Shown here piece after piece: positions 1 through 64,000 of a stretch of DNA of 64,000 nt; positions within the stretch are counted from its first letter, which is position 1, and each line of letters starts with the position of its first letter. Origin of the DNA: an uncultured Candidatus Saccharibacteria bacterium (GTDB lineage Bacteria; Patescibacteriota; Doudnabacteria; UBA920); contig CAYTCJ010000003.1 in NCBI GenBank assembly GCA_964436545.1, positions 70,041-134,040 on the forward strand, read 5' to 3'. Under the pieces are notes generated by a model. It did no database searches and was not told the origin of the DNA. It was given only the letters and a program-made list of their open reading frames with translations. The position numbers and the translations under genes were made by a program.

Positions 1-3000
1 GCTGTGCCTGAAAGTATTATTCAGCAGATTGAAGCCATTCCCGAAGGACAAGCCAAAGAAGACCACCGCACTCCGGCTCCCACCGGACCAACTATTCCGG
101 AGCAAGGTTACCAAGTGTATGACAATGTGAATGGTCGGCAAGCGTATGTGGAAGGTTATGGTATTGTGACCATTGCCCCTAACGGCACGGTAACTTCCCA
201 AACCGGCAATCCGGCCAATATTCCTGCCGAGGTAATTACCGCCATGCGTAATTCCACTTTAGTTACGACTCAAGACGGGGCGACGCGCACGCAAAATGGC
301 CAAGCGCAAGTTTATAGAAATGGCGCGTGGACAGCAGTCAATCCGGGCGCGGGTAATGGCGGAGGTACACAAACTCCGGCTCCTGTTGCCGGCAGTAGTA
401 GTCCTATGCTTACTTCCGGAATTTCCAACAATCCTTTAAGTTTTGGGGTGGTGGGTCAGCCTTGGACATTAACCATTTCCGGCAATCGGGGTGAGTCAGT
501 TTATATTGTGGGCGGAATGAATGGCCAAACTACCCGAACTTTACTCGGCACCATTGGGAATGATGGGAAATTGGTAATCAGCGGAGTGTTTGGCGAGGGT
601 GAGGTGGGTAATTGGCAAGAGCAGTATGTAGTGGTGAGAAACGGGAGAGATGTATCGGTGGGTAATGCAAGTTTTACCGTGTATTCATCTCCCACTGCCA
701 TGCCTTCCACTAATCCGATTAATGGTTCTACAGCTACGGTAGATGGTGTCACATGGGTGGCTAGAAATAATCAGTGGCAAAGAAGCACAGAGCCTCAAAG
801 GCCTACCAGTGCACCGGTAAATACCCCAACTGGTGTATTGTCTACCGCTAATGGCCAACCTTTAACTACCGGAGCTGTTGGTCAAAATTGGCGATTGGTA
901 ATTCGCGGAAATCCGAATGAACAGGTTTATATTGTGGGAGGAATGAATGGCCAAACTACCCGAACTTTACTGGGCACCATTGGTGGAAATAATGAGCTGG
1001 TCGTTACCGGCACCTTTTCGGAAAGTGAAGTGGGTGATTGGAATGAAAGATATGTAATTGTTAGAAATGGGCAAGATGTATCTGCTGGTAGCGCAACTTT
1101 TAGAGTTCAAGGCGTTCAAACCGGCACACCGAGCGAACTTGGAATTACGCCCACTCCCGGCGCTACGGCTACGGTGGGCGGGGTGACTTGGACAGTGCAA
1201 GATGGACAGTGGGTGAGAGCAACTACTGCTAACGGAGGTATTAGTAGTACCGGGGTGTTTTCCGGTCAAGCTCCGGTGGGGGCCAATGGCCAGCTGTTAC
1301 CCGGCTGGACTGTAAGCGGTAACCGTTATTACAACACGCAAACCGGCGTATTTTCTAATCGTGACGGCAGTATTCAAGCCCGCACCGGTAATGAATGGGG
1401 CGATGGCATGCTTCGGGCCTCGGTGAGATCCTTAAACTTAACTTATTACGATACCAACCAAGCTCTTACCACAGCGGTAGATAACGGTGGCGGTGGGTTT
1501 AACATTGTGCCGTATAATCCGGCTTGGGGGAGTCAAGACAACTATAGCTTTATTACTTACGAAGGCGCTCAGCAAGTTTTAGCATGGCTGAATGCCAATG
1601 GTATCACGGGCGGACAAATTGTAACCGGACCGGTGTATAACCGTAATGCGCCGGAGTATATGATCCATTTTTCCAATGGCACATCTTTAAATGCGGGGTT
1701 AGTGGGGCAGGCCATTATGCGAGAAGGTTATAACGCAATAGATAATTTACAAGCCGAAGCCAGCAGGCCTGGAACTGATAGGTTGGGAGTTAATGTGCAA
1801 GTTGCCACCGGCACGCCCAGAGATTTATTTGCACCCAGTGGGGGGGCGAATGCTCCGGTCAATGCCGGTTCTACCATTATTCAAAATTCCGTCGCGACTA
1901 ATGCCAACGGTCAAGTCCCCACGGCTTTAACCAATGCCACGGTGCAAGTGGGGCAGAATTTATCTACCGCTTCTGCCACTGTCGTAGTAATAAGCAATAT
2001 CACTGCTCTTAATGAACAAGGTCAGAATGCGGGCAGTCGCTTGGGGCCGAATTATAAAATTGAAATCGGGGGGCAAGGCCTGAATGCTTATAATCGCTTT
2101 GAGTTAGTTATCAATAGCCAAATTTTTAATATCACGAGCGCGGTAATTAGTGAAAATAAAATCACTTTAACCGTGCCAAGTAATATTCCCGGCAGTTTTG
2201 TGAATGCGCCGACTCGCATTAAGTTAGGTTCGGCTAATTCGGCCATTACCCAAGGAATTTTGGGACCCATATTCTTTTATAGCGGTTCTGCGCCTGCCCC
2301 AACTACAGCCTCGGGAGTTAACAGTTCGGGTACTGGGGCTCGAAGTGGAACATCCACAGCGACCACAGCTAATGATGATGAAGATGATTTGGATTTGGAA
2401 GATGAAGATGACGATACCAACAGTTTTTGGAATAATTCAAACCGCACCGGTTCCGGAAGCGGGCCAACTAATCCGGCTACTACTAATACCAATAGTGTAA
2501 ATCGCACCAGTACTACTTCTTCTACCGTTACCGGTACTACAACTAATGCCGGTTCCACCGCTACCGCAGTGGCTAACGGGAACGCAGCCGCCGCTGCTGC
2601 AGCTGCTGCCGCTCGGGCAAATAGTTCAGCTGGGACAGGTACCACCAGCACTACCACGAGTAGAACCTCTACCACTTCCACAGCGGGCAGTGGTTCGGCC
2701 AGTAGTTTTTCCAGAGCGGGTAGTTCGGCTACGGCTGGGGTTACTAACAACGATGATTTGGATTTAGAAGAAGAGGAGGAAGATGATACCGCAGAAAGTT
2801 TTTGGAATAATTTAAACCGCACCGGTTCCGGAAGTGGTTCCGGCTCTGGAGGTACGGGCAGTCGGACAGGTACCGGAGGTACGGGATCTGGTTCGGGAGC
2901 AACTGGCGCAGGGAGTGGAGCTGTGGGGAGTGGAGCCGGAGTAGGCACAGGCTCTGGAGCCACGGGTAGTGGAGCCACTGGAGGAGCAGGTGCCGGTGGT

Positions 3001-3636
3001 GGAGGCGGAACAGGGAGTGGAAGTACAGGTGGAGGGGCTGGGAGTGGAGCCACGGGTGGGGGAAGTGGATCAGGAGCAGGGGTTGGAACGACTACTACCA
3101 CAACTGATGCTACGCAAAATCAAACCATCACGCAACTTACCGCACAAATCGGTCAGCTAGAAGGGAAAATTACGGCTTTAACCAACCAGTTAAATGCGCC
3201 GAATCAAACCAGTGCCGATTTACAATCTGCCAGAAATGAAATTACCGGCTTAAGGCAACAAATTACCAATTTAACCAATTCCATCGCTCAATTACAGGCG
3301 AATCCGATAAGAGTGTTTGATTCAGGGATTACTATGCAAAGTGGTTTGCAATTTCCACAGGGCCTCCAGATGCCAGCCGGTTATCCGGCGAGCGGAGGAG
3401 CAGTAAATGCCGATGCCTATTGGAACAATTTAAACCAAGGTCAAGTGCAAAGCGCTAAAATTACTAAGGGGAGTTATACGGTTAAAAAAGGTGATTCATT
3501 GTGGAAAATTGCGAAGAAATATTATGGCGATGGCGCCAAGTGGCGAAAAATTTTAGAAGCCAATCCGGACTGTTTGGCCAGACGAGGGGATACCAAAACT
3601 TTGAAAGTCGGGTTTAATCTAGTCATTCCGGAATAA
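1..3636 (+). CDS. LysM-domain surface/secreted protein, 5'-truncated at the window edge. It has two ~150-aa tandem domain copies, an acidic SFWNNxNRTGSGSG repeat, a G/S/T/A-rich linker, a coiled coil and a C-terminal LysM domain.
   Basis: The ORF is open to the window edge. The duplicated block reads ...GQPWTLTISGNRGESVYIVGGMNGQTTRTLLGTIG... then ...GQNWRLVIRGNPNEQVYIVGGMNGQTTRTLLGTIG.... The C-terminal GDSLWKIAKKYYGDGAKWRKILEANP is a LysM signature. Confidence 0.8.
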   Translation, partial: AVPESIIQQIEAIPEGQAKEDHRTPAPTGPTIPEQGYQVYDNVNGRQAYVEGYGIVTIAPNGTVTSQTGNPANIPAEVITAMRNSTLVTTQDGATRTQNGQAQVYRNGAWTAVNPGAGNGGGTQTPAPVAGSSSPMLTSGISNNPLSFGVVGQPWTLTISGNRGESVYIVGGMNGQTTRTLLGTIGNDGKLVISGVFGEGEVGNWQEQYVVVRNGRDVSVGNASFTVYSSPTAMPSTNPINGSTATVDGVTWVARNNQWQRSTEPQRPTSAPVNTPTGVLSTANGQPLTTGAVGQNWRLVIRGNPNEQVYIVGGMNGQTTRTLLGTIGGNNELVVTGTFSESEVGDWNERYVIVRNGQDVSAGSATFRVQGVQTGTPSELGITPTPGATATVGGVTWTVQDGQWVRATTANGGISSTGVFSGQAPVGANGQLLPGWTVSGNRYYNTQTGVFSNRDGSIQARTGNEWGDGMLRASVRSLNLTYYDTNQALTTAVDNGGGGFNIVPYNPAWGSQDNYSFITYEGAQQVLAWLNANGITGGQIVTGPVYNRNAPEYMIHFSNGTSLNAGLVGQAIMREGYNAIDNLQAEASRPGTDRLGVNVQVATGTPRDLFAPSGGANAPVNAGSTIIQNSVATNANGQVPTALTNATVQVGQNLSTASATVVVISNITALNEQGQNAGSRLGPNYKIEIGGQGLNAYNRFELVINSQIFNITSAVISENKITLTVPSNIPGSFVNAPTRIKLGSANSAITQGILGPIFFYSGSAPAPTTASGVNSSGTGARSGTSTATTANDDEDDLDLEDEDDDTNSFWNNSNRTGSGSGPTNPATTNTNSVNRTSTTSSTVTGTTTNAGSTATAVANGNAAAAAAAAAARANSSAGTGTTSTTTSRTSTTSTAGSGSASSFSRAGSSATAGVTNNDDLDLEEEEEDDTAESFWNNLNRTGSGSGSGSGGTGSRTGTGGTGSGSGATGAGSGAVGSGAGVGTGSGATGSGATGGAGAGGGGGTGSGSTGGGAGSGATGGGSGSGAGVGTTTTTTDATQNQTITQLTAQIGQLEGKITALTNQLNAPNQTSADLQSARNEITGLRQQITNLTNSIAQLQANPIRVFDSGITMQSGLQFPQGLQMPAGYPASGGAVNADAYWNNLNQGQVQSAKITKGSYTVKKGDSLWKIAKKYYGDGAKWRKILEANPDCLARRGDTKTLKVGFNLVIPE

Positions 3637-3644
3637 TATTCGCA

Positions 3645-4138
3645 GATCACTAATTACACAGATACACAGCTACAGACCAATAATTTATGCCCGAAGTTTA
3701 TTTACATTCCGAAATAACAAAAAAGATTATTGGTGCGCTTTATGAGGTGTATAATGAGATTGGGTTTGGGTATCAAGAAAAATATTATTACCGAGCAATA
3801 AAAAATAGTTTAGTAGCTTTAGGATTTAAGGTTTCTGAACAACTTTTATCTAGAATAATTGTTGCTGATAAAATAATTGGACGGTATTATTTAGATTTTT
3901 TAGTAGATAATGCAGTTGTATTAGAACTTAAAGTAGCTGACCGTGTATATCATCAGCATATTAGGCAAGTATTGGGGTACTTAAAAGCAAATAATTTAAG
4001 AATTGGCATTATTGGAGTTTTTAGTCCGCAAGGTGTTATAATTAAAAGAGTAATTAATTAGTCTACAAAGCATCTGATAATACAAATACAAAAATAGCTT
4101 TAAGTAATCTGTGTATTTGTGTTAATCAGTGATTAGTG
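3645..4138. mobile_element. Candidate mini-cassette: GxxExxY gene bounded by imperfect ~25-30-bp inverted repeats
   Basis: The left arm is GATCACTAATTACACAGATACACAG (3645-3669). The right arm CTGTGTATTTGTGTTAATCAGTGATTAGTG (4109-4138) is its near reverse complement. The arms share ACACA(G/A)ATACACAG and CACTAAT. Confidence 0.4.
3687..4061 (+). CDS. GxxExxY family protein (PD-(D/E)xK-like; the family often encoded in 23S rRNA intervening sequences)
   Basis: The motif IIGALYEVYNEIGFGYQEKYYYRAI matches the GxxExxY family signature. The protein is 124 aa. Confidence 0.7.
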   Translation: MPEVYLHSEITKKIIGALYEVYNEIGFGYQEKYYYRAIKNSLVALGFKVSEQLLSRIIVADKIIGRYYLDFLVDNAVVLELKVADRVYHQHIRQVLGYLKANNLRIGIIGVFSPQGVIIKRVIN

Positions 4139-4148
4139 GAAAACAACT

Positions 4149-4910
4149 ATGGAAAACGAACATCATCACACTCACTCTCATTCTAAAGAATTAACTTTGC
4201 CCATGAGCGTGCTACTCGCTTCAATTATTTTAGCCGGCGGTATGCTGGGGGCGAGTGCTTTAATGGCTCAAAATATAAAAACGGTTTTGGGCACCGTAGG
4301 CAAAACCAATACCATTACTTTGCCCACTAACCCCAGCCAGCCTTCTCAGCCTTCGGCTGTACCTTCTGCACCGGGCGGAGTTGTGAAGGTGGAAGCTCGC
4401 AAAGATGCGCCGGTTTTAGGTAAGGGCAAAGTGGAAATTGTAGAATTTTCCGATTTTCAATGTCCGTTTTGTCAGAAATTTTTTAACGATGCGTATAAGC
4501 AAATTAAAGCCAAATATGTAGATACGGGTAAAGCCAAAGTAGTGTTTAGGCATTATCCTTTAAGTTTTCACCAGAATGCGCAAAAAGCCGGGGAAGCTGC
4601 GGAATGCGCTAGCCGGCAAGGGAAGTTTTGGCCCTATCACGATGTGTTATTTCAAAAAGCTCAGGCCGATGGCAAAGGTTTGGAAGTGGAGAGTTTAAAA
4701 CAGTATGCTAAAGACTTGGGTTTAAATACAGGGAAGTTTAATACGTGTTTAGATAATGGCGAAACCGCGGGTATTGTGAGCGCTGATACCACCGCAGGTA
4801 ATAATGCCGGCGTGTCTGGCACACCTACTGTCTTTATTAATGGTCAAAAAGTGGTGGGCGCTCAACCTTTTTCTGCCTTTGAAAGTATTATTGAATCTGC
4901 CTTAAAATAA
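4149..4910 (+). CDS. DsbA-like thiol:disulfide oxidoreductase (thioredoxin fold) with an N-terminal membrane anchor and a His-rich N-terminus
   Basis: The CPFC active-site motif occurs in FSDFQCPFCQKFF. A hydrophobic N-terminal segment LLASIILAGGMLGASALMA follows. The start is MENEHHHTHSHS. Confidence 0.8.
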   Translation: MENEHHHTHSHSKELTLPMSVLLASIILAGGMLGASALMAQNIKTVLGTVGKTNTITLPTNPSQPSQPSAVPSAPGGVVKVEARKDAPVLGKGKVEIVEFSDFQCPFCQKFFNDAYKQIKAKYVDTGKAKVVFRHYPLSFHQNAQKAGEAAECASRQGKFWPYHDVLFQKAQADGKGLEVESLKQYAKDLGLNTGKFNTCLDNGETAGIVSADTTAGNNAGVSGTPTVFINGQKVVGAQPFSAFESIIESALK

Positions 4911-4946
4911 AAGTTAGTTAAGTGTCCGGTGTAATTTAGACTAAAT

Positions 4947-5405
4947 ATGCAAACAATCGAAAAAAAAGTTTTATGGTTAGTGGGTTTAACCGCTGTGCTC
5001 GTGGTGGTGGTTTTAGGGGTAGTCAGGTGGCAAAATAATTTAAAACGTCAGGCCAATACGGTTTTGCCGGAAAGGTTTGCGTTTGAAAATAAAATTTTAC
5101 CCAAAAATTTTCCCGAAGATTTTCCGCAAGTGGATTTAAACCAGAAGACTTTGCAAAATGAGGAAGTGACTATTATGGGTAAAAAGCAAGCCAAACGCCA
5201 ATTTTTAAGTGAAAAATCTTTGCAGGAAAATTACACGCTCTACAAACAATATTTATTGGAAAAGCAATGGCAAATGGTGGCCGATGTAAACAATGACACT
5301 TTAAAAACTTTAATTGCGGAAAAAAATAACCAAAATTTTATTATTATTCTATCTACAGATCCGACAAGTCAGAAAGTTTTGGTTAACGCCACAGTGGAAT
5401 ATTAA
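4947..5405 (+). CDS. hypothetical membrane-anchored protein
   Basis: ORF with an N-terminal transmembrane helix VLWLVGLTAVLVVVVLGVV. I recognise no motif. Confidence 0.5.
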   Translation: MQTIEKKVLWLVGLTAVLVVVVLGVVRWQNNLKRQANTVLPERFAFENKILPKNFPEDFPQVDLNQKTLQNEEVTIMGKKQAKRQFLSEKSLQENYTLYKQYLLEKQWQMVADVNNDTLKTLIAEKNNQNFIIILSTDPTSQKVLVNATVEY

Positions 5406-5420
5406 ACAATGACAAAATAA

Positions 5421-5456
5421 AAACACCCTTTGCTTTATGCTCGGGGTGTTTTTATA
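5421..5456 (+). terminator. rho-independent terminator candidate
   Basis: The sequence is AACACCC-(15 nt loop)-GGGTGTT followed by TTTTAT, directly after the stop of the 4947..5405 ORF. Confidence 0.5.
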
Positions 5457-5619
5457 ATGTTTGATTTTTAGTAAATGAAGAATAATGCATTATTAATTAG
5501 GTTAATGGTCAAGGTTTTTTGGTTTAATATTTTAGACAATTTCTCACTTTTGTGGGTTTTTGTCTAAAGGAGTTTTTAAAAATCCAGTTTAATTATTTAA
5601 ATTAGGATTTTTTAAAGAG

Positions 5620-7860
5620 AGAAAGAGAGGCGGAAGCGGGAGGTGAGAAAGATGTGGTTCATCTATTCTACCTCCCGCCTACGGTTGGCGCCCACGCGGG
5701 GGTTGCCCGCGTGGGGCGAGAAAACGGGTTGGGGAGGGCTGTCATTACGGCACCTCCCCTGGTTCTGGCGCCGGCTCAGGGGCCGGCTCGGGCTCGGGTG
5801 GCGGGGGTACAGCGATGTAGATTTGACTCCACTCGCTAACCAAACCCTCCCTGGCAACCCGAATCCAAATTTCCCCCGCCAGTAGGGGAAGTTTGGCCAC
5901 GACTTCTGTGCTCGTCGTGGTGAGCGTCTCAAGAGCCTCGGGGATAGCATCGCCGGCTTCCGAAAAGCCGGACAAAACTTCCACCGAGGAGCCGTCTAGG
6001 TTCTCACCGCAGAACCGAGCGAGTCCCCCAGGGACCAATCGCTCGGTTCCTTGCATCGGCATGACGGCGGAGGGTTCCCCCTCACACACAGTCAGCCGAG
6101 GTTTGGGAACCTCGACTGTAACGGGAAGCGGGCCGGCGGAGGCGCGATTACCGCGCGCACCGACCAATAACTGGAACTCGCCGTCCTCATTGGGACGGGA
6201 GGTGACGCACGTGTGGTCGTTTGCGACCCGCACGTCGTCCATCGAAGCGCTTCGGGCCAAGACCTGGTTGGTCTGGCCAAGCGTCCCAATGCCGATGCCC
6301 CAGCTGGCACCAGATTTGCCCCTGAAAGATAGGAACCATCCATCCGAGGGGGCCTCGGAGGTGGCGAAACAGGCATCCACCGTCTCACCGCGCATTATCT
6401 GCGGGCGAGACAGGGTGAACCCTGTTACGGTGATTGCGGGTGGGGGTAAAACCGTCAGCTGAGCCGGTTGGCTCCGGACTGACGTTTTTCCATCCGAGAC
6501 CCTGACTACGAACGTCAGGTTCCCGAGAGGGAAGTTTTTGCTCGAGCACACAAGCTCCGTAGAGCTCCGTGCCGAGCACGCGTCCACCGGCGCCCCCGCG
6601 CCGAGAACGAGGTCCGTCCGCAAGCCCCCTGGGAACCAGAGACTGTCACCAGTGATGGTGAAGTCCTGTCCCTGTTGGACCGTCGACGGGGCAACCGAAC
6701 TAACCCGTGGCGTTGAAAGGCGGAAGACCCGGGTAACGTTCCCGGACGGGGAGAAGTAAATCGCCCCGTTGTCGTCAATGGCGGTCGCGTGCCGCACGAA
6801 CGACGAAATCCGGACCCCGAGAACAATATCGCCCGTTTTTACGAGGCGACTAGTCCCGAGGTAGAGGGTGTCAAACTCTCGTGAGTCCAACATGAGCCCT
6901 CCTCCTTCCACCAGCAGTCCTGCGGAACTGGCCGCGCCCGGTTGGACCGGCATGGCACTAGCTGGAAAAATCAGCGAGGATAGACTACCCGTAGGTAGCA
7001 CCTCGTAGATTTCCAGATTGTCTCCCGCAGGGAAGACAAAAGCCCGTCCGAGGGCCGCAAAGAGAACCGATTCCCGCTGGGGCAGTCCCACGACTGCCTT
7101 CTCGCCAATGAAGGCCTTGCCTTGGCCATCGGTTGATACAAAAGCCCCGTTGGGCCCCAGTGGTGCCGCGTATAGCGGCGAAAAGCCAGATGGAATGGGC
7201 AAGTACTCGGACTTGCCATCCGCCGTGAGGCGGATGATTCGCCGCTGGCCAGCGGCGAATCCTTGCATTACCACAACGTCATCCCGCGAAGGGACAATGT
7301 CGGAAGCAAAGGTTCCGAACTGTCCATCAGTGGGACGTTCGAAAACCTTCACAACCGCCCCGTTGAGGGGGACGTAGTAAAGTGTTCCATTGCCAATTTT
7401 CGCCGGGTGCACGAATGCACCGACCTGGAAATTAGCAAACCAGAGAGCCTGATTCGTTAGGCGCAAGGACGCTGGGAAGGGCATCCAAAGCCCCCGCCCG
7501 TTGGTCGTCCACGCCCTTAAGAATAAGGGCTCCTTGGTGTCTAATTTACGCCAGACACCTTGGCGACCCACGAAGACGGCGTGGGCACCGGTTTGGAGCT
7601 CGCACGAAACAGCCAACCATTGGCCGTCCGGCGAGACCGAAAATTTGATAAGTGCCGGACGAAGGGGCAAGCCCTCCGCCGGTTGGAGGTTCCCGGCACA
7701 CTCGCCGGGTAGGGTGACTTCGCTAGCCACCCTCCCTCCGAAGATCTCCCCTGCCCATGCGGGGGAGAGGTGGGCGCTGACGATGGTAAGGACCACCGCC
7801 AGCGCCCAGCTGGTGATCCTTTCAAACCTCATAGCTACCTCCAAAGAAGAGCAGAATTAG
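5620..7860. other. GC-rich (~60%) compositional island in a ~40% GC background
   Basis: The transitions are sharp, near 5620 and 7850. Several overlapping ORFs appear in multiple frames, as expected for GC-rich DNA. The island carries the 5745..7844 gene. Confidence 0.65.
5745..7844 (-). CDS. GC-rich secreted protein with a signal peptide, a beta-propeller-like region, IPT/TIG-like Ig folds and a Pro-rich C-terminus (PEPEPAPEPAPEP)
   Basis: 699-aa ORF. The N-terminus is MEVAMRFERITSWALAVVLTIVSAHLSPAWAGE. A strong GGAGGT Shine-Dalgarno sits before the second ATG, so the true start is probably MRFER at 7832. Its codon usage is unlike its neighbours. Confidence 0.6.
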   Translation of the reverse strand: MEVAMRFERITSWALAVVLTIVSAHLSPAWAGEIFGGRVASEVTLPGECAGNLQPAEGLPLRPALIKFSVSPDGQWLAVSCELQTGAHAVFVGRQGVWRKLDTKEPLFLRAWTTNGRGLWMPFPASLRLTNQALWFANFQVGAFVHPAKIGNGTLYYVPLNGAVVKVFERPTDGQFGTFASDIVPSRDDVVVMQGFAAGQRRIIRLTADGKSEYLPIPSGFSPLYAAPLGPNGAFVSTDGQGKAFIGEKAVVGLPQRESVLFAALGRAFVFPAGDNLEIYEVLPTGSLSSLIFPASAMPVQPGAASSAGLLVEGGGLMLDSREFDTLYLGTSRLVKTGDIVLGVRISSFVRHATAIDDNGAIYFSPSGNVTRVFRLSTPRVSSVAPSTVQQGQDFTITGDSLWFPGGLRTDLVLGAGAPVDACSARSSTELVCSSKNFPLGNLTFVVRVSDGKTSVRSQPAQLTVLPPPAITVTGFTLSRPQIMRGETVDACFATSEAPSDGWFLSFRGKSGASWGIGIGTLGQTNQVLARSASMDDVRVANDHTCVTSRPNEDGEFQLLVGARGNRASAGPLPVTVEVPKPRLTVCEGEPSAVMPMQGTERLVPGGLARFCGENLDGSSVEVLSGFSEAGDAIPEALETLTTTSTEVVAKLPLLAGEIWIRVAREGLVSEWSQIYIAVPPPPEPEPAPEPAPEPGEVP

Positions 7861-8053
7861 AGAATAGAGAAAAGCGATTAGAGAAGAGGGGTAAGAGGCA
7901 GACAACCTCTCCCTACCCTCTCCTCATAAGGAGAGGGGGAAAAAAGAAAATACTATTCTCTTTGCACTTTTACACTACTCACTAGCTTTCTGCGCTTTTT
8001 TGGAGGCAGTATGAAGGCCTAACTACTAACTGATAATTGATAACTAATAACTT

Positions 8054-8192
8054 GGATTCCGTATTAATCCGCCAGATGGCGGACGGAATGACACGTTATA
8101 GTTATGGATTCCCTAAAAAAGTCATGGATTCCGGCTCCCACCAGAGGTTGGCAGGCATGGCCGGAATGACAAAATTGGGGAAATGACAAATA
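8054..8192. repeat. Two tandem hairpin elements of the GGATTCCGG...CCGGAATGACA family (copies a and b)
   Basis: Copy a spans 8054-8093 (GGATTCCGT...ACGGAATGACA) and copy b spans 8126-8171 (GGATTCCGGC...GCCGGAATGACA). A third GAAATGACA tail lies at 8181. The spacer GTTATAGTTATGGATTCC is homologous to the spacer of copies c and d. Confidence 0.65.
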
Positions 8193-8452
8193 AAAACCCG
8201 TTTATTGTATAAGTCCTCCGACTCAAACGCACCAAAATTACCATTTTTAGAGATGGTAAAAGAAGCGCGTTAATGTAAACGTGCTAAGCGTATTATAAAA
8301 GATTTTTAAGAATTTGTCAAATTTTAGAAAAATGTCAATAGTTGGTTATCCACAATTTTTTTAAAGCCGAAATTTGTGGTATAGTAAATGCAGTAATCAG
8401 TAACTGCTGGTTAAAAGTTGTTATTGAAAAAATTTAACCGGAAACAAATAAA

Positions 8453-11400
8453 ATGAAACAAAAAATAAAGATTATAAAATTACTTAGTATAGCGGGATTT
8501 GTTGTATTTGCCAGTTTTTTATTTAATTTAAATGTCCAAGCTTTACCTTATGGAGGCAGTTGTGATGATGGAGATTTGTGCACTACTGACAGTTTTAATA
8601 ACGCAGATGGCCAATGTGAAAATATTCCAAAAGATTGTTCCGATACAAATGCGTGCACTGTTAACGAAACTTGTAATTCTGCTACTGGCCAATGTGAGAG
8701 TTCGCCTTTAAAATGTCCAGATGGTGAGCCTGCTCAATGTAAAAATTATACTTGTAATCCTGCGAGTGGTTGTGTGGTAACTAATATGCCCAATGGTAGT
8801 AGTTGTAATGGCAGTGGTGTAAGCTGTTCTATTACTTCGTTTGCTTGCAATAATGGTAGTTGTTCAGGTTCTGGTGGTCCGTATGCTTGCACAGCAAGTC
8901 GGTGCAATTTGGCAGGGACTTGCATAGATACCCCAACAGGTCCCAATGGTTGTACTACAGGTCCGGCTATTAATGTAGATGACGGTGATGCTTGCACCAA
9001 AGATTCTTGTGATGAAAATAGTGGCATTCAGAATATAAACCAACCAGTAGATGGCGGGTGGAGTGATCCAATATGTGGCGAATGGAGCTCTTGTTCCGGA
9101 AATCCTGGAACCCGAAGTAGAACTTGTACAAAGCAATGTAATAATCCAGCTCCTTCTTGTGAAGGAGATTATTGCCCAGGTTCAAATTCAGAAACGCAAA
9201 CCGAAGCTTGTGGTCAATGCACAGCTAACGAGGCTTGTGGAAGTGGTTCTTGCACCGGCACTCAATATTGCACCAATGGGGTGTTAAGTAGCTGTGATTA
9301 TAGTGCCAGTAATGGAGGTAGTTGTGATAGTGGTAATGGTGTGTGTGCTAATGGGACTTGTAATCCATCACCTGTGTGTGGCAATGGGGTGACGGAAGGT
9401 AACGAAACTTGCGACCAAGGTAGTGCCAATAATGGCGCTTGCCCTAAAACTTGCGGAAGTAATTGTCAAACCAACACTTGTATAAGTGGGGGAACTGGGG
9501 GAAGTGGTGGGTCTTGTGCGAGCAACGAAACAGCTTGTGGAAGCAATTGCTGTAATGACCAAAGTCAAATTTGTAATGCCCAAACGTTAACTTGTGTAAA
9601 TAAACCGGTGGTGAATTGTTTAAGTGCCAATGATTGCGATGATAACAACCCTTGCACCAGCAATATTTGTGGTTCAGATGGTAAATGCGATAATTCCCAA
9701 GGCACTTGTTATAAATGTTCTACTACTCCCAGCACGAATGGTTTTGGACATGTGAGTTATTGCAAGCAGAATGAAACGAGCGGGCAAGGTAGTTTTCAAT
9801 CATGTAGTGACTCATGTACTGGTGGCTCCGGTTCATCCTTTGTTTGCAACAACACCTGCTTTCCCAGCACGGCTTTTGGCGCTTGTCGGCAATTAAATAC
9901 CAATGTGCAGTGTATTGAATCTAGCGGAGGACAAACCCACTATTATAGGGTGACTTATACGGGCACGGTATGCGATGGCTTTAGCGGTAATCCGGTTGAC
10001 CCCAGTTGTACCACTTCGGGTTGTGCTTGCGTGCAAACTTCTTGCACTTATTCAGCTCAGCAAAATACGCCCGGAGTCTGGAATAGCGATGTGTTTAGTG
10101 GGAGTTGTGCCGGTAGTGGAAGCGGTGGGTCGGGTGGCACGGTCTGTGGAAATTTGGTAACCGAAGCGCCTACTGAACAGTGTGATGACGGGAATGTGGC
10201 TAATGGTGATGGCTGTAGTGCCTCTTGTCAAATTGAAAATAGTATTACCATTAACTCCATTCCGGTTTCGCAAGATGTTGTTAAAGGGAATTCTGCGGTT
10301 TATGCCATTAAGTCTACTTATTCCGGTGCGAGTATTGCCAATGCTAAATTTACGGTAAGTAATTGTCCGTCAGGTTCCACTTGCACTTTTGGCAGTGGCA
10401 GTAATACCCAAACCACTGCTTTTAACAGCAGTAAATTAGCCAGTGTAATTTTAACCGTGACCTCCGGCAGTAATTCCGCAGTGGCGAATAATACTTTAAA
10501 CGTGAAAGTGGAAAATGCAGTTTGTGCCGGACAGAGTGGCTGTTTGTCTGCCAATACCAACATTAATTTTAACGTGTTAAATCCAACTGTGGTGAATGCC
10601 AGTTCTTGTTTGGGCGATGTTACTGCGCCCGATGCGGTAAATGCGGGGGCGAGTTTTAATTATTCGGTAACCACGAAAAACGTGGGCAGTAGCACTTGGC
10701 ATAATGGCAGTAATGGACCAAATGTTTATGGCATTACGGCATGGCCCAGAAATGTAGATTATGTGTTTGGTGATCAGGTTACTATTTTGCCAACAAGCAG
10801 TGTATTACCTAATAACAACATCACTTTTAACGGCTCGGTAACTGCGCCTACCAATCCACCGGCGAAAGGCTGTACCCAAGTGGGAAATAATTTATACAGT
10901 TGTCCTTTAAGCTTAAGAATGTGGCAACATAATGTAGGCTGGTTTGGACCAATTTGTAATAAAAATATTAATGTTTCAGTAGCACCTCCAACAGTAAATT
11001 TAACTATTAATGATCGGACGGAAGATACTCTTAGCCGAGGTGGAAGTGGAACTTTTAGATGGACAACGAGTGATGCCAACAACTGTGTATCGTTAGGCAG
11101 TCAGGGTACTTGGAGCACGCAAGGGGGCGGACAACCGCTGATGTCTGCCGGTGCTACTGGTTCTTTGAGCAGTGGGTCGGTATCTACCGGCAGTTTAAGC
11201 CAACCCGGGTGGTGGCAATATAGCATTAGTTGCAGTAATAATTTTGGCGTAACCAACGATAGCGTATGGGTCTTTGTGCCGGATTGCAACGAGCCTCCGA
11301 GCTTAATTAGTTCTTCGGTGACTCCGGCTACGGTAGCTCCGGGGGGCAGTTATTCCATTGGGTGTAATTATGGTGTTCAGCCTACCACCACGACCATTAA

Positions 11401-14400
11401 TCCGGTTCCCAGCAGTGGCACTTGTTCGTTTATGGGTTGGTCCGGCACTGGCGCCAACTTTGCTTGCACAGCGCCAACGACTCCCAATACTTATCCAAAT
11501 TTATGCACCATTGGCACCAACAATTTAGGCCAAGCCAATACCATAGCTCCCCATTATTATTGTAAGCGCGACAGTGGCATTAATAGCACAGTCGTTTCTG
11601 CCGGACCGCCTCCTACTGTGGTTTTACAGGCTAATAACCAAGATACCAGCTCTGGTAGTCCCTTAGCTGTGCCTAGGAAACAATCTACGAATGTAAGTTT
11701 ATCTTGGACAGTAACTAATGCCACCAGTTGCACTGCCAGTAAATCTACAAGCGCGCCGGGCACTTTTACGGGTGATAAAAATTATACAAGCGGAAGTGAG
11801 GAAAAAACCGCTTTTATAACTCCCGGTGTTCATACCTATACTTTAACTTGCACAGGAGCGGGCGGGACAGCCAGCGACACCGCGTATATTTCTGTGCCTC
11901 AGTGTAATGCTACAACTTTTGTTGGCGGGAGTGTGTCGCCCGCAACTTTAACTTTACCCAACACAAGCTACACTTTAACTTGTGATTACGGAGTAAATAC
12001 CAATCAAATTTCTCCGGTAGTGGGCAGTGGATCTTGTGCATGGAGTGGAAATTGGAATGGAACTTCAGCGGTGTTTAATTGTACAGCTGGCAATACGCCA
12101 AATACTTACACAAACTCGTGTCGGTTAGTGCCAGAACAACCGGATGATTACTATTGTGCCAGCACTAATGCCATAAATAATTTAGTCATTCAACAGGCGA
12201 CCACTCCACCGCCTACCAATTTAAGCGCTGTATTGGCGACTTGTCCTTCTCGCAATGTAAATTTAACTTGGGCAAGCGGAGGAGGTAGCGGAGCGACTTA
12301 CAATGTTTATAGAAGCACGAGTAATAATAATAATTCGGCGTCTGCGAGTTTAGTGCAAGGCAGTATTAGCGCTTTAAGTTTTACCGATACGCCCAGTGCG
12401 GGTAGTAGTTATAACTACTGGGTATCTGCCAGCATTAATGGCGTGGAATCTACCCGTGTCTTAGCTACCGGCAGTCCGGTAGCGGTTACGGCTTGTGCGG
12501 GCAATGGTGCGCCGGTGGCAGTAGCAAAAATTTCTACCTACGATGGCGGTTATCAAAAAAGTATAACGGTTACCAAAGGCGTGCCTACAAGAATTTATCT
12601 TTCGGCCGACGAGAGTGATGATCCTAATGGATGGGGTGATAACCAATATGGTATGGATAGCGGAACTGCCAAGTGCGAATGGAATTACGATTTAGATCAA
12701 TCGGCCTTTAGTGTAGATAATACAGTAAGTCGTCCTTCTAGTAGAGGGAATTGTGATAATTTTTCTGAAAATGGGAGTTATAAAACCTTTAATGATACTC
12801 CCGGCACTTATACCTACCAGGTGTTAAGACTTACCGATAAACCCGGGGCAGTGTCTAATATTGATTTTGTCCAAGTAACAGTCCAAGAATTAAAACCGAC
12901 TATAGTATTAAGTCCCACGAGTTTTGTTTTTAATGCCGTTTTAAACGGCAGTAAACCTCCGGCGCAAGATTTACGCATTACCAATACCGGGAGCGGAGCT
13001 TTAAATTGGACTTTTGAACGCACAGGGAATGACCCGTGGTGTAATTTGCTTACAGCTTCGGGAACTAATATCCCGGTAAATTCCGGTGGAACTATTTTAG
13101 CTAATGGTGGATATGTAGATGTTAAGGTTTCGGTCAATGATCCGACAGTGGAAGGCAGTTTTTCTAATTGCGGTATTCGCATTAAAGATGCCAATGCCAC
13201 CAACAGTCCTCAAGATGCCGGTGTGACTTACAATGTGTCCAGTGCTTCGTGTCCGGTTGGTACGGTTTCGCTGTCTGCATCCACTATCAACCCCGGTCAA
13301 ACTGTTACGGCTTCCGCTCCCAGTGGCTTTAGCGGTGGCAGTTTTGCATCTTCTAATCTTGCGGTTGCCACAGTAAGCGGAACCACCATTAGCGGAGTTT
13401 CTACCGGCACCTCAAATATTTCCGGCACCGGCTTTAGCCACACCGGCGGAGCCACCAACTGCGCGCTTGCCTCAGCCACTTTAACTGTGAATAATGCGCC
13501 ACCCACCACCGGCACTATTAATGTGCGTTATGCTTTAGACAATAGCAATCAAGCCGGCAGTGTGAATATTAATTATGGAATAAGCGGGCCTTCGCCCGTA
13601 GCCAGTGGGAGTTATGCGGTAAGCGTGTCGTCTTCCCATCCTAATTCGCAACCCGGCAGTTATACTCTTACTTACAATTCCGGTGGCCCAGCCAATGCTT
13701 TAATCGATCCCAATACCCCTATTACACCTTCGGTTACCCAAAGTTTAACTGCCGGCAGTAGCATTACTTACACCTTTAACTTTTTAAGCAAACCGGCCCC
13801 GGTGTGTCCGACCGGATCGTGTTGTCCGGGCGGAGATAACAGTTCTACTACTTGCGGAGGCGGGGGAGGGAGTGGTGGAGGTTATACAGGCGTGGCTTGT
13901 AAGACCATTAAAATCAACTGGACCGATGGTTCTACCAATGAAGATGGGTTCTATGTGTATGCCAACCAAACCGGCACCGCGCCGGCAACTGCTGGCGAAA
14001 AGACCGCTCAAAGGGTGGCTACGGTTACCACCACCACTAAAGCCGGCACCGGCCAAGCGTATACGTATACTTTTAGTGCTCCCAATACCAACCCTTACTA
14101 TTTCTGGGTTTCGGCATATAATAATGCGGGTGGAGCCGGAGAGTCGGCATTAATGCCCATGAGTAATAACCCCATATCTGCCAACGACTGCACCGCGAAT
14201 ATTGTTTCGTCCGATAAAGATATGATTACCGTAGCCGGAGTGAATCCGACGGCGACAGCTTGTAATGGTTCCGCCGAAGGCACGTATTTAGGCGCCACTC
14301 CAATCAAGTTTTTTGGCGGAAATCTTATTACTTTTGCCATTAATGTGTGTAATAACAATAATAGCTTTTATGATGCAAAAGATGTAATTGTCACTGATTA

Positions 14401-14749
14401 TTTAACTAACCTCAAAAAACCCGCCACCGGGTGGAATACCAAACAATGCACCGGAGGGGGCGGGAGCGGAACTTGCACCAATCTTTCTGTCACAGAAGCG
14501 GGCACTTCGCCTAATCAAACCTTAACCTTTAGTTTGCAGAATGTCTTAATTGGGGAAGTAAAGAGTATTTTAGTCACAGCGGAAATTGCACCCGCACCGT
14601 TAGGTTCCACTTCGCGGTTTAATAACCGAGCAATTATAGATTATAAAAAAGAAGATGGTTCGCGCAGTAACCGACAAGCTTCCACGCCGTGGTTGCCGTA
14701 TTTTTCCGCCACTTCCACGCCTAGCAGGATAGAAATTCCGGGAAGATAG
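8453..14749 (+). CDS. Giant (2098 aa) secreted adhesin-like protein. It has a signal peptide, a ~560-aa Cys-rich region with Myxococcus-type cysteine-rich repeats, then Ig-like/FN3/Big_2-like domains and a C-terminal DUF11-like repeat.
   Basis: N-terminus MKQKIKIIKLLSIAGFVVFASFLFNLNVQA. Motifs CGNGVTEGNETCDQG and CGNLVTEAPTEQCDDGNVANGDGCSASCQIE match the Cys-rich repeat. The segment PPPTNLSAV...TWASGGGSGATYNVYRS is FN3-like. Confidence 0.85.
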   Translation: MKQKIKIIKLLSIAGFVVFASFLFNLNVQALPYGGSCDDGDLCTTDSFNNADGQCENIPKDCSDTNACTVNETCNSATGQCESSPLKCPDGEPAQCKNYTCNPASGCVVTNMPNGSSCNGSGVSCSITSFACNNGSCSGSGGPYACTASRCNLAGTCIDTPTGPNGCTTGPAINVDDGDACTKDSCDENSGIQNINQPVDGGWSDPICGEWSSCSGNPGTRSRTCTKQCNNPAPSCEGDYCPGSNSETQTEACGQCTANEACGSGSCTGTQYCTNGVLSSCDYSASNGGSCDSGNGVCANGTCNPSPVCGNGVTEGNETCDQGSANNGACPKTCGSNCQTNTCISGGTGGSGGSCASNETACGSNCCNDQSQICNAQTLTCVNKPVVNCLSANDCDDNNPCTSNICGSDGKCDNSQGTCYKCSTTPSTNGFGHVSYCKQNETSGQGSFQSCSDSCTGGSGSSFVCNNTCFPSTAFGACRQLNTNVQCIESSGGQTHYYRVTYTGTVCDGFSGNPVDPSCTTSGCACVQTSCTYSAQQNTPGVWNSDVFSGSCAGSGSGGSGGTVCGNLVTEAPTEQCDDGNVANGDGCSASCQIENSITINSIPVSQDVVKGNSAVYAIKSTYSGASIANAKFTVSNCPSGSTCTFGSGSNTQTTAFNSSKLASVILTVTSGSNSAVANNTLNVKVENAVCAGQSGCLSANTNINFNVLNPTVVNASSCLGDVTAPDAVNAGASFNYSVTTKNVGSSTWHNGSNGPNVYGITAWPRNVDYVFGDQVTILPTSSVLPNNNITFNGSVTAPTNPPAKGCTQVGNNLYSCPLSLRMWQHNVGWFGPICNKNINVSVAPPTVNLTINDRTEDTLSRGGSGTFRWTTSDANNCVSLGSQGTWSTQGGGQPLMSAGATGSLSSGSVSTGSLSQPGWWQYSISCSNNFGVTNDSVWVFVPDCNEPPSLISSSVTPATVAPGGSYSIGCNYGVQPTTTTINPVPSSGTCSFMGWSGTGANFACTAPTTPNTYPNLCTIGTNNLGQANTIAPHYYCKRDSGINSTVVSAGPPPTVVLQANNQDTSSGSPLAVPRKQSTNVSLSWTVTNATSCTASKSTSAPGTFTGDKNYTSGSEEKTAFITPGVHTYTLTCTGAGGTASDTAYISVPQCNATTFVGGSVSPATLTLPNTSYTLTCDYGVNTNQISPVVGSGSCAWSGNWNGTSAVFNCTAGNTPNTYTNSCRLVPEQPDDYYCASTNAINNLVIQQATTPPPTNLSAVLATCPSRNVNLTWASGGGSGATYNVYRSTSNNNNSASASLVQGSISALSFTDTPSAGSSYNYWVSASINGVESTRVLATGSPVAVTACAGNGAPVAVAKISTYDGGYQKSITVTKGVPTRIYLSADESDDPNGWGDNQYGMDSGTAKCEWNYDLDQSAFSVDNTVSRPSSRGNCDNFSENGSYKTFNDTPGTYTYQVLRLTDKPGAVSNIDFVQVTVQELKPTIVLSPTSFVFNAVLNGSKPPAQDLRITNTGSGALNWTFERTGNDPWCNLLTASGTNIPVNSGGTILANGGYVDVKVSVNDPTVEGSFSNCGIRIKDANATNSPQDAGVTYNVSSASCPVGTVSLSASTINPGQTVTASAPSGFSGGSFASSNLAVATVSGTTISGVSTGTSNISGTGFSHTGGATNCALASATLTVNNAPPTTGTINVRYALDNSNQAGSVNINYGISGPSPVASGSYAVSVSSSHPNSQPGSYTLTYNSGGPANALIDPNTPITPSVTQSLTAGSSITYTFNFLSKPAPVCPTGSCCPGGDNSSTTCGGGGGSGGGYTGVACKTIKINWTDGSTNEDGFYVYANQTGTAPATAGEKTAQRVATVTTTTKAGTGQAYTYTFSAPNTNPYYFWVSAYNNAGGAGESALMPMSNNPISANDCTANIVSSDKDMITVAGVNPTATACNGSAEGTYLGATPIKFFGGNLITFAINVCNNNNSFYDAKDVIVTDYLTNLKKPATGWNTKQCTGGGGSGTCTNLSVTEAGTSPNQTLTFSLQNVLIGEVKSILVTAEIAPAPLGSTSRFNNRAIIDYKKEDGSRSNRQASTPWLPYFSATSTPSRIEIPGR

Positions 14750-14912
14750 GGAGGAGAAAAATTTCTAATTCCTAATATCTAATTCATAAAAGAAGAAATT
14801 GGTTAATCAGGAGACAAGTGGACAGGACTTGATTCGACAGATACGAAGTATGTACGGAATAAAAAACTGGGTCATACACAATAGTGGTTGAGTAAAATGA
14901 ATACCCACACTT

Positions 14913-15004
14913 TGTCATTCCGGAAGCCCGGAGGACTATCCGGAATCCAGGTTTTGTTATGAGTTATGGATCCCGGCTCTCCTAAAGCCTCGGCCGGGAT
15001 GACA
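14913..15004. repeat. Gene-less pair of hairpin elements (copies c and d) in inverted configuration, MITE-like
   Basis: Copy c spans 14913-14949 (TGTCATTCCGG...CCGGAATCC) and copy d spans 14968-15004 (GGATCCCGGC...GCCGGGATGACA). The spacer GTTATGAGTTATGGATCC matches the spacer of copies a and b. Confidence 0.65.
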
Positions 15005-15056
15005 CAATTAAGTAAGTTTGTCGTTGTTGAGTAAATATGCCCAGTCAATTACTCTT

Positions 15057-15086
15057 TAAAAAGCTGTCCTTAATGGGACAGCTTTT
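15057..15086. terminator. bidirectional hairpin terminator candidate
   Basis: AAAAAGCTGTCC-TTAAT-GGGACAGCTTTTT. It overlaps the 3' end of the 15070..15666 ORF. Confidence 0.45.
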
Positions 15087-15666
15087 TAAAGAGGTTAAAT
15101 ATTTTATACCAAAACCTTAGACAGAAAATTACTAGCGCAAAAATTAGGGTATATAGTAAAGTTTTAAAAATATTCGGGGCAGGGGGCGGGTCTAAATGTA
15201 GAGTTAAGGGGATTTTGGTGCCAATGGCTACGTTAGCATCGGTTTGGCTTAAGGCGCTGGCTGTAATGGAGAGGTTGGTGTTCATAACAACCCCCCCTAC
15301 CCTCCCTTTGGACAAAGGGGGGGGAAGAGAAGGAGATTTGGATAAAGAGAGGTGATCTTTAGAGATAGCATTTTTATCATCTTTTGAGTCAGAGGTAGTA
15401 GGGGGGGTTGATAAGCTTAAACCCACCTTAACTTTTTTTTGCGCGCCGGATTCCAAAGTAAAGCTTTTGGGTGTAATGTCTATTAAGTCTTTAAATTCAT
15501 CGGCATAGACTTCAAAGAGTAAAACATCTTGGCTGGGGTTTGTGATGCTTAAAGTTTGAAATCCCGAGGTATTTAAATTCAGGTGGTCGGGAAAAACCGC
15601 CATGCCCGAAGCTTGGGTGGTAATGGGTATAAGTAAGAGTATGAGGGTTAAAAATAGTTTAATCAT
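15070..15666 (-). CDS. hypothetical small secreted/membrane protein
   Basis: An N-terminal signal-like segment MIKLFLTLILLLIPITTQA and a C-terminal hydrophobic helix. It contains a G-rich hairpin segment (15293-15335), so gene reality is uncertain. Confidence 0.45.
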   Translation of the reverse strand: MIKLFLTLILLLIPITTQASGMAVFPDHLNLNTSGFQTLSITNPSQDVLLFEVYADEFKDLIDITPKSFTLESGAQKKVKVGLSLSTPPTTSDSKDDKNAISKDHLSLSKSPSLPPPLSKGRVGGVVMNTNLSITASALSQTDANVAIGTKIPLTLHLDPPPAPNIFKTLLYTLIFALVIFCLRFWYKIFNLFKKLSH

Positions 15667-15935
15667 AATTTTATTAGTTATAGAACCTATGGGCTTACTA
15701 AATTTTAGTGTTCAGGCCAATGTGGAGAACCCAAAATTTAGCTTTTTATTGATAAGTGCTTCTCGACTCGCCTAAAAGACTCACTCGAAGACTATTAATA
15801 TACTAAATTGGTGGACCGTAGAAGTTTTAAATTAGTTGCTCTGCTGGGCCCACCCAGCAGAATCACATTGGAATTATTTTTTAGCGGAGAGTGAATAATT
15901 ATTAGGTATGGTGCTTAATTAATGTTTATTTAAGT

Positions 15936-17747
15936 TTAATTTCCAATGTTGCTCTGCTGGGCCCAAAAAATTAATTGACCGGTTTGGTTGCCAGGGTTAG
16001 CGCCTTGAGGGATGGTTAACGAACTTTCAATTACCGCTGTTTGACTGCCGGATACGGTTTTTTTGAATTGTTTCCAAAATTTACCTTCCAGAAGTAAGTT
16101 ATCCTTAAAGATGGGTCCGGTTTTAACCTCGGCTTCAAAGACTAAGGCTTTACTGCCTTGGTTTTTTAACGTTAAAGCTTTTTTGGCAGTTTGTCCACCC
16201 TTAAGTTGTCCAAAACTTAAACTGCCCGGTTCAATGGCAAAGGCAATAGTTTGGTTCGCCGGATTAGTAGTGGAGGCGCCCGCAACCGATCCGCTTTGCA
16301 CATCGACACTTAAATCTATGCCGGCAGTGCCGGGATTGCCGAATTTTAGCAAAGTTTTGGCGCTTCGGACAAACCCAGGTTTTTCCCCATAAATTTTATA
16401 GTAGCCATCGGGTAGGGAGAAGCTTACTTTGCCTTGGGAATTGGTGTTTGTGTCCGTAGTCAGGGGTGAAATTTTTACATTAGCCTCGGGCTTGTTAGTA
16501 GTGTCTTGGGATTCTACTAATAAATCTACATTCTGCCCGGAAGTTATTTCGGTAGGGGTAGCGGTAAGCTTTAACGGTTTTATGGCAATGTCGCCATAAG
16601 CCCAGAGCACTTCATCGCCTTCTTTAAGTTGATAATCTGTGGCGGATTGGTTTAACTTCACCAAATTTACCCAGTATTGCCAACCGCTATTTCCGCTGGC
16701 TTCTTCGGCGTTAATTTTAGTTAAATAATTTCCATCTTTAATGTTATAGGTATATCCGCAAAGCGTGGTAGCGGTTTTAATAATGTCCATAGGCGTAGTG
16801 CCCGGGGTTTTGCCTTCGCAAATGGTTTCGCTTAAGCCTTCAATTCTAAAGTTGTACTGGAGTTTAACCGGCGTAATAATGTTTAGCGGGAGAGTTTTGC
16901 CTTCTAAGGCAATTATGGCCCATGCGGTATTGTCGGCACTTAAAGCATTTTCTCCCAAACCCGGATAGATAAAATAACCAAAAGTGTGCTGGTAGCTTTC
17001 TAAATAATCTTTGGGAGTTTTTCCGGACTTTTGCCAATCTGCCAAATTGGCTTTTAAAGCATTCAGCGTCCACATAACCCAAGCGGTAGAAGAGGTGTCG
17101 CTGTCCGTGCCCCATTCAGATTTTGGGTCATAGGTAAAACCGCCATCAGAATTCTGACAGGTTTTTAAAAAGTTAATGGCAGATGTAATTTTTGTATCGG
17201 TAGGGGAGATGCCCACGGCGAGTAAGGCTAAGATGGCAGAAGCCGTAGTGTTAGAATCACTGGAAGCCGACAAGGCATAACCCCAGCCACCATCGGAACT
17301 TTGTTTGGCTAAAACAAATTTTTTGGCATCTTCAATTATGCTATCGTTAAGCGGTTCGCCCGAGGCGACTAAAGCCAAAATGCCAAAAATGTCATCGTTC
17401 ACGGTTTGGGTATCGCCAATTTGGTTAGCCGTGTAAAAAGTTTTTAATTTGGCGACTAAATCTTGCGAACCGAATTTTCTGGGGTCTTGACCAACGGCAG
17501 TAATGGCTAAAATCGGTTTGGTAAAATCAATGGCATGGGTGCCGGAAACAGTTTTTAAATAATCCAAATCCAAACCGGTTTTCCCTAAAGCGGTAAGTCC
17601 CATAGTTGACCAGCCGTTATTGCTGTGGGCCAATAAATATTTTTCGGCTGAAGTTTTGTCGTAAGCTTTCGCAACTGTGAGCGGAGAAAAAAAGCTCAAG
17701 GTCAAGCTTAAGAGTAGGAGACTGGCATAAAACGATTTGCTTTTCAT
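15936..17747 (-). CDS. secreted protein with prenyltransferase/squalene-cyclase-like (alpha/alpha-toroid) repeats and C-terminal beta-rich domains
   Basis: Signal peptide MKSKSFYASLLLLSLTLSFFSPLTVAKA. Repeated motifs SSDGGWGY and QNSDGGFTY resemble terpenoid-cyclase/prenyltransferase repeats. Confidence 0.65.
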   Translation of the reverse strand: MKSKSFYASLLLLSLTLSFFSPLTVAKAYDKTSAEKYLLAHSNNGWSTMGLTALGKTGLDLDYLKTVSGTHAIDFTKPILAITAVGQDPRKFGSQDLVAKLKTFYTANQIGDTQTVNDDIFGILALVASGEPLNDSIIEDAKKFVLAKQSSDGGWGYALSASSDSNTTASAILALLAVGISPTDTKITSAINFLKTCQNSDGGFTYDPKSEWGTDSDTSSTAWVMWTLNALKANLADWQKSGKTPKDYLESYQHTFGYFIYPGLGENALSADNTAWAIIALEGKTLPLNIITPVKLQYNFRIEGLSETICEGKTPGTTPMDIIKTATTLCGYTYNIKDGNYLTKINAEEASGNSGWQYWVNLVKLNQSATDYQLKEGDEVLWAYGDIAIKPLKLTATPTEITSGQNVDLLVESQDTTNKPEANVKISPLTTDTNTNSQGKVSFSLPDGYYKIYGEKPGFVRSAKTLLKFGNPGTAGIDLSVDVQSGSVAGASTTNPANQTIAFAIEPGSLSFGQLKGGQTAKKALTLKNQGSKALVFEAEVKTGPIFKDNLLLEGKFWKQFKKTVSGSQTAVIESSLTIPQGANPGNQTGQLIFWAQQSNIGN

Positions 17748-17816
17748 ATTTTTTAAAATTAATAATTATTTTTTTGCTTTAAAATTTTAGGGGATAGGAC
17801 TCCGCCAGCTGGCGGA

Positions 17817-18033
17817 TAGGTCATATAGGTCGTATAAGTCGTATAAGTCTTATTTGTCACATATGTCCTATCTGTCGCATATGTCCCATCTGTCTTATTT
17901 GTCCCATACTTCTTTTTTTATATGTCCTATTTGTCTCATCTGTCCTATTTGTCGCATCTGTCCTATTTGTCCCATATTTCATTTTTCTTATTTGTCCTAT
18001 TTGCCACATTTGTCCCATATGTCCTATTGTCAG
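17817..18033. repeat. Array A: ~24 tandem copies of an imperfect 9-bp unit (consensus TNTGTCCYA, e.g. TATGTCCTA/TTTGTCCCA)
   Basis: Direct reading gives ggtcatata ggtcgtata agtcgtata ... tatgtccta tctgtcgca tatgtccca .... The period is strictly 9 bp. The 17854..18210 ORF is a translation artefact of the array. Confidence 0.85.
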
Positions 18034-19184
18034 GCTTTAGAGAATCTTGCGAAAAAAAATAAATCGTTGCCAAAGCAACGATATAATTTATCCTGCTTCG
18101 GGAAATTTCTACAATCCAAAATAGACCAGACTCGTTTTGCCAAAAGTGGCAAACATTACTGTTGCGGCACAGTCCCGGAATATTATCCTACTTCGTTTAA
18201 AGCTTCGTAGGATATTCACCAGAGTTCCTTTTTTGAATTACTTAAATTGTTTTCTAACAATACTCCGAATAAAATAATTTGTCAAAATTTGGTCAACTTA
18301 GCTGTGGATAATTTAACCTAAAGTTATGCGAAAACGTGTCCCTAAAACAAATTTTTAGCAATATTGCGTGGAACAGATAATTTTAAACAAAAATCGATTA
18401 AGTTCACAGTTTCATTATAGTTTCAGAGAATATATAACTTTTAATTTTTGCGACAATACAATATAAAAAGTATAAGTAGATTATTACTCAAATTTTGTAA
18501 TGGGTTACCAGCCAAAGAATTCATTTCCTGAATTTTATAGTTTATAAGTCTGGAGACTAAGAACAAAAACTTCAATTAAATTAAAAGCGCAACAAACTTT
18601 ATTGGAGTTTGGGTTATAGCGTATCCGAGATTTTACTTTTTCTGCGCTTATTTTAAAGGAGACGTATTTTGTAGGCAATTTTCTGCAAAACCTAATTTTC
18701 AAATATTTTGCATGCTTAAAATTTTAATTGAGTGAAAAAATGTCAAAATCTTTGTTTTAAGATATAAGACATTCAGCCATTTGGCTAAGTTGGGTGTGTT
18801 AGCTAACTTAAGTTAAGCTTTTAAATTGATTGTATTTAGTTTCACGTAGGAAAATCTATTTATAGGATTTTTTTTTCAATTTTCGTGAATAATTATATTA
18901 AGGATATTGCCATATATTTAATAGCGACAAAAATAAAATTTAGGCTTGGTTTTAAAAACCAAATTTAAGTATTTAGGTATAAATTTAAATTAGGGTTAGT
19001 ATTAAATTTATGTTGTAATGAGTGAAACATACTTTTGTAAAAAATTTTGTGTTTTTTACAAAATTTTTTTGCTTAAAAGTCTTTAAAAACTTGTTTAAAA
19101 AAAGTATAATATATATATAAGTTAAATTAATAAATCGGATATCCGAGATTAACTAAATCCACTTAAGAATAAGCGAAGTTTAAA

Positions 19185-22100
19185 GTGAAAGATACAAAAA
19201 GCAAAAATCAAAATAATTTCATTTCTTTATCTGAAGCAAGTGAAAAAACCGGGTATCACCAAGACTACCTTGGTTTTTTATGTAGAACTGGAAAGCTGGA
19301 AGGTTTTAAAATTGGCAGAAATTGGGTAATCACTCAGTCGGCTTTGGAAAGCTTTTTGGCCAATAACGCCAGTGGGCAAATTGAAGCCGTGCAGACCGTG
19401 CCGGTGAAGGTTATTGCACCTTCGGCGTCTGTCCCTGTGCCGGAAGTGAGGGCAGTAAGCCAAGAAGTGGAAAAGAGTAAACATGATCTTTCCAATTTGA
19501 AAAGAAAAGTTTTTGAAGATTTAAATTACCGCATAGGTAACTTAAATACTCAGCTCAATGAACTGGACGCTAAATTGGCTAACAGTCAAAAAGCGGTGGC
19601 TTTGCCGAATCAAGTCGCCACGGTTTCCACTCCGGTTTTACCTGCCGAAGATTTTGAGCCAAAAATCAAGCCGGAACTGAAAACTAAATTTGCTTCGGCT
19701 TTGGCTGTGGCTTCTAACCTGGAACCGGAGGAAAAAACTTTTGCTCCGCTTTCGGTGTTAAGCAAAGATGCTTTGTTAAAACTCAAAGAAAGTTTTCGGG
19801 TTAAGGCCAGAAATAATTTTTTGGCCCCGAGCTTGGCTATGGGTGTGGCGGTGTTGGCTTTTGTTTCTACCGTGGCGTGGAATTATTTGCAGGAAGATTT
19901 GTATAGAAATTATCAAACGCCGGCTGTGGTTTATAAAAATAATTTTGTGCCCCAGAGTCAACCCGCTTCCAGCACACCACCGGTCATAATTCAAAACGGT
20001 AACCAAATTGTCATTCGGGACAGATTCACCACCGAGACTGTGGTGAAGTCTTTGTCAGCCGATGCTAACTTGGTGAATCAACTGATAGACCAGAGATTAA
20101 ATAAATATTTGGCCGAAGGAAAATTTAAAGGTGAAAAAGGCGACACGGGCGCTCAGGGTCTGCAAGGCAGTAATGGTCAAACCGTGGGCGCTGGCGGGTA
20201 TGTGCCGTATGCCTATTACGCGCCGGTGCCGGCGAATAATTTTACCGGTGGCACAAGTTTGTCTTCCACCCAACTCTCCGCGAACAGCGGAGTAATTACC
20301 ACTTTAAGCGTGGGTGACCTTACCACAACGGGCAATGCGAGCATTGGTGGAACATTAAATGTTTCGGGCAATACGGGTTTATCTACCGCGAACATTACCA
20401 CACTCAATGTTGCTGGCACATCTAACTTGGCTACCACGACCATTAGTCAATTAAATATTTCCGGCAATGCGACCACCACGGGTAATTTAACGGTGCTGGG
20501 CACTTTTAATTTAAGTGGTTCGCTGTCTTCGGCTAGTGGCACTTTTTCCACCTTAGTGGTGAATGGCAATGCCACCACCACAGGTAATGCTGTGGTATCT
20601 GGCAATCAGCTAATTAGTGGCACATTGTCGGTGGTGGGCACTTCCACTTTAGCGACTACTTCTTTATCCGTGTTATCTGTGTCTGGTGCTCAATCTGTGA
20701 TAGGCACTTCTACTCTGGCGACCACCACCATTACAAATTTGTCTGTGTCCGGCAATTCCACTTATACCGGCAATTTAACTTTAGCTACCATGACACCGGG
20801 GTCGGTAATTTTTGCCGGGGTGGGTGGAGTGTTAAACCAAAATAATTCTAATTTTTTCTGGGATGATGCCAACAAATATTTTAACCTTGGCACTAACACC
20901 ATTTCTTCCACTCTTGCCATTCAAGGCAGTGGAGCGGTAAATCCTTTAACCATTGCTTCTTCTACGGGCACCACTTTGCTTACCGTTTTACCCACTGGCA
21001 ACGTGGGGATTGGGACGACAAATCCAGGGAATAAATTAGAAGTCAATGCGGGAGATATAAATATCATTGGCTCTGGTCAAGCATATCGTCAGGGGGGGTC
21101 GTGGCTCATAGGTATGCTTGGTACTTCAGCTTATGTTGGGGGTGGTTTGAGTGGTGATTTGCAATTGGGTGCGAATGCCAATGGTCAAATTACCATTAAA
21201 AATGGTGGCAACGTGGGCATTGGCACCACGACGCCATCAAGTCGATTGGATGTGTATGGTGCTCAGAGTGCTATCTCAGCAACAATTTACGGAGGCTCAA
21301 CAGTTGATAGCGCTCGCCGATCAGGTACACTGGCTCTTGGTGATGATACTACTGCTCAAGGCCGACTAAGTTATGGATATGGTTCAGGTGTACTTTATTT
21401 GGACAATACATACAATCATGCTAATGGTGATATTTACGTCCGAACTCAAACATCGGGTACACCAGTTAATGCATTAGTTGTAAAAGGTGGCGGTAATGTT
21501 GGTATTGGCACTACCACTCCGGGAGCTTTGTTGCAGGTTGCAGGTACATCCGCTAACCCCAGCAATGCCAATGGTCAATTGCGAATTAGCGACAATAGCA
21601 ATGGAATAAAGCGTTTGTTGCTTGGTGTAAATACTTCTGCTTCCACGATGTATAGCTTTATCCAGTCAGTGGAGGCAGGGAATGCCTGGCGCGATTTAGT
21701 TCTACAACAAGAAGGTGGCAACGTGGGTATCGGCACCACGACTCCGGGTGCGAAGTTGCAGATTTATCCGAATGCCAATTCCACTATTGGTCTGATTGTG
21801 CAGGCCGATAACAACGGAGCTTCTAATATACAGCAGTGGCAACAGGCTAACGGCACATTGGTGGCCGCGGTTGGTAACAACGGTTCAATTGGGATTTTAG
21901 ACGGTTCCAAAATTTTGCTTGATGGGTTGTCCGGGTCTTCGTATTTGCAGGAGTCTGGTGGTTTGAATATAGTTTCCGGTTCCGGCAGGGATATAGTTTT
22001 AAGCGCCGGTGCCGGTGGTGAAAGACTAAGAATAAAAAATGACACCGGCAACGTAGGCATTGGCACCACGAGTCCTTCTCAGGCTTTGGAAATTAATGGT

Positions 22101-25100
22101 AATTTAAGATTCACTAACGCTGGTTCTTGGATAGATTTTGGGAATAATAAGTCCATTTACAATTACAACAATAATTTAAACTTTATTAATGGTGGTCCTT
22201 CTAATTCGGTTGTAATGACCATTGCCAATTCTAGCAACGTGGGGATTGCCACCACAACCCCACAGGCCAGATTGTCCGTGCAAGGTACGGGGACAGGTGG
22301 TGCTTTGTCATTTGCCACTTACAATTCCAACGCCCAGGATATTTTAACAGTCACTGATAATGCTAACTTGCAAATTGGCAGTACAGCCGGAAATATTGCC
22401 GGCACACTTACCGTTTATAACGGCAGTAGCGGGGATTTTAGCATAGCCGGCAATACTAGTACCGGGAACGTCACTATAAATAACGCAAACTCTGCCGGGG
22501 GAGATATTAACATCCAAACTCGTGGCACTTCTGCCATTTATGTAAAGAATGGGGGTAACGTCGGCATTGGCACAACTTCACCTTTAGCTAAGTTAGATGT
22601 GTATGGCAATTTGAATGTTGCCACAGGTTCTACTCCTACTTTGTTTGTAAATACTGCAACAGGAAATGTTGGGGTTAATACTACTAATTTAACGGATAAT
22701 TTTACAATAAAACCAACAAGTGCCGGGAAAGGTTTGGTAATTAGGGAGTCTGATGATGGTAATGAGGCTATAAGAGCTCTGGGTTTTACTGCCGGTGGGT
22801 TACTGTCTTTGCAGACCGGTGGTGTGAACTCCATTTATTTTGATGCTACCAGTGCATCGGGTATAACCTATTTTAATACCGGCAATGTGGGCATTGGCAC
22901 AACAACTCCACTTAGCAAATTAGCTGTAGTAGGCACCGCTGGTGCCAATCCCATTTTAGATTTAGCTTCCTCCACCGGCACATCGGTTCTTAGAGTGGCA
23001 GAAAGTGGAAATGTGGGGATTGGCACAGCGAGTCCAAGTGCGAAGTTGGATGTACAAGGTGGTTCTGGTCTTGCATTGATAGCAAGAGGTGGGGATTTGG
23101 GTTCGGGAACGACAATTTTTACCGTTCAAAATAATAGTGGCACGGGAATGTTCAGCGTGAGGGGGGATGGAGGAACGGGTATTTATACTGGATTGGGTAT
23201 TGGTTCAACATATGCTGGCACTCAACCACCAACAAACGGGGCGATAATTCAAGGAAATGTTGGTATTGGCACTAGCGGGCCTTCGGCTCCTTTGGAAGTT
23301 AGAGGTACAGCAAATAATGGTTCAGTTCAGACTGTTCAGTATTTAATTAATCCAGGAACAGGAAATGGGACTGGGGCTCAATTAGCAATAGGTTATTCAA
23401 CTAGTAGTGCAACACAGTACGGAGCTATTCAAGGGTATTATGATTCTACTTTAGGAGGTACTAAATTAGGACTGGTTGCAGGAGGTACAACTTTCTTGAC
23501 CGGAGATAAAAATGGCAATGTCGGTATTGGCACCACCACTCCACTTAGTAAATTAGCTGTAGTCGGCACAGCTGGTGCAAATCCCATTTTAGATTTAGCG
23601 TCATCTACTGGAACGAGTGTGCTTAGAGTAAGTGAAGCGGGGAATGTGGGGATTGGAACGACTACACCAAATGTTGGTTTATTGATAAATAAAGTTGGCA
23701 CTTTGTATGGTTTGAGTACTGCACTGCAAATTCAAACAGGAGCAATCCTTGCACCAAATAATAATGGTTTGTACACAGTTAATGCTGCTGGTACAGATGT
23801 TGTTCCGCTTATAAAAAGTGATACATCAAATAATACATGGATAAACCCAGGGGGTGCTGGTGTTATTAGATTTGGTGCCGGCGGTAGTAATGAATATATG
23901 AGACTGGATACAAATGGTAACCTAGGCATTGGCACCACCACCCCTCTAACCAAGTTAGTGGTAGCTGGAGCTACTAATAGTGGTATTACTCCCACAACAG
24001 GCACTTCGTTAACTTTAGACAGTATTAGCACAGACAACTATTTGACTGTTATAAGTAATTCCGCAAGTAACGCGGGACTTATATTTGGCAGTCACTCGTC
24101 GGCTTTTACCGGAGCTGTGGTGTATAACAATCCCAACAGTCAAATGGCCTTTAAAGTAGGTGGAAACAGTACCAAGATGGTTATAGATAGCAGTGGAAAT
24201 GTGGGCATTGGGACTACAACTCCTACAGGAATAATTGATGTAGTCGGTGGAAATAATGCTTATACTTATTTTAGAGGTGCAAGTGGACAACCTGCAATTC
24301 GTCTTCAGAAATTGGATTCAGCCACGGAGTTTTTAATCCGTGCACAGTCTAACGGTACAAGCCTTGAAAATTCGCTTGGGTCTGAACATTTATTTATTAC
24401 CACTGCTGGCAATATCGGCATCGGCACCAGCACCCCCGGTCGGACACTTTCTGTTGTAGGTGACATAAGAGCCACGGGTATTTTGTATGATTCATCTAAC
24501 TCAGCTGGCACGAGTGGGCAATTCCTTATGACTACTGCTACCGGTTATGCTTGGACAGCTACATCTACATTATTTGGTGGTAACCAAATCACCGGCAGTG
24601 GCACTAATGGTTATGTAGCTCGTTTTACTGGAGCCAACACTCTCTCTACCGGAGTCTTAATAGACAACGGCACAGTGGCTGGAGTGAATGCCACATCTTC
24701 CAGCTATACTTTTAACCTTCAGGGCGCTAGTGGTAAAGCCCCTTTAAACATTGCTTCTTCCACCGGCACTTCACTTTTGGTAGTGGACCAGACTGGGAAT
24801 GTGGGGATTGGGAATACCTCACTATTTTCAAAATTAAATATCATTGGTGATATTGGGCAATACTCTTCAAGTACAACAAGTGCAGGTTCTCCGTTAGGAA
24901 GCTCATTATATCTAGGAGATATTAATTTTTACAACAGCTTGTATTATAACAGTGCTCCAGGATTGAGTGCGGTTTATGACTCTGCGCACAATGTAGCAGC
25001 GGCATTGGCTTTCTATACTTATACAGGTAATCAGAATTCAAGAACAGAAAAAATGAGAATTACAAGTGCTGGCAATGTCGGTATTGGAACGACAAGTCCC

Positions 25101-28100
25101 TCGGCAAAATTGGCCATTGAAGGTTCAGATGTGAGATTAAATTTAAGTGATACTAGTGGTTCGGCACAATCCTTGATTGCCTTGCAAAGCTCTGGTGCGA
25201 CAAAATGGTTTACAGGAAAAAATGCTTCTAATGATTTTATTATTTATGACAATGTTGCATCAAGAAATGCTTTGCGTATAGCTCAAAGTGGCAATCTATT
25301 TTTGCAAGAAGGTGTCGGCAACGTGGGTATTGGCACCACGACACCAAACTGGAAATTGCAAGTAAGTTCTTCCGCTACATACAACAACGATGCCGGTGGG
25401 GCTTTTGCCATTACCGATTCCACCACACCGACTAAAAAAATCTTTTTAGGATACGATGCTTCAAACGATGTTGGTTTTATAAACACTGTGCAAACCGGAG
25501 TAGCCAATAAAAACTTAGCCATAAATGCTTCCGGAGGAAATGTCGGTATCGGCACAACATCAATGGCGGTTAAGCTTGTAGTGGAAGGCAATACTAATTT
25601 ATTAGGCACCAATAATGATGGCGGGGTTGCCACCTCGGCTTTAAATGTTAACGGTGCTTTTATGACCATTGGTGATTATTCTGGTGCACAAACTTTTTCT
25701 AATGGTATTGGAATTAAATTCAACGACACTGGGATTAATCACATGAGTATGAAATATACCCCTAGTGCCGGTAGGTTGGATTTTGGTCCATCGGACACTA
25801 ATTCTTATTTAACTATAAATAGCGGACAAGAAAGATTTAGTATAAATATGACTTCTGGGAATGTAGGCATTGGAACCACCACTCCCCAATACAAACTTTC
25901 AATAGATACTGCTGGTAATGATTATGGTGTAGTAATGGGACAGTCTGGAAGTGCCACTGGTAAAATATTAGGTTTAGGATACTTCCTAACTGGAGATTAT
26001 GGTGTTATTCAAGCGGTTCATCAGGGGACTGCTTATAAGAATTTGGCAATTAACCCGAACGGGGGGAATGTGGGTATAGGCACAGCGAGTCCAAATGATA
26101 AGTTGGAAGTAGCGGGTGGTACAACTGGTCGTGTCTTAATTACAGATGGTGGTGGGGCAAACAGAAAAGCATTAATTTTAGAGCAACCTGGATATAGTGG
26201 AAATTCTTATGCAAGAATAGAAGCTTACGATTATGGAGCTTCATCAGTTAAATCTTTAGCTATAAATGCTCTTGGTGGTAATGTTGGTATTGGCACAACA
26301 ACACCTGTAAGTCAGTTAGAAATCTATCAATCTGCTAATGTAAGTCCACAATTACGAATAGGCAACAACTACTTTAACCGAGGAATTGACTTTGGCTATG
26401 ACACCAATTCCGCCTTTATACAAGGTAAAGCGGATATTCTCTCTGCTCCCATTAGCTATCATCTAGCTTTAAACCCGAATGGGGGAAACGTCGGCATTGG
26501 CACCACCACTCCATCTGCAAAACTTTCTATTGCAGGTAGCACCAATGGAATACACCTTGGTCAGTGGTCAGGTTCATCTGCATACAATGCTCTCTACTTA
26601 AATAGTTCTCCGTCTGTAAATACAACTTATACCCTGCTCGCCAACGATACTGGAAGTGTGTTTTTGAATGCCAATGGTTCAGGTTCTATATATTTAAGGG
26701 AGGATAACAATAATCTGATGACCATAGATAATAATGGAAATGTGAGCAACGTCGGTAATTTGCTTGTAGGAAAAGATGCATCAACCCAAGATGCTTATAT
26801 AGATGTAGGGAATGCACGGTCAGGTAATGGTTATTCTTATGTTGATATTATTGGCGATGCGACTTACACCGATTTTGGTTTAAGATTGATAAGAGGTAAT
26901 GGAGGGGCTAATGCTTATTCTCAACTGGTTCACAGAGGCACAGGCACACTTTCGCTTTACACAATGGAAGCTTCTCCAATAGAGTTTTACACCAACAGTA
27001 GTGCATCAGCTAGAATGCATATTGCGAGTGGGGGAAATGTGGGGATTGGGACAACGGCTCCTGGTAGAAAGTTGGAAGTTAATGGCGGAACAGATACTAC
27101 TGGAAGGATAAGAATTTCTGGGGGTGGTGGTTCTGAACTAATTTCAGGTAATTTGGAATTTTATCACCAAACATCTGACCATAATTATAATTTAGCTATG
27201 GTTAATAACAATACCTTGACTTTGTTCAAAGGAACTTTTGGTGCAACAACCACGCCAATTATGACTTGGGATGGAACTGCGGGGAATGTGGGGATTGGCA
27301 CCACTACCCCACTTAGTAAATTAGCCGTCGTAGGCACAGCTGGTGCCAACCCGATTTTAGACATAGCCTCATCATCATCTACTTCTATTTTAAGAGTAAG
27401 TCATACGGGCAATGTGGGTATTGGCACTACTTCTCCAGCTGGCACCTTAGCCATTAAAGACAGCCTTAGCTCCAGTGGTTATTCTTTAGTGATTAACGAC
27501 TATTATAAATTTAGGGGTGATGGGAGATTTAATTTTGGTAATAATGCAACTCAAGGGGTTCTCTCTTGGGATGCCGGTATAGCTATAGTTGGGGCTCAGG
27601 TAGCTAATGATTTAAGTTTACACGCAGGCGATGTGGAAAAAGTGAGAATTACAACTGCTGGGAATGTTGGTATCGGTCTTAGTTCTCCAACAGCTAGATT
27701 AGAGGTTAGAAACTCTGGTACAGGAGATAGTGCTATATATGTAACCAACACAGTGGGTGGTGCACAAGCAACTCTTGGTGCTTGGTCGTCAAATGATGGT
27801 GCTATGCGACTTTGGAAAGCTGATGGAACAGAAAGTGTTAGACTCTTGGCAAATGGTGCAAGTCATTTAACTGGGGGGAATCTGGGTATTGGCACAGTGA
27901 GTCCTTCTTTTGCTCTTGATGTAAATAGTAATGTGATTGGAGTGGGTACAAAGTCAGCTAATGCGGGTTATGGTGGGCAAATAAGGTATAGAGATGATAC
28001 CGGCACAGCAAGGTGGATGATAGGTCTTAGTGGATCTGCCGGAGCTACGGCTTTGTATAACTCATATAACCTTACAAACGACCAAGTTTACATAACCACC

Positions 28101-30704
28101 ACAGCCAGTGGCAGGGTGGGGATTGGCACTAACCACACCTCCCCACTGCAGGCTTTGTCGGTAGCTTCGTCTTCACTTTCGGCAATTCCGGCTTTAGGCT
28201 TATCTACTGCCAGTGGGCAATTTTCGGTGTTGGGTGATAGCGGAGCTTATGGTTTAAGGGTGGGTGTTCTATCATCCGGTGATGTTTTCCAACAAGTAGA
28301 TAGATTTGACGGCTCTGCAACTGCTTATAACTTACTCTTACAACCTAGAGGCGGTAAAGTGGGCATTGGCGTAACTTCCGCTTCCCAAACTTTGCACGTT
28401 GTAAGCACAGATGCGGTTGAGCCGACACTTGGCACTGCTCCTTCCTCTGGGGTGTCTATGCTGGGCAGTAATAATGCTTATGGTTTGTTTATTGCCAACA
28501 ATGGAACTTCCGGTGCCACGTGGCTACAAAGTATGAGAAACGACAGTGCAGTAGCTTATGCGTTAAACTTACAGCCCAGTGGCGGGAACGTGGGCATTGG
28601 CACATCTACTCCAGCCCAAAAACTGCATATTAGCGGTTCTGATTTATATACTAACGATTACGGTATTTTAACCATCTCCGATTCCAGCTCACCCAAAAAG
28701 CTAATTTCTATGGGAATGGACGGCACCAATAGTGTGGGACACATTCAAGTCGTTAATAGTGGTTCTGCATATTTGCCTTTGGCTTTAAATGGTAATGGCG
28801 GGAATGTGGGTATTGGCACATCTACGCCATTGGCAACTTTGGAAATTTCCGGCACTTCTCCTTTGAGACTAACCCGTCCCGGACTTAACTCATATAATTC
28901 CACCATATCCGGTTTAATGTCCGGCACTTCCAATGGTGATTTATTGTGGGAAACCAACCAAGCCGACGGTGGTTTTGCTTGGCGGGTAAACAGTGGCAAC
29001 ACTTTTGCTCTGGGCATTACCGAAGCGGGGAATGTGGGGGTGGGGACTTCTACACCAACTCAAAAATTGGTAGTCGTGGGAGGTAATATTCGTCTTTCAA
29101 ATAATCAAAGTTTAATGTTTGGTGACTCGGCTGAGGCTGATGTGCCGTTGATAAAAGTTGATACTAGCAATCAAGCATTGTTTACCAATGGAAATAATGC
29201 CGCCTTTATTTTCTCAACCGGTTTCAGTTCTAATGCCAATAATAACTATATTTTCCAAACCAATGGTGGCACTGAGCGAGTAAGATTTCAATATGATGGG
29301 AATGTGGGTATAGGCACAAGTAGCCCACTTCAAGGTTTGCATATTGGCTCTAACGCCAGTGGTAAGAACGTGCAAGTCGCTAATGGCTGGCTGTGTGTGG
29401 ACAATAACGACTCTTGCACCGGTGCTTCTACGGCCGGCACGGTTTACGCGGTAGGCGCATACACCACCGGTGCGGACGTGGCGGAAAATTATCCAACTAA
29501 CGAAAGTTTAGAAGCCGGAGATGTGGTAATGGCAGATGGTGGTTCTCCCATCTTTGTCAAAAAAGCAAATATGACCAATATGTCCAATACGACCTATAGG
29601 TCCAATGCTGTGCTCGGTGTAGTTTCTACTCAGCCCGGTATTTTATTGAATGGCTATAAAGCCCAAGAGTTTAATAGTGCTTCCACTGTGCCGGTGGCTT
29701 TAAATGGGCGAGTGCCGGTAAAAGTTACTAATGAAAACGGCAATATCAAGATTGGCGACTACTTAACTTTGTCTAAAACTTTCCCGGGCTATGCTATGAA
29801 AGCTGTGCATTCCGGCGAAGTAATTGGTCAAGCTTTGGAAAACTTTGAAAACGAAACTATTGGCACATCAGGTAAAATTTTAGTCTTTATGAGTTTAGGC
29901 TTTAGAAATATTAACAACACTTTTGTCTTAGGCGAAGACGATGGGCAATTGGCTAATGCGACCAGTACACCCCCTCTTTTCCAAAGAGGGGGCAGGGGGA
30001 GTTCATTCTTAATAGATCAACGTGGTTCAGGCAACATCTTACAGCTCCAACAAAACGGGGTAGATAGATTCTTGGTAGCCAATGACGGCACTTTGTCACT
30101 GCTCGCACAAACCGCCTCTACCACCAAAAATATTTTAGAAGTAAAAAATGCTTCCTCCACTGTGTTTGCCATTAACGCTCAAGGCGATGCCCAATTTATT
30201 GGCAAGATTATGGTGAGTAAAAATACGGCTGGTACCGCCGTGGTGAAAGAGGGGGATAATTTAGTGAGAGTGACTTTTGAAAACCCATACCCCAGCGTGC
30301 CCAAGGTAATTGTAAGTGTAAATGGTGTGCCGAATTTCTTTTACGGCGTGGTGGATAAGAGCGAAACCGGATTTACCATTCAGCTAAGCGAACAAACCCA
30401 AAAAGAATTCAGTTTTGATTGGGTGGCATTGGTTCAGCCGGAAAATACCCAGTATGAATCGGGCATAAGCTTTATAGTTTCTGCAAACCCTCCGCCGGCT
30501 GAAACACTGCCTCCGGCTTCCGAAACACCGCCCGCAGAAGAACCACCGGCAGAAACTCCTCCGCCGGCAGAAACTTCTAATCCGGACAATTTAACTAACC
30601 CGCCGGCTTCCGAAACACCACCAGCCGAAGAGACTCCACCGGCAGAAAACACTCCACCGGCAGAAACCGGCGGTGAGGTAGCCGGCACACAAACCGGCCA
30701 ATAA
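19185..30704 (+). CDS. Giant (3839 aa) protein. It has an N-terminal excisionase/MerR-like helix-turn-helix, a coiled coil, one transmembrane helix, a short collagen-like G-X-Y run, ~45 tail-fibre-like beta-helical repeats (GNVGIGTTTP...KL.V), a C-terminal fibre-tip/chaperone-like domain and a PPAET-repeat tail.
   Basis: ISLSEASEKTGYHQDYLGFLCRTGKLEGFKIGRNWVITQSALESFL is HTH_17-like. FLAPSLAMGVAVLAFVSTVAWNYL is the transmembrane helix. GEKGDTGAQGLQGSNGQT is collagen-like. GNVGIGT recurs across ~3000 aa. GTG start at 19185. Confidence 0.85.
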   Translation: MKDTKSKNQNNFISLSEASEKTGYHQDYLGFLCRTGKLEGFKIGRNWVITQSALESFLANNASGQIEAVQTVPVKVIAPSASVPVPEVRAVSQEVEKSKHDLSNLKRKVFEDLNYRIGNLNTQLNELDAKLANSQKAVALPNQVATVSTPVLPAEDFEPKIKPELKTKFASALAVASNLEPEEKTFAPLSVLSKDALLKLKESFRVKARNNFLAPSLAMGVAVLAFVSTVAWNYLQEDLYRNYQTPAVVYKNNFVPQSQPASSTPPVIIQNGNQIVIRDRFTTETVVKSLSADANLVNQLIDQRLNKYLAEGKFKGEKGDTGAQGLQGSNGQTVGAGGYVPYAYYAPVPANNFTGGTSLSSTQLSANSGVITTLSVGDLTTTGNASIGGTLNVSGNTGLSTANITTLNVAGTSNLATTTISQLNISGNATTTGNLTVLGTFNLSGSLSSASGTFSTLVVNGNATTTGNAVVSGNQLISGTLSVVGTSTLATTSLSVLSVSGAQSVIGTSTLATTTITNLSVSGNSTYTGNLTLATMTPGSVIFAGVGGVLNQNNSNFFWDDANKYFNLGTNTISSTLAIQGSGAVNPLTIASSTGTTLLTVLPTGNVGIGTTNPGNKLEVNAGDINIIGSGQAYRQGGSWLIGMLGTSAYVGGGLSGDLQLGANANGQITIKNGGNVGIGTTTPSSRLDVYGAQSAISATIYGGSTVDSARRSGTLALGDDTTAQGRLSYGYGSGVLYLDNTYNHANGDIYVRTQTSGTPVNALVVKGGGNVGIGTTTPGALLQVAGTSANPSNANGQLRISDNSNGIKRLLLGVNTSASTMYSFIQSVEAGNAWRDLVLQQEGGNVGIGTTTPGAKLQIYPNANSTIGLIVQADNNGASNIQQWQQANGTLVAAVGNNGSIGILDGSKILLDGLSGSSYLQESGGLNIVSGSGRDIVLSAGAGGERLRIKNDTGNVGIGTTSPSQALEINGNLRFTNAGSWIDFGNNKSIYNYNNNLNFINGGPSNSVVMTIANSSNVGIATTTPQARLSVQGTGTGGALSFATYNSNAQDILTVTDNANLQIGSTAGNIAGTLTVYNGSSGDFSIAGNTSTGNVTINNANSAGGDINIQTRGTSAIYVKNGGNVGIGTTSPLAKLDVYGNLNVATGSTPTLFVNTATGNVGVNTTNLTDNFTIKPTSAGKGLVIRESDDGNEAIRALGFTAGGLLSLQTGGVNSIYFDATSASGITYFNTGNVGIGTTTPLSKLAVVGTAGANPILDLASSTGTSVLRVAESGNVGIGTASPSAKLDVQGGSGLALIARGGDLGSGTTIFTVQNNSGTGMFSVRGDGGTGIYTGLGIGSTYAGTQPPTNGAIIQGNVGIGTSGPSAPLEVRGTANNGSVQTVQYLINPGTGNGTGAQLAIGYSTSSATQYGAIQGYYDSTLGGTKLGLVAGGTTFLTGDKNGNVGIGTTTPLSKLAVVGTAGANPILDLASSTGTSVLRVSEAGNVGIGTTTPNVGLLINKVGTLYGLSTALQIQTGAILAPNNNGLYTVNAAGTDVVPLIKSDTSNNTWINPGGAGVIRFGAGGSNEYMRLDTNGNLGIGTTTPLTKLVVAGATNSGITPTTGTSLTLDSISTDNYLTVISNSASNAGLIFGSHSSAFTGAVVYNNPNSQMAFKVGGNSTKMVIDSSGNVGIGTTTPTGIIDVVGGNNAYTYFRGASGQPAIRLQKLDSATEFLIRAQSNGTSLENSLGSEHLFITTAGNIGIGTSTPGRTLSVVGDIRATGILYDSSNSAGTSGQFLMTTATGYAWTATSTLFGGNQITGSGTNGYVARFTGANTLSTGVLIDNGTVAGVNATSSSYTFNLQGASGKAPLNIASSTGTSLLVVDQTGNVGIGNTSLFSKLNIIGDIGQYSSSTTSAGSPLGSSLYLGDINFYNSLYYNSAPGLSAVYDSAHNVAAALAFYTYTGNQNSRTEKMRITSAGNVGIGTTSPSAKLAIEGSDVRLNLSDTSGSAQSLIALQSSGATKWFTGKNASNDFIIYDNVASRNALRIAQSGNLFLQEGVGNVGIGTTTPNWKLQVSSSATYNNDAGGAFAITDSTTPTKKIFLGYDASNDVGFINTVQTGVANKNLAINASGGNVGIGTTSMAVKLVVEGNTNLLGTNNDGGVATSALNVNGAFMTIGDYSGAQTFSNGIGIKFNDTGINHMSMKYTPSAGRLDFGPSDTNSYLTINSGQERFSINMTSGNVGIGTTTPQYKLSIDTAGNDYGVVMGQSGSATGKILGLGYFLTGDYGVIQAVHQGTAYKNLAINPNGGNVGIGTASPNDKLEVAGGTTGRVLITDGGGANRKALILEQPGYSGNSYARIEAYDYGASSVKSLAINALGGNVGIGTTTPVSQLEIYQSANVSPQLRIGNNYFNRGIDFGYDTNSAFIQGKADILSAPISYHLALNPNGGNVGIGTTTPSAKLSIAGSTNGIHLGQWSGSSAYNALYLNSSPSVNTTYTLLANDTGSVFLNANGSGSIYLREDNNNLMTIDNNGNVSNVGNLLVGKDASTQDAYIDVGNARSGNGYSYVDIIGDATYTDFGLRLIRGNGGANAYSQLVHRGTGTLSLYTMEASPIEFYTNSSASARMHIASGGNVGIGTTAPGRKLEVNGGTDTTGRIRISGGGGSELISGNLEFYHQTSDHNYNLAMVNNNTLTLFKGTFGATTTPIMTWDGTAGNVGIGTTTPLSKLAVVGTAGANPILDIASSSSTSILRVSHTGNVGIGTTSPAGTLAIKDSLSSSGYSLVINDYYKFRGDGRFNFGNNATQGVLSWDAGIAIVGAQVANDLSLHAGDVEKVRITTAGNVGIGLSSPTARLEVRNSGTGDSAIYVTNTVGGAQATLGAWSSNDGAMRLWKADGTESVRLLANGASHLTGGNLGIGTVSPSFALDVNSNVIGVGTKSANAGYGGQIRYRDDTGTARWMIGLSGSAGATALYNSYNLTNDQVYITTTASGRVGIGTNHTSPLQALSVASSSLSAIPALGLSTASGQFSVLGDSGAYGLRVGVLSSGDVFQQVDRFDGSATAYNLLLQPRGGKVGIGVTSASQTLHVVSTDAVEPTLGTAPSSGVSMLGSNNAYGLFIANNGTSGATWLQSMRNDSAVAYALNLQPSGGNVGIGTSTPAQKLHISGSDLYTNDYGILTISDSSSPKKLISMGMDGTNSVGHIQVVNSGSAYLPLALNGNGGNVGIGTSTPLATLEISGTSPLRLTRPGLNSYNSTISGLMSGTSNGDLLWETNQADGGFAWRVNSGNTFALGITEAGNVGVGTSTPTQKLVVVGGNIRLSNNQSLMFGDSAEADVPLIKVDTSNQALFTNGNNAAFIFSTGFSSNANNNYIFQTNGGTERVRFQYDGNVGIGTSSPLQGLHIGSNASGKNVQVANGWLCVDNNDSCTGASTAGTVYAVGAYTTGADVAENYPTNESLEAGDVVMADGGSPIFVKKANMTNMSNTTYRSNAVLGVVSTQPGILLNGYKAQEFNSASTVPVALNGRVPVKVTNENGNIKIGDYLTLSKTFPGYAMKAVHSGEVIGQALENFENETIGTSGKILVFMSLGFRNINNTFVLGEDDGQLANATSTPPLFQRGGRGSSFLIDQRGSGNILQLQQNGVDRFLVANDGTLSLLAQTASTTKNILEVKNASSTVFAINAQGDAQFIGKIMVSKNTAGTAVVKEGDNLVRVTFENPYPSVPKVIVSVNGVPNFFYGVVDKSETGFTIQLSEQTQKEFSFDWVALVQPENTQYESGISFIVSANPPPAETLPPASETPPAEEPPAETPPPAETSNPDNLTNPPASETPPAEETPPAENTPPAETGGEVAGTQTGQ

Positions 30705-30970
30705 GACAAATAGGACGAATAGGACAAATAGGACGAATGGGACAAATAAGACAAATGGGATGAATAAGATGAATGGGACAAGCTGGCGAATAGAAAATAA
30801 GCAAAAAGACAATAAGACAAATAAGACAAATAGGTCGAATGGGACAAATAAGACAAATGGGATGAATGGGACAAGCTGTCAAATAGAAAAAAAGCAATAA
30901 GACATATGGGACAAATAAGACAATATGACCTATACGTCATATTTGTCCTATAAGTCCTATACGACCTATA
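30701..30970. repeat. Array B: ~28 tandem 9-bp units in reverse-complement orientation relative to array A (GACAAATAG/GACGAATGG), flipping orientation at its 3' end
   Basis: It begins at the stop codon of the giant gene: taaGACAAATAGGACGAATAGGACAAATAG.... The last ~40 bp read catatttgtcctataagtcctatacgacctata. The 30434..30940 ORFs are artefacts. Confidence 0.85.
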
Positions 30971-30995
30971 ACATATAAAATTAAAACAAAATTTT

Positions 30996-31637
30996 ATGAC
31001 AGACTTAATAGCACAGCACGGCGGTTATCAAAATTTAAAATCATTTCAAGGAGCGGAAATTATTTTTGATTTGACTTTTGAATTTGTTCAACGCTTTGTT
31101 AAATCATTGAAGTGGAAAGAGCAAATGGAAGGCGCTGCGCGCGGTGGCAAGCAAAATATTGCCGAGGGTTCTAAGACTTCAGGCACATCCAAACAAAGCG
31201 AGTTAAGATTGGTTGATGTTGCCAGAGCTTCTTTAGAAGAATTATTAAATGATTATAAAGATTTTTTGCGCGTCAACAATTTGCTAATTTGGGACAAAAA
31301 CGACAAGCGGATTTTGGCAATTCGAAAACTCGCCTACGCACCCAATAGGTCCTGTAAGTCTTATATGACCTATATGTCAAATAGCGAATCATTCGCCAAT
31401 TGTTTGATTTGCTTAATTCATCAAACCAATTATCTGTTGGACCAACAGTTGCGTGTTTTAGAAAAAGATTTGGCTCTGAAAGGGGACTTTAAGGACCGTC
31501 AAAGGGCAATTAAAAAATCCGCAATGTTGAATGACGGGCCCAGTTTTGAGGAGTTTATTAAATCTTTTGGTTTAAAACGTCTGGAGAATGGACAAGTGGT
31601 AAAAATAAATGATGAAGACAAAATAGGACCAATATGA
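30996..31637 (+). CDS. four-helix-bundle protein family (the kind often encoded in 23S rRNA intervening sequences), with a C-terminal extension
   Basis: YQNLKSFQGAEIIFDLTFEFV...NIAEGSKTSGTSKQSELRLVDVARASLEELLNDYKDFL matches the NIAEGS...ARGSLxEL pattern of the family. 9-bp array units lie inside the CDS at 31343-31383. Confidence 0.65.
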   Translation: MTDLIAQHGGYQNLKSFQGAEIIFDLTFEFVQRFVKSLKWKEQMEGAARGGKQNIAEGSKTSGTSKQSELRLVDVARASLEELLNDYKDFLRVNNLLIWDKNDKRILAIRKLAYAPNRSCKSYMTYMSNSESFANCLICLIHQTNYLLDQQLRVLEKDLALKGDFKDRQRAIKKSAMLNDGPSFEEFIKSFGLKRLENGQVVKINDEDKIGPI

Positions 31638-31762
31638 TCCATAGGACGAATATGTGTCCGATAAGTCCTATACGACAATAAGACAATATGACCTATACGT
31701 CATATTTGACCTATTGGTCCTATAAGACATATACGACCTATAAGACCTATTCGTCCTATGGC
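31622..31762. repeat. Array C: ~15 tandem 9-bp units of the same family in mixed orientation
   Basis: The reading is ataggacga atatgtgtccgata agtcctata cgacaataa gacaatatg acctatacg tcatatttg acctattgg tcctataag .... It spans the stop of 30996..31637 and abuts the stop of the 31765..32250 gene. Confidence 0.8.
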
Positions 31763-31764
31763 TG

Positions 31765-32250
31765 TTAAAACAGTTTTTCCAAGTCTTCCGTCAGGTTAAT
31801 CTCTTGAGTTTTAATTAGGCGGATAAAAAATTTCTTTCCCAGTTCTAAAAATTCTTTTTCAATCTCTTTGTCCAATTCATAGGGAGAGGCCCAAATAGAG
31901 TTCTGCCACTTTTTAAAACCTAACTGCTTTAGTTTGGCTCTTAAAATGTTTCTTACAGCCTTGTGTTTTTCCGGCACATCAAAAATGACCAGTTTCCACA
32001 TGCCATCTTTTTTCGGCACTTTAATTTTTAACAAGGTTAAGCCTTCAGATGTAATTTTCCCCAAGAGTTTATCTTGCTCGTTTTTTTTCTCCACCAAGCC
32101 CGCGCTAATCATGCGGAATAAGGCATTATAAAATTCTTTATAGCTTAGGGTGGGGGCTAAGATTCTATGGAGCGTGGTAAAAGCCACCCAATCGTTTTTT
32201 TGGAGAAAATGTAAAGTGTTAATGGTGAGTTGGTTAAAGGGACGGGACAT
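31765..32250 (-). CDS. winged-helix + PaaX-C/Cas2-like domain protein (mini PaaX-like regulator or nuclease-fold protein)
   Basis: The C-terminal motif is MWKLVIFDVPEKHKAVRNILRAKLKQLGFKKWQNSIWASPYEL, of the form W.LV.FD[IV]PE...R..LR..L...GF...Q.S[IV]W.SP. The N-terminal ~80 aa are winged-HTH-like. Confidence 0.55.
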   Translation of the reverse strand: MSRPFNQLTINTLHFLQKNDWVAFTTLHRILAPTLSYKEFYNALFRMISAGLVEKKNEQDKLLGKITSEGLTLLKIKVPKKDGMWKLVIFDVPEKHKAVRNILRAKLKQLGFKKWQNSIWASPYELDKEIEKEFLELGKKFFIRLIKTQEINLTEDLEKLF

Positions 32251-32389
32251 TGATTAAAATTTTTAATTTCTAATTTTTAATTCCTAATAAAAATATAGTA
32301 ACCTGTTTATTCATCTAAAAGTATACTAATTTTGGGGATAAATCACAAATATTTTTGTGCTATAATATAAATTAGAAATCCAACAAGAT

Positions 32390-32971
32390 ATGAAATTCAA
32401 TGCTAAAAAATTACTCGTGATTTTTTGTCTAAACCTTGCTTTTAGCAATTTAATGTTTTTTAATATTTCTGAAGCACAACTTGATTACGAAAAAACCCAT
32501 ACCCCCAGCTTAGACCGGATTGCGGTTCTGTCTATGCCTGCCTATGCACAAGGTATTGCCATTAGCAGTAAACCAAATACGACTAATTTTTCTACCGAAG
32601 CTTGCAGTCCTGCCATTTCTCAATCTGGCACTTTGGTTCAGGTTCAAAATACTTTTAATTTAAACCAGTCAGCGGAATGTTTTCGGCTTACCGGAGTTGT
32701 AAAAGCCACAACCTTGACCAAGTTGGCAGTTGAACCTTTAAAGTTAGGCCGGATGAGTGTGGTGGTTATGCCCGACGTTCAACTGGTTAAAGAACATTAC
32801 CAGTTTCCTGTCTCAACCGAGCCAACCGCTGTGCCTCTAATACCCATAATGGTTTTTGTGAGTGTTATATTTTCGGCGGGCAAAAACTTTTTAATTAAAA
32901 ATAAAACCCGCCTTACCTTAAGTTTAAAAAAATCTTTAAGTCTGCACCAGCTTCAGGTGATGCGATGCTAA
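32390..32971 (+). CDS. hypothetical secreted protein
   Basis: Signal peptide MKFNAKKLLVIFCLNLAFSNLMFFNISEA. No recognisable motif. Confidence 0.45.
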   Translation: MKFNAKKLLVIFCLNLAFSNLMFFNISEAQLDYEKTHTPSLDRIAVLSMPAYAQGIAISSKPNTTNFSTEACSPAISQSGTLVQVQNTFNLNQSAECFRLTGVVKATTLTKLAVEPLKLGRMSVVVMPDVQLVKEHYQFPVSTEPTAVPLIPIMVFVSVIFSAGKNFLIKNKTRLTLSLKKSLSLHQLQVMRC

Positions 32972-33079
32972 AAATCAGCTTAGCCTCTTTGCGGTTTTAA
33001 TAATTTAAACACTAAAAATAAATACATTCTGTCTTGTTAAAAGGTTAACATTGATACAATGTGAGAATAAAAAATATAT

Positions 33080-33646
33080 ATGCCAGAAGAAATTAGAATC
33101 AGCCGACCGGCTTCACCGGTCATGCCTACTCAAACAGCTCAACCTATGCCAGTAGCCGGTCCCGGCAACAATAAAACCCCTTGGATAATTTTAGGCGTAG
33201 TGGTTGCCGGAATTGTGATTTTAGGAGTGGTGTTCAGAGATAAATTATTTGGTAATGGGGGAATGAAAAAAGCCGAAGTCACTATGGCCAAGGCGTCCGG
33301 GTATCAGGCCATGTTTTTAACCAACGGCCAAGTGTATTTTGGTAAATTGACCGATGCCAATGCCAACTTCCCAACCATGACCGATGTGTTTTATTTGCAA
33401 GTAGTCCAACCCCCACTTCAGGGTCAACAAGAACAAGCTCAAGCTCAACAAGGGCAACAAGGCCAACAGCCTCAAATTTCTTTAGTGAAATTGGGTAACG
33501 AGCTTCATGGACCAATGGATGAAATGAAGGTTAACCGTGAACATATCTTGTTCTATGAAAATTTAAAAGAAGATGGTCAAGTGGTGCAAGCCATTAAAAA
33601 CTATAAAGCCAACCCACAAGGGGAAAAGCCCACAGAAAATAAGTAA
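33080..33646 (+). CDS. hypothetical membrane protein with a Gln-rich segment
   Basis: Transmembrane helix WIILGVVVAGIVILGVVF, followed by a QGQQEQAQAQQGQQGQQPQ low-complexity segment. Confidence 0.45.
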   Translation: MPEEIRISRPASPVMPTQTAQPMPVAGPGNNKTPWIILGVVVAGIVILGVVFRDKLFGNGGMKKAEVTMAKASGYQAMFLTNGQVYFGKLTDANANFPTMTDVFYLQVVQPPLQGQQEQAQAQQGQQGQQPQISLVKLGNELHGPMDEMKVNREHILFYENLKEDGQVVQAIKNYKANPQGEKPTENK

Positions 33647-33683
33647 GCTAAGGACATACGCAAACGCGTAAGCTCTATAAAAA

Positions 33684-33720
33684 AACCGTCCCGCCCTTTT
33701 AAACAAAGGGCGGGACGGTT
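33684..33720. terminator. bidirectional rho-independent terminator (strong for the minus-strand rplT)
   Basis: A perfect 12-bp stem ACCGTCCCGCCC / GGGCGGGACGGT with an A7 run on the plus side, which is a T7 run on the minus strand. Confidence 0.7.
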
Positions 33721-33731
33721 TAGTTAGGAAG

Positions 33732-34076
33732 CTATTTTATACTTTTGACTAATTGATCAAACATTTCCGGATGTTGTATGGCGAGTTCGGAAAGCATTTT
33801 GCGGTTAATTTGGATATTTTGCTTTTTCATTACACTGGCAAATTTGCTCCAAGTGGTGCCATTTTCTCTTAAGGCGGCGTTGGTTCTAACGAGCCAGAGA
33901 TTTCTAAAATCTCGTTTTTTGTTCCGACGATCTCGGTAGGCATAGGAATCGGCCTTTAAAAGAGCTTGTCTGGCATAGACAAAATTGGTAGAGCGACGGT
34001 TAGTAAAACCTTTGGCTCTTTTAAGTAAACTTTTTCGGCGTTTGTGGGCAGTGGTGCCACGTTTGATTCTGGTCAT
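33732..34076 (-). CDS. rplT: 50S ribosomal protein L20
   Basis: MTRIKRGTTAHKRRKSLLKRAKGF...YAYRDRRNKKRDFRNLWLVRTNAALR is a canonical L20 sequence. Confidence 0.95.
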   Translation of the reverse strand: MTRIKRGTTAHKRRKSLLKRAKGFTNRRSTNFVYARQALLKADSYAYRDRRNKKRDFRNLWLVRTNAALRENGTTWSKFASVMKKQNIQINRKMLSELAIQHPEMFDQLVKSIK

Positions 34077-34150
34077 ATGAGTTTAGTAGTAAGTAGTAGG
34101 TTGTAAAGTTGTAAGTTACTACAACTTACTCACTTACAACTTACAACTAT

Positions 34151-34345
34151 TTATTTATAAGGGATTAAGCTGTGTAATTTTTGATGAACTCTGCCAAGCA
34201 AAATGTCGCGACGCTTATTTTTGGTAGTTTTGCCGGTTTCTCTGGAATTAAAGTGATTCTGGCCGGTTTTTCGGGTCATTAGTTTACCCGAGCCGGTTTT
34301 TTTAATTCGTTTGCTGGTTCCTTTGTGAGTTTTGACTTTAGGCAT
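34151..34345 (-). CDS. rpmI: 50S ribosomal protein L35
   Basis: MPKVKTHKGTSKRIKKTGSGK... is 64 aa and canonical for L35. Confidence 0.93.
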   Translation of the reverse strand: MPKVKTHKGTSKRIKKTGSGKLMTRKTGQNHFNSRETGKTTKNKRRDILLGRVHQKLHSLIPYK

Positions 34346-34359
34346 AAATTAGTAGTGAG

Positions 34360-34430
34360 CAAAAATGACATAAGTGACAAAAGTGAACAAAAATCAGTGT
34401 AATTTCATTTTCGTCGTTTTTGTCATTTTT
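34360..34430. repeat. Intergenic repeat copy 1 (AAAAATGACA.AAGT ... CATTTTCGTCGTTTTTGTCATT) between infC and rpmI
   Basis: It shares a 22-bp identical block, and the AAAAATGACA head, with 42903-42970. Confidence 0.6.
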
Positions 34431-34443
34431 TAATTTTTTTAAT

Positions 34444-34953
34444 TTACTTTGTTGGGGCAATGGTTATGGAAAATGTTCCACCCATTTTTCTAATGGGCAC
34501 TTCGGTGCGGTAAGGATGGGTTAATAATTTAATGAAGTTATTTAATTGGTCTTTGGCAATCTCGGGAAAAGCTTGTTCGCGACCGCGCATTTTCAGTTCA
34601 ATTTTAACTACATTGCCTTCGGTCAGAAATTCATCTACTTTTTTGGCTTTCACTTCCATATCGTGCTGGCCAATGCGGGTGGAGAGCCACATGGTTTTTA
34701 GCTCGGTTTTTTTGCTTTTCTTCTTTGCTTCGCTTTCCGCCTTCTTTTGTTGGTATTTAAATTTGGCAAAGTCAATGAGTTTGCAGACCGGTGGCTGGGC
34801 TTGAGGAGCGACTTCCACTAAGTCTAAACCATGCTCGTTGGCTAAATTAATCGCTTCGGATAATTTGAAAATCCCGAGCTGTTCACCGGTTTCGGTAATC
34901 ACTCTTACCTCAGGAGCTTTAATTTGCAGGTTTATCTTAACTTTTTGTAGCAC
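34444..34953 (-). CDS. infC: translation initiation factor IF-3
   Basis: NEHGLDLVEVAPQAQPPVCKLIDFAKFKYQQKK is the IF-3 N-domain/linker. The gene order infC-rpmI-rplT is conserved. Predicted GTG start. Confidence 0.9.
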   Translation of the reverse strand: MLQKVKINLQIKAPEVRVITETGEQLGIFKLSEAINLANEHGLDLVEVAPQAQPPVCKLIDFAKFKYQQKKAESEAKKKSKKTELKTMWLSTRIGQHDMEVKAKKVDEFLTEGNVVKIELKMRGREQAFPEIAKDQLNNFIKLLTHPYRTEVPIRKMGGTFSITIAPTK

Positions 34954-35152
34954 AATTTATTTACGACGTAGAGCGAGAGAAATGATATGCTTTTCATATC
35001 ATTTTCGAGCCGAGGAGTTAATATACTTTGAATACCTCTTAGCTTGCCATGAGACTTTATAGCAGTGCCTTATCTTTGCTAAAAAAGTCTTCTACTTGTG
35101 GGAGAACTTTTATATTTTATACCAATCTATTTTAATATATTTAAGTTTTCGT

Positions 35153-35233
35153 GTCAACCCCGTTAGAAGTCGGATGCCTTAGGCATCCGCTGTCCCGATT
35201 TTACGCGGGACAGACTTCTAACGGGGTCAACCC
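35153..35233. other. Structured three-way-junction inverted-repeat element with 8-bp flanking direct repeats (MITE-like or small structured RNA)
   Basis: A 14-bp outer stem CCCCGTTAGAAGTC / GACTTCTAACGGGG encloses two perfect hairpins, GGATGCCT-T-AGGCATCC and CTGTCCCG-ATTTTACG-CGGGACAG. GTCAACCC occurs directly repeated at both flanks (35153-35160 and 35226-35233). Confidence 0.5.
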
Positions 35234-35304
35234 AGTAGGTAGAATCACCTTGTTAGATAAAAGGTTATTAGACTTGATTCATTTACACAGAATTAGCCAG
35301 ACGG

Positions 35305-36606
35305 CTAAAGGGAAAAACTAATTATAGAAGCCAGCCCGACGGCAAACATGATGGCAATAATCAGCCAGCCCATAGTTTGTTTACCCCGACTGTTAGCATA
35401 ATTGCCCATAATTTTTGGCCGAGAACTAATTTGGACAATGGGGATTAGAATAAACGGTGCCACCAGTCCGTTAATGACCGCGGAGAGAATTAAAGCTTTA
35501 ATGGGGTTTAGACCAACTAAATTTAAACTAAAACCCAACAGCATGGCAATAATAATCGTGCCGTAAAAAGCTTTGGCTTGCTTTAAAGTTTTGTACAGGC
35601 CATTTTTCCAGCCAAAAGTTTCCGCTAAAGCATAGGAGCAACTGCCGGCTAAAACCGGGATTGATAACATCCCGGTGCCTACAATCCCCACAGTAAACAG
35701 GCCGGCTGACCACTGGCCGGCTAAAGGTTTTAAGGCTAAGGCGGCATCGCCTGCCGATTGAATGTTAAAAATTTGATTCTGATTTAAAACCGAAGCTGTG
35801 GTGGCAATAATAAAGAAAGCGATTAAGTTAGAAAAAAACATCCCCACCCACACATCCAACTGCATTTTTTTTATTTCCGCCGGCAGGGTGGGGCTTTGTC
35901 TGGCTTTGAGAGTGGTTTTGCCTTCCAGAATTTCTTCTTCCACTTCTTGGGAAGTTTGCCAAAAAAATAAGTAAGGGGAAATGGTAGTGCCTAAAAAGGC
36001 GCAAAGTAGCACAATGCCGGCTGAGGAAAAAATTTCCCCATTCGGTAAAAAGCCTTTGAGAAAAATTTCTTTACCGTTTAAATTGGCATAAAAGGCGGAA
36101 AATACATAGGCGAGCAAAAAGAGCGCCAGCCATTTTAAAATTTGCGAATAGGTTTTGTAAGAGGAAAAAATTTGCAGTAACAGGCTTAAAATCACAAACC
36201 CCGAAGTGAGAAAGTAAAAATCCAAGCGGGGGAAAACCAGTCTCACGGCTTCTGCCATGGCGGCTAAATTAGCGCCAATATTAAATACGTTGGCCAAAAA
36301 GAGTAAGCCGGTTATGAAAATTAAAAAACTTTTGGGATAATATTTTTTAATGTTGCCCGCTAGGCCTCGGCCGGTCACCATGCCAATTTTGGCGCACATT
36401 TCTTGCACCATGGCCATTAAAGGAAAAGTATAGGGTGCCAGCCAAAGAAAATTAAAACCGAATTTGGCCCCGCTTTGGGCATAGGTGGTAATGCCCGAAG
36501 GGTCGTCGTCGGCTGCGCCGGTAATAAACCCGGGCCCTAAATTTTGCCAAAATTTTCCGGCTTTGCGAATGGGCTGAATGATTATGTTGGGATGTTGGTT
36601 TTTCAT
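35305..36606 (-). CDS. Nramp-family divalent metal cation (Mn2+/Fe2+) transporter
   Basis: LGPGFITGAADDDPSGITTYAQSGAKFGFNFLWL aligns to the Nramp/MntH TM1 signature (GP.F...A..DPGN..T..Q.GA.FG...LW). The protein is polytopic. Confidence 0.8.
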   Translation of the reverse strand: MKNQHPNIIIQPIRKAGKFWQNLGPGFITGAADDDPSGITTYAQSGAKFGFNFLWLAPYTFPLMAMVQEMCAKIGMVTGRGLAGNIKKYYPKSFLIFITGLLFLANVFNIGANLAAMAEAVRLVFPRLDFYFLTSGFVILSLLLQIFSSYKTYSQILKWLALFLLAYVFSAFYANLNGKEIFLKGFLPNGEIFSSAGIVLLCAFLGTTISPYLFFWQTSQEVEEEILEGKTTLKARQSPTLPAEIKKMQLDVWVGMFFSNLIAFFIIATTASVLNQNQIFNIQSAGDAALALKPLAGQWSAGLFTVGIVGTGMLSIPVLAGSCSYALAETFGWKNGLYKTLKQAKAFYGTIIIAMLLGFSLNLVGLNPIKALILSAVINGLVAPFILIPIVQISSRPKIMGNYANSRGKQTMGWLIIAIMFAVGLASIISFSL

Positions 36607-36825
36607 GAGGAAGCTTGTGTCTTTAGGATACTACATTCTACCTGAATTGCCAAAGAGGCTTAATGTGAATTTCGGGGAGCAAAATAGTGTTTTGGATGAT
36701 ATTGGGGATAAGCTAAAAATTGTGTGATTTTTGCCCATTTTTTTCGCTTGACCGCACTTTATTTGTTTGTTATCTTACATTAGATAACCAATGCAATACC
36801 CCACACTCGATACTAATTTTATTGA

Positions 36826-36868
36826 TTTTAACCCCACCCTGAAATAGGGCGTGGGGTTATTTTTTTAT
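36826..36868 (+). terminator. orphan terminator-like hairpin followed by a T-run (possible end of a small RNA or leader)
   Basis: CCCCACCC-TGAAATA-GGGCGTGGGG followed by TTATTTTTTTAT. There is no ORF of 60 aa or more upstream on this strand. Confidence 0.35.
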
Positions 36869-36989
36869 TCACATTATCAATACAAATAGTAGAGAATAAC
36901 CCTCCGAAGCTTTAGCGCAGGAGGGTACCACCTAAATAAATTACATTTATGTTCAAATTTACGAATAGTACCTGCCTGCCGGCAGGTCA

Positions 36990-37077
36990 GGCGAATCTAC
37001 AAATAACAACGAATTTTATTTTCGCATTCGTGGATTTGAAAATATTTGTAGATTTGTCTAATTTGTAGATTTGATTT
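36990..37077 (+). promoter_or_regulatory. pyr-operon upstream region with three copies of ATTTGTAGA (two direct, one inverted) and a GC palindrome
   Basis: TCTACAAAT lies at ~37001. ATTTGTAGATTTG occurs twice at 37040-37075. CCTGCCTGCCGGCAGG lies at ~36972-36990. Confidence 0.3.
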
Positions 37078-38328
37078 ATGACTTCCATTGAAGGATTCAT
37101 AGTAAATATAGATGGCGTAAAGCGTGGCCGAGTAGAAATTGGCGATAACGGCTTAATTGTGGGAATAGCCGAAGCTACCGGCAAAGCCGACATTGTTTTA
37201 AATGATGAACTGATATTTCCGGGGTTTATTGATTTGCACGTGCACGCGCGGGAGTGCACAGACCATACTTGGGATTACAAAGAGGATTTTGTGTCTGCAT
37301 CGAATTCTGCCATCAACGGGGGCGTGGTAGCCTTTGCCGATATGCCGAATAATCCCACGCCACCCATAGATGACGCGAGTTATGCGGAGAAATTAAAGTT
37401 AACCGAAAAATCAGCTGTAGAAATTTTGCTGTATGCCGGCACTAATCCCACTTCTCGGCCTTTGCAAAAATCCGTGCCTTACAAAGCCTACATTAGCAAA
37501 TCGGTGGGTGATTTATTTTTTGATTCTTTTGTCGAATTAGAACAGTTTGCGCAAACATACCAAGGCCAAAATGTAAGTTTTCACTGTGAAGATCCGGAAA
37601 TTTTAAAAGCCAATTCGCATCAAACGGCTCATGAGCTAAAGAGACCGGAAAGCGCGGAAGTTTCCGCAGTAGATATGGCGCTCCAAATGATGGAAAAATA
37701 TCATTTGCAAGGCAAGATTTGCCATGCTTCCACGCCTGAGGCCATAGAAAAAATCAAACAAGCGAGACGGAGAGGCGTAAAAGTTACTGTAGAAGTTACT
37801 CCGCATCATTTATTTTTTGACCAAACTATGGTTCAGCCGGAAGCCAAAAGCAGTTTTCAAGTCAATCCGCCGATTCGCCAATCGCCGGAAACTCGGCAGT
37901 ATTTACTTCGCGCCTTAAAACACGGCGATATAGATTTTATTGCCACAGACCATGCTCCGCATTCATTGGCAGAAAAAGCTACAGGCACCTCCGGTCTTAC
38001 TCATTTGGATACTTTTGGTCCCTTTGTTACGTGGCTGATGCAAGCGCATCAATTTACGCCTCAAGAGATTGCGCGAGTTTGTGCCTATAATCCGGCTAAA
38101 TTTTTTAACCAATTTTCTCAAAATCCATACGGCCAAATTGCTTCGGGGTTTGTGGGCAGTTTATCGATTATAGATATGAATGAGCCCATTACGATTACAA
38201 AAGATGTTTTAAAAACCAAAGCCCAGTGGTCGCCGTTTGAAGGCTTAACGTTTTCTGGCTCAGTCGCGATGACAGTTATTAAGGGCAAGGTTTATAAGAT
38301 TGATAAATCATTGGCCGAAAATTTCTAA
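37078..38328 (+). CDS. pyrC: dihydroorotase
   Basis: FIDLHVHARE is the metal-binding HxH. ATDHAPH is the dihydroorotase signature. The gene lies in an operon with carAB-pyrB. Confidence 0.85.
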   Translation: MTSIEGFIVNIDGVKRGRVEIGDNGLIVGIAEATGKADIVLNDELIFPGFIDLHVHARECTDHTWDYKEDFVSASNSAINGGVVAFADMPNNPTPPIDDASYAEKLKLTEKSAVEILLYAGTNPTSRPLQKSVPYKAYISKSVGDLFFDSFVELEQFAQTYQGQNVSFHCEDPEILKANSHQTAHELKRPESAEVSAVDMALQMMEKYHLQGKICHASTPEAIEKIKQARRRGVKVTVEVTPHHLFFDQTMVQPEAKSSFQVNPPIRQSPETRQYLLRALKHGDIDFIATDHAPHSLAEKATGTSGLTHLDTFGPFVTWLMQAHQFTPQEIARVCAYNPAKFFNQFSQNPYGQIASGFVGSLSIIDMNEPITITKDVLKTKAQWSPFEGLTFSGSVAMTVIKGKVYKIDKSLAENF

Positions 38329-38371
38329 TTAACCTATAGCTTATTAGAACAATTAAAATAATTTACAAAGT

Positions 38372-39511
38372 ATGACATCCGAATTAATTCTTAAAGACGG
38401 CACACGGTACGAAGGAGTGAGTTTTGGTGCCAATCTCCCTGCTTTTGGCGAAGTGGTGTTTATTACCGGTATGGTCGGGTATCCGGAATGTTTTACCGAC
38501 CCCAGTTTTAAGGGGCAAATTTTGGTAATGACCTATCCGCTGTTGGGAAATTACGGGGTGCCAGACAAAAAAACTTGGGAGTCAGACAGAGTTCAAATTT
38601 CCGGTTTGGTAGTGTGCAATTATATAGACACGCCGAGTCATTACACCTCTCAGCAAACTTTAGCCCAGTGGCTCAAACAACAAGGAGTGCCGGCTTTGGA
38701 AATTAAAGATACACGGGGTTTGACGCAAAAATTAAGAACACACGGAGTAATGCTGGGACGTTTTGTCATTCCGGCCAAGTCCCGACTAAATTCGGGACAC
38801 GAGCCGGAATCTAAAAAAATAGATTCCCTCCGTGGGTTGGCGGATCGCGGGAATGACAAAGAGCAAGAATTTCAGGATCCCAACCTGCGTAATTTGGTGG
38901 CTGAAGTTTCCTGTAAAAAACCTTATATGGTTGAAAACCGCAATCCTTCGACTTCACTCAGGGCAGGAAAAACTGTGGCGTTAATTGATTGCGGAGCCAA
39001 ATTTAATATTGCGCGTTCGTTAGCTAAACGGGGAGTAAAAGTGTTAGTGGTGCCCTGGCAGACCGATGTTTTGAAATTAAAACAGAAAATTCATGGTGTA
39101 ATGATTTCCAACGGACCGGGCGACCCACAAATGGCTAAAGCCACGATTGAAAATGTGAGAAAAATTTTAGCTAAAAAATTGCCCACGTTTGGGATTTGTT
39201 TAGGCAACCAGATTTTAGCACTGGCAGGCGGAGGCACCACGTATAAACTTAAGTTTGGCCACCGAGGGCAAAACCAGCCGGCGGTGTTAGCGGGCACCCA
39301 CAAAGCTTACTTAACGACGCAAAACCACGGGTTTGCCGTGGGAAAAATCCCCAAAGGTTTTAGAGAATGGTTTTATAATGGGAACGATAAGACCAACGAG
39401 GGGATTATTCACAAGAGCTTGCCGTTTATGTCGGTGCAGTTTCATCCCGAAAGCTACCCGGGCCCAACCGATACCGATTGGTTGTTTGATGAATTTATAA
39501 AAAAATTGTAA
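38372..39511 (+). CDS. carA: carbamoyl-phosphate synthase small (glutaminase) subunit
   Basis: GICLGNQILALAGGG is the class-I glutamine-amidotransferase Cys motif. HGFAV and HPE give the triad context. Confidence 0.9.
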   Translation: MTSELILKDGTRYEGVSFGANLPAFGEVVFITGMVGYPECFTDPSFKGQILVMTYPLLGNYGVPDKKTWESDRVQISGLVVCNYIDTPSHYTSQQTLAQWLKQQGVPALEIKDTRGLTQKLRTHGVMLGRFVIPAKSRLNSGHEPESKKIDSLRGLADRGNDKEQEFQDPNLRNLVAEVSCKKPYMVENRNPSTSLRAGKTVALIDCGAKFNIARSLAKRGVKVLVVPWQTDVLKLKQKIHGVMISNGPGDPQMAKATIENVRKILAKKLPTFGICLGNQILALAGGGTTYKLKFGHRGQNQPAVLAGTHKAYLTTQNHGFAVGKIPKGFREWFYNGNDKTNEGIIHKSLPFMSVQFHPESYPGPTDTDWLFDEFIKKL

Positions 39512-39536
39512 GCTATTAAGTTGTAAGTTAGTAAGT

Positions 39537-42500
39537 ATGAAAAAATTTAAAAAAATTCTTATCTTAGGCAGTGGGGCGCTTAAAATCGGCGAGGCCGGGG
39601 AGTTTGATTATTCCGGCAGTCAAGCCATTAAAGCCTTAAAAGAAGCGGGGATTAAGTCCGTGTTAATTAATCCCAATATTGCCACTTTTCAGACCTCGAA
39701 AGCTTTAGCCAACCAAGTGTATTTTTTGCCGGTAAACCCTTATTTTGTGGAACAAGTTATAAAGAAAGACAGGCCCGATGGCATCTTGTTGTCTTTTGGC
39801 GGGCAGACGGCTTTAAATTGCGGTTTGGCTTTGGAAAAATCCGGCGTATTAAAAAAATATCACGTGCAAGTTTTAGGCACGCCGGTTAAATCCATTGAGC
39901 TTACCGAAGACCGCCAAATGTTTGCCGATCATTTAAAAACCCTCAATATTCCGGTGCCGGTAAGCGGTACTGCCACCACTTTAGCCGAGGCGCAAAAAGT
40001 TGCCGAGCAGATTGGTTTGCCGGTAATGGTGCGGGCAGCGTTTACTTTGGGCGGACAAAAATCCGGCGTAGCCAAAACCGCTAAACAATTAAAGGAAATT
40101 GTGAATGGCGCTTTGGCAGTAAGTCCACAAGTGTTAATTGAAAAATATTTACATCACTATAAAGAAGTGGAATACGAAGTGGTGAGAGATAGGTTTGATA
40201 ACTGTGTGACCGTGTGTAATATGGAAAATTTTGACCCTTTGGGCATCCACACCGGAGATTCCATAGTCATTGCGCCGAGTCAGACTTTAACTAATCACGA
40301 GTACCATAGCTTAAGAGAAGCTTCCATAAAAATTGTTAAATCTTTAGGGATTGTGGGCGAATGCAACGTACAGTTTGCCTTGAATCCACGCGGACTAACG
40401 CGAAATTTAACGCGGACTAAAGCGGAAGCTGTAGGTTCCTCCCCCCTTGTGGGGGAGGCTAGGAGGGGGGATCAACCGGACTATTATGTGATTGAGGTCA
40501 ATGCCCGGCTTTCAAGATCCTCTGCGCTGGCTTCCAAAGCTACGGGCTATCCTTTGGCGTATGTGGCAGCCAAGTTAGCTTTGGGTAAAAGTTTGCTGGA
40601 AGTGCAAAATAAAATTACCCAAGTTACTCAAAGTTTTTTTGAACCGGCTTTAGACTATGTGGTGGTTAAAATGCCTCGTTGGGATTTGGAAAAATTTAAA
40701 GGTGCGGAAGAAAAAATCGGTTCGGCAATGAAGTCAGTCGGTGAGGTTATGGCGATTGGCAGAAATTTTGAAGAAGCCCTGCAAAAAGCGGTGCGAATGC
40801 AATCGGGTCAAACCGAAAGCATTACCGATAACGGTTTTGCCAATCATACTGCCATTAAAGAATTTTTAACCACTCCGACGCCTCGCCGGGTCTTTGCTGT
40901 GTCAGCAGGTTTAAAAGCCGGCATGTCAGTAAAGACGATTCATAAGTTAACCGGCATTGACCCTTGGTTTTTATACCGAATAAAAAATATTGTAGACGCG
41001 GAGAGGGAACTGATAAACCCAACCGGTAATTCCCTCCCCCCTGTGGGGACGGTTAGAGCTAGCCCCGTACTTGATACGGGGGAGAGGGTAAAGATTGAGC
41101 ATCAGACTTTGTTAAACCTTAAACGATTGGGTTTTTCCGACAAAAAAATTGGCCAGCTGTGTGGCCAGACCGAATTTGCCATTAGACGTTTGCGTAAGGC
41201 TTACCAAATTCATCCTTCCATTTTTCAAATTGATACTTTAGCCGGCGAAGTGCCGGCGCAGACCAATTATTTGTATCTTACATACCATGGCGGGCATAAC
41301 GATGTAAAACCTCTGGGTAAAAATGCGGTTTTGGTTTTAGGTAGCGGACCTTACCACATTGGCAGTAGCGTGGAATTTGATTGGTCGTGTGTGCATGCGG
41401 CTTTGCAATTAAAAAAACATCGGAAACATTCGGTAATCATTAATTGTAATCCGGAAACCGTATCTACCGATTACGATATGTCCGACCGACTGTATTTTGA
41501 AAATTTGTCTTTTGAAACCGTGGCGGATATTTTTGAATGGGAACACGCCGGGGGTTTGGTAATTTCCGTGGGCGGGCAAAGGCCTAACAATTTAGCGAAA
41601 AAATTATCCCGGGAAGGGTTTAAACTCCTTGGGACTTCGGCAGAGAATATTGACCGCGCGGAAGACCGAGTAAAATTTTCGGCTTTGTTGGATAAGCTGG
41701 GGATTTTGCAACCCAAGTGGGAAAGTTTTTCCAACTTAAAGACTGCGGAAAAATTTGCGGAAATGGTAGGTTATCCGGTTTTGGTGCGTCCGTCGTATGT
41801 GCTGTCCGGCAGTGCCATGAGCGTGTGTTATAACCAGGCTCAGCTGGAAACTTTTTTAAGTAAAGCGGTAGTCTTAGGCGCCGAGCATCCGGTGACCATT
41901 TCCAAATTTGTAGAAAACGCTAAAGAATTGGAGTTCGATGCCGTGGCGCAAAACGGCCAGTTAATGATTTATGCCATTTCCGAACACGTGGAAAATGCCG
42001 GAGTGCACAGCGGGGATGCCACGATTGTGTATCCCACGCAAAGAGTGTATGCGTCCACCGAGTTTCAGTTAAGGCAAATTGCCAAAAAAATCGCGCGGGA
42101 ATTAAAAGTAACGGGTCCCTTTAACATTCAGTTTTTAGTTAAAGATAACAAGCCTTCGGTAATTGAGGTGAATTTGCGGGCGAGTCGAACTTTTCCGCTT
42201 TTGTCCAAAGCTTTAGACGCCAATTTTCCGGAAATGGCAGTGGATGCGTTTTTTGGCAAAGCCAAAAAATTTGATTACGAATACCCCAACCGTGTAGTTG
42301 TTAAGTCGCCTCAATTTTCTTTTGCTCGGCTAAGCGGAGCAGATCCGGTGTTGCGAGTGGAAATGTCTTCTACCGGAGAAGTGGCGGCTTTTGGGCGCAC
42401 TTATGACGAAGCGTTAATTAAGTCCATTATGTCCGCGAATAATTTTAGTTTTGCCAAGAAGCAAGTGTTATTATCTTTGGGCGGGGAGTTAAATAAAGTC

Positions 42501-42893
42501 AAATTTGTGGAATCGGCTCAGATTTTACAAACTTTAGGGTATACGATTTTTGCCACCGATAGCACAGCCAAATTTTTAACCAGTCAAGGGCTTAAGTGCC
42601 AAACGGTAAAAAAGGTTTCCGAAGGTTCGCCGAATGTGGTGGATTTGGTGCAAAGCAAAACTGTGGCTTTTGTGGTAAACTTAAGTCAGCAGAGCGTAAG
42701 AACCGCCCCGAGCCGGCAACATCAACATTTAACCGACGGTTACCATATTCGGCGAGCCACGGTAGATAACCAAATTCCTTTGTTTACCGATTTGCATTTG
42801 GCCCGAGCGTTTATTAAAGCTTTAAGTAATTTTAAATTAGAAGATTTGGAAATAAAAAGTTATAAAGAATATTTAAAAAATGACAAAAGTTAA
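39537..42893 (+). CDS. carB: carbamoyl-phosphate synthase large subunit, with two in-frame GC-rich insertions
   Basis: MKKFKKILILGSGALKIGEAGEFDYSGSQA... with duplicated ATP-grasp halves. Extra segments relative to the conserved ...NPR/VIEVNARLSRSSALASKATG context lie at 40386-40492 and 41022-41092. Confidence 0.93.
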   Translation: MKKFKKILILGSGALKIGEAGEFDYSGSQAIKALKEAGIKSVLINPNIATFQTSKALANQVYFLPVNPYFVEQVIKKDRPDGILLSFGGQTALNCGLALEKSGVLKKYHVQVLGTPVKSIELTEDRQMFADHLKTLNIPVPVSGTATTLAEAQKVAEQIGLPVMVRAAFTLGGQKSGVAKTAKQLKEIVNGALAVSPQVLIEKYLHHYKEVEYEVVRDRFDNCVTVCNMENFDPLGIHTGDSIVIAPSQTLTNHEYHSLREASIKIVKSLGIVGECNVQFALNPRGLTRNLTRTKAEAVGSSPLVGEARRGDQPDYYVIEVNARLSRSSALASKATGYPLAYVAAKLALGKSLLEVQNKITQVTQSFFEPALDYVVVKMPRWDLEKFKGAEEKIGSAMKSVGEVMAIGRNFEEALQKAVRMQSGQTESITDNGFANHTAIKEFLTTPTPRRVFAVSAGLKAGMSVKTIHKLTGIDPWFLYRIKNIVDAERELINPTGNSLPPVGTVRASPVLDTGERVKIEHQTLLNLKRLGFSDKKIGQLCGQTEFAIRRLRKAYQIHPSIFQIDTLAGEVPAQTNYLYLTYHGGHNDVKPLGKNAVLVLGSGPYHIGSSVEFDWSCVHAALQLKKHRKHSVIINCNPETVSTDYDMSDRLYFENLSFETVADIFEWEHAGGLVISVGGQRPNNLAKKLSREGFKLLGTSAENIDRAEDRVKFSALLDKLGILQPKWESFSNLKTAEKFAEMVGYPVLVRPSYVLSGSAMSVCYNQAQLETFLSKAVVLGAEHPVTISKFVENAKELEFDAVAQNGQLMIYAISEHVENAGVHSGDATIVYPTQRVYASTEFQLRQIAKKIARELKVTGPFNIQFLVKDNKPSVIEVNLRASRTFPLLSKALDANFPEMAVDAFFGKAKKFDYEYPNRVVVKSPQFSFARLSGADPVLRVEMSSTGEVAAFGRTYDEALIKSIMSANNFSFAKKQVLLSLGGELNKVKFVESAQILQTLGYTIFATDSTAKFLTSQGLKCQTVKKVSEGSPNVVDLVQSKTVAFVVNLSQQSVRTAPSRQHQHLTDGYHIRRATVDNQIPLFTDLHLARAFIKALSNFKLEDLEIKSYKEYLKNDKS
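40386..40492. repeat. In-frame GC-rich hairpin insertion 1 in carB
   Basis: ACGCGGACTAA occurs twice, followed by the hairpin CCTCCCCCC-TTGT-GGGGGAGG and then AGGAGGGGGGATCAACCGG. It encodes RGLTRNLTRTKAEAVGSSPLVGEARRGDQPD. Confidence 0.5.
41022..41092. repeat. In-frame GC-rich hairpin insertion 2 in carB (related to insertion 1)
   Basis: AACCGGTAATTCCCTCCCCCCTGTGGGGACGG is followed by the hairpin CCCCGTA-CTTGA-TACGGGG. It shares CCTCCCCCCT.GTGGGG and AACCGG with insertion 1. It encodes PTGNSLPPVGTVRASPVLDTGER. Confidence 0.5.
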
Positions 42894-42902
42894 AAAAATA
42901 AT

Positions 42903-42970
42903 AAAAATGACAAAAGTTAAGACCGTAATTACAATTTAGTTTTGTCATTTTCGTCGTTTTTGTCATTCTT
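42903..42970. repeat. Intergenic repeat copy 2, between carB and pyrB
   Basis: AAAAATGACAAAAGTT...TTTTGTCATTTTCGTCGTTTTTGTCATTC. It shares a 22-bp identical block with 34360-34430. Confidence 0.6.
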
Positions 42971-42983
42971 GCTCATTTATTTT

Positions 42984-43901
42984 ATGAACCACATTCTTAC
43001 CGGTAAACAATTTGCCGATAAAAATTTATTAGATAAGCTGTTTGCCAAAGCTGTAGAATTAGAACAGGCGGATTTAAACGGGGGTATGCCCAAAACTTTG
43101 GCCGGCAAAGTGGTGGCTACTCTATTTTTTGAATCCAGTACTCGAACTCGGTTGTCGTTTGAATCCGCAACTTTGCGTTTGGGAGGCAATATTATTTCCG
43201 TGGCTGATGCTAAAACTTCCTCTATGTCCAAAGGTGAGAGCATAGAAGATACCATTAAGGTAGTTTCCGGTTATGCTGATGCGATTATTTTACGTCATCC
43301 GGAAAATGGGGCCGCGGAAAAAGCGGCTAAAGTGTCCCTTGTGCCCATTATTAATGCCGGCGATGGATTTAATGAGCATCCCACGCAAGCTTTAATGGAT
43401 TTGTTCACTATGCAAAAAGAATTGGGGAGAGTGGAAAATTTAAAGATCGCTTTTTTGGCAGATATGCGCTATCAACGAAATATTCACTCTTTGTCCGCAA
43501 TGTTTGGAGTGTATGAGGGAGTAAAATTATATTTAATCGGGCCGAAAGATTTGCGTTTACCCGAACGGTATAAACAGCAATTAGTGGCTAACAGGGTAGA
43601 ATTTACGGAACTGGAAACTTTAGACTCGGTTTTGCCGGAAATAGATGTGTTGTATGTGGCGAGAGTCTTTAAAGAAAGATTTGCCGAAGAAGCCGAATAT
43701 GAACGTTTAAAACAAGCGTTTTTTGTAGATTTAGCCACCGTGGCCAAAATGAAACAGCAATCCGCCATTCTTCACGTAATGCCGAGGGTTTACGAAATTG
43801 ACCCACAAGTCGATGCCGACCCCAGAGCGGCATATTTCCGCCAAGCTAAAAATGGGCTGTATATCCGCTCCGCCCTTTTGTTGCATGCCCTAGGCTATTA
43901 A
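42984..43901 (+). CDS. pyrB: aspartate carbamoyltransferase catalytic subunit
   Basis: STRTRLSFE is the carbamoyl-phosphate-binding signature. HPTQAL and the rest fit. The ORF track begins at 42942, but those first 14 codons translate the intergenic repeat, so the start is more likely MNHILTGKQF at 42984. Confidence 0.88.
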   Translation: MNHILTGKQFADKNLLDKLFAKAVELEQADLNGGMPKTLAGKVVATLFFESSTRTRLSFESATLRLGGNIISVADAKTSSMSKGESIEDTIKVVSGYADAIILRHPENGAAEKAAKVSLVPIINAGDGFNEHPTQALMDLFTMQKELGRVENLKIAFLADMRYQRNIHSLSAMFGVYEGVKLYLIGPKDLRLPERYKQQLVANRVEFTELETLDSVLPEIDVLYVARVFKERFAEEAEYERLKQAFFVDLATVAKMKQQSAILHVMPRVYEIDPQVDADPRAAYFRQAKNGLYIRSALLLHALGY

Positions 43902-43916
43902 TTTTTTTATATTTTA

Positions 43917-43952
43917 TTACCAATTATCTTACATATGTAAGATAATTGGTAA
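43917..43952. repeat. 36-bp perfect palindrome, copy 1
   Basis: TTACCAATTATCTTACATATGTAAGATAATTGGTAA, centred on CATATG. Confidence 0.85.
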
Positions 43953-43985
43953 AGTTTAAAAAGTTACCTATACAATATAAACCTT

Positions 43986-44642
43986 TTAAATTATAGATTT
44001 AAAATGATGCTTTAATCTGTGTTCGTCTTCCGGGTCCAGATTAGTTGCCTCTAGAAATGTAATATAAGGATCCAAACCATAGTATTTGCTGAGAAAAGCC
44101 AATTCATCGCGGGGGTCAAAAGGATAGACCCAAATTGATTTTTGAAAACTATAGGCCCCAATGGATTTTATCTTTTTTCTGAATGAGTTAATTTGACTCC
44201 TGAATTCAATCGGTATATCGGCTAAGATGAACCACCAAGTTTTTTTCCACTGGTTATTTTTGGGCAGTGAAAGACTTTGTAAATTAAGTAATTTGAGTTT
44301 TTTCCTTCCTTTTTGAGTAATTTTTACTAAAAAATCATCACCTTTAGGCAGAAGTTGGATATAGTTATGTTGCCTAAGGTAATAAATAACTCGACTAATT
44401 TTCTTTTTTGACCTTTTGGTTTGGTGTAAATACCCTTTAGTATATTTTTGATTTGGTAGCAATTTTAACAGTTTTAGTGCATTTGGAGCCACTAAAGCCA
44501 CAGTAGTTATGCCTAGAGAAGCAATGACTCCTAAAGTGATTGCTGACATATCTTTTAATCTTGAGACTTGTTCCGGAGTTAGATTTAAAAGCGGTTTAGG
44601 CAAATTGGCCTCAATGATTTTTGCCAGTGATGCTTTGCTCAT
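43986..44642 (-). CDS. membrane-anchored winged-helix + PaaX-C/Cas2-like domain protein (paralogue of 31765..32250)
   Basis: The C-terminal TWWFILADIPIEFRSQINSFRKKIKSIGAYSFQKSIWVYPFD carries the same motif as the 161-aa protein. The hydrophobic segment AITLGVIASLGITTVALVAP is transmembrane-like. Confidence 0.5.
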   Translation of the reverse strand: MSKASLAKIIEANLPKPLLNLTPEQVSRLKDMSAITLGVIASLGITTVALVAPNALKLLKLLPNQKYTKGYLHQTKRSKKKISRVIYYLRQHNYIQLLPKGDDFLVKITQKGRKKLKLLNLQSLSLPKNNQWKKTWWFILADIPIEFRSQINSFRKKIKSIGAYSFQKSIWVYPFDPRDELAFLSKYYGLDPYITFLEATNLDPEDEHRLKHHFKSII

Positions 44643-44679
44643 ATTATTTTTATTTTATATTTTTTTAGTTTAAAATTGC

Positions 44680-44719
44680 TTTTACCAATTAACTTACATA
44701 TGTAAGTTAATTGGTAAAA
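44680..44719. repeat. 40-bp perfect palindrome, copy 2
   Basis: TTTTACCAATTAACTTACATATGTAAGTTAATTGGTAAAA. Confidence 0.85.
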
Positions 44720-44792
44720 TATGTTAAATTAGGATTTTGGTTGGACGTGGGGATAAATTAGGTATAAATAATTTCTTAAGAATCCATTAATA

Positions 44793-45503
44793 CTAGACCT
44801 CAGAAATATTGGTAAAAATTTGGTAGTGTTTGGTTTTAACCACTCCCGCAATGGGTAAGTGGTTAATTTGCGCTTGACCGGCCAACAATTCTTTAAATTT
44901 GGCCTGTTTTTCTGATCCGCAAATAAATACAATGGCTTCATCAATATATTTAAATAAATTAAAAGTTGCGGTTACCCGTTCCGGGTATTTATGGGTGGTG
45001 TCCGCGCGGTATGCGGTAATGAGGTGTGAATTTTCAAAAGCAGTTTCAAAAAATTTAACGTCTGAACTGGGGAAAATGCCGGCGGTGTGGCCATCGGGCC
45101 CCATACCCAGAGTGGCGAAAACTTTACCTTGAGGGTGTTGATTTAGCCAATTGGTAATCCCAATTTCCAAACGGGTTTGCATGTCGTTTAGGTTTTCGTT
45201 TAAGCGGGGGAGCGTGCCAATAAAATTAGCATTGGCATTTAAGGCTAAAGTATAAAAATCTAATTTTTGAAGCTGTAAAAAATTATTGGCTTCAGGTTCT
45301 TGGCTAAAGCGTTCATCGAGCAGAGTAATGGTTAAATTTTCACCCATGCTGGATGCATCAATAAAATCTAAAATGGAAAAAGCCGATCCGGCAGAAAGTA
45401 AAAGTAAAATGGGGCTGGATTTATTCTCGGCTAATAATTTATTTAAAGCTTCACCGGCGCCGGCCGTAGCTTCGGCTTGGCTTTGAAATTTATTTATTTT
45501 CAT
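44793..45503 (-). CDS. pgl: 6-phosphogluconolactonase (NagB/Pgl/DevB sugar-phosphate isomerase fold)
   Basis: ATLGMGPDGHTAGIFP matches the Pgl motif GMG.DGHTAS.FP. Confidence 0.7.
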   Translation of the reverse strand: MKINKFQSQAEATAGAGEALNKLLAENKSSPILLLLSAGSAFSILDFIDASSMGENLTITLLDERFSQEPEANNFLQLQKLDFYTLALNANANFIGTLPRLNENLNDMQTRLEIGITNWLNQHPQGKVFATLGMGPDGHTAGIFPSSDVKFFETAFENSHLITAYRADTTHKYPERVTATFNLFKYIDEAIVFICGSEKQAKFKELLAGQAQINHLPIAGVVKTKHYQIFTNISEV

Positions 45504-45547
45504 AAAATGATTCTAGCATTATTTTATTTTTTTGGAAAATAAAAAAC

Positions 45548-45588
45548 CCGCCCCGCAAAAAGCGGGGCAGGGTGGGTTACAAGAGAAA
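45548..45588 (-). terminator. rho-independent terminator downstream of the cold-shock gene
   Basis: On the minus strand: GCCCCGC-TTTTT-GCGGGGC followed by GGGTTTTTT. Confidence 0.6.
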
Positions 45589-45786
45589 TTAAGCTCTTTG
45601 TACGTTTACCGCATTAGGACCTTTGGGAGATTGTTCTACTTCAAAGCTTACTTGGTCGCCTTCGTTGAGTTCTTCAAACGAAACGCCAACTAAAGCTTTG
45701 CTATGGAAGAACACGTCTTTATCCATACCTTGAGAGGTAATGAAACCAAAGCCTTTATCGGTTTTCTTTTTAATTACGCCGTTCAT
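45589..45786 (-). CDS. cold-shock protein (CspA family)
   Basis: KGFGFITSQ and VFFHS are the RNP1/RNP2 motifs. The protein is 65 aa. Confidence 0.9.
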   Translation of the reverse strand: MNGVIKKKTDKGFGFITSQGMDKDVFFHSKALVGVSFEELNEGDQVSFEVEQSPKGPNAVNVQRA

Positions 45787-45951
45787 AGTGTGTAAAAAAT
45801 TAGATTAATGAAAAAATGTATTTGTGAAACTCGACTACTTTTCTAAATAAATTTTGCTTAGATAGTATAACAAACTGGCTGAATAATAGCAAATGCTATT
45901 TTGGTTTTAAAATTATAAATTTTAACCTTGTTTATTTTAGTGAGTGGTTCG

Positions 45952-46361
45952 TGGTGGAGATGCCGGGAGTTTAACCCGGGTCCAACATTTATCTATCTTT
46001 TTATTCTTCACAAGCTTAGTTAGCTTAATATCCGCCAAAGGCGGACTTTAATGTTTGTTAGCTAACCAAACAACATTAAAGTTGATTTAGAATGCCTTAG
46101 GTATGTTAGTCTAAATCATGCCAACATATCGCATCCCAAAATAAGCTTGGGGATCTTTTCTTTGGGAGAAGAAAAGGCCAAGTGTTGTTACCTATTAGGC
46201 TACAACAGGAACTAAATCGGCAGCTTTAAAGGCGGCAACGACTTTGTTCCAAGAGTTTTCTATAGCATTTATAGATGCTTGGGGTAGTTTAACGAGATAG
46301 TCCAAGCTTGCTCGTCTTGCATATAAAAAGATGTCAAAGTGCTGTCAAAAACCGTCATCCC
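45952..46361 (-). ncRNA. ssrA: tmRNA (SsrA)
   Basis: The minus-strand 3' end GGACCCGGGTTAAACTCCCGGCATCTCCACCA matches the tmRNA tRNA-like 3' end consensus GGAC.CGGGTTCAACTCCCGCCAGCTCCACCA. The 5' end GGGGATG pairs with CATCTCC to form the acceptor stem. The candidate tag reading frame is ...GCCGCCUUUAAAGCUGCCGAUUUAGUUCCUGUUGUAGCC-UAA-UAG (AAFKAADLVPVVA, double stop). Confidence 0.7.
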
Positions 46362-46486
46362 CATAAACCATTGGCATAGTATCAAGTTTTAGGTTTAAAT
46401 GCAATGGTTCTATGGTATAAATTTGATTTTTTGGGTTATAATTTATTATAATAATTAATATAAATTATTAAACTTAATTAATAGTT

Positions 46487-47053
46487 ATGCACACACCAGA
46501 GCAACCAGAAGATTGGAGAAAGGTAGCTAATGTAAACGAAGCTATCATAACAGCCAAAATGCCTTATTTGTTAAGTTTTGGCGACAATGTTGCGGTTAGT
46601 AATTTGCAAGATGGGAGAATAGTTTTAGTCGGTGCAAATAAATATGGAAATGAACATGTAGTTTACAGATATAATCCACAAGCTCAAACAGCGGAATTAA
46701 TAGCCGATGATACCAGAATTCAAAGAGGTGGGGAGTTAGCTAAGCAATTAATTGACTCAAAGGATTTTAACCATTATATGGAACCTGAGCAGGCTTTTGG
46801 GATACTGGCTAATTTAATGGGTACTCCGGTAGAGCAAGTGAAACTCATGTTTCCAAAGGCTACTAATTACAACCAAATTTTATTAAGTAGAGCTGTAGAT
46901 AGTTTGAAAATCGGAATTAATTTTAATTTGCCAGATCAACCAGGGTTAATGTCTTGCATATATGATTATCATTTAAATACCGGAGTGCTAGAATATGTTT
47001 ACAGTAATAATGGGCAAGGCAACGTTTGGGCTAAGTGGAATGACGGTAAGTAA
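46487..47053 (+). CDS. hypothetical protein
   Basis: 188-aa ORF with no recognised motif, between tmRNA and a GC-rich ORF. Confidence 0.45.
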   Translation: MHTPEQPEDWRKVANVNEAIITAKMPYLLSFGDNVAVSNLQDGRIVLVGANKYGNEHVVYRYNPQAQTAELIADDTRIQRGGELAKQLIDSKDFNHYMEPEQAFGILANLMGTPVEQVKLMFPKATNYNQILLSRAVDSLKIGINFNLPDQPGLMSCIYDYHLNTGVLEYVYSNNGQGNVWAKWNDGK

Positions 47054-47128
47054 ATGAGCAAAATTTTATTTGCTTTAAAAATGGCTTTTTGCTACTATTT
47101 GTCAATCATGCTCACAGCATGAAATCAA

Positions 47129-47770
47129 ATGGAGGTGGCTATGAGAGCCATTTTTTTATTGCTCTTTTTTCTGCCTCCGCTTGAAACGCTGTGGGCAGAA
47201 GAAATTTTTAGGACTGAAACCGAAATTCAGTCCGCCCCCGGGCTTGAGCGGTTCGGGGTTTCGCAGTTTTTCTGGTTTACTCATAAACCAGCCACCCATT
47301 CACGTTTCGCTTTCGGTGCGAACGTGCGGTATTTTAGGTTCAGTCCTACGAACCGCGCGGAGTTCACGGCAAGCGGGACTATGTACCTAAAGACCGGATT
47401 CATTAATTTGAATCCGAGCCGAACCACGGACGGTCGTTATACGACCGCCGTAGTGCTCGGCTATCGGTGGGGGAAGAAGTGGTCAGCGGTGGCGCTCGCT
47501 GACCCAAAATGGCGCCACAGTAAAACGCGCCCGAATACGATTTTTAGCAAGGCGACCTTTGGCCGAGGTCCCTTGCACGTTCGCGCCGAGAATTTCCACG
47601 TGGCAGGAAACCACGTGAGTAGTTATCTCGGCGTCGAGGTACGGAAAAAATTCGCCAACCATTATGAGGTCTTCGCTTCGCCGATGATCTCTTTGATTGG
47701 CAAAAACCGGTTAGTTCTGCAATTCGGCCTCAGGACTAATTGGCAAACCTACACCGGCAAAACGAAGTAG
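47129..47770 (+). CDS. GC-rich hypothetical secreted protein whose N-terminus is MEVAMR + signal peptide, like the 5745..7844 product
   Basis: ATGGAGGTGGCTATGAGAGCC shares 16 of 17 nt with the start of the 699-aa gene (ATGGAGGTAGCTATGAGG). A GGAGGT Shine-Dalgarno precedes the second ATG. The signal peptide is MRAIFLLLFFLPPLETLWAEEIF. Local GC is ~50% or more. Confidence 0.5.
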   Translation: MEVAMRAIFLLLFFLPPLETLWAEEIFRTETEIQSAPGLERFGVSQFFWFTHKPATHSRFAFGANVRYFRFSPTNRAEFTASGTMYLKTGFINLNPSRTTDGRYTTAVVLGYRWGKKWSAVALADPKWRHSKTRPNTIFSKATFGRGPLHVRAENFHVAGNHVSSYLGVEVRKKFANHYEVFASPMISLIGKNRLVLQFGLRTNWQTYTGKTK

Positions 47771-47854
47771 CGAGAGGGAGCTAGTCGTTTTGCCGGTTTA
47801 AAATTATCTAAAAAAATTTATTCTGGTATTCTGCAGAATATGAGAATAAGTTTT

Positions 47855-48586
47855 TTATTTTGCGGAATAAAAAGTTTTTAAGTCAAACAATTGATTATTT
47901 AAGTAGACTTCCACGGTTTTAACTTCCGGAAACTGCAAAGCTGTGCCAGAGATTTGTTCAATGACTCTGGGTTCATCACACACGCCCCCAATGCTACCCA
48001 TACTGCCGGTTAAGTAAATTTTGGCAATTGGTCCGGCTAACTCAGCCCTGTCAAAAAATAAAACTTTCTTACCCTCGGTTCTTTGCACGCTATAAATTAT
48101 GTTAGTTAATTCGGTTTCCGGATAAGCGGAGTCGGAAAAAGATTGGGTTTCCAAACCAAATAAAAACTTAAACGCCTCATTTAAAGGTTGGCTCGAGGGG
48201 GATGGGTTGGTTTTAGTTAAATAGACCAGACTGTCATCACAGCCGATTTTTTTGCCCTGTTTGCCATTGTCGCTAAGAGCAATGACTGCCACTTTTGCTT
48301 GATTATTGGTGAAAGTGGTATCGGTAATGCAATCAAATTCAAATGTTTTATACGGTATGCCAAATAAAGTATAAGCAGTAGCTTCTGATTTATGATTTTT
48401 ATTTTTTTCCGTTTGACTTACCACTTTTAAGCTTAAAAGTTTTTGTAATGGATGGTCAAAAAGTAACGAGCCTTCAATTTTTGCGCAGGCGTCCAGCACT
48501 GGATTAACGGATTTAATAAAAAGTTTTGGAATCATTATGCCGGTTAACAATAGGCCAAAGCTAAAGAGTAAAATTGTTTTTTTCAT
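47855..48586 (-). CDS. hypothetical secreted protein or lipoprotein
   Basis: Signal peptide MKKTILLFSFGLLLTGIMIP. No firm motif. Confidence 0.5.
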   Translation of the reverse strand: MKKTILLFSFGLLLTGIMIPKLFIKSVNPVLDACAKIEGSLLFDHPLQKLLSLKVVSQTEKNKNHKSEATAYTLFGIPYKTFEFDCITDTTFTNNQAKVAVIALSDNGKQGKKIGCDDSLVYLTKTNPSPSSQPLNEAFKFLFGLETQSFSDSAYPETELTNIIYSVQRTEGKKVLFFDRAELAGPIAKIYLTGSMGSIGGVCDEPRVIEQISGTALQFPEVKTVEVYLNNQLFDLKTFYSAK

Positions 48587-48589
48587 AAA

Positions 48590-49222
48590 TTAGTTTATTA
48601 TGGCTTTTAAATCTTTTAAATCTTTTTCCGTAATATCCCACTCGTAAACATCGCAATTAGCCACATCTTTGAGTAAGTTTTGGGATTGGTGAAAAATTCT
48701 AATGACTTCGGGAAAATAAAATAATAAATTCCGAATCACCCCGCCGTGGGTAATAATGCCAATATGATGATGGTCGTAATTGAGAGCTAAATCTAACACA
48801 CCGGCCAGCACCCTTTGGCTCACTTGCCCGGCGCTTTCCCCGCCAAAACTGCGGTAATCGTATGTTTGTTTGGTTTCCAGTTCGTCAAAATCCGGCACTA
48901 AAGTTTTAATTTCGGCTAAAGTTTTGCCGGAAAGCGAACCAAAATCACGTTCGCGAAACCGGTGGTCATACAGCACCGGTACGGAATTTTTTAAACTTTG
49001 TTTTAAATAGGCCGTGGTTTCTTCGGCTCGGCGTAAGTGCGACGTAATTAATAAGTCCAAATCCAAATACTTAACTACGGGAATTAAAAAATGTTGAATA
49101 TCGGCAATGCCCTGACTGCTTAAATATTCGTCGATTTTTACGCCTTGTTTGATATTTAAAAGATTGCTCGGCGTTTGAGCGTGACGAATAAAAAATAAAG
49201 TGGTTTTGTCTCTAATAACCAT
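48590..49222 (-). CDS. histidine phosphatase (phosphoglycerate-mutase-like) family protein
   Basis: FIRHAQT is the RHG motif, the catalytic His. TSHLRRAEETTAYL and ITHGGVIRNL match the PGAM-family motifs. Confidence 0.7.
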   Translation of the reverse strand: MVIRDKTTLFFIRHAQTPSNLLNIKQGVKIDEYLSSQGIADIQHFLIPVVKYLDLDLLITSHLRRAEETTAYLKQSLKNSVPVLYDHRFRERDFGSLSGKTLAEIKTLVPDFDELETKQTYDYRSFGGESAGQVSQRVLAGVLDLALNYDHHHIGIITHGGVIRNLLFYFPEVIRIFHQSQNLLKDVANCDVYEWDITEKDLKDLKAIIN

Positions 49223-49227
49223 AAAGT

Positions 49228-49479
49228 TTAGGCAATGAGTTTTTTGGCGGTGCGGGCGGTGGCTTGAGCTAAAACTTTCACTTGTTTTTCGGTAGCTTTA
49301 AAATCTTGGCGATAGTATTCTACGTCTTTCACAATTTTTTTGAGTTCGTTTTCCGCCAAATGCGCCATATGTTTGAGGCGCTTAAAAATTTTTATGACAT
49401 AATAAAACACCATAAGCCATAACAAGCACACGGCAATAATTGCAACGGAGATGACGGTGTAAAAAGTATTTTCTGTCAT
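49228..49479 (-). CDS. small hypothetical membrane protein
   Basis: 83 aa with one transmembrane helix (YTVISVAIIAVCLLWLMVFYYVI). Confidence 0.4.
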   Translation of the reverse strand: MTENTFYTVISVAIIAVCLLWLMVFYYVIKIFKRLKHMAHLAENELKKIVKDVEYYRQDFKATEKQVKVLAQATARTAKKLIA

Positions 49480-49500
49480 AGGGGTATTTTACCACATTTT

Positions 49501-50046
49501 TTATTTTGGCGTGTATTTGTTAATGAGTTCTTTTAAAATTTGCTCATACTGTTTACGAATAGTCGGATCTGAGCCGATTTCCAAAACTTCATCGTTTAAA
49601 TTGGTGGCAGAAGCTGTCCAGTTAAAACTTCCGCTGGCATATTGTTTTTCTGTCACTAAAGCTTTTAAATGCATAATGGCACTGTGGTCGTGCTCAAAAA
49701 CCGGAATGCCCGCATTTTTAAGTTCCGTGACAATTTTATTTTGCAGTTCTATGTCGCGGGTTTGTTTTTTATCTACCACGCCAATTATTTTAACGCCTCG
49801 GTATTGGGCGGCTAAGAGGGCGTCTTTAATGTCTAAGCGAGTAAAAGTGTAAATGGCAAAATACACATACTCATTTGCCTCTCTAATTACCTGAATAATT
49901 GCTTTGTTGAGTTGGTGGTCCTGATTATAAAAGACTTGAACTTCTCTTTGTGGTAAATAGCGGTGAGTGTAATAGACTTGAGCCGAGAAGGCAATTAGTA
50001 AAATAATTACCGCTATGTAAATTTTTTCTTTGTGTTTCGGAGCCAT
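49501..50046 (-). CDS. phospholipase-D-like (HKD, Nuc-like) domain protein with an N-terminal membrane anchor
   Basis: HLKALVTEKQYASGSFNWTASA corresponds to H.K....(D/E)......GS.N of the PLD/Nuc HKD motif. N-terminal transmembrane helix IYIAVIILLIAFSAQVYY. Confidence 0.65.
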   Translation of the reverse strand: MAPKHKEKIYIAVIILLIAFSAQVYYTHRYLPQREVQVFYNQDHQLNKAIIQVIREANEYVYFAIYTFTRLDIKDALLAAQYRGVKIIGVVDKKQTRDIELQNKIVTELKNAGIPVFEHDHSAIMHLKALVTEKQYASGSFNWTASATNLNDEVLEIGSDPTIRKQYEQILKELINKYTPK

Positions 50047-50056
50047 ATTATAGTGC

Positions 50057-50445
50057 TGTCATTCCGAATCCTGATATCCATCAGGACAAGTTTATTTCGG
50101 AATCTAAAAATTAAATAATTTTATTATATAAATCGTCCCAATTGGGATTTAGTGATTCAATCAAATTTATTTTCCAGTTTCTGTGCCAATTTTTTAATTG
50201 TTTTTCTCTTAAGATTGCCGATTCAACATTTTCAGTCATTTCATAATAGACTAATTTATGAAGTTTGTATTTTTTTGTGAATCCTTCCACTATATTATTT
50301 TTATGTTCATAAACTCTTCTAATTAGATTGTTTGTGACCCCAACATAAAGCACCCCTAAAGGTTTATTGCTTAGCATATAAATGTAATAAGTTTTCATGT
50401 TTTTATTTTATAAAAGATAGATTCTGAAACAAGTTCAGAATGACA
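50057..50445. mobile_element. Candidate ~390-bp mini-element: a GIY-YIG nuclease gene bounded by inverted hairpin terminal repeats of the GGATTCCGG...CCGGAATGACA family
   Basis: The left end is TGTCATTCCGAATCC...TTTCGGAATC (50057-50104, reverse orientation). The right end is GATTCTGAAC-AA-GTTCAGAATGACA (50420-50445). The plus strand therefore reads TGTCATTC...GAATGACA. The right end lies 5 nt from the smpB stop. Confidence 0.45.
50111..50398 (-). CDS. stand-alone GIY-YIG endonuclease-domain protein (~95 aa, UPF0213/YhbQ-like)
   Basis: YYIYMLSNKPLGVLYVGVTNNLIRRVYEHKN is a canonical GIY-(10 aa)-YVG...R..EH GIY-YIG motif. Confidence 0.8.
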   Translation of the reverse strand: MKTYYIYMLSNKPLGVLYVGVTNNLIRRVYEHKNNIVEGFTKKYKLHKLVYYEMTENVESAILREKQLKNWHRNWKINLIESLNPNWDDLYNKII

Positions 50446-50450
50446 GAGTA

Positions 50451-50882
50451 TTAGAATGTTTTCCTAATTTCTCTTTCCATATCTCGTTTTTTTATGGTTT
50501 CGCGTTTGTCCGTTTGCTTTTTGGCTTTGCCAATGCCCAGTTTGATTTTTAGCCAACCTTTGGGCGTAGTAAAAATTTCCAAAGGCACAATCACCAAACC
50601 TTTTTCTTTGCCCAATAATTCGTTGATTTCTTTTTGTTGTAAAAGCAATTTACGGGTTTGGGTGGGGTTGTAGCCGGTTTGGTGAGCGTATTTGTAAGCT
50701 CCAATATGAGCATTGATTAAATTGACGGAATTGTTTGCCGTGGTTACATAAGCGCCAATTAAAGACACATTGCCGTTTTTTATACTTTTGACTTCTGCGC
50801 CGGTTAATACCAAACCTGCCACGAAAGTGTTTTTAATTTCGTAGTCAAAATAAGCTCGTTTGTTGGTTGCTAATGTGGACAT
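50451..50882 (-). CDS. smpB: SsrA-binding protein SmpB
   Basis: NKRAYFDYEIKNTFVAGLVLTGAEVKSIKNGNVSLIGAYV...TRKLLLQQKEINEL matches the SmpB consensus. Confidence 0.9.
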   Translation of the reverse strand: MSTLATNKRAYFDYEIKNTFVAGLVLTGAEVKSIKNGNVSLIGAYVTTANNSVNLINAHIGAYKYAHQTGYNPTQTRKLLLQQKEINELLGKEKGLVIVPLEIFTTPKGWLKIKLGIGKAKKQTDKRETIKKRDMEREIRKTF

Positions 50883-50944
50883 GATTTAAAATCCTAACCG
50901 TAATATGCTATAATGAATATAAATTCATTAAAGTAGTCTATTTT

Positions 50945-51238
50945 ATGCCAAGAATAACACATGGCGAAACTTATGGTACTGAGGTGGGGATTAATTTAGA
51001 AGTTATTCGTAAAGAATTAGCCAGATTGGGCGGAAAGGATGCAGAGGTACAGTTGCGTTACAAATTGGCTGAAACCGGTGATTACGGCAAGGGTCCTTTT
51101 GTGTTAGTAGATGTGAGATTTCCTAAATTTCCTAAAGGTATGGGGCAGACCACATTAGGCGGTATTGCGGTTTTTAAAAATAGTTCTGGTAAGTCTTTTG
51201 AGCTTTCCAGTTCGTATTTGTTACCAATCCCAAAATAA
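50945..51238 (+). CDS. hypothetical small protein
   Basis: 97-aa ORF with no motif. Confidence 0.4.
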   Translation: MPRITHGETYGTEVGINLEVIRKELARLGGKDAEVQLRYKLAETGDYGKGPFVLVDVRFPKFPKGMGQTTLGGIAVFKNSSGKSFELSSSYLLPIPK

Positions 51239-51298
51239 TATATATAGTTTACCTTGTTTCACCTTTTTTGTCATATTATGTTATAATAAACTCAACTT

Positions 51299-53017
51299 AT
51301 GAGTGAAACAGGGAAAAATTTTTTAGAACAGCTAATAAAAAAAAGTATTGCTGAACTGGGTTTTACTGCGCCGAAATTTGAAGTTTTTCGGCCAGATTTT
51401 AATTTTGGGGATTTTTCCACCAATGTGGCTTTGGTGTTGGCTAAAACCGCTAAGCAAAACCCCATGCAATTAGCTGAACAAATTATTGAAAAGTTAAAAA
51501 TTTTTGATACTCACCACAACTTTATTATTACCCCAAAGGGCGGATTTATAAATTTTGCTTTAACCTTAAAACCGTTAATGCAAAATCTACAAGCCATTTT
51601 GGCTCAGCAGGCCAGCTTTGGTGCTGGTGAACTGGGCAAGGGGCATAAGGTATTAGTAGAGTATTTTCAACCGAATATTGCCAAGCCTTTGCATTTAGGC
51701 CATATAGAAAATGCCATTGTGGGTGACAGTTTATTTAAATTTTTTCAGTTTAGCGGGTTTAGGCCTGAGTCCGATACGCATTTGGGCGATTGGGGAACGC
51801 AGTTTGGGTTATTGCTTTTAGCTTTTAAAAAATATGGGGATATTAAAATTATTGAAACCCATCCGATATTGGAATTAAATAAACTGTATGTGCAAATTAA
51901 TGCAGAGGCGGAAACTCATCCGGAAGTAAGAGAATTGGGCAAGGCGGAATTTGTAAAGTTGGAACAGGGCGACGAGGAGAACCGAGCTTTATGGAAAAAA
52001 TTTAAAGCTTACAGTTGGCAGGAATTTGAGTTTGTCTATTCCGATTTGGGTATTAGGCGGGCCGATCACGACTGGCCGGAAAGTTTTTTTGAGGACAAAA
52101 TGCCTCATGTGCTGGAAAAATTAAAACAAGCCGGTTTATTGGTGGAATCCCAAGGCGCACAAATTGTAAATTTGGAAGCTCATAATTTAGGCATTGCTTT
52201 ACTAGTTAAGAGTGATGGGGGGACTACTTATTTATTGAGAGATTTGGCTACTTTAATTTTTAGAAAACAGCAAGGGTTTACCAAGCAGTACTATGTGGTA
52301 GATGTAAGACAAAGCCACACTTTAAAACAGACATTTAAAATTATTGAGTTGTTGGGCGCCATTGGGCCAGCGGAAGCTGTGCATGTGGCGTATGGATTTT
52401 TAACTTTACCCGAAGGTGCCATGAGTACCAGAAAAGGCACCATTGTGAATGCCCATGAATTTGTGGCCGGAGTAAAAGCCGAAGCACAAAAAATTATTCA
52501 AGCCAAAAATCCCGACTTGCCTCAGCAAGATCAAGTTGCCAAGCAGGTGGCGGTGGGAGCGATTAAATACTTTATTTTATCGCACAACATTAAAAGTGAT
52601 ATTGTATTTGACCCCAAACAAGCCATTACGTTTGATGGTAATACCGGACCGTATTTGCAATACACTCACGCGAGAATTTATGGGGTACTAAGAAAAGCGA
52701 ATGTTCAGCTCATAACTTTGGTAGACCCTGCCTACACGCCGGAAGTTTTAAGTGCCTATGAATTAACAGTGTTAAGAAAATTGGAGCAATTTCCGGAAAT
52801 AGTGGAGCGTTCGGCCGAGGAGTTATTGCCTAACTTAACCGCAAATTATTTATTTGAGTTAGCGCAAATGTTTAACAGTTTTTACCAGAACGTTTCCATT
52901 TTGCAAGAACCGGATGCGTCATTAAAAACTTTTCGCTTAAGTCTAATTTCCGCCACGGCGCAGGTGCTGAAAAACGGTTTAAATTTATTAGGTATAGAAG
53001 CGCCGGAGGAAATGTAG
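51299..53017 (+). CDS. argS: arginyl-tRNA synthetase
   Basis: VEYFQPNIAKPLHLGHIENAIVGDSL is the class-I HIGH region. DLATLIFRKQQGFTKQYYVVDVRQSH fits the ArgS catalytic core. The anticodon-binding C-terminus is DALR-type. Confidence 0.88.
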   Translation: MSETGKNFLEQLIKKSIAELGFTAPKFEVFRPDFNFGDFSTNVALVLAKTAKQNPMQLAEQIIEKLKIFDTHHNFIITPKGGFINFALTLKPLMQNLQAILAQQASFGAGELGKGHKVLVEYFQPNIAKPLHLGHIENAIVGDSLFKFFQFSGFRPESDTHLGDWGTQFGLLLLAFKKYGDIKIIETHPILELNKLYVQINAEAETHPEVRELGKAEFVKLEQGDEENRALWKKFKAYSWQEFEFVYSDLGIRRADHDWPESFFEDKMPHVLEKLKQAGLLVESQGAQIVNLEAHNLGIALLVKSDGGTTYLLRDLATLIFRKQQGFTKQYYVVDVRQSHTLKQTFKIIELLGAIGPAEAVHVAYGFLTLPEGAMSTRKGTIVNAHEFVAGVKAEAQKIIQAKNPDLPQQDQVAKQVAVGAIKYFILSHNIKSDIVFDPKQAITFDGNTGPYLQYTHARIYGVLRKANVQLITLVDPAYTPEVLSAYELTVLRKLEQFPEIVERSAEELLPNLTANYLFELAQMFNSFYQNVSILQEPDASLKTFRLSLISATAQVLKNGLNLLGIEAPEEM

Positions 53018-53049
53018 TAAATGGAATAAAGAATTATGAATGAGGAATT

Positions 53050-53808
53050 ATGACAGCAGAACATCAACCCCCACCAGAGGTTAAAGGCCCAGAAATTTTA
53101 ACCCCAGAAAAAGCGACACGGTTATTGTTTAGGTTATTTTATGTTTCGCAAGGTAATCCGTATTTATTAAGGTATGCTATGGCGTGGGTGCATAACCGGT
53201 ATCCAAATTATAAAATAGCTGAAGAACAAATTAATGATTTATTAACTCAGTTTACACCAAAAGCCCATAGTTATTTACATTCAAGCCCAGGAACCCCATC
53301 GCGTCATGTGGCAGTAGGTCCTAATGAAGAAGGCTTTACAGTTCACCAGGGGGTAACTGATTTGGCTCGGATTCTAAATGCGAATGAAGAGTGGACAGTA
53401 AAAAAATTGGTTGAGGGCGGTTTATTGCCACCTAATTTAAATGTAAAAAAGATAATTAATAAATCTTTAATTGAAAATTTGGCTCGTATAGCGATTGCGC
53501 GTGATCATCATTTTTTAATTACCTTAGGTGGTAGGCCTACGGGTCAAGATAAATTTTTTAGTCAGGTCTGTGGGCATGCATTATTAGAACAACCTTCCGG
53601 CATAGCGGAAACCGATGCATTATTCGAAGCAGTGGGCGAATGTGTAAACGTTCAAATTAGCAATGGAGATTGGAATAGGCATTTTTTCCCTAATTTATAT
53701 GCTATGGTAGATAAATATAATCAGGAACATCCTAATTCTCAGGTAAAATTACCAGAGGGCAGAAGTAATGCGTCAGCACAAAGACCACCAGATTCAATGT
53801 TAGTTTAA
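53050..53808 (+). CDS. hypothetical protein
   Basis: 252-aa ORF with no recognised motif. Confidence 0.45.
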   Translation: MTAEHQPPPEVKGPEILTPEKATRLLFRLFYVSQGNPYLLRYAMAWVHNRYPNYKIAEEQINDLLTQFTPKAHSYLHSSPGTPSRHVAVGPNEEGFTVHQGVTDLARILNANEEWTVKKLVEGGLLPPNLNVKKIINKSLIENLARIAIARDHHFLITLGGRPTGQDKFFSQVCGHALLEQPSGIAETDALFEAVGECVNVQISNGDWNRHFFPNLYAMVDKYNQEHPNSQVKLPEGRSNASAQRPPDSMLV

Positions 53809-54037
53809 AAAATTCATGAATTTTATAATATGCAAAAGGATGTTCAACAATTAATTAGCAAAGAAGATTATAACAAAATTAAAAAAGCAGTTATAACTCT
53901 TTGCGAATCATAACCGCTCTTATTTTTATGCCCTGCCAAAGGGCGGGGACGAGGCTGAGTCTATTTATAGACATATAAAAATGTAGAAGTATAAGTTTTG
54001 TCAAGAGTCAGATTTTCGTTTAAAATATAAAAACTAT

Positions 54038-57000
54038 ATGTCAACAACCGAAGAAAACTTACCGGCCGTATCTGCGGAAAATAAAACATCGGCCACGCCC
54101 GATTTTAACCAACTGGAGTTGGAGATTTTAAAATTTTGGAACGAGCAGAAAATTTTTGAAAAGTCCTTGGAGCAAACAAAGACTCCGCCAGCTGGCGGAG
54201 AGCCTTTTGTTTTTTACGACGGCCCGCCATTTGCCACGGGACTCCCACATTATGGGCATATTTTAGCTTCTACGATTAAAGATGCTATTCCGCGGTACCA
54301 AACTATGCAGGGCAAGTTGGTGAGACGAGTGTGGGGTTGGGATTGTCACGGGCTACCGATTGAAAATATTGTAGAGCAAGAATTAAAAATTTCCGGAAAA
54401 AAACAAATTGAAGAATTGGGCGTGGAAAAATTTAACCAAGCTTGTAGAGATAATGTGCTAAAATTTGCGGAAGAATGGGGGAGAATGGTGAATCGCATGG
54501 GCAGATGGGTGGATTTTTCGCATTCCTACAAAACCATGGACACCAAGTATCAAGAATCGGTATGGTGGGCGTTAAAACAAATTTGGGATAAAGGTTTAAT
54601 TTACGAAGATCGGAAGGTGTTGCTCTATTGTTCCCGTTGCGAAACTCCCATCTCCAACTTTGAAGTCGCGATGGATAATAGCTATAAAACCATTACCGAA
54701 GAGTCTATTTATGCGAAGTTTAAATTACCTAAAGGCCAAAGGATTGGGAATGATTTAACCAATGATAAGACTTATGCTTTGGCTTGGACCACTACCCCTT
54801 GGACTTTACCCGGTAATACCGCCTTGAATGTAGGGGCAGAAATTATTTATGTCTTAGTGGAAGCCCCGGACGGAGAGCGGTATATTTTGGCTAAGGAGTT
54901 ATTGGCCAAATTAACTGTGGCCTCGGAAGTGATTGCGGAATTTAGGGGCGCCAGTTTAACCGGTTTAAGTTACGAGCCTTTGTATGGCGCGGTTATTCCC
55001 AACGATTCCGGCAAAGCGCATAAAATTTATACCGCGGATTTTGTAACCACGGTGGATGGTACGGGGATTGTGCATAACGCAGCTATGTATGGAGAGGAAG
55101 ATTATGCTTTGGCTAAAGCCAAAGATTTGCCTCGAGTGGATATGTTGGATCATAAAGGGCATTATGTAACCGCAGATCGAATACCGGAATTTTTAAGAGG
55201 CATGTTTTTTAAAAAGGCGGAAAAGTTTATAATTGAAGATTTAAAGCAAAGAAATTTGTGTTATAAAACTGAACATTACGAACACGCTTATCCGCACTGT
55301 TACCGCTGTGCCACCCCTTTGTTTTATAATGCCTTGCCAGCCTGGTTTATTAATATTCAGAAAATTAAACCTCGCTTGCGCGAATTGAATCAACAGTCAA
55401 TTAACTGGTATCCGGAGCATTTAAAAATGGGTCGGTTTGATAAGAGCATGGAAAATGCGCCGGATTGGAACATTTCCAGAAACCGTTTTTGGGCTACGGC
55501 CTTGCCGTTTTGGAAATGCGTGGAATGTAAGGAGGTAGTATGTGTTGGGGCATTATCCGAATTAGCACAAAAATCAGTAAACATTCAGGAGGTTTATCCA
55601 AATTTTCAATTTTCAATTTTCAATTTTCAATCAAATCCCAATTTTCAATTTCCAGGGGAAGAATTAGCGAAGTTAGATTTACATAGACCTTATATCGATA
55701 AAGTAAAATTAAAATGTGAAAAGTGCCAAGGCGAAATGCAACGCGTGCCCGAAGTGGTGGATTGTTGGGTGGAAAGTGGCAGTATGCCGTTTGCGGAACT
55801 GCATTATCCGTTTGAAAACAGTCAATCAGCAGTCAGTAATCAGCAGTCAGTAATTAGCCCAGAAAGTTTTCAGAAGCGCTTTCCGGCGGATTTTGTGGCA
55901 GAATACATTGGGCAGACCCGAGCTTGGTTTTATGTCATGCACGTAATTTCGGTGATCTTGTTTGATCAAGCCCCGTTTAAAAATGTGGTTACCACCGGCA
56001 ATATTCTGGCAGAAGATGGCAGTAAAATGTCTAAATCCAAAAAGAATTTTCCGGATCCGTGGATTTTAATTGAACGTTACGGGATTGATGCGGTGCGTTT
56101 TTATTTGTTGACCACGCCGGTTATGAACGCCGATGATTTGAACTTTAGCGAAAAAGGCGTGAGCGAAGTGAATCGCAAAATCAATTTGATTTTATACAAT
56201 GTGTGGAGTTTTTACCGCATGTATGAAAAATCAGCAATCAGCCAATCCTCCTTCGCTGGAGCTATGGAGGACAGGTCAGCTAATCCTCCTTCGCTGGAGC
56301 TATGGAGGACAGGTCAGCTAATCAGTGATCACATTTTAGATAAGTGGATAATGGCGAGGTTAACTCAAACCCATAGCGAAGTGACAAAATATTTAGATGG
56401 TTATAATACAGTCAAGGCAGGTAAAGAAATTATCAGTTTGATTGACGACCTTTCCACTTGGTATTTAAGAAGAAGTCGGGATCGCATTAAAGGGGAAGCG
56501 GGTGAAGCTCAGCTGGCTTTGCAGACTTTGGCCGGAGTGTTGGCAGAAATTGCCAAATTGTTAGCCCCGTTTATGCCATTTTTGGCTGACTTTATTTTTA
56601 GAGACGTGACCGGGAAAGAATCTGTGCATTTGGCACGTTGGACAGCGCCTCAAGCTTTTGATTCGACCATTTTAGAGTCCATGGCCTTGGCCAGAAAAGT
56701 GGTGGAGTTGGGGCAATCGCTCCGAAAGGAAAAAAATTTAAAAGTCAGGCAACCGCTTTTGGCATTGGTGTATGAGTTTAAAGAGAATCAAGCTCTCGGG
56801 GAGGAAATGGAAGCAGTAATCGCAGAAGAGTTGAATGTAAAGCAAGTCAGCGGTCAGCGGTCAGCCAATCAGCAAGAATGGGTGAGTAAAGAAGATGGGA
56901 ACATTAAGATATATTTGAACACACAAATTACCGAAGAATTAAAAAAAGAGGGTTTGGCCAGAGAAATGGAAAGACAAGTACAAGATTTAAGAAAGGGTGC

Positions 57001-57199
57001 GGGGCTCAAGCCCGGTGAATTGATTAATGTCTATTATAATTGCCAAGATGAAGAGATAGAGGGAATTTTATTGTCCATGTTAGACAGAAAAAAAACTTTT
57101 ATCAACCAGGTGACTAAGGCTTTGGAAGTGGAGCCGGATTATGAAATTCAAACTCAGGTGGGTGGCAAAGCCATTTGGTTGGGATTAATTAAAATATAA
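54038..57199 (+). CDS. ileS: isoleucyl-tRNA synthetase, carrying several in-frame short-repeat insertions
   Basis: PFATGLPHYGHIL is the HIGH motif. GSKMSKSKKN is KMSKS. Zn-finger Cys pairs are present. Repeat insertions lie at 55601-55652, 55819-55857, 56231-56323 and 56846-56873. Confidence 0.93.
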   Translation: MSTTEENLPAVSAENKTSATPDFNQLELEILKFWNEQKIFEKSLEQTKTPPAGGEPFVFYDGPPFATGLPHYGHILASTIKDAIPRYQTMQGKLVRRVWGWDCHGLPIENIVEQELKISGKKQIEELGVEKFNQACRDNVLKFAEEWGRMVNRMGRWVDFSHSYKTMDTKYQESVWWALKQIWDKGLIYEDRKVLLYCSRCETPISNFEVAMDNSYKTITEESIYAKFKLPKGQRIGNDLTNDKTYALAWTTTPWTLPGNTALNVGAEIIYVLVEAPDGERYILAKELLAKLTVASEVIAEFRGASLTGLSYEPLYGAVIPNDSGKAHKIYTADFVTTVDGTGIVHNAAMYGEEDYALAKAKDLPRVDMLDHKGHYVTADRIPEFLRGMFFKKAEKFIIEDLKQRNLCYKTEHYEHAYPHCYRCATPLFYNALPAWFINIQKIKPRLRELNQQSINWYPEHLKMGRFDKSMENAPDWNISRNRFWATALPFWKCVECKEVVCVGALSELAQKSVNIQEVYPNFQFSIFNFQSNPNFQFPGEELAKLDLHRPYIDKVKLKCEKCQGEMQRVPEVVDCWVESGSMPFAELHYPFENSQSAVSNQQSVISPESFQKRFPADFVAEYIGQTRAWFYVMHVISVILFDQAPFKNVVTTGNILAEDGSKMSKSKKNFPDPWILIERYGIDAVRFYLLTTPVMNADDLNFSEKGVSEVNRKINLILYNVWSFYRMYEKSAISQSSFAGAMEDRSANPPSLELWRTGQLISDHILDKWIMARLTQTHSEVTKYLDGYNTVKAGKEIISLIDDLSTWYLRRSRDRIKGEAGEAQLALQTLAGVLAEIAKLLAPFMPFLADFIFRDVTGKESVHLARWTAPQAFDSTILESMALARKVVELGQSLRKEKNLKVRQPLLALVYEFKENQALGEEMEAVIAEELNVKQVSGQRSANQQEWVSKEDGNIKIYLNTQITEELKKEGLAREMERQVQDLRKGAGLKPGELINVYYNCQDEEIEGILLSMLDRKKTFINQVTKALEVEPDYEIQTQVGGKAIWLGLIKI
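56244..56319. repeat. 38-bp perfect tandem duplication inside ileS, translated in two different frames
   Basis: AATCCTCCTTCGCTGGAGCTATGGAGGACAGGTCAGCT x2. Copy 1 reads QSSFAGAMEDRSA and copy 2 reads NPPSLELWRTGQL. Confidence 0.85.
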
Positions 57200-57212
57200 T
57201 CGTTACGAATTA

Positions 57213-57250
57213 TGTACCAATTAACTTACATATGTAAGTTAATTGGTACA
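57213..57250. repeat. 38-bp perfect palindrome, copy 3, between ileS and recO
   Basis: TGTACCAATTAACTTACATATGTAAGTTAATTGGTACA. Confidence 0.85.
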
Positions 57251-57348
57251 AGTATTAAAATCAGATTTAAATTACAAAATTCGAAAATTAAGCATCCGAA
57301 AATTAAGTATTTAGTCTTTCGCTATTTTTGTATTGAGTAGAAAATTTT

Positions 57349-57984
57349 ATGCATCAGGATATTAATTACACCAGTATTGTTTTAAAAAAACAGCCTTTTA
57401 ATGAGGCGGATGAAATAATCACTTTTTATACTCAAGAACAGGGTAAAATTCGAGCTTTGGCAAAATCTATAAAATTGGCGAAAAGTAAAATGCAAAATAC
57501 CCTCCAGCAGTTTTTTGCGGTGCAAGTAGTCTTAAGCGGGCGAGGTAATTTAAAAACCATTTCCGGTACTGTGCTCCAGCATACTTATGTGGCCATGAGA
57601 AGCAATTTAGTGTCTATTAAGTGTGCTTTGGTGGCAGGGGAAATTGTGCTGAAGTTTACCCCCGATGGCGAAAAAAATGTTCCGGTGTATGAGGCGCTTA
57701 CCGGATTTTTGGAGTTTTTAACCCCGTCTGCCCCGGCTGAGTTAGGGTTGATAAAATTTAAGTTGCAATTTTTAAAAGCCATTGGTTTGGATCCTAAATT
57801 CAGCCAAGAATTACGAACCCAACCGGCTTTATATGAGCTTACAGAAACCCTGGAGGAGTTAAGTTATTTACAGCTTACTGCGGGCTTAATGAGCCAGCAG
57901 ACAATTGCCTTACAGCAGTGGTTATCGCAATTTTTCTTGCAAAATTTAGAAAGAGAAATTCGTTCGGAAAATTTTGTGGTATAA
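57349..57984 (+). CDS. recO: DNA repair protein RecO
   Basis: The N-terminal OB-fold pattern YTSIVLKKQPFNEADEIITFYTQEQGKIRALAKS is typical of RecO. Confidence 0.75.
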   Translation: MHQDINYTSIVLKKQPFNEADEIITFYTQEQGKIRALAKSIKLAKSKMQNTLQQFFAVQVVLSGRGNLKTISGTVLQHTYVAMRSNLVSIKCALVAGEIVLKFTPDGEKNVPVYEALTGFLEFLTPSAPAELGLIKFKLQFLKAIGLDPKFSQELRTQPALYELTETLEELSYLQLTAGLMSQQTIALQQWLSQFFLQNLEREIRSENFVV

Positions 57985-59788
57985 TTATTTTATGGCAGAA
58001 TTTCAAATTCAACCGGTAATCAATCCGCAGGCAAATATCCCGAATGAGCCTCCACTGACCAGAGTGGAAAGGTTTTTGGCATTTTTAAGAGCTAATCGGT
58101 TGTATTTGGGTTTTATTTTTTTTGGTTTGTTAATTATTGCTGTCTTGGCGTTTTTGGCGTTTCGCAAGGCGCCGGCGGTACCGGTAAAAGAAGCTAACGT
58201 AAATTTGGAAATTTTTTCACCCGAGGTTTTGCCTTCGGGTAACGATTTAATTTATCGTGTGGTAGCCAAAAATGACGATAAAGTAAATTTAACCAATTTA
58301 GAATTGGAAATTACTTATCCGGAAGGTGTGGCATTTGCAGATAGCAGTCCCAAACCCGCTAACTTAACCGGGAATATTTTTAACTTGCCTGATTTAAAAC
58401 CCGGCCAAAATTTAACCGTCATAATTAAAACCCAAGCCATAGGTGATATTAATGCGGAAAAAGTTATGCAGGCTCGGCTACATTATAAATATGAAAATTT
58501 TAATTCCAGTTTCAGTAAAAGCGCCACCAGCGCCACTCGGCTTACCGCAGCGCAAATTAATTTGGAAATTGACGGGCCTAAAGATGCCAACACGGCACAG
58601 TTGGTAACTTATACCGTGAAATATAAAAATCAAGCCGAGACGCCCATAAAAAACGCCAGATTAAAGTTACATTACCCCATGGGTTTTAATTACGCCAGTA
58701 GCCAACCTTCTGCCAGTTTAAGCGGAAATATTTGGAATTTAGGCGATGTGTTGGGTTTTAGCGAAGGGCAGATTACTTTTCAGGGAACTTTTAACTTAAG
58801 CCAACCCGGTGAGACCAAAACCTTTGAAGCGGAGTTTTTAAGTTTGTCGGACAGTGGAGAATTTTTTAGACAAAATGTGGTGAGTATGGAAACTTATTTA
58901 ATTAGCCAACCTCTGCTGTTAACTTTGGAAAACTTGAATCAAGAAGATGCAGGGATTATTTCCCCCGGAGACAATTTGAATTTTAATTTAAAATATCAGA
59001 ATAATGGACAGGTGCCGGCCAGTGGCGTGAATATTGTGGTGAGTTTGGATTCCAAAGTTATTGATCTGAATTCTTTAAAAGCGAGTGGTGGGTTGGTTTC
59101 CGGTTCTACCATTACCTGGAATGCCGCCGGAGTGCCTACTTTGGAAAGCTTGAATCCTGGTGAACAAGGGAGTGTAAATTTTTCTGTGAATGTAAAAAAT
59201 CCCGCGGTAAAAGATAACAGTAAGAATTTAACTTTAAAGCTTACAAGTAAAATTAAAGCCAATGAATACAGTACGTATTTACCGGGGGAGACTAAAGAAT
59301 TTAAACTTACCAGCCCGGCTTATTTGGCGGTAAATTTAAAATATCTTTCCGGCAGTTTACCGCCCCAAGTGGGCACACAAACCAAATACAAAGTGAGTTT
59401 AAATGTTTTTAATAGCAGTAATGATTTTAAAGAGGCGGAGCTGAGTTTGTTTTTGCCGGGCGTGAGTGGCGGGTTTAATTTAAACTCCCTATCGGCTTCG
59501 GAAAAAAATAACGTGCAATTTGATCCGGCGACCGGTAAATTGCTGTGGAAGTTGGGAGTTTTGCCGGCTTATAGCGGGAAATTTTTACCGGTAAAAAATT
59601 TGGAATTTGAAATTGTGGTAAACCCGGCGCCGGCGGATGCGGGCAGTTATTTAACTTTGGTGAGGAGCATTAAATTATTTGCTAAAGATGAGTTTACTTT
59701 GCAAGCCATTAGTTTAAAAACCGAAGACCTTACCAGTGCCAGTTTGAGCGGGCAAACCGGTTATGAATCCGGTTTAGTGGTGCCTTAA
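57974..59788 (+). CDS. hypothetical membrane-anchored protein with repeated beta-rich (DUF11-like) extracellular domains
   Basis: Transmembrane helix LYLGFIFFGLLIIAVLAFLAF. Repeated ...YK(Y/N)(Q/E)N.G...A..V.(L/I)...LP... blocks. Confidence 0.5.
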   Translation: MWYNYFMAEFQIQPVINPQANIPNEPPLTRVERFLAFLRANRLYLGFIFFGLLIIAVLAFLAFRKAPAVPVKEANVNLEIFSPEVLPSGNDLIYRVVAKNDDKVNLTNLELEITYPEGVAFADSSPKPANLTGNIFNLPDLKPGQNLTVIIKTQAIGDINAEKVMQARLHYKYENFNSSFSKSATSATRLTAAQINLEIDGPKDANTAQLVTYTVKYKNQAETPIKNARLKLHYPMGFNYASSQPSASLSGNIWNLGDVLGFSEGQITFQGTFNLSQPGETKTFEAEFLSLSDSGEFFRQNVVSMETYLISQPLLLTLENLNQEDAGIISPGDNLNFNLKYQNNGQVPASGVNIVVSLDSKVIDLNSLKASGGLVSGSTITWNAAGVPTLESLNPGEQGSVNFSVNVKNPAVKDNSKNLTLKLTSKIKANEYSTYLPGETKEFKLTSPAYLAVNLKYLSGSLPPQVGTQTKYKVSLNVFNSSNDFKEAELSLFLPGVSGGFNLNSLSASEKNNVQFDPATGKLLWKLGVLPAYSGKFLPVKNLEFEIVVNPAPADAGSYLTLVRSIKLFAKDEFTLQAISLKTEDLTSASLSGQTGYESGLVVP

Positions 59789-59805
59789 AATAGGTTTTTA
59801 ATTTT

Positions 59806-60948
59806 ATGTCATGGATTGAGTTACTTAGACGTTATAGAAAACAGTTTGCCTCGCATCAACCGCTAATCGAGGTTTTAATTTATAAGCAAAATTTACTGCA
59901 TAATTTAAAACAGTACCAAAAGTCATACCCCGAGCAACAATTTGCGCCGGTACTGAAGGCCAATGCCTATGGCCATGGTTTAGAGCCGGTGGCGGAAATT
60001 TTAAAAGCCGAACTTTTACCTTTTGTGTGTGTGGATTCGCATTTTGAATTGCGAAGAGTTGGCAAGTTGGCGCCCAAATTATCCGTATTGGTGATAGGTT
60101 TTACCCGACTTGAATCAATATTAAAATCACATTCCGAAAAATTCAGTTTTACCATTATTAGCTTGGACCAGCTGGTAGAATTGTCAAAAAAATTATCCCA
60201 GCCAAGAAAATTCCATTTAAAGTTAGATACCGGCATGCATAGGCAAGGATTACTTCCTTCTGAGTTTCAGCAGGCCGACAAACTTATCCGATCGAATCCG
60301 CACCTGATTTTAGAAGGTTTATGCAGTCATTTGGCTGACCCGGATAACGAAGCGGAGTCGGCCAAACAAATTAAAGTTTGGAACAGCGCGGTGGCATATT
60401 TTAAACAGGCTTTTCCTCAGATTAAGTTTTTTCATTTATCTGCCACCGGGGGATTAAAGTATAGTAAACAGATTGACGCTAACTTAGTGCGTTTGGGGAT
60501 TGGCTTTTACGGTATAGATAACTATCAACAGGTTGCCTTAAATTTAAAGCCGGCCTTGGAGATGTGGACAATGATTTCCGGGATTAAAACACTCTCATCC
60601 GGAGAAAAAATTGGTTATGGTTTGACTTACACCACCACTCATCCTACTCAAATCGCTACTGTGCCGGTTGGGTATTTTGAAGGTGTGGACAGACGACTTT
60701 CTAACCAATCCGGTTTCGTAATTAGAGATACTTTTTGTCCGATTGTGGGCAGAATCAGTATGGATATAATCACGGTGGATGTTTCGGCCAATAAAAATAT
60801 CGCCTTTGGCGATAGGGTGCAAGTACTTAGTGCAAATTTTCATGCGAGAAATTCTCTTAGTGCGTGGGCGGAGATTTGTCAGACAATTCCGTATGAGTTG
60901 CTCGTCAAATTACCTGCGCATTTAAGTAGAATAATTGTAGAGAAGTAA
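59806..60948 (+). CDS. alr: alanine racemase
   Basis: FAPVLKANAYGHGLEPVA is the PLP-Lys motif (V.KANAYGHG). The C-terminal beta domain is conserved. Confidence 0.88.
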   Translation: MSWIELLRRYRKQFASHQPLIEVLIYKQNLLHNLKQYQKSYPEQQFAPVLKANAYGHGLEPVAEILKAELLPFVCVDSHFELRRVGKLAPKLSVLVIGFTRLESILKSHSEKFSFTIISLDQLVELSKKLSQPRKFHLKLDTGMHRQGLLPSEFQQADKLIRSNPHLILEGLCSHLADPDNEAESAKQIKVWNSAVAYFKQAFPQIKFFHLSATGGLKYSKQIDANLVRLGIGFYGIDNYQQVALNLKPALEMWTMISGIKTLSSGEKIGYGLTYTTTHPTQIATVPVGYFEGVDRRLSNQSGFVIRDTFCPIVGRISMDIITVDVSANKNIAFGDRVQVLSANFHARNSLSAWAEICQTIPYELLVKLPAHLSRIIVEK

Positions 60949-60952
60949 GGAG

Positions 60953-61987
60953 TTAGGGGTAGATATATCCGCGAATGGTTTTACTGCTGGTATTTAACCA
61001 GCGGTTATTGACCTTACCAAATTTTTCGTAATTCATTTCTGACAATAAAATTCGGCCATCTTCCACTTGTTCCACATAAGCTACGTGGCCATAGCGCGCG
61101 TTATCGGTAGTCACTACAATACTACCCACCACCGGAGTATGGCTAATGACAGCCCCAAAGCCTTTGGCATTGGCTAACCAGTTTTTGGCATTTCCGCCCC
61201 AAGGAACGTGGACTTTGGTGGCTACATACCAAGTGCAATAACCCCAAGGAAAAATATGTCCGGTGCCATTGTCCACATAGGCGGGTTTAACCGAGCCTTC
61301 GGGTTTAACCTTGCTCGGATCGCGAGGAGTTTTCTTTGTGGGTTTGGGAGCTTCGGGTAATTTCCCTCCCGGAATAATAACTAATTGGTCGGGTTCAATA
61401 TCTTCCGCACTTCCCAAACCATTGTAAGCAATAATGTTTTCCAAGTTACTCCCATATTTTTTTACCAAATCCGGCAAAGTGTCGTTGGGTTTGGCTTTGT
61501 GCAAAACTCCGTCGGTGGGGAGAATAATTAAATACCAACCGGGTTTAAGGGTATCGGAAGTGAGTTTATTAGCCATTTTAAGGGTATTGACCGAGATACC
61601 GTGTTGTTTGGCAATACTGGCTAAAGTATCGCCGGCTTGCGATTGGTAAACTTGAATTTGTTTGGCAATTAAACTTTGTAGAGTATCCGGAGTAGGTTGA
61701 ACTAAAAACATTTCGTCGTTTAAGCCGACCGGTTCTGCTTCTAATTCCACCTCAGTCAGGTAGGTAGAGGTTAGGCCAAAATCTTCCGCTTGAGCCAAAG
61801 GCACAAAATTTACATGGCTGGCAACCTTAGTGGTAATGGTGTTGTTTTTTTCGTTAAGTTTGCTATTTAACTGTGGATGATAACTTAGAAATTTAGCCGC
61901 ATAGCTTTTATCGACAAAATCTTCAGACCAATTAAACGCCCAAACACTGCTAATAATTACAGTAAGCGCTAAAATAAAAACCAACAA
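60953..61987 (-). CDS. peptidoglycan hydrolase: signal/TM + 2x LysM + C-terminal CHAP domain
   Basis: Two LysM motifs (QAGDTLASIAKQHGISVNTLKMANKL and PNDTLPDLVKKYGSNLENIIAYNG). CHAP motifs GYCTWYVATK...GHVAYVEQV provide the Cys and His. Confidence 0.85.
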   Translation of the reverse strand: MLVFILALTVIISSVWAFNWSEDFVDKSYAAKFLSYHPQLNSKLNEKNNTITTKVASHVNFVPLAQAEDFGLTSTYLTEVELEAEPVGLNDEMFLVQPTPDTLQSLIAKQIQVYQSQAGDTLASIAKQHGISVNTLKMANKLTSDTLKPGWYLIILPTDGVLHKAKPNDTLPDLVKKYGSNLENIIAYNGLGSAEDIEPDQLVIIPGGKLPEAPKPTKKTPRDPSKVKPEGSVKPAYVDNGTGHIFPWGYCTWYVATKVHVPWGGNAKNWLANAKGFGAVISHTPVVGSIVVTTDNARYGHVAYVEQVEDGRILLSEMNYEKFGKVNNRWLNTSSKTIRGYIYP

Positions 61988-62458
61988 CTCCGAAGAAAAC
62001 CTAAAGACATAATCGTAAGTATCTAAAGGTTTAATATGAGTAGCTGGAAAGGCGTTTAAATATATCCGTTTTAAACTGGGTAGGCGTTTTAAAAAACGGA
62101 ATATGGCTTTACGGGAGTAGTATTGAATTTTAAAGGCATTGACTCTAACAGATTTAAGCAGGAGAGTTTGCCAGTGTTTGAGAGTATTAATATGACTTAC
62201 TTTAGGCCAAATTCGAAGCTCTATGGAGGAATTGCTTGGTTTTTTTGGGAGCTTGAGGTTAAAAATAATTGGGATTATAGAGACTTCTGATTGGCTTAAT
62301 TATCAGCTTAAGTTCATCTAAATAAGTGTATCAGCCATTCGGGTAAGTTTCAAGAATTTAGTCCACAGTTTACCGCTTTTAACCTAATTTAAGGCAAAAT
62401 AAAAAAGATTTGGCTTAAGTAAGGCTAAATTTTGTTTTTTATTCGGAATAATATAAAT

Positions 62459-64000
62459 ATGGTAAGATTACCAAGTGTCTATAGATTTATGGATCTGACG
62501 AATTTAAACCCTAAACAACAAGAAGCGGTGAAGGCTCCCATGGGGCCGGTTTTGGTATTGGCTGGTCCGGGGAGTGGCAAAACTAAGACTTTAACCACTC
62601 GTATAGCTTACATTATAGAAAGCAAGTTGGTGCATCCGGCCAACATTTTGGCTTTAACCTTTACCAATAAAGCATCTAAAGAAATGCGTGAACGGGTGGG
62701 TAAATTGTTGGTGCGCATGCCGGGCGCGAGCGAGCATTTGACCATGGGAACGTTTCATTCGGTTTGTGCCAAAATTTTACGGAAAGAAATTACGCATTTG
62801 GGCTATCATGGGGATTTTATAATTTTTGACAGTCAGGATCAGCAGAAAGTTTTAAAAGAAATTTTGGAAGAATTACGCATCGATACCAAACGGTTGCCGG
62901 CCAGCTTATTTGGAGCCTTAATTTCTCGAGCCAAAAATTTATTGCAAATGCCCGCGGAATTGGATTTGGGCTTGGATTCGCCCTTAAGGGAAAAACTGCA
63001 AGAGGTGTATACTCGGTATCAAAACAGTTTGTTTCAGCAAAACGCTTTGGATTTTGACGATCTGATTATGCTCACGGTTAAACTGTGGGAAAATTTTCCT
63101 TCGGTTTTGGCCAAATACCAACAAAAGTTTTTATATGTGCTGGTCGATGAATACCAAGATACCAATAAGTCCCAATACACGCTTTTGGCTTATTTGGCTC
63201 AGCATCGGAATATTTTTGTGGTGGGCGATGATGCCCAGAGCATTTATAAGTTTAGAGGCAGTGACATTACCAATATTTTGAATTTTGAAAAAGATTATCC
63301 GGAGGCGAAAATTATTAAATTGGAACAAAATTATCGAAGCAGTAAAAATATTTTGGCAATTGCCCAAACCGTGATTGATATGAACACCGAGCAAAAGCCC
63401 AAAAAGCTATGGACCGAGAACGCGGAAGGGGAAAAAATTATTTTAACCTGCGAAGCGGATGAACAAGCGGAAAGCGAATTTGTAGCCAGAACCATTATTC
63501 AGTTAGCCTCGGGCGAAAAATCACCTGCCGGTGCTGAGGCATTAACTTACGAAACCGACTATGACCAAGCAGAAGTTAAAACTTATTCCATCTTGGATCG
63601 GTTCATTAAAGCTAAAAAACTCCAAGCGCAATTTGCTCGGGGCGCTGTGGGCGGTTTAGTGCCAACTTTACCCAAAAATCACGATTCGCTTAAGGAATAC
63701 TGTGTGCTATACCGGACGCATGCTCAAAGTCGGGCAGTGGAAGAGGCGTTTATTAAAGCCAGTATCCCGTACCAAATTATTGGGGGTTTAAAATTTTATG
63801 AAAGAAAAGAAATTAAGGATATGCTGGGTTATTTGCGATTGGTGATGAATTTTAAAGATTTGGTTTCGTTAAAACGAGTGATTAACGAACCGGCTCGGGG
63901 GATTGGGGAAAAGTCCTATGAGATAATTCGGGATTGCCTATTAAATTTTAAAATCAAATTTTCAAATGAAACAAATCAACAAATGATTACAAATCAATCA
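62459..64000 (+). CDS. UvrD/PcrA/Rep-family ATP-dependent DNA helicase, 3'-truncated by the window end
   Basis: GPVLVLAGPGSGKTKTLTTRIAY is Walker A (motif I). LALTFTNKASKEM is motif Ia. LVDEYQDTN is motif II. VVGDDAQSIYKFRGS is motif III. Confidence 0.9.
   Translation, partial: MVRLPSVYRFMDLTNLNPKQQEAVKAPMGPVLVLAGPGSGKTKTLTTRIAYIIESKLVHPANILALTFTNKASKEMRERVGKLLVRMPGASEHLTMGTFHSVCAKILRKEITHLGYHGDFIIFDSQDQQKVLKEILEELRIDTKRLPASLFGALISRAKNLLQMPAELDLGLDSPLREKLQEVYTRYQNSLFQQNALDFDDLIMLTVKLWENFPSVLAKYQQKFLYVLVDEYQDTNKSQYTLLAYLAQHRNIFVVGDDAQSIYKFRGSDITNILNFEKDYPEAKIIKLEQNYRSSKNILAIAQTVIDMNTEQKPKKLWTENAEGEKIILTCEADEQAESEFVARTIIQLASGEKSPAGAEALTYETDYDQAEVKTYSILDRFIKAKKLQAQFARGAVGGLVPTLPKNHDSLKEYCVLYRTHAQSRAVEEAFIKASIPYQIIGGLKFYERKEIKDMLGYLRLVMNFKDLVSLKRVINEPARGIGEKSYEIIRDCLLNFKIKFSNETNQQMITNQS

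Follow-up and report, generated by a model that had tools for sequence, protein, structure and literature searches.

The closest precedent for the cassette described here is the intervening sequence (IVS) element of 23S rRNA. In Coxiella, this element comprises an S23p open reading frame (ORF) between terminal inverted repeats that are cut by RNase III, the cut falling at the first copy of a tandem heptamer, GACAGAT, which is repeated two to three times, depending on the strain, just 5' of the ORF start codon (PMC4990558). IVS elements are regarded as selfish, and the role of the S23p protein is not established (PMC4990558, PMC11270868); insertions in CPR rRNA likewise include PF05635 ORFs (PMC11270868), and S23p of Xanthomonas (2gsc, five chains) is a homopentameric toroid (PMC4990558). 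Our cassette shares with IVS elements of the Leptospira, Coxiella and Xanthomonas type the protein family PF05635 and apparently also the framing of the ORF by complementary or inverted sequences, and the Coxiella heptamers resemble its units, whose sequence on the corresponding strand is GGACAGATG or GGACAAATA. Unlike them, it lies outside rRNA genes, among protein-coding neighbours: rRNA is absent from the window (the whole 64,000-nucleotide stretch of DNA analysed here), where an Rfam scan at gathering level returned tmRNA only. Its 9-nt unit, moreover, recurs at three sites, one of them in frame inside the ORF, and its protein has an extra suffix region.

Avd of diversity-generating retroelements was reportedly described by Alayyoubi et al. 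in 2013 as a barrel of five subunits with affinity for nucleic acid and reverse transcriptase. It belongs to a homologous fold family (PMC10053308). There too the gene is directly preceded by a gene for a large surface protein, whose 3' end is followed by a hairpin. The window, in contrast, has no reverse transcriptase (Pfam, 34 larger ORFs), and a whole-window repeat search found no pair of template and variable repeats. Short-repeat arrays bound cooperatively include the omega heptads of pSM19035, the 8-bp metboxes of MetJ and ParR/parC, while the TRAP ring binds (G/U)AG repeats. The cassette resembles these in having many contiguous direct or inverted units beside a gene whose product is small and oligomeric, and each of its units has a UAG- or UAA-like triplet; by this analogy, the units could plausibly be read by a homo-oligomer in the form of a ring. 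The putative cooperative protein binding that an earlier note on this DNA had proposed for the arrays is plausible. However, the known readers have ribbon-helix-helix or TRAP folds, whereas the cassette protein is a four-helix bundle; none of the DNA-binding folds known to read such arrays was detected, and we know of no operator array that lies in frame within its regulator's own coding sequence. REP/BIME elements with RAYT and Rickettsia palindromic elements are alike in that a gene is flanked by its own palindromic repeats, that solo copies occur between genes and that in-frame copies are tolerated in protein-coding genes. Our cassette differs in having no Y1 transposase, its flanked gene encoding a four-helix bundle with no transposase domain, and in its tandem 9-mers, as opposed to single palindromes of 20-40 nt, with few solo copies. 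A literature search found no published account of a repeat-flanked cassette of this kind, in agreement with the earlier note, which knew of no described system built alike.

Period-9 arrays are real and far beyond chance at all four sites that the earlier note had reported. Tandem Repeats Finder (TRF) returned period 9 at 17847-18028 (20.9 copies), 30700-30874 (20.1 copies), 30896-30971 and 31661-31750 (10.2 copies), and the note's motif TNTGTCCYA has 17 exact matches, 14 of them within arrays A or B, against 3.75 +/- 2.27 in shuffled sequence (at least 17 in 0 of 100 shuffles). Counted by their invariant GWC triplet, array A (17795-18035) has 21 units over 26.8 periods (GTC 20, GAC 1), array B (30699-30973) 23 units over 30.6 periods (GAC 18, GTC 5), array C (31341-31385) 4 units and array D (31612-31762) 15 units of mixed orientation. 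The period is less strict than had been supposed, being interrupted by steps of 8, 18, 23, 25, 27 and 31 nt and overlaid by higher-order periods of 68 nt in array A and 93 nt in array B; the two arrays share an interruption motif. They are indeed inverted copies of each other (74-83% complementary across 46-73 nt, the longest exact match being 18 nt), but the uniform orientation ascribed to each does not hold, the one GAC unit of A and the reversed last ~45 nt of B being exceptions. Arrays B and D are 70% complementary across 71 nt, yet also have in common a 57-nt direct repeat on the plus strand (30914-30970 and 31677-31733, 91% identical). Local hairpins are predicted within each array.

As the earlier note had held, these repeats are neither an ordinary terminator nor a CRISPR array, being contiguous 9-mers without spacers and not 23-50-nt repeats with unique spacers. 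Nor do they encode collagen-like Gly-X-Y: the Gly frame of B meets stops, and no long ORF runs across the arrays. In a viral pattern scan, the false positives were true collagen-like genes. Other tandem and palindromic repeats are present in the source genome.

Arrays B, C and D accompany a plus-strand gene (30996-31637) for a 213-aa four-helix-bundle protein with a suffix domain, of the S23p/Avd family. Upstream, array B (30699-30971, plus strand, delimited by TRF and unit anchoring) comprises ~22 purine-rich units of the ATAGGACAA type, then ~5 reversed units, and its 3' end is 25 nt ahead of the ATG. Array C, which bears out the report of extra units inside this coding sequence, is in frame, encodes PNRSCKSYMTYMS and falls in the loop preceding the last long helix. 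The ORF extends two units into array D, the downstream cluster of ~15 units, and stops at TGA 31635-31637; translation thus covers array C together with two units of D, its first, and the two copies of the 57-nt direct repeat lie on either side of the ORF.

The same layout recurs across the family. In 161 homologous loci from many phyla, a TAGGWCCTA-like unit, a near-palindrome with consensus A-TA-r-GWC-c-t, is found in three places: within ~100 nt 5' of the start, in frame in the loop that leads into the last helix, and at the stop or immediately past it. Half-sites peak at -100 to -1, at +350 to +375 and from -25 to +50 around the stop, matching arrays B, C and D, the flanks reaching 12.3 and 10.3 half-sites per kb, ~20 times the background of 0.62 per kb. 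Loci that display this layout directly include L002 and members of the Planctomycetota, Acidobacteriota, Verrucomicrobiota and other groups. Among arrays of at least four units, 48 of 52 have a four-helix-bundle ORF no more than 150 nt away and 4 are solo, in a sample whose loci were gathered via the protein and whose array-implies-gene direction is based on only ~1 Mb of flanks. To judge from sequence, this shows that a self-contained cassette is built around the gene at 30996-31637, with B, C and D as its three cognate repeat clusters. They track the bundle gene in loci mostly without a giant gene, and not, as had been claimed, a bracketed leader and giant gene; the PaaX-like neighbour of the window's cassette is not conserved beside other cassettes.

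The bundle protein exceeds the cut-off of TIGR04258, the suffix model (41.6 bits against 40), and falls below those of PF05635 (23.1 against 33.8) and TIGR02436 (20.6 against 24); most close homologues have a precomputed PF05635 match, and their sources name them 'four helix bundle suffix'. Its AlphaFold2 model (mean pLDDT 83.2) best matches the solved structures 2gsc and 2rld (probability 1.0, target TM 0.72-0.81), and a profile search also matches 2gsc (E = 0.0087); the protein is thus predicted to have a four-helix-bundle fold resembling solved members.

Constraint on the units acts at the nucleotide level. In genes with GC3 of at least 0.6, the internal cluster has 189 TAT and 13 TAC codons for tyrosine, while the remainder of these genes has 172 and 259 (p = 2e-42), and in non-coding flank units of genomes of at least 55% GC the fixed-position T is kept in 82-92% and A in 81-90%. 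Because the unit is maintained as nucleotides, these patterns show the repeat to behave as a cis-acting nucleic-acid element, neither junk nor a selected peptide repeat. The purine-rich half-site is commoner upstream (101 versus 47, p = 1e-5); flanks in the window's subfamily fold modestly better than shuffles (z about -1), the sense strand having no advantage. A second PF05635 subfamily has a different 9-mer at the same three sites, arranged as hairpin arms: in every two-armed cluster seen, the G-type arm is 5' of the C-type arm, and the RNA folds more stably as sense than as antisense in 6 of 6 cases. One gene of this subfamily has TAGGWCCTA-type units upstream (L301), so unit type does not always go with subfamily.

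Tentatively, and at somewhat less than an even chance, we favour a reading in which the cassette carries cis-acting, hairpin-prone repeat sites probably read by its own, putatively ring-forming bundle protein. Each cluster would place a purine-rich arm 5' and a complementary arm 3', an order seen throughout the second subfamily, whereas the window's subfamily shows only the upstream excess of the purine-rich half-site. The clusters may act on the cassette's transcript or on its DNA, and would be recognized by their sequence, the simplest reader being the putatively ring-forming protein that the cassette itself encodes; the cassette could in this way regulate itself, as with TRAP or operator arrays, and/or propagate as an IVS-like selfish unit. 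The copies in the window would have reached 5-10 times the usual length via slippage or unequal exchange, and the higher-order periods and shared interruption motif support such expansion and a common origin of A and B. Against this reading, two-fold palindromic units do not obviously fit a five-fold ring, proteins of the family are only mildly basic (median pI 8.8), flanks in the window's subfamily fold modestly and without a sense-strand advantage, unit type and subfamily can part ways (L301), solo arrays occur, and arrays in 10 strain-level contigs are identical, which gives no hint of fast changes in length.

The clusters might instead be structural only: RNA hairpins that insulate a selfish S23p-type ORF and need no protein, serving as RNase III processing sites, terminators or mRNA stabilisers, comparable to the IVS stem that lets the insert be cut out of 23S rRNA. 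The RNase III-cut Coxiella element and the PF05635 ORFs of CPR rRNA insertions are precedents, the fixed arm order and favoured sense folds of the second subfamily point the same way, and cassettes sit tightly behind upstream genes and within operons, as with hsdM-hsdS in L072. We nevertheless consider this unlikely, if worth keeping in mind: it leaves the conservation of unit sequence across phyla and at synonymous sites unexplained, the flanks of the window's own subfamily have weak excess stability and no strand bias, and a hairpin within the coding region is hard to account for as an insulator.

Array A (17795-18033, ~27 periods, reading GGACAAATA / GGACAGATG on the minus strand) lies apart from the cassette, in the 5' leader of a minus-strand gene (15936-17747) for a 603-aa protein with alpha-toroid and DUF4430 (transcobalamin-like) domains. 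The segment ahead of it had been called an ORF-free leader of the giant gene, a description that misses its minus-strand content: a promoter-like site (18285-18257), an AdoCbl (B12) riboswitch-like aptamer (18253-18082; RF01482, 39.7 bits, E 4.6e-6, matching the full-length model under its gathering score of 50) and a terminator hairpin with T-run (18082-18045), downstream of which the array lies. A GC-rich 14-nt palindrome, CCGCCAGCTGGCGG (17802-17815), would form the hairpin tip of this element; it occurs again, with 9-mers on its flanks, in a further solo array (L002, 12204-12293), and as a variant in the orthologous locus L292, where array A is short. In the closest orthologous locus (L291) the array is missing and gene order unchanged. 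Since solo arrays exist, the repeats can persist without a neighbouring gene, and the comparison shows array A to be a solo copy of the cassette repeat that is tipped by a GC palindrome and has been inserted into the 603-aa gene's leader.

Such variation among orthologous loci, and the palindrome shared by solo elements of two genomes, would suit mobile-element ends acting at the DNA level, that is, dispersed REP- or MITE-like arrays with a GC palindrome that provide landing pads for recombination or integration, the bundle protein being helper or passenger. So would the spread of the family through many phyla with AT-rich units kept in GC-rich genomes, the 57-nt direct repeat on both sides of the bundle ORF, the duplicated stretches of host sequence (58-74 nt) that flank the cassette in L072 and L067, and in-frame copies within other genes, such as four units in the giant ORF (AATATGACC AATATGTCC AATACGACC TATAGGTCC, 29566-29608, plus strand). 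These duplications, though, were seen in only 2 of ~160 loci, solo copies are few, no transposase, integrase or reverse transcriptase is found among the 34 larger window ORFs scanned with Pfam or regularly adjoins cassettes, and the strand-specific arm order suggests a role at the transcript level; we regard this explanation as decidedly improbable.

Functionless, slippage-prone minisatellites, the low-complexity DNA that the earlier note had set against its own proposal, would account for the higher-order periods and very unequal lengths, which indicate slippage or unequal exchange, for arrays in the window that far exceed the 3-7 units usual in the family, and for the repeats of other kinds in the source genome. 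This neutral reading may apply to the extra length of the window's arrays. For the core clusters it is strongly disfavoured by the positional enrichment at three fixed sites, the synonymous-site bias, the unit positions conserved in GC-rich genomes and the fixed arm order, and as a whole we judge it very improbable.

The giant ORF (19185-30704, plus strand; 3839 aa with repetitive GNVGIGTT motifs) is a neighbour outside the cassette; its stop TAA (30702-30704) falls in the first unit of array B, which thus begins there as reported. The proposal that A and B are operator- or iteron-like, bound for example by a helix-turn-helix of the giant protein so as to control or invert a 12.9-kb segment, draws on this abutment, on the inverted copies and on cassettes of Patescibacteria being repeatedly placed after very large genes, but is extremely improbable given that the three-site layout tracks the bundle gene in loci without giant genes, that A lies beyond the opposite-strand riboswitch terminator and is missing from L291, and that the N-terminal HTH_17 match is at 23.3 bits, under the Pfam cut-off of 27. 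Inversion of the segment is, on the sequence evidence, unlikely: inverted repeats are present, but their longest exact match is just 18 nt, a Pfam scan of the 34 larger window ORFs matched no recombinase, invertase, integrase, transposase or reverse transcriptase family, and the giant and 603-aa genes are divergent, in the same orientation, in 3 of 3 related genomes. The orientation of array A relative to the 603-aa gene is that of array B relative to the bundle gene, so the inverted look of the pair follows from divergent transcription, each array being oriented alike relative to its own gene; with A a solo insertion in the divergent gene's leader, the apparent bracketing of the giant gene is a by-product of two separately placed elements.

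Tandem Repeats Finder placed period-9 arrays where the earlier note had reported them (17847–18028, 30700–30874 and on to 30971, and 31661–31750), and that note's pattern occurred 17 times against 3.75 expected, with 14 of the 17 within the first two, arrays A and B. Anchoring the TAGGWCCTA-like units on an invariant GWC triplet gave four arrays: A (17795–18035; 21 units in 26.8 periods, 20 GTC and one GAC), B (30699–30973; 23 units in 30.6 periods, 18 GAC and then five GTC), C (31341–31385; four units) and D (31612–31762; 15 units in mixed orientation). A fifth array of four units (29568–29606) lies in frame within the giant ORF (19185–30704, plus strand), whose TAA (30702–30704) is part of array B's first unit. 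The period is less strict than had been claimed: we found departures from 9 bp, higher-order periods of 68 nt in array A and 93 nt in array B, and an A-rich interruption motif common to both, which together indicate that the two arrays share an origin and grew by slippage or unequal exchange. Array length did not vary among 10 contigs of one population, and contig ends, as a sign of assembly breaks at arrays, were not in excess near the four-helix-bundle gene. The units resemble TTGACA/TATAAT; a promoter reading was rejected, as a consensus scan put the arrays no higher than shuffles.

Arrays B, C and D form a cassette with ORF 30996–31637, whose 213-aa product matched TIGR04258 ('four helix bundle suffix') above cut-off and PF05635/TIGR02436 more weakly; the best matches of its AlphaFold2 model (pLDDT 83) were the solved PF05635 proteins 2gsc and 2rld. 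Homologues of this protein number at least 7,955. PF05635, to which the 23S rRNA IVS protein 'S23p' and free-standing Avd-like proteins belong, comprises thousands of proteins, and to our knowledge no function has been assigned to the family outside diversity-generating retroelements since the 1990s. In the protein alignment, four sites in loops or at termini carry insertions of variable tripeptide repeats (SYK, NRT/DRT, GPI), which are the translated 9-mers; repeats within bundle genes also account for curious peptides in existing annotations, among them SYKSYK, NRTDRT, GPIGPI and MGEMGE/PLNPLN. A nucleotide-level element here invades coding sequence in frame, and widely, like the Rickettsia palindromic elements. 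The cassette had no PADLOC or PHROG match that would place it in a defence system or phage family. A diversity-generating retroelement was rejected because Pfam scans of 34 larger ORFs showed no reverse transcriptase and a repeat search of the window gave no template/variable pair, and the PaaX/Cas2-like neighbour (31765–32250) was rejected as a partner because it is missing from ~170 other cassette loci.

The cassette layout recurs across phyla. Scanning genomes and metagenomes with an alignment of 25 members yielded 160 loci, which come from Patescibacteria, Planctomycetota, Verrucomicrobiota, Acidobacteriota, Nitrospirota, Desulfobacterota, Chloroflexota and others. In L002, a locus from related Patescibacteria, the homologue lies between short arrays of the window's 9-mer, with units also at the matching internal position. 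Over 161 loci, half-sites (TARGWC/GWCYTA) peaked at −100 to −1, at +350 to +375, where they exceeded two per gene, and from −25 to +50 around the stop; their density was 12.3 and 10.3 per kb in the flanks vs 0.62 per kb in the background. Across the ~1 Mb that these loci make up, 52 arrays have four or more units, and 48 of them lay ≤150 nt from a bundle-type ORF, a figure that tests the array-to-gene association only lightly since the loci were gathered via the protein. A census from the DNA side, searching viral contigs for TARGWC(N3)x4, proved unspecific: most of the 10 loci inspected turned out to be coding repeats of collagen-like type (Gly-Pro-Ile/Thr), and a four-helix-bundle gene stood at none of the 80 pattern matches checked. 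One viral contig (L144, ~366–470) carries a perfect array of ~14 GACCGATAA units immediately 3′ of a GC-rich hairpin, more like the solo hairpin-plus-array elements than a collagen-like gene.

A divergent PF05635 subfamily, present in locus L011 and with 227 database relatives, has repeats at the same three sites as the window's own subfamily. Its 9-mers are G-type (ATGGGGGAA...) and then the complements (CCCTTTACC...), so its internal insert is translated MGxMGx...PLxPLx; at seven loci the G arm precedes in every two-armed cluster. Hairpin-prone 9-nt repeat clusters in fixed positions and of subfamily-typical sequence are therefore conserved across both subfamilies. The correspondence of unit to subfamily is imperfect, as locus L301 has TAGGWCCTA-type units directly 5′ of a gene of the divergent subfamily.

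The motif in the bundle genes is selected at synonymous sites. Among 71 genes with GC3 ≥ 0.6, Tyr codons of the internal cluster were TAT 189 times and TAC 13 times vs 172:259 in the remainder of those genes (odds ratio 22, p = 2e-42), and the Arg codon in the cluster is AGG. Non-coding flank units, picked solely by periodic GWC, were about 81–96% conserved for T at −3 and for A at +5, even at ≥55% genome GC, and upstream clusters were strand-asymmetric, with 101 purine-rich half-sites vs 47 complements (p = 1e-5).

Throughout a large PF05635 subfamily, a conserved 9-nt motif occupies three fixed positions of the gene and is selected at synonymous sites; these two results lead to the hypothesis that the protein may recognise the repeats of its own gene, either in RNA hairpin processing or in cassette propagation. 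Phyla that share only the cassette keep the unit sequence, so the encoded protein would be its simplest reader; the four-helix-bundle protein may recognise the cassette's own 9-nt repeats, and could then autoregulate its gene or aid persistence or spread of the cassette. Avd relatives of the protein bind nucleic acids. According to PMC4990558, which cites the 2gsc structure, relatives form pentameric rings. The closest known parallel is the IVS of 23S rRNA that encodes S23p, with its ORF flanked by inverted repeats at which RNase III cuts; in the Coxiella IVS, strain-variable tandem heptamers (GACAGAT) precede the S23p ORF. We put forward tentatively, as possible rather than probable, that non-retroelement PF05635 S23p/Avd-like proteins are the trans-acting part of a new kind of self-contained selfish cassette found in many phyla. 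In it, a ring-shaped four-helix-bundle oligomer would read 9-nt repeats specific to its subfamily, which precede its gene, interrupt it in frame and follow it; the oligomer would use these hairpin-forming clusters to control or propagate the cassette, and solo arrays would be left in the leaders and coding regions of other genes. Searches by sequence, family name and 9-bp repeat found no description of these arrays in the literature covered, which is absence of evidence only.

The clusters may instead have a REP/MITE-like role in DNA, at which host duplications of 58–74 nt around two cassettes hint. One cassette (L072) lies between copies at 4848–4913 and 5651–5716 (66 nt, or 58 nt by BLAST; 94–97% identity), the other (L067) between copies at 4557–4630 and 5632–5705 (74 nt, 90.5% identity). 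From our reading of the sequence, the L072 duplicate is the 3′ end of an apparent hsdM-type methylase gene, and its duplication would keep that gene's junction with the next gene. As another rival, the clusters may have a purely structural role in RNA: on folding six clusters from three loci of the divergent subfamily, the sense RNA was stabler than the antisense in 6/6, with more G-U pairs. Against this, the flanks of the window's subfamily showed no sense-strand RNA bias. For the core clusters, codon bias, flank conservation and strand asymmetry together rule out both neutral low-complexity DNA and an explanation by a selected peptide alone.

Array A has no bundle gene beside it: a tblastn search for a second copy or remnant nearby returned translated repeats only. 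On the minus strand, a promoter-like site (18285–18257) is followed by an AdoCbl riboswitch-like aptamer (18253–18082; 39.7 bits, E 4.6e-6), under the gathering score yet full length with a conserved core, a terminator hairpin with T-run (18082–18045), array A, the palindrome CCGCCAGCTGGCGG and the ATG (17747) of a 603-aa gene (15936–17747). The alpha-toroid and DUF4430 architecture of its product is transcobalamin-like, fitting a putative cobalamin-binding protein. Aptamer, promoter-like site and terminator mostly explain what the earlier note had called an ORF-free leader. Orthologous loci retain the divergent giant gene, riboswitch and terminator; L291 (protein 83% identical) is without the array, in L292 (74% identical) ~10 units surround a GC hairpin of similar kind, and in L002 the palindrome between 9-mers forms a solo element 3′ of a giant gene. 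Array A is thus a solo copy that was inserted independently and expanded later; solo arrays are gained, lost and expanded. Annotators should note that they can occupy regulatory leaders, here between riboswitch and gene. The palindrome, which in two genomes sits at the tip of a solo 9-mer array, occurs at 17802–17815, 54185–54198 and 8069–8082 in the window, at 12228–12241 in L002 and at 2917–2930 in L065, another cassette locus; it is in frame, coding PPAGG, both in the window's isoleucyl-tRNA synthetase ORF and in a CDS of L065.

On the plus strand arrays A and B appear as inverted copies because they share the same purine-rich orientation relative to their own downstream genes. Inversion of the segment between them, as had been proposed, is unlikely: the arrays are 74–83% complementary, yet no exact match between them exceeds 18 nt, which is shorter than RecA normally needs to recombine efficiently, Pfam found no recombinase, transposase or reverse transcriptase family among 34 larger ORFs, and three related genomes have a single gene orientation. 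The proposed N-terminal helix-turn-helix of the giant protein amounted to a sub-threshold HTH_17 match. Patescibacterial cassettes of either subfamily often lie directly 3′ of very large surface-protein genes; over the loci of all phyla, a co-directional upstream ORF of ≥700 aa was present at 22 of 169. Cassettes directly follow very large genes (≤4,520 aa) in L002, L017, L065, L229, L296, L298, L302 and the window, and Pro/Thr-rich tails end the large genes upstream of cassettes in the window, L002 and L298, and a shorter one in L011. A ~55-nt motif coding GNVGIGTTTP..KL.V recurs ~24 times in the giant ORF, whose orthologue in L292 (1–9013) has a Peptidase_S74 (tail-fibre chaperone) domain.

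The window holds other repeats. A 38-nt tandem repeat (56238–56323; 2.3 copies, 97% identical), each copy with one TCCTCC...GGAGGA hairpin, is in frame in the isoleucyl-tRNA synthetase ORF (54038–57199). A 34-nt near-perfect palindrome, TACCAATTAaCTTACATATGTAAGtTAATTGGTA, occurs at 43918–43951 and 44683–44716, bracketing a second PaaX_M/Cas2-like gene (43986–44642, minus), and at 57215–57248, 3′ of the tRNA synthetase gene. Two intergenic hairpins (34085–34148 and 34354–34438) have arms of tandem heptamers (GTTGTAA/TTACAAC) and tandem 9-mers (TGACAAAAG/TTTTGTCAT); they lie beside the Pfam-confirmed IF-3 gene (34444–34953) and two short minus-strand ORFs (34151–34345 and 33732–34076), which we provisionally take to be rpmI and rplT. 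A tmRNA gene (45952–46362, minus) encodes the tag peptide AIENSWNKVVAAFKAADLVPVVA.

What the first reader, a model, noticed from the sequence alone, without database searches (positions are those of the whole stretch)
19185..30704. Giant protein joining a cytoplasmic DNA-binding helix-turn-helix to a membrane-spanning, tail-fibre-like extracellular body
Order of parts: an excisionase/MerR-type helix-turn-helix (residues ~10-60), a coiled coil (~95-135), one transmembrane helix (~210-235), a short collagen-like G-X-Y run, about 3000 aa with ~45 recurrences of GNVGIGTT(T/S)P...KL.V (the beta-helical tail-fibre-like repeat), a C-terminal ~150-aa domain resembling fibre-tip/intramolecular-chaperone domains, and a (PPAET)n tail. 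The helix-turn-helix is on the cytoplasmic side of a huge surface fibre, which implies a protein physically linking DNA to a cell-surface appendage. The flanking 9-bp arrays are obvious candidate ligands, suggesting autoregulation, tethering or a role in DNA uptake or transfer. Alternatively the N-terminal helix-turn-helix is a cleaved regulatory domain released on fibre engagement, in the manner of a one-component transmembrane signal.
Basis: partly seen in the sequence, partly recalled or inferred. Interest (0 to 1): 0.8.

Follow-up and report, generated by a model that had tools for sequence, protein, structure and literature searches.

The report
Giant surface fibre with cytoplasmic HTH
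A 3,839-residue protein of an uncultured Patescibacterium joins a cytoplasmic DNA-binding-type domain, through one membrane helix, to a phage-tail-fibre-like surface fibre roughly 100 nm long; it belongs to a large undescribed family whose genes carry a conserved operator-like DNA box, so the fibre's anchor probably also controls its own gene.

Summary
ORF 19185..30704 (+) encodes, in order: an Xis/MerR-type winged helix-turn-helix (HTH), a long helix, one transmembrane (TM) helix, a short collagen-like run, 35 (not ~45) tail-fibre "capping-loop" repeats, a phi29-gp12-type intramolecular-chaperone domain, an H-type-lectin-like domain and a Pro-rich tail.

It is not a one-off. The HTH defines a Patescibacteria family of at least 1,201 clusters, and almost every member has a single TM helix after the HTH. 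In Doudnabacteria-like genomes the module is fused to giant fibres. In Paceibacteria and Nomurabacteria a 125-137-aa HTH-TM protein sits immediately upstream of a separate secreted fibre gene.

- They are absent from 78 of 80 homologous loci.
- The downstream arrays bracket a four-helix-bundle gene.
- The upstream array lies in the leader of a divergent gene that has a B12-riboswitch-like element.

A different element does track the family: an 18-bp box, ATATCG-NN-TATCCGA(G/T)AT, next to a -10 element. It is 47-fold enriched upstream of these genes. In a reverse metagenome scan, every promoter-context copy preceded an HTH-family gene.

Best reading: a membrane-anchored adhesin fibre whose cytoplasmic HTH is a membrane-tethered autoregulator. 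DNA binding itself is inferred, not shown.

The parts
19185..30704 (+). Giant ORF, 3,839 aa, GTG start. The GTG start and A-rich context are conserved in homologues.
19218..19364 (+). Cytoplasmic Xis/MerR-type winged helix-turn-helix (HTH_17), residues 12-60. The motif TGYHQDYLGFLCRTGKLxGFKIGRNW is invariant in close homologues.
19458..19598 (+). Long cytoplasmic helix, residues 92-138. Candidate oligomerising coiled coil.
   Evidence: pLDDT 74-84; weak coiled-coil-type Pfam hits. Oligomeric state not tested.
19818..19889 (+). Single TM helix (signal anchor), residues 212-235, preceded by KLKESFRVKARNN.
20082..20183 (+). Conserved extracellular neck LIDQRLNKYLAEGKFKG (residues 300-316) running into six collagen-like G-X-Y triplets (316-333).
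20280..20804 (+). Proximal shaft of short T/S/N/G-rich beta-type repeats, residues 366-540.
   Evidence: read directly from the sequence
20973..29348 (+). Fibre body: 35 copies of the capping-loop motif GNVGIGTTxPxxKLxV, residues 597-3388. Tail-fibre / MAT-type, inferred to be a trimeric beta-helix.
   Evidence: count; PDB 8ond, 8ojn, 8ol4, 8oml; motif in PMC10769870; PHROG tail fibre families, E 4e-39
29472..29903 (+). phi29 gp12 / Peptidase_G2-type intramolecular-chaperone domain, residues ~3431-3573. The conserved A|DVAENY motif (3430-3436) aligns with the first residues of the gp12 C-terminal fragment.
29568..29606 (+). In-frame 9-bp-repeat insertion (NMTNMSNTTYRSN, residues 3462-3474) in a loop of the chaperone domain. 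It is an insertion relative to almost all homologues.
30228..30440 (+). H-type-lectin-like beta-sandwich, residues ~3682-3752. Candidate sugar-binding tip.
   Evidence: 21.9 bits, below the cut-off of 24; Helix pomatia agglutinin, SLL-2, discoidin II; probability 1.0
30483..30701 (+). Pro/Glu/Thr-rich (PPAET)n tail, residues 3767-3839.
19132..19149 (+). Box B, AAATCGGATATCCGAGAT: the family-specific 18-bp operator-like box, 36-53 nt before the GTG.
19105..19110 (+). TATAAT -10-like hexamer, with TTTAAA 17 nt upstream. Candidate promoter of the giant gene.
18614..18631 (+). Box A, TTATAGCGTATCCGAGAT: a second, distal copy of the box. These two are the only exact TATCCGAGAT copies in the 64 kb.
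19022..19029 (+). GTGAAACA, the window's copy of the second conserved upstream motif (A/G)TGAAACA of giant-class genes.

Best explanation
The gene encodes a type-II (N-in) membrane-anchored surface fibre of a Patescibacterium, closest to Doudnabacteria.

Outside the membrane (architecture shown by homology; assembly and function inferred):
- A ~60-residue low-complexity spacer, then a conserved neck helix and a short collagen-like run.
- About 3,100 residues of phage-tail-fibre / Bdellovibrio-MAT-type beta-helix. This is inferred to be trimeric and on the order of 100 nm long.
- A gp12-type intramolecular-chaperone domain that should drive trimer folding.
- An H-type-lectin-like domain that could bind a sugar on a host or partner cell.

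Inside the cell: the first 210 residues carry an Xis/MerR-type winged HTH and a long helix.

This HTH-TM module is a lineage-wide unit. It occurs alone, in tandem copies, fused to fibres, or encoded immediately upstream of separate fibre genes.

I infer that it is a membrane-tethered DNA-binding regulator. Its target would be the conserved 18-bp box ATATCG-NN-TATCCGA(G/T)AT beside the promoter of its own gene or operon. It would work in the manner of ToxR/CadC-type regulators, which bind DNA without leaving the membrane. The amount or state of fibre in the membrane would then feed back on fibre transcription.

DNA binding, trimerisation, chaperone cleavage and sugar binding are all inferred, not shown.
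For: Architecture
-.

N-in topology
- No signal peptide, a single hydrophobic segment, and the positive-inside bias across 175 relatives.

HTH fold
- HTH_17 at the gathering cut-off here and above it in relatives.
- AlphaFold2 pLDDT 80-84.
- Foldseek matches to the DNA-bound wHTH proteins BldC, TraN, Xis, RdfS and RacA: target-normalised TM-score 0.7-0.78, rmsd 1.6-2.5 A.

Family
- 6,503 representatives at E<=1e-3 and 1,201 at E<=1e-10.
- 91 of 96 members of 300 aa or more have a TM segment after the last HTH.
- 90 of 152 carry two tandem HTH copies.
- 10 are 3,000 aa or longer.
- 80 genomic loci, almost all Patescibacteria.

Fusion/fission link between module and fibre
- In 13 of 18 small-class loci, the 124-137-aa HTH-TM gene is followed at -4 to +14 nt by a large gene with an N-terminal signal-peptide-like hydrophobic segment.
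- The complete ones are 1,458-3,120 aa, and several carry capping-loop motifs.

The box
- Core 8-mer density is 1.92/kb in the 600 nt upstream of HTH genes versus 0.041/kb elsewhere in 1.18 Mb.
- It is present for 31 of 32 giant-class and 13 of 18 small-class genes.
- It lies 8-9 nt after a TATAAT in most giant-class genes printed, often with a second copy ~60 bp downstream. Small-class genes often have two copies 31-32 bp apart.
- In the window, the only two exact copies in 64 kb lie upstream of this gene.

Reverse test
- Of 122 exact box matches in metagenomes, 13 are followed by an HTH-family ORF. All 13 lie in short open stretches and 12 have a TATAAT-like hexamer upstream.
- The other 109 lie mostly inside long ORFs of ~50% GC contigs.
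- No TATAAT-associated copy in a short open stretch lacks the HTH gene.

Against an RNA element
- No covariation between the box arms.
- No consensus RNA structure in 21 aligned leaders: -0.47 kcal/mol, 0 compensatory pairs.

Body and tip
- tail fibre / MAT; gp12 chaperone; H-type lectins.
Against: - No experiment or model shows this HTH on DNA.
- The window's HTH has net charge 0. The family mean is about +2.7.
- Most of the 28 mid-class (270-360 aa) relatives have the same GYHQDYL recognition helix but no box within the sequence held. So the helix and the box do not always travel together.
- The window has one proximal box, 21 nt after the -10, plus one distal box. It lacks the usual pair.
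- Transcription start sites are inferred from hexamers only.
- Box 1 and an inverted core ~60 nt downstream could pair in the mRNA: 8 consistent versus 3 inconsistent loci, which is inconclusive.
- RodZ is a precedent (own knowledge) for an HTH-TM protein whose HTH binds a protein (MreB), not DNA.
- Topology rests on hydropathy and charge bias, not a dedicated predictor.
- Trimerisation was not modelled.
- If the gp12-type site is cleaved, the lectin-like domain would be cut off the mature fibre. That would undercut its proposed role as the tip.
Confidence: 0.5

Rival explanations
1. One reading: the cytoplasmic HTH binds the 9-bp arrays that flank the gene, tethering that DNA to the fibre or autoregulating through them.
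For: - The arrays are real.
- The best structural match of the HTH, BldC, binds 9-bp direct repeats head-to-tail (PMC5859096). Its repeat, CAATTCGGA, loosely resembles GGACAAATA.
- A trimeric fibre would present three HTH domains side by side (inference).
Against: - Arrays of this kind occur in only 2 of 82 related loci: one downstream of a four-helix-bundle gene and one in-frame inside the coding sequence.
- In the window the downstream arrays and a 91%-identical 57-nt direct repeat bracket the four-helix-bundle gene 30996..31637.
- The upstream array lies in the leader of the divergent gene with the B12-riboswitch-like element, 1.15 kb from the start codon.
- The HTH recognition helix is invariant across lineages that show no arrays, so the arrays cannot be its conserved ligand.
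Confidence: 0.04
2. The HTH-TM module is a structural anchor or partner-binding module, not a DNA binder. The HTH binds a cytoplasmic protein, as RodZ's HTH binds MreB, or simply fixes the N-in topology and helps the chains oligomerise. The conserved box is then recognised by another factor or acts in the mRNA.
For: - The window's HTH has net charge 0.
- Most mid-class relatives have the same helix but no box.
- An invariant surface fits a conserved protein partner as well as a conserved DNA site.
- An inverted box core downstream could pair with box 1 in the leader.
- The RodZ precedent (own knowledge).
Against: - All close structural matches are DNA-bound wHTH proteins.
- Tandem HTH copies in 90 of 152 members match a bipartite or repeated box.
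- In promoter context the box is exclusive to this gene family, in both search directions.
- No covariation and no consensus RNA fold.
- Small-class genes carry direct, not inverted, box copies that cannot pair with each other.
Confidence: 0.27
3. A contact-triggered, cleaved regulator. Engagement of the fibre leads to regulated intramembrane proteolysis, and the freed HTH then acts on DNA.
For: - The architecture is compatible: an extracellular binding domain, one TM helix containing Pro and Gly, and a cytoplasmic HTH.
- An autoproteolytic-type domain exists on the outside.
- The box gives the freed domain a target.
Against: - No protease, cleavage motif or conserved juxtamembrane site was identified.
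- The free-standing 125-aa HTH-TM proteins have only ~35 extracellular residues with which to sense anything.
- Membrane-tethered regulators such as ToxR and CadC work without release (own knowledge). In cells a few hundred nm across, DNA is always close to the membrane.
Confidence: 0.1
4. It is a prophage tail-fibre gene, or the variable target of a diversity-generating retroelement, with the adjacent four-helix-bundle gene acting as an Avd-like accessory protein.
For: - Strong PHROG tail-fibre matches.
- A four-helix-bundle gene lies immediately downstream.
- The C-terminus carries a lectin-like domain.
Against: - Neighbours are cellular genes: a B12-binder-like gene, Nramp, an amidohydrolase, tmRNA, and reading frames whose sequences look like carbamoyl-phosphate synthase and aminoacyl-tRNA synthetases (these last were read by eye, not scanned).
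- No reverse transcriptase was found among the neighbours scanned.
- No template/variable repeat pair was found in 28500-35500.
- A cytoplasmic HTH plus TM anchor, conserved in 80 chromosomal loci, is not a virion architecture.
Confidence: 0.02

Closest known systems
[quoted passage not shown]
   Same: - The repeated capping-loop motif V-G-G/N-pi-x-x-P-x-x-x-L on a trimeric beta-helix (PMC10769870), which equals GNVGIGTTxPxxKL here.
- Direct sequence matches to the solved chains.
- A modular, swappable C-terminal tip.
- A cellular, not viral, surface fibre used for cell-cell recognition.
   Different: - MAT fibres are ~1,000 aa. Their invariant N-terminal domain is proposed to bind a surface element of a diderm cell.
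- Here the fibre is 3.8 times longer and has 35 repeats.
- It is anchored by its own TM helix and continues into a cytoplasmic HTH.
- The tip is a gp12-type chaperone plus an H-type-lectin-like domain, not S74.
phi29 gp12 pre-neck appendage C-terminal autochaperone (MEROPS/Pfam Peptidase_G2; PDB 3suc, 3gqh)
   Same: - Fold match (Foldseek E 8.6e-4, probability 1.0).
- The family profile aligns its conserved D-x-A-E-x-Y motif with the first residues (DFAEYF) of the gp12 C-terminal fragment.
- 11 of 54 homologues pass a Pfam Peptidase_G2 search at E<=0.01.
   Different: - The window protein itself gives no Pfam hit.
- The domain is internal and is followed by ~265 more residues (a fibre unit, the lectin-like domain and the Pro-rich tail).
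- It carries a 13-residue insertion derived from the 9-bp repeat.
- Cleavage is untested.
H-type lectins (Helix pomatia agglutinin 2ccv, coral SLL-2 3wmp, discoidin II 2vm9)
   Same: - Beta-sandwich fold match (probability 1.0, target-normalised TM-score ~0.5).
- Weak Pfam H_lectin hit.
- These lectins are trimer-based GalNAc binders (own knowledge), which would suit the end of a trimeric fibre.
   Different: - The score is below Pfam's cut-off (21.9 versus 24 bits).
- Sugar-binding residues were not examined.
- The domain sits downstream of a possible autocleavage site.
BldC / Xis / MerR-like small winged-HTH proteins (HTH_17), including RacA and TraN
   Same: - Same fold and profile.
- These proteins bind short repeated or dyad sites as cooperative multimers (PMC5859096).
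- RacA tethers the chromosome to the cell pole (own knowledge).
   Different: - Those proteins are soluble.
- Here the domain is covalently tethered to the membrane and to a giant extracellular fibre.
- Its recognition helix (GYHQDYL...) defines a separate Patescibacteria subfamily.
Membrane-tethered one-component regulators (ToxR, TcpP, CadC) and transmembrane anti-sigma factors with extracellular binding modules (RsgI) (own knowledge)
   Same: - Cytoplasmic N-terminal DNA-binding or regulatory domain, one TM helix, extracellular C-terminal domain.
- The proposed logic is that events outside the cell are coupled directly to transcription.
   Different: - ToxR and CadC use OmpR-type winged helices and small periplasmic sensor domains.
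- None carries a multi-thousand-residue structural fibre.
- No homology was detected. This is an analogy of mechanism only.
RodZ (own knowledge)
   Same: Bitopic protein: cytoplasmic HTH, one TM helix, extracellular domain.
   Different: - RodZ has an XRE-type HTH that binds MreB, and it is a cell-shape factor.
- One distant homologue of the C-terminal region gave a weak RodZ_C hit. The window protein did not.

Membership tests
HTH_17 / excisionase-MerR-like winged HTH | Profile match at or above the curated cut-off | tested here: met
   Borderline. PF12728 scores 27.1 bits against a cut-off of 27 on the 330-aa fragment, and 23.3 bits on the full protein. Relatives score 29.5-36.9 bits. TIGR01764 is below its cut-off.
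HTH_17 / excisionase-MerR-like winged HTH | beta-alpha-alpha-beta-beta-alpha winged-helix fold | tested here: met
   AlphaFold2 pLDDT 80-84 for residues 10-61. Foldseek matches BldC, Xis, TraN, RdfS and RacA with rmsd 1.6-2.5 A, although E-values are only 0.04-0.6 for so short a domain.
HTH_17 / excisionase-MerR-like winged HTH | Sequence-specific DNA binding | not testable with these tools
   Indirect only: the family-specific 18-bp box.
MAT / phage tail-fibre trimeric beta-helix | Repeated capping-loop motif V-G-G/N-pi-x-x-P-x-x-x-L | tested here: met
   35 copies at 14-42 bits by the repeat HMM. Motif definition taken from PMC10769870.
MAT / phage tail-fibre trimeric beta-helix | Sequence homology to solved or annotated fibres | tested here: met
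   8ond E 7e-5 and 8ojn E 4e-3. PHROG tail-fibre families E 4e-39 and 1e-37.
MAT / phage tail-fibre trimeric beta-helix | Trimeric intertwined assembly | not tested
   No multimer prediction was available. Inferred from homology, the collagen-like run and the chaperone domain.
   No PF13884-type hit at E<=1 in the full protein or the C-terminal 539 aa, and none among 54 homologues.
Peptidase_G2 (phi29 gp12) intramolecular chaperone | Profile match | tested here: inconclusive
   The window protein gives no hit. 11 of 54 homologues hit PF11962, best E 2.6e-6. The family profile hits 3gqh at E 4.8e-4.
Peptidase_G2 (phi29 gp12) intramolecular chaperone | Fold of the gp12 C-terminal domain | tested here: met
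   Foldseek 3suc E 8.6e-4 and 3gqh E 2.2e-3, probability 1.0, using a model with pLDDT above 90 over most of the domain.
Peptidase_G2 (phi29 gp12) intramolecular chaperone | D-x-x-E motif at the cleavage site, and autocleavage | tested here: inconclusive
   The motif A|DVAENY is conserved and aligns with DFAEYF at residue 1 of the gp12 fragment. Cleavage itself cannot be tested here.
H-type lectin | Profile match above the cut-off | tested here: not met
   21.4-21.9 bits against a cut-off of 24. 5 of 54 homologues match, best E 1e-6.
H-type lectin | Fold | tested here: met
   2ccv, 3wmp, 4q56 and 2vm9: probability 1.0, target-normalised TM-score ~0.5.
Collagen triple-helix repeat | Long uninterrupted G-X-Y run or Pfam Collagen match | tested here: not met
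   Only six triplets (residues 316-333) and no Pfam hit. The run is conserved in homologues.
Membrane-tethered transcription regulators (ToxR/CadC type) | N-in bitopic topology with a cytoplasmic DNA-binding domain | tested here: met
   Hydropathy and positive-inside bias across 175 relatives. No dedicated topology predictor was run.
Membrane-tethered transcription regulators (ToxR/CadC type) | OmpR-type winged-helix domain (homology) | tested here: not met
   The domain is HTH_17, not Trans_reg_C. This is an analogy of mechanism only.
Diversity-generating retroelement target | Reverse transcriptase plus template/variable repeat pair nearby | tested here: not met
   No such repeat in 28500-35500. 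The neighbours scanned contain no reverse transcriptase.

The most novel reading that the evidence does not exclude
The protein is a single-polypeptide contact sensor. Load on, or binding to, a ~100-nm host-recognition fibre would be transmitted through one TM helix to a trimer of cytoplasmic winged-HTH domains sitting on the 18-bp box. Attachment to a host cell would then switch transcription directly, and would physically hold the locus at the membrane. This would happen in bacteria that have few conventional signalling systems. The free-standing HTH-TM proteins encoded upstream of separate fibre genes would be the two-component version of the same device.
Probability: 0.15. Interest if true: 0.85.

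Novelty: new variant of a known kind. Interest (0 to 1): 0.66.

Why it matters
[quoted passage not shown] How they recognise and hold on to hosts is largely unknown, according to the abstract of 10.1101/2024.11.25.624915 seen.

This gene adds three things:
- A concrete candidate for a host-recognition fibre of the same structural class that Bdellovibrio uses for prey recognition.
- A very large family, with at least 1,201 clusters at 50% identity, of membrane-tethered winged-HTH proteins genetically coupled to such fibres. I found no description of it in the literature searches.
- A short, sharply defined DNA box that makes the regulatory hypothesis testable with one purified 75-residue domain and one oligonucleotide.

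If the HTH does bind the box, this would be a new class of membrane-bound transcription factor, and a direct link between the cell surface and gene expression in organisms with minimal regulatory repertoires.

If it does not, the family still defines a lineage-specific way of anchoring giant fibres in a cell envelope without an outer membrane.

Tried and rejected
- **Pfam Peptidase_S74 and Collagen:** no hits. The chaperone is the G2 type.
- **NCBIfam on the body and C-terminus:** nothing.
- **9-bp arrays as the HTH ligand:** rejected on co-occurrence (2 of 82 loci) and on context.
- **Diversity-generating retroelement, with the four-helix-bundle gene as Avd:** rejected. No reverse transcriptase among the neighbours scanned and no template/variable repeat pair.
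- **Prophage origin:** rejected on cellular neighbours and the conserved membrane-anchor architecture.
- **RNA-element reading of the box:**
  - No arm covariation.
  - RNAalifold finds no leader structure.
  - The box 1 / inverted-core pairing test is inconclusive at 8 versus 3.
- **Rfam on 17700-19300:** only a minus-strand AdoCbl-riboswitch-like match, which belongs to the divergent gene.
- **The search for related loci with the 330-aa alignment A1:** failed for lack of a conserved stretch. The HTH alignment A2 worked.
- **Literature searches**: no description of an HTH-TM-fibre family in Patescibacteria.
- **Cluster look-up of ten family members:** returned no names.
- **DnaA-box-like motif upstream of small-class genes:** the neighbours read by eye look like transketolase and sugar-kinase genes, not dnaA. 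Not pursued.
- **Signal-peptidase cleavage after the TM helix:** no conserved A-x-A-type motif seen by eye in the aligned homologues. Not tested with a predictor.


Full report
**1.

The window has one uninterrupted frame, 19185..30704 (+), with a GTG start and 3,839 codons. No other start codon would keep the N-terminal domain intact. Homologues begin at the equivalent GTG in an A-rich context. A 98%-identical N-terminal fragment and a 90%-identical C-terminal fragment exist in other samples, so both ends are not assembly artefacts. The protein is rich in G, T, S and N (13.7, 10.7, 10.3 and 9.2%).

**2. N-terminal, cytoplasmic part.**

- Pfam HTH_17 matches residues 13-61 with E 5e-6 and 27.1 bits, right at the cut-off of 27. 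Scored against the full protein it reaches 23.3 bits. Relatives score up to 36.9 bits, and excisionase PHROGs match weakly.
- An AlphaFold2 model built on the shallow alignment A1 is poor overall (mean pLDDT 51.6). It is confident (80-84) for residues 10-61, which fold as beta-alpha-alpha-beta-beta-alpha. It also predicts a helix at 92-138 and a TM helix at 213-240.
- Foldseek against the PDB returns BldC, TraN, Pukovnik Xis, RdfS, RacA and Tn916 Xis. Target-normalised TM-scores are 0.7-0.78 and rmsd is 1.6-2.5 A. E-values are only 0.04-0.6 because the domain is about 50 residues.
- Kyte-Doolittle hydropathy gives a single strong segment at 212-235 and nothing hydrophobic in the first 60 residues.
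- Across 175 relatives, the 15 residues before the TM segment carry 2.84 K+R on average, against 1.38 after it. 74% have more before and 9% have fewer.
- An N-in, C-out signal anchor is therefore well supported. No dedicated topology predictor was run.

**3. Extracellular part.**

- After a ~60-residue low-confidence spacer comes a conserved neck, LIDQRLNKYLAEGKFKG (residues 300-316). It runs into six G-X-Y triplets (316-333), which are conserved in homologues.
- Residues 366-540 are short T/S/N-rich repeats.
- From residue 597 to 3388, a repeat HMM finds 35 copies of GNVGIGTTxPxxKLxV at 14-42 bits.
- This motif is the "capping loop" V-G-G/N-pi-x-x-P-x-x-x-L that Caulton et al. defined on the trimeric beta-helix of Bdellovibrio MAT fibres. 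They also found it related to the phage T5 tail fibre and the K1F endosialidase stalk (PMC10769870).
- The solved MAT chains are the only PDB sequence matches to the body (8ond E 7e-5, 8ojn, 8oml). The C-terminal query, which includes the last repeat, also matches 8ond, 8ojn and 8ol4. PHROG tail-fibre families match at E 4e-39 and 1e-37.
- Scaling from 150 A for the ~370-residue Bd2133 tip puts ~3,100 residues on the order of 100 nm or more. That figure is an inference.

**4. C-terminal region.**

- The search found 248 homologues. A 54-sequence alignment gave a good model: pLDDT 80.9, and above 90 over both domains.
- Foldseek finds phi29 gp12 (3suc E 8.6e-4; 3gqh) for residues ~3431-3573. 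It finds H-type lectins (Helix pomatia agglutinin, SLL-2, discoidin II) for residues ~3682-3752.
- Eleven of the 54 homologues hit Pfam Peptidase_G2 and five hit H_lectin. The window protein itself is below the cut-off for H_lectin (21.9 versus 24 bits) and silent for G2.
- The family's conserved motif [AG]-D-[VLY]-A-E-x-[YF] (ADVAENY, residues 3430-3436) aligns with DFAEYF, residue 1 of the crystallised gp12 C-terminal fragment.
- If cleavage occurs at A3430|D3431, the lectin-like domain and the (PPAET)n tail (3767-3839) would be removed from the mature fibre. This is unresolved.

**5. It belongs to a large family.**

- A word-indexed search with the first 330 residues found only eight relatives, all Patescibacteria or metagenomic. 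They share the order HTH, helix, TM, neck, collagen-like run, fibre.
- A profile of the HTH alone, scored against 1.84 billion representatives, found 6,503 proteins at E<=1e-3 and 1,201 at E<=1e-10.
- Among the best 152:
  - 90 have two tandem HTH copies and 4 have three.
  - 91 of the 96 that are 300 aa or longer have a TM-like segment after the last HTH (median 82 residues later).
  - 29 are 1,000 aa or longer and 10 are 3,000 aa or longer, up to 6,890 aa.
- A genome scan gave 80 loci, almost all Patescibacteria. The closest matches are mostly labelled Doudnabacteria; many, including the best match L003, are auto-labelled Saccharibacteria. More distant matches are Magasanikiibacteriota, Nomurabacteria and Paceibacteria.
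- The loci fall into three classes:
  - Giants: HTH, TM at ~220-290, collagen-like run, capping-loop repeats.
  - Mid class: proteins of ~270-360 aa with a short external tail.
  - Small class: proteins of ~125-137 aa with the TM at ~75.

**6. Fusion and fission link the module to fibres.**

In 13 of 18 small-class loci, the HTH-TM gene is followed at -4 to +14 nt by a large gene with an N-terminal signal-peptide-like hydrophobic segment. The complete ones are 1,458-3,120 aa, and several carry capping-loop motifs. The window's protein is the fused form of that two-gene unit.

The mid-class genes sit in a different conserved cluster: a divergent PaaX_M-like gene, then the HTH-TM gene, then a ~180-aa secreted protein, then a homologue of window ORF 33080..33646. 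The window keeps this cluster at 31765-33646, but without a mid-class HTH-TM gene.

**7. The 9-bp arrays are not the ligand.**

- Arrays lie at 17816-18031, 30700-30971 and 31661-31759.
- The two downstream groups, together with a 57-nt direct repeat (30914-30970 versus 31677-31733, 91% identical), bracket the four-helix-bundle gene 30996..31637. That gene carries the TIGR04258 suffix domain.
- The same gene (67% identical) with the same array occurs in Doudnabacteria locus L004.
- The upstream array lies between a minus-strand AdoCbl-riboswitch-like element and the divergent gene 15936..17747.
  - The element is at 18082-18253: 39.7 bits, below the gathering score of 50; E 2e-5; it covers the full model. 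It has its own promoter-like and terminator-like sites.
  - The gene encodes DUF4430 plus an alpha/alpha toroid.
- The repeat also occurs in-frame inside coding DNA:
  - in this ORF at 29568-29606, an insertion relative to homologues;
  - in the four-helix-bundle gene;
  - in the HTH-TM linker of L022.
- Among 82 related loci, only L004 and L022 have such arrays.
The distribution excludes it as the conserved function of an HTH whose recognition helix does not vary across lineages without arrays.

**8. A different element tracks the family.**

- K-mer enrichment in the 250 nt upstream of the 83 HTH genes with enough upstream sequence, against 589 control upstream regions, singled out TATCCGA: 43 of 83 versus 9 of 589, p 1e-35.
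- The full element is ATATCG-NN-TATCCGA(G/T)AT (position matrix).
- Its core occurs at 1.92/kb in the 600 nt upstream of HTH genes and at 0.041/kb elsewhere in 1.18 Mb. It is present for 31 of 32 giant-class, 13 of 18 small-class and 6 of 28 mid-class genes.
- In most giant-class genes printed it starts 8-9 nt after a TATAAT, with a second copy about 60 bp downstream. Small-class genes often have two copies 31-32 bp apart.
- In the window, the only two exact TATCCGAGAT copies in 64 kb are at 19140-19149 and 18622-18631.
  - The first is box B, 19132-19149, 21 nt after the TATAAT at 19105-19110 and 36-53 nt before the GTG.
  - The second is box A.
  - By my own arithmetic, about 0.1-0.25 exact copies would be expected by chance.
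- The box arms do not covary. RNAalifold on 21 aligned leaders finds no structure: -0.47 kcal/mol, no compensatory pairs.
- Reverse test.
  - Thirteen are followed within 900 nt by an HTH-family ORF. These contigs average 38% GC, the box lies in short open stretches, and 12 of 13 have a TATAAT-like hexamer within 30 nt upstream.
  - The other 109 lie mostly inside long ORFs of ~50% GC contigs, as expected for chance matches in so large a collection.
  - No TATAAT-associated instance in a short open stretch lacks the HTH gene.

**9. Mechanism.**

Supported by homology and sequence analysis:
- the domain order and the N-in topology;
- the tail-fibre / MAT nature of the body;
- the gp12-type and lectin-type folds;
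- the size and taxonomic range of the family;
- the fusion/fission link between module and fibre;
- the exclusive association of the box with these genes.

Inferred:
- the HTH binds the box while still membrane-tethered, giving autoregulation (a ToxR/CadC-like logic; own knowledge);
- the fibre is trimeric and mediates attachment;
- the lectin-like domain binds a sugar;
- the chaperone domain cleaves.

Points against, and the rival readings, are listed in their own sections. The main rival is a non-DNA-binding anchor or partner-binding module on the RodZ precedent. In that case the box would be read by something else.

**10. Novelty.**

Automated annotation already calls fragments of such proteins "helix-turn-helix domain-containing protein". 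Four literature searches found no description of the HTH-TM-fibre architecture, of the family, or of the box. Each component is a known kind. New here are the fusion of a membrane-tethered winged HTH with a giant tail-fibre-like adhesin, its spread across Patescibacteria, and its dedicated promoter box.

Noticed in passing
window 18082-18253 (-), with 18285-18257 (-) and 18082-18063 (-); gene 15936..17747 (-): AdoCbl (B12) riboswitch-like element: RF01482, 39.7 bits (below the gathering score of 50), E 2e-5, covering the full model. It has a promoter-like site upstream and a terminator-like hairpin downstream. It precedes a secreted protein with DUF4430 plus an alpha/alpha toroid, probably a B12-regulated surface B12 binder. 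The 9-bp array 17816-18031 sits inside this leader.
   Followed up: partly
window 30700-30971 and 31661-31759 around gene 30996..31637; L004 10941-11675: The 9-bp arrays (AATAGGACA / GTCCTATAA family) and a 57-nt direct repeat (30914-30970 versus 31677-31733, 91% identical) bracket a four-helix-bundle gene with the TIGR04258 suffix domain. The same gene and array recur in a Doudnabacteria genome. It looks like a small repeat-bounded cassette.
   Followed up: partly
window 29568-29606; window ~31350-31385; L022 876-919: The same 9-bp repeat occurs in-frame inside coding sequences. It gives NMTNMSNTTYRSN in a loop of the giant's chaperone domain (an insertion relative to homologues), KSYMTYMSN in the four-helix-bundle protein, and DKTDRTDTTDKTDRT in the HTH-TM linker of a homologue.
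   Followed up: partly
window 5745..7844 (-): A 699-aa ORF with an IPT/TIG domain lies in a 59% GC island, in a window that averages about 41% GC. This could be foreign DNA or a chimeric assembly.
   Followed up: no
window 31765..32250 (-), 32390..32971 (+), 33080..33646 (+); about 30 related loci: Conserved cluster: a divergent PaaX_M/Cas2-like gene, a small secreted protein, and a ~190-aa TM protein. In other Patescibacteria this cluster also contains a 270-360-aa HTH-TM gene. The window's copy lacks that gene.
   Followed up: partly
window 19022-19029; about -160 to -370 in most giant-class loci: A second conserved motif, (A/G)TGAAACA, lies roughly 100 nt upstream of the -10 of giant-class HTH-fibre genes (19 of the 32 giant-class upstream regions contain it within 250 nt).
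   Followed up: no
L069-L081, about 30 nt upstream of the -10 of small-class HTH-TM genes: A DnaA-box-like motif, CTGTGGATAACT, occurs in 11 of 21 small-class upstream regions. The neighbouring genes, read by eye, look like transketolase and sugar-kinase genes, not dnaA.
   Followed up: partly
L001 12304..16455; protein P0212: Intein_splicing / Hint domains occur inside homologous fibre genes. L001 is also heavily frameshifted, which probably reflects long-read assembly errors.
   Followed up: no
window 45952-46362 (-): tmRNA gene (118.7 bits), with tag peptide AIENSWNKVVAAFKAADLVPVVA.
   Followed up: no
window 56238-56323: A 38-bp tandem repeat (2.3 copies, 97% matches) lies inside the long ORF 54038..57199, whose sequence looks like an isoleucyl-tRNA synthetase by eye. 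A unit length that is not a multiple of three is odd for coding DNA.
   Followed up: no

Follow-up and report, generated by a model that had tools for sequence, protein, structure and literature searches.

Palindromic repeat modules, probably of mobile origin, in two loops of the carbamoyl-phosphate synthase large subunit of a Patescibacteria bacterium

Palindromic repeats that lie in frame within housekeeping genes have been seen as mainly a Rickettsia peculiarity. Yeast mitochondria carry the 'byps', GC-rich mobile hairpin inserts in AT-rich genes, which disrupt the reading frame and which the ribosome bypasses, and REP sequences are known by the signature GTAG ... CTAC. Rickettsia palindromic elements (RPEs; Ogata et al. 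2000, 2002) are given as ~150 bp in PMC10969869. REPIN populations are described as vertically inherited within lineages (PMC3116915, PMC3337134). Prokaryotic MITEs, including the intragenic ERIC elements, occasionally integrate in frame into ORFs (PMC10969869). For in-frame repeat insertion outside Rickettsia, a 2024 review offers conjecture only (PMC10969869), and our full-text literature searches returned nothing on in-frame palindromic repeats for Patescibacteria.

We examined a 64-kb stretch of Patescibacteria (CPR) DNA (the window), in which carB, encoding the carbamoyl-phosphate synthase large subunit (1118 aa), occupies 39537..42893 on the + strand. Its identity was established from the ORF list, from PDB matches (CPS1, E = 0; E. 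coli CarB, 4e-234) and from Patescibacteria orthologues, which are 70-86% identical to the window CarB. Insert boundaries were set by alignment with human CPS1 and 120 Patescibacteria orthologues, gathered as full-length proteins. Two inserts face gaps in CPS1 and in E. coli CarB: INS1 (40389..40478, + strand; aa 285-314, RGLTRNLTRTKAEAVGSSPLVGEARRGDQP), with 31 residues between anchors vs a modal 8 among the orthologues (~+23 residues), and INS2 (41019..41093, + strand; ~aa 495-519, PTGNSLPPVGTVRASPVLDTGERVK), with 34 vs a modal 12 (~+22 residues). The initial annotation had proposed two extra in-frame segments here, and indeed the frame is kept and there is no stop codon in either. It had placed them at 40386-40492 and 41022-41092; the alignment moves these limits to the coordinates above, and likewise replaces its estimates of about 26 and 20 added residues.

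INS1 falls at the turn joining strands ECNVQFAL and YYVIEVNARL. AlphaFold2 predicts coil there, between the confidently predicted E274-282 and E316-322, with pLDDT <50 over aa 287-310. The insert stops a few residues short of the VIEVN strand, which aligns with the IEMN strand of E. coli CarB (window CarB residue 317 to E. coli 296), a strand that carries metal-binding residues. INS2 falls between helices H476-493 and H522-530, both confidently predicted, and is again coil, with pLDDT <50 over aa 497-516. Both inserts are thus predicted to be disordered and to lie in unstructured loops, in keeping with an early expectation of surface loops. A placement of INS2 inside the ATP-grasp region was mistaken: its flanking helices are C-terminal of the first ATP-grasp unit, a position which we take to correspond to the oligomerisation domain of E. 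coli CarB. The inserts are GC-rich as claimed (0.60 for INS1 and 0.59 for INS2, vs 0.433 in the remaining carB, in a genome whose surrounding sequence is 42% GC), but other 60-nt windows of carB likewise reach 0.55-0.60, so composition alone is not exceptional, and we dropped GC-richness as stand-alone evidence of insertion.

Both loops are short in the majority of the orthologues (~75/120), and the modal length is found in ~83/120 at site 1 and ~74/120 at site 2. In 44/120, one loop or both carry an insertion of some kind, with sequences that differ; at least six extra residues occur in 27/120 at site 1 and in 28/120 at site 2, again with varied sequences. By this alignment the two window segments are extra relative to most orthologues. 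All the insert variants seen in the orthologue set are in frame and free of stop codons, an observation biased by the recovery of these orthologues as full-length proteins. In the closest relative, L002 (86% aa identity), an unrelated Y-shaped element occupies the INS1 site. Sites 1 and 2 of carB are insertion hot spots with turnover. The comparison with orthologues that had been recommended at the outset therefore favours inserted elements, since most orthologues lack the segments, site 1 differs in L002, and the modules described below recur elsewhere.

Two unrelated modules make up INS1, module A forming its 5' half and one unit of module B its 3' half. Module A (40389..40434, + strand), recognised by alignment and an nhmmer profile, is an imperfect tandem repeat of the unit ACGCGGACTAA(C/A)GCG(A/G)AA and encodes RGLTRNLTRTKAEAVG; its direct repeat had been correctly read in the initial annotation, with ACGCGGACTAA present twice, at 40388-40398 and 40410-40420. 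The profile matches window positions 40381-40440 with E = 1.9e-14, the window copy being itself among the six sequences used to build it. This ACGCGGA-type repeat is also found at carB loop 2 in three relatives (L003, L001 and L233), and in L232 at both the carA linker and carB loop 1, in 2-3 copies. Module A is not a palindrome, and its L003 copy has no significant structure (z = -0.7).

Module B (40435..40472, + strand; GTTCCTCCCCCCTTGTGGGGGAGGCTAGGAGGGGGGAT; GC 0.68), delimited by exact matches elsewhere, consists of a C-arm, loop, G-arm, CTAGG and a second G-arm. Reading of the sequence and a hairpin search both give a perfect hairpin at 40438..40458 (+ strand), which is real as first noticed but has an 8-bp stem (CCTCCCCC/GGGGGAGG) and the 5-nt loop CTTGT rather than a 9-4-8 arrangement. 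The GTAG lying 2 nt upstream of module B in the window is part of module A, and is missing from the high-GC copies of module B. Among the predicted tryptic peptides that would span the inserts is AEAVGSSPLVGEAR.

INS2 is a degenerate unit of the module B type with a nested hairpin. The latter, CCCCGTA-CTTGA-TACGGGG (41063..41081, + strand), found by the same two means, is perfect, with a 7-bp stem and 5-nt loop exactly as first described; within INS2 it has the spacer TTAGAGCTAG on one side and the G-rich arm GGGGGAGAGGG on the other. The 5' part of INS2 resembles the first hairpin unit of the L001 INS1 when that unit is read on its reverse strand (93% over 28 nt). A block common to both window inserts, also part of the first description, holds up as an exact match of 10 nt, or as 13 nt with 92% identity. 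INS1 and INS2 are related at the family level only, by a common arm-loop-arm-TAG-G-arm layout and ~13-28 nt of similar sequence.

The inserts are able to form hairpins. Compared with shuffles, fold scores are z = -2.5 for INS1 and -1.6 for INS2, while the L002 INS1 reaches -5.3 as RNA and members of its Y family (below) reach -8 to -11 as DNA, with inner stems that covary; GGAGG motifs are visible within module B. Better folding than shuffles, covariation and such motifs might be seen in a functional nucleic-acid element, either an mRNA or DNA hairpin serving as stabiliser, pause site, attenuator or G-quadruplex, or a segment that is removed or bypassed, for which the models are the translational hop of T4 gene 60 and the mitochondrial 'byp' elements. 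We consider a function of this kind very improbable. Site contents are wholly different between close relatives, which speaks against any conserved function in carB, and no T-run follows the hairpins on their 3' side. Rfam gave no family at threshold in the region, or in the whole window except tmRNA, the best match otherwise (E = 0.77) being far under the gathering score. Both inserts are multiples of 3 nt with no stop codon, so no translational bypass is needed.

Module B has a wide distribution. In a genome scan, at least 120 stretches, drawn from many phyla, contained the 21-mer hairpin of INS1. Shuffles put the number of chance matches to this 21-mer at 0. One metagenome contig (L162) matches module B exactly over 38 nt and three others (L134, L136 and L151) over 37 nt; all are high-GC, the range for contigs exactly matching the module being 0.58-0.70, vs 42% for the genome around the window. 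The module proves to be the end of a ~100-nt three-stem palindromic repeat found in 50 high-GC metagenome contigs. Among 51 metagenome contigs having a 22-mer in common with it, 50 are high-GC, and the sole exception, of low GC, is the carB of L001. Among the high-GC relatives of module B, copies are arranged in inverted pairs, 70-180 nt apart, and further relatives lie on Rhizobiales and other plasmids under no annotated gene in the PLSDB gene tables, which are incomplete. A literature search that included the RIME and Sm-repeats found no name for it.

In the Patescibacteria sequences that we compared, module B is at carB site 1 only, in the window and in L001, a 77%-identical orthologue, where 35 nt of it are identical; the L001 INS1 has two inverted units and the window INS1 a single one. 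Such confinement is as compatible with shared ancestry or a foreign origin as with in-genome transposition. BLAST found no plasmid match for modules A, C and Y, the window INS2, the carA insert or the L234 INS1, which makes module B the odd one out among modules otherwise without a match in plasmids of other taxa. Perhaps, then, module B and possibly other pieces are a repeat fragment of a high-GC, Alphaproteobacteria-like neighbour or host, taken up, patched into carB by break repair or recombination, and kept because the loop tolerates it. The identity over 38 nt, the GC contrast, the high-GC contigs and the single site all suit this capture, which we nevertheless hold to be unlikely. The same 35 nt are found in the same loop of two CPR lineages, which calls for two captures, or for an inherited block conserved with unusual perfection. 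Modules A, C and Y are clearly multi-copy within CPR genomes, so a resident repeat population exists, and copies of module B in CPR genomes are possible beyond those among the matches listed. In a more specific form, a REPIN-like fragment of high-GC Alphaproteobacteria-type bacteria would have been built into the loop of an essential CPR enzyme, and tiny palindromic repeats would cross phyla; we think this rather unlikely.

The identity of module B to sequence from high-GC organisms, in a window that is part of a metagenome-assembled genome, might also come from an assembly or binning artefact, that is, a chimeric join of high-GC reads into the CPR contig. The insert is only 38 nt, however, in frame and with carB sequence on both flanks; a second sample, assembled independently (L001/L127), has the same block in the same loop, and comparable inserts are seen in dozens of independently assembled orthologues. 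An artefact is extremely improbable.

Related elements lie nearby. The carA gene has an extra linker segment (38765..38866, + strand; aa 132-165, VIPAKSRLNSGHEPESKKIDSLRGLADRGNDKEQ), recognised from the CPS1 alignment and its DNA fold (z = -5.1), with ~27 residues more than human CPS1 and with nested stems ATTCCGGC/GCCGGAAT and GTCCCGA/TCGGGAC. It is common to L002; other relatives differ there, L232 having module A. At 35155..35234 (no strand assigned) is an intergenic Y-shaped palindromic element with outer stem ACCCCGTTAGAAGTC/GACTTCTAACGGGGT and two inner hairpins, whose DNA fold has z = -11. Its family comprises this copy, the in-frame copy at carB loop 1 of L002, and a third, intergenic in L232. 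The outer stem, a 15-bp terminal inverted repeat, is identical over its 15 nt between intergenic and in-frame copies. Two copies are flanked on both sides by TCAAC, possibly part of the element, and the carB copy by TTAAC/TGAAT. We rejected the 35155-35234 element as a case of presence in the window and absence in L002, where the orthologous place has a shorter hairpin with an ACCCCG/CGGGGT base. A scan of viral contigs with a 14-mer of the Y element gave 57 single unpaired matches, taken as chance.

Module C, with the layout GTAG, hairpin, spacer, hairpin, CTAC, was found in three full copies. L234 has at least four copies in 23 kb, three of them in frame (two in pyrC and one in carB) and one at the end of a PaaX_M gene, and L003 has copies directly upstream of carB. 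The carB site 1 insert of L234 starts with GTAG and ends with CTAC. Both module C and module B provide cases of one element readable in different frames and orientations. The host genes of in-frame copies are thus carB, at two loops, in the window, and carA, pyrC and carB in the relatives. Across the window, GC-rich hairpins with a stem of at least 7 bp number 36 stem/loop solutions (25 distinct) vs 1.7 expected. By sequence comparison, the same DNA modules recur at further sites, genes and genomes, in frame as well as between genes.

This dispersal bears on whether the loops could have lengthened where they are. Slippage or template switching might expand C- and G-runs (AAC CCC ... GGN) into palindromes and so give lineage-specific loops with no mobility; the junctions of the inserts do use the CCC of conserved Asn-Pro codons, loop length is variable across many lineages, and INS2 is apparently common to L002 in diverged form. 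Yet the same modules are found at different loops and genes, the Y family has an identical 15-nt outer stem whether its copies are intergenic or in frame, and a local process cannot produce an exact match of 38 nt to foreign repeats. The dispersed copies already largely contradict in-situ expansion, which we judge improbable.

The segments are probably short non-autonomous palindromic repeats, of the REP/REPIN/MITE kind, that were fixed in permissive CarB loops and are translated through. Against a mobile repeat counts the outcome of the search for further copies that had been suggested for this genome: neither insert recurs in the 64-kb window, where module A, module B and INS2 are each present once. 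No clean target-site duplications were seen, and INS1 and INS2 are without clear ends. The 29 window ORFs scanned, from 39 of at least 120 aa, include no Y1 transposase gene. Near carB in L001 and L232 there are Y1 genes, which passed the IS200 model (149 and 117 bits; cutoff 55) and failed the RAYT model (29 and 20 bits; cutoff 80). We gave up the idea of a RAYT as mover, as these genes are IS200-type with unrelated end hairpins and none is among the scanned window ORFs. A 57-aa query of the concatenated insert peptides brought no candidate among other host proteins, and the 30-aa INS1 peptide had two matches only in the protein library; one of these, P0122, has recurring SSPLVGEVRRGE-type stretches and resembles an ORF that reads through a tandem array of repeats of this sort.

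If the segments are repeats of this kind, they may have spread by transposition or recombination that depends on hairpins or single-stranded DNA, candidate movers being HUH/Y1 transposases of the IS200/IS605 or RAYT type. Selection would remove insertions elsewhere, leaving only these loops to show them, and palindromes may attract nested insertions, so that the same loops would be reused. The inserts would be translated as disordered, solvent-exposed loop extensions, nearly neutral for CarB.

The wider point is that several unrelated repeat families lie inside pyrimidine-pathway genes (pyrC, carA and carB) of a Patescibacteria clade, with few loops reused. If this is general, part of the odd protein length variation of CPR bacteria would be explained, the 'insertions' in CPR alignments may be selfish DNA rather than adaptations, and a natural map of insertion-tolerant CarB loops would be at hand. 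CPR cells are ultra-small and believed to rely on other cells and on DNA taken up from outside. The 38-nt identity with repeats of high-GC bacteria raises the question of DNA traffic into these cells; were the cross-phylum reading true, such fragments would record DNA donors and be a source of new CPR protein segments.

Among known systems, the Patescibacteria inserts are like byps in being GC-rich, hairpin-forming and placed in protein-coding genes of a lower-GC genome; unlike byps they leave the frame intact and are free of stop codons, and read-through is sufficient. Like MITEs they are small and non-autonomous, and the Y family has a terminal inverted repeat of 15 bp. That many lineages reuse the same two loops is not known as a MITE feature in the literature consulted. 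With REPs and REPINs, which RAYT tyrosine transposases mobilise, they have in common the short imperfect palindromes, often in inverted doublets (PMC3116915, PMC3337134). Module C and the L234 site 1 insert are bounded by GTAG/CTAC, and inverted units are seen in the L001 INS1, in module C and in the high-GC relatives of module B, whereas the window INS1 is single and INS2 degenerate. REPs are extragenic by definition and the copies under study are inside coding sequence; unlike a REP/RAYT system, no RAYT gene was found in the sequences examined, and unlike REPINs, module B is common across phyla.

The likeness to RPEs, suggested from the first, is one of mode and not a family assignment: the Patescibacteria inserts probably work like RPEs, their units being much shorter. 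As in RPEs (PMC10969869), palindromic families lie in frame in unrelated housekeeping or metabolic genes and are read through as extra peptide; insert positions are compatible with the fold, several families co-exist, and the host genome is small and reduced, as in the RPE accounts cited. Unlike those, the host is Patescibacteria rather than Rickettsia, and units are 38-75 nt vs the ~150 bp given for RPEs (PMC10969869). The Patescibacteria inserts also differ in being GC-rich within a 42% GC genome, modular and nested, in that one element can be read in several frames and orientations, and in that one module is exactly common to other phyla.

The carB ORF (39537-42893, + strand, 1118 aa) lies in a pyrC-carA-carB-pyrB cluster, and its product matches solved carbamoyl-phosphate synthetases over the full length, human mitochondrial CPS1 (1035 bits) outscoring E. 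coli CarB (783 bits). Among its closest database relatives, at 70-86% identity, the named ones carry the labels Patescibacteria, Nomurabacteria, Paceibacteria or Doudnabacteria, which assigns the window to a CPR bacterium. Two extra segments, INS1 (aa 285-314, 40389-40478, + strand) and INS2 (about aa 495-519, 41019-41093, + strand), were delimited by gaps against CPS1 and by inter-anchor lengths in orthologues. The HMMER alignment to CPS1 breaks at query 286/315 and shows a gap of ~20 residues near query 500-519. Loop lengths were taken from the 120 best CarB orthologues, aligned with MAFFT: the window has 31 residues from the ALNP to the DYYVIEVNARL anchor against a modal 8, and 34 from AE(K/R) to LLxLK against a modal 12. 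INS1 occupies a beta-hairpin turn that the VIEVN strand closely follows, and INS2 separates a pair of helices that lie C-terminal of the first ATP-grasp unit. AlphaFold2 (70-sequence alignment, mean pLDDT 77) rendered aa 287-310 and 497-516 as coil with pLDDT < 50, flanked by confident strands (E274-282, E316-322) and helices (H476-493, H522-530) respectively; both inserts are therefore predicted to be floppy loops.

The initial annotation had described these segments as related, GC-rich, in-frame hairpin insertions, and we confirm this, with minor corrections. The carB reading frame is intact through both, the direct repeat ACGCGGACTAA occurs twice when the sequence is read directly, sequence comparison recovered a short block common to both segments, and a hairpin with a 7-bp stem is present at 41063-41081. 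The hairpin at 40438-40458 is also present, but with an 8-bp stem and a 5-nt loop rather than the arms first drawn. GC content is 0.60 in INS1 and 0.59 in INS2 against 0.433 in the rest of carB, a real difference, yet other parts of carB are as GC-rich.

CarB length variation among the orthologues comes mostly from the loops that hold INS1 and INS2 (sites 1 and 2). At least six extra residues were found at site 1 in 27 of the 120 and at site 2 in 28; 44 have an insertion at either site and 11 at both, and the inserted sequence at both sites varies by lineage. Related lineages lack the segments seen in the window, which, by the refutation criterion of the initial annotation, favours inserted elements over shared loops. 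Site 1 differs even in the closest relative (CarB protein P0002 of the stretch L002, 86% aa identity), where it holds a perfect Y-shaped palindrome unrelated to INS1 (RNA fold z = -5.3). Pairwise alignment of L002 with the window (12 kb) revealed more differences that bear hairpins, among them 75 nt inserted in frame in the L002 pyrC. A structured extra segment is likewise present in the window's carA linker. Relatives have in-frame hairpin inserts of their own in pyrC, which encodes a dihydroorotase-like amidohydrolase (L002 8103-8177; L234 7827-7894 and 8249-8319); two of these occupy one loop, about aa 265-290, and the pyrC inserts point to further insertion hot spots outside carB. Because different, unrelated modules occupy the same loops, we infer that tolerance (selection), perhaps together with nesting into earlier palindromes, explains the hot spots better than target specificity does.

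Several recurring DNA units were distinguished among the inserts of the window and its Patescibacteria (CPR) relatives. At the DNA level, module A (40389-40434, + strand), which encodes RGLTRNLTRTKAEAVG, can be aligned with carB site 2 inserts of L003, L001 and L233 and with two L232 inserts, one in the carA linker and one at carB site 1; its core hairpin is also intergenic in L232. An nhmmer profile of module A gave E-values of 1e-10 to 1e-16 on the profile's own source sequences, independent support coming from BLAST and alignment. Module C has the layout GTAG, hairpin, spacer, hairpin, CTAC. Three of its copies are in frame inside a 4-kb stretch of L234, one in carB and two in pyrC; L234 has another where a PaaX_M gene ends, and L003 has copies immediately upstream of carB. 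Since the copies do not all use the same reading frame, homology lies in the DNA rather than in the peptide. In the Y family, the 15-nt outer stem is identical between an intergenic window copy (35155-35234) and the in-frame L002 carB copy, a third copy being intergenic in L232, while the two inner hairpins differ in sequence and keep their pairing. None of these non-B modules matched the plasmid collection.

Module B (40435-40472, + strand) consists of a C-rich arm, loop, G-rich arm, CTAGG and second G-rich arm. Site 1 of L001 carB, whose protein is only 77% identical to that of the window, has 35 nt of it unchanged, paired with another unit in inverted orientation. INS2 starts with a degenerate unit of module B layout, CCCTCCCCCC-TGT-GGGGACGG-TTAG..., which has a nested hairpin ahead of its G arm and shares 93% identity with the inverted L001 unit over 28 nt. 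In this sense INS1 and INS2 are related by family layout, their direct similarity being weak. The 21-nt hairpin of module B alone occurs in at least 120 reference-genome stretches; the matches listed include Bradyrhizobium, Devosia, Microvirga, Sphingomonas, Planctomycetota, Elusimicrobia, Dehalococcoidia and others, and among them the spacer and second G arm nearly always come next after the hairpin, which often occurs in inverted pairs 70-180 nt apart. The window variant GGGGGAGGCTAGGAGGGG was found in 51 metagenome contigs, 50 of them at 58-70% GC, and in those 50 it forms the left-hand end of a ~100-nt three-stem palindrome; the sole low-GC contig holds the carB of L001. Related copies on annotated plasmids (Rhizobium, Sinorhizobium, Pannonibacter and others) lie outside every gene annotated in PLSDB, whose gene tables are incomplete. 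A literature search found no published name for this repeat. In the CPR DNA examined, module B stands only at carB site 1, in two lineages. High-GC bacteria nonetheless have repeats identical to it, the window copy matching exactly over 37-38 nt. Independent capture of foreign DNA would account for that identity, but we consider it improbable; module B may be an old insertion kept unusually intact, or may belong to a repeat family with CPR copies beyond the genome matches listed.

Other features of the window are as follows. (i) A 9-nt unit, AATAGGACA or its complement GTCCTATTT, forms arrays of ~10-20 copies at 17847-18028, 30700-30874, 30897-30971 and 31661-31759, in opposite orientation on the two sides of a giant repeat gene (19185-30704; 3839 aa) with at least 22 copies of a ~56-62-nt coding repeat, GGnAAYGTGGGnATTGGCAC (GNVGIGT). 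The first array is inside no ORF of at least 120 aa; those at 30700-30971 share sequence with ORF 30434-30940 and with the end of the giant ORF. (ii) A segment of ~890 nt in the region 43881-44803 is absent from L002 and edged by a 34-nt palindrome, TACCAATTAnCTTACATATGTAAGnTAATTGGTA, at 43918 and 44683, with a third copy at 57215. It contains a small ORF (43986-44642, - strand) whose product has a PaaX_M/Cas2-like domain, and it resembles a small mobile cassette. Another PaaX_M ORF lies at 31765-32250, and the positions of such ORFs vary among L232, L233 and L234. (iii) An ORF of 699 aa (5745-7844, - strand), in which a weak TIG domain is recognised, sits in an island of 59% GC (6001-8000; window 42%) with a cluster of GC-rich hairpins; it may have been horizontally acquired. 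(iv) The tmRNA gene (Rfam RF00023, 119 bits) and smpB are nearby, at 45952-46362 and 50451-50882 (both - strand).

As to mobilisation, GTAG-flanked hairpin doublets recall REP/REPIN sequences; however, no Y1 transposase gene was found among the ORFs scanned in the window, and the only ones near carB in relatives are of IS200 type, within ~10 kb of the gene in L001 and L232 (L232 21724-22152). L001 also has a GIY-YIG ORF between carA and carB (coordinates listed for it and the Y1 gene: L001 4919-5215, 15047-15484). The inserts match no known RNA family. Since the reading frame is intact, they are probably translated. The observations fit short non-autonomous palindromic repeats that would end up in a small number of loops able to accommodate additional residues in an essential enzyme, and would there be read through by translation. 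The resemblance first proposed is supported as an analogy to Rickettsia palindromic elements (RPEs) rather than as membership in the RPE or REP/RAYT families. The inserts are a known kind of element, here in a phylum for which the literature searched holds no earlier description: they are like RPEs, described as palindromic repeats read through in tolerated positions (PMC10969869), in their way of working.
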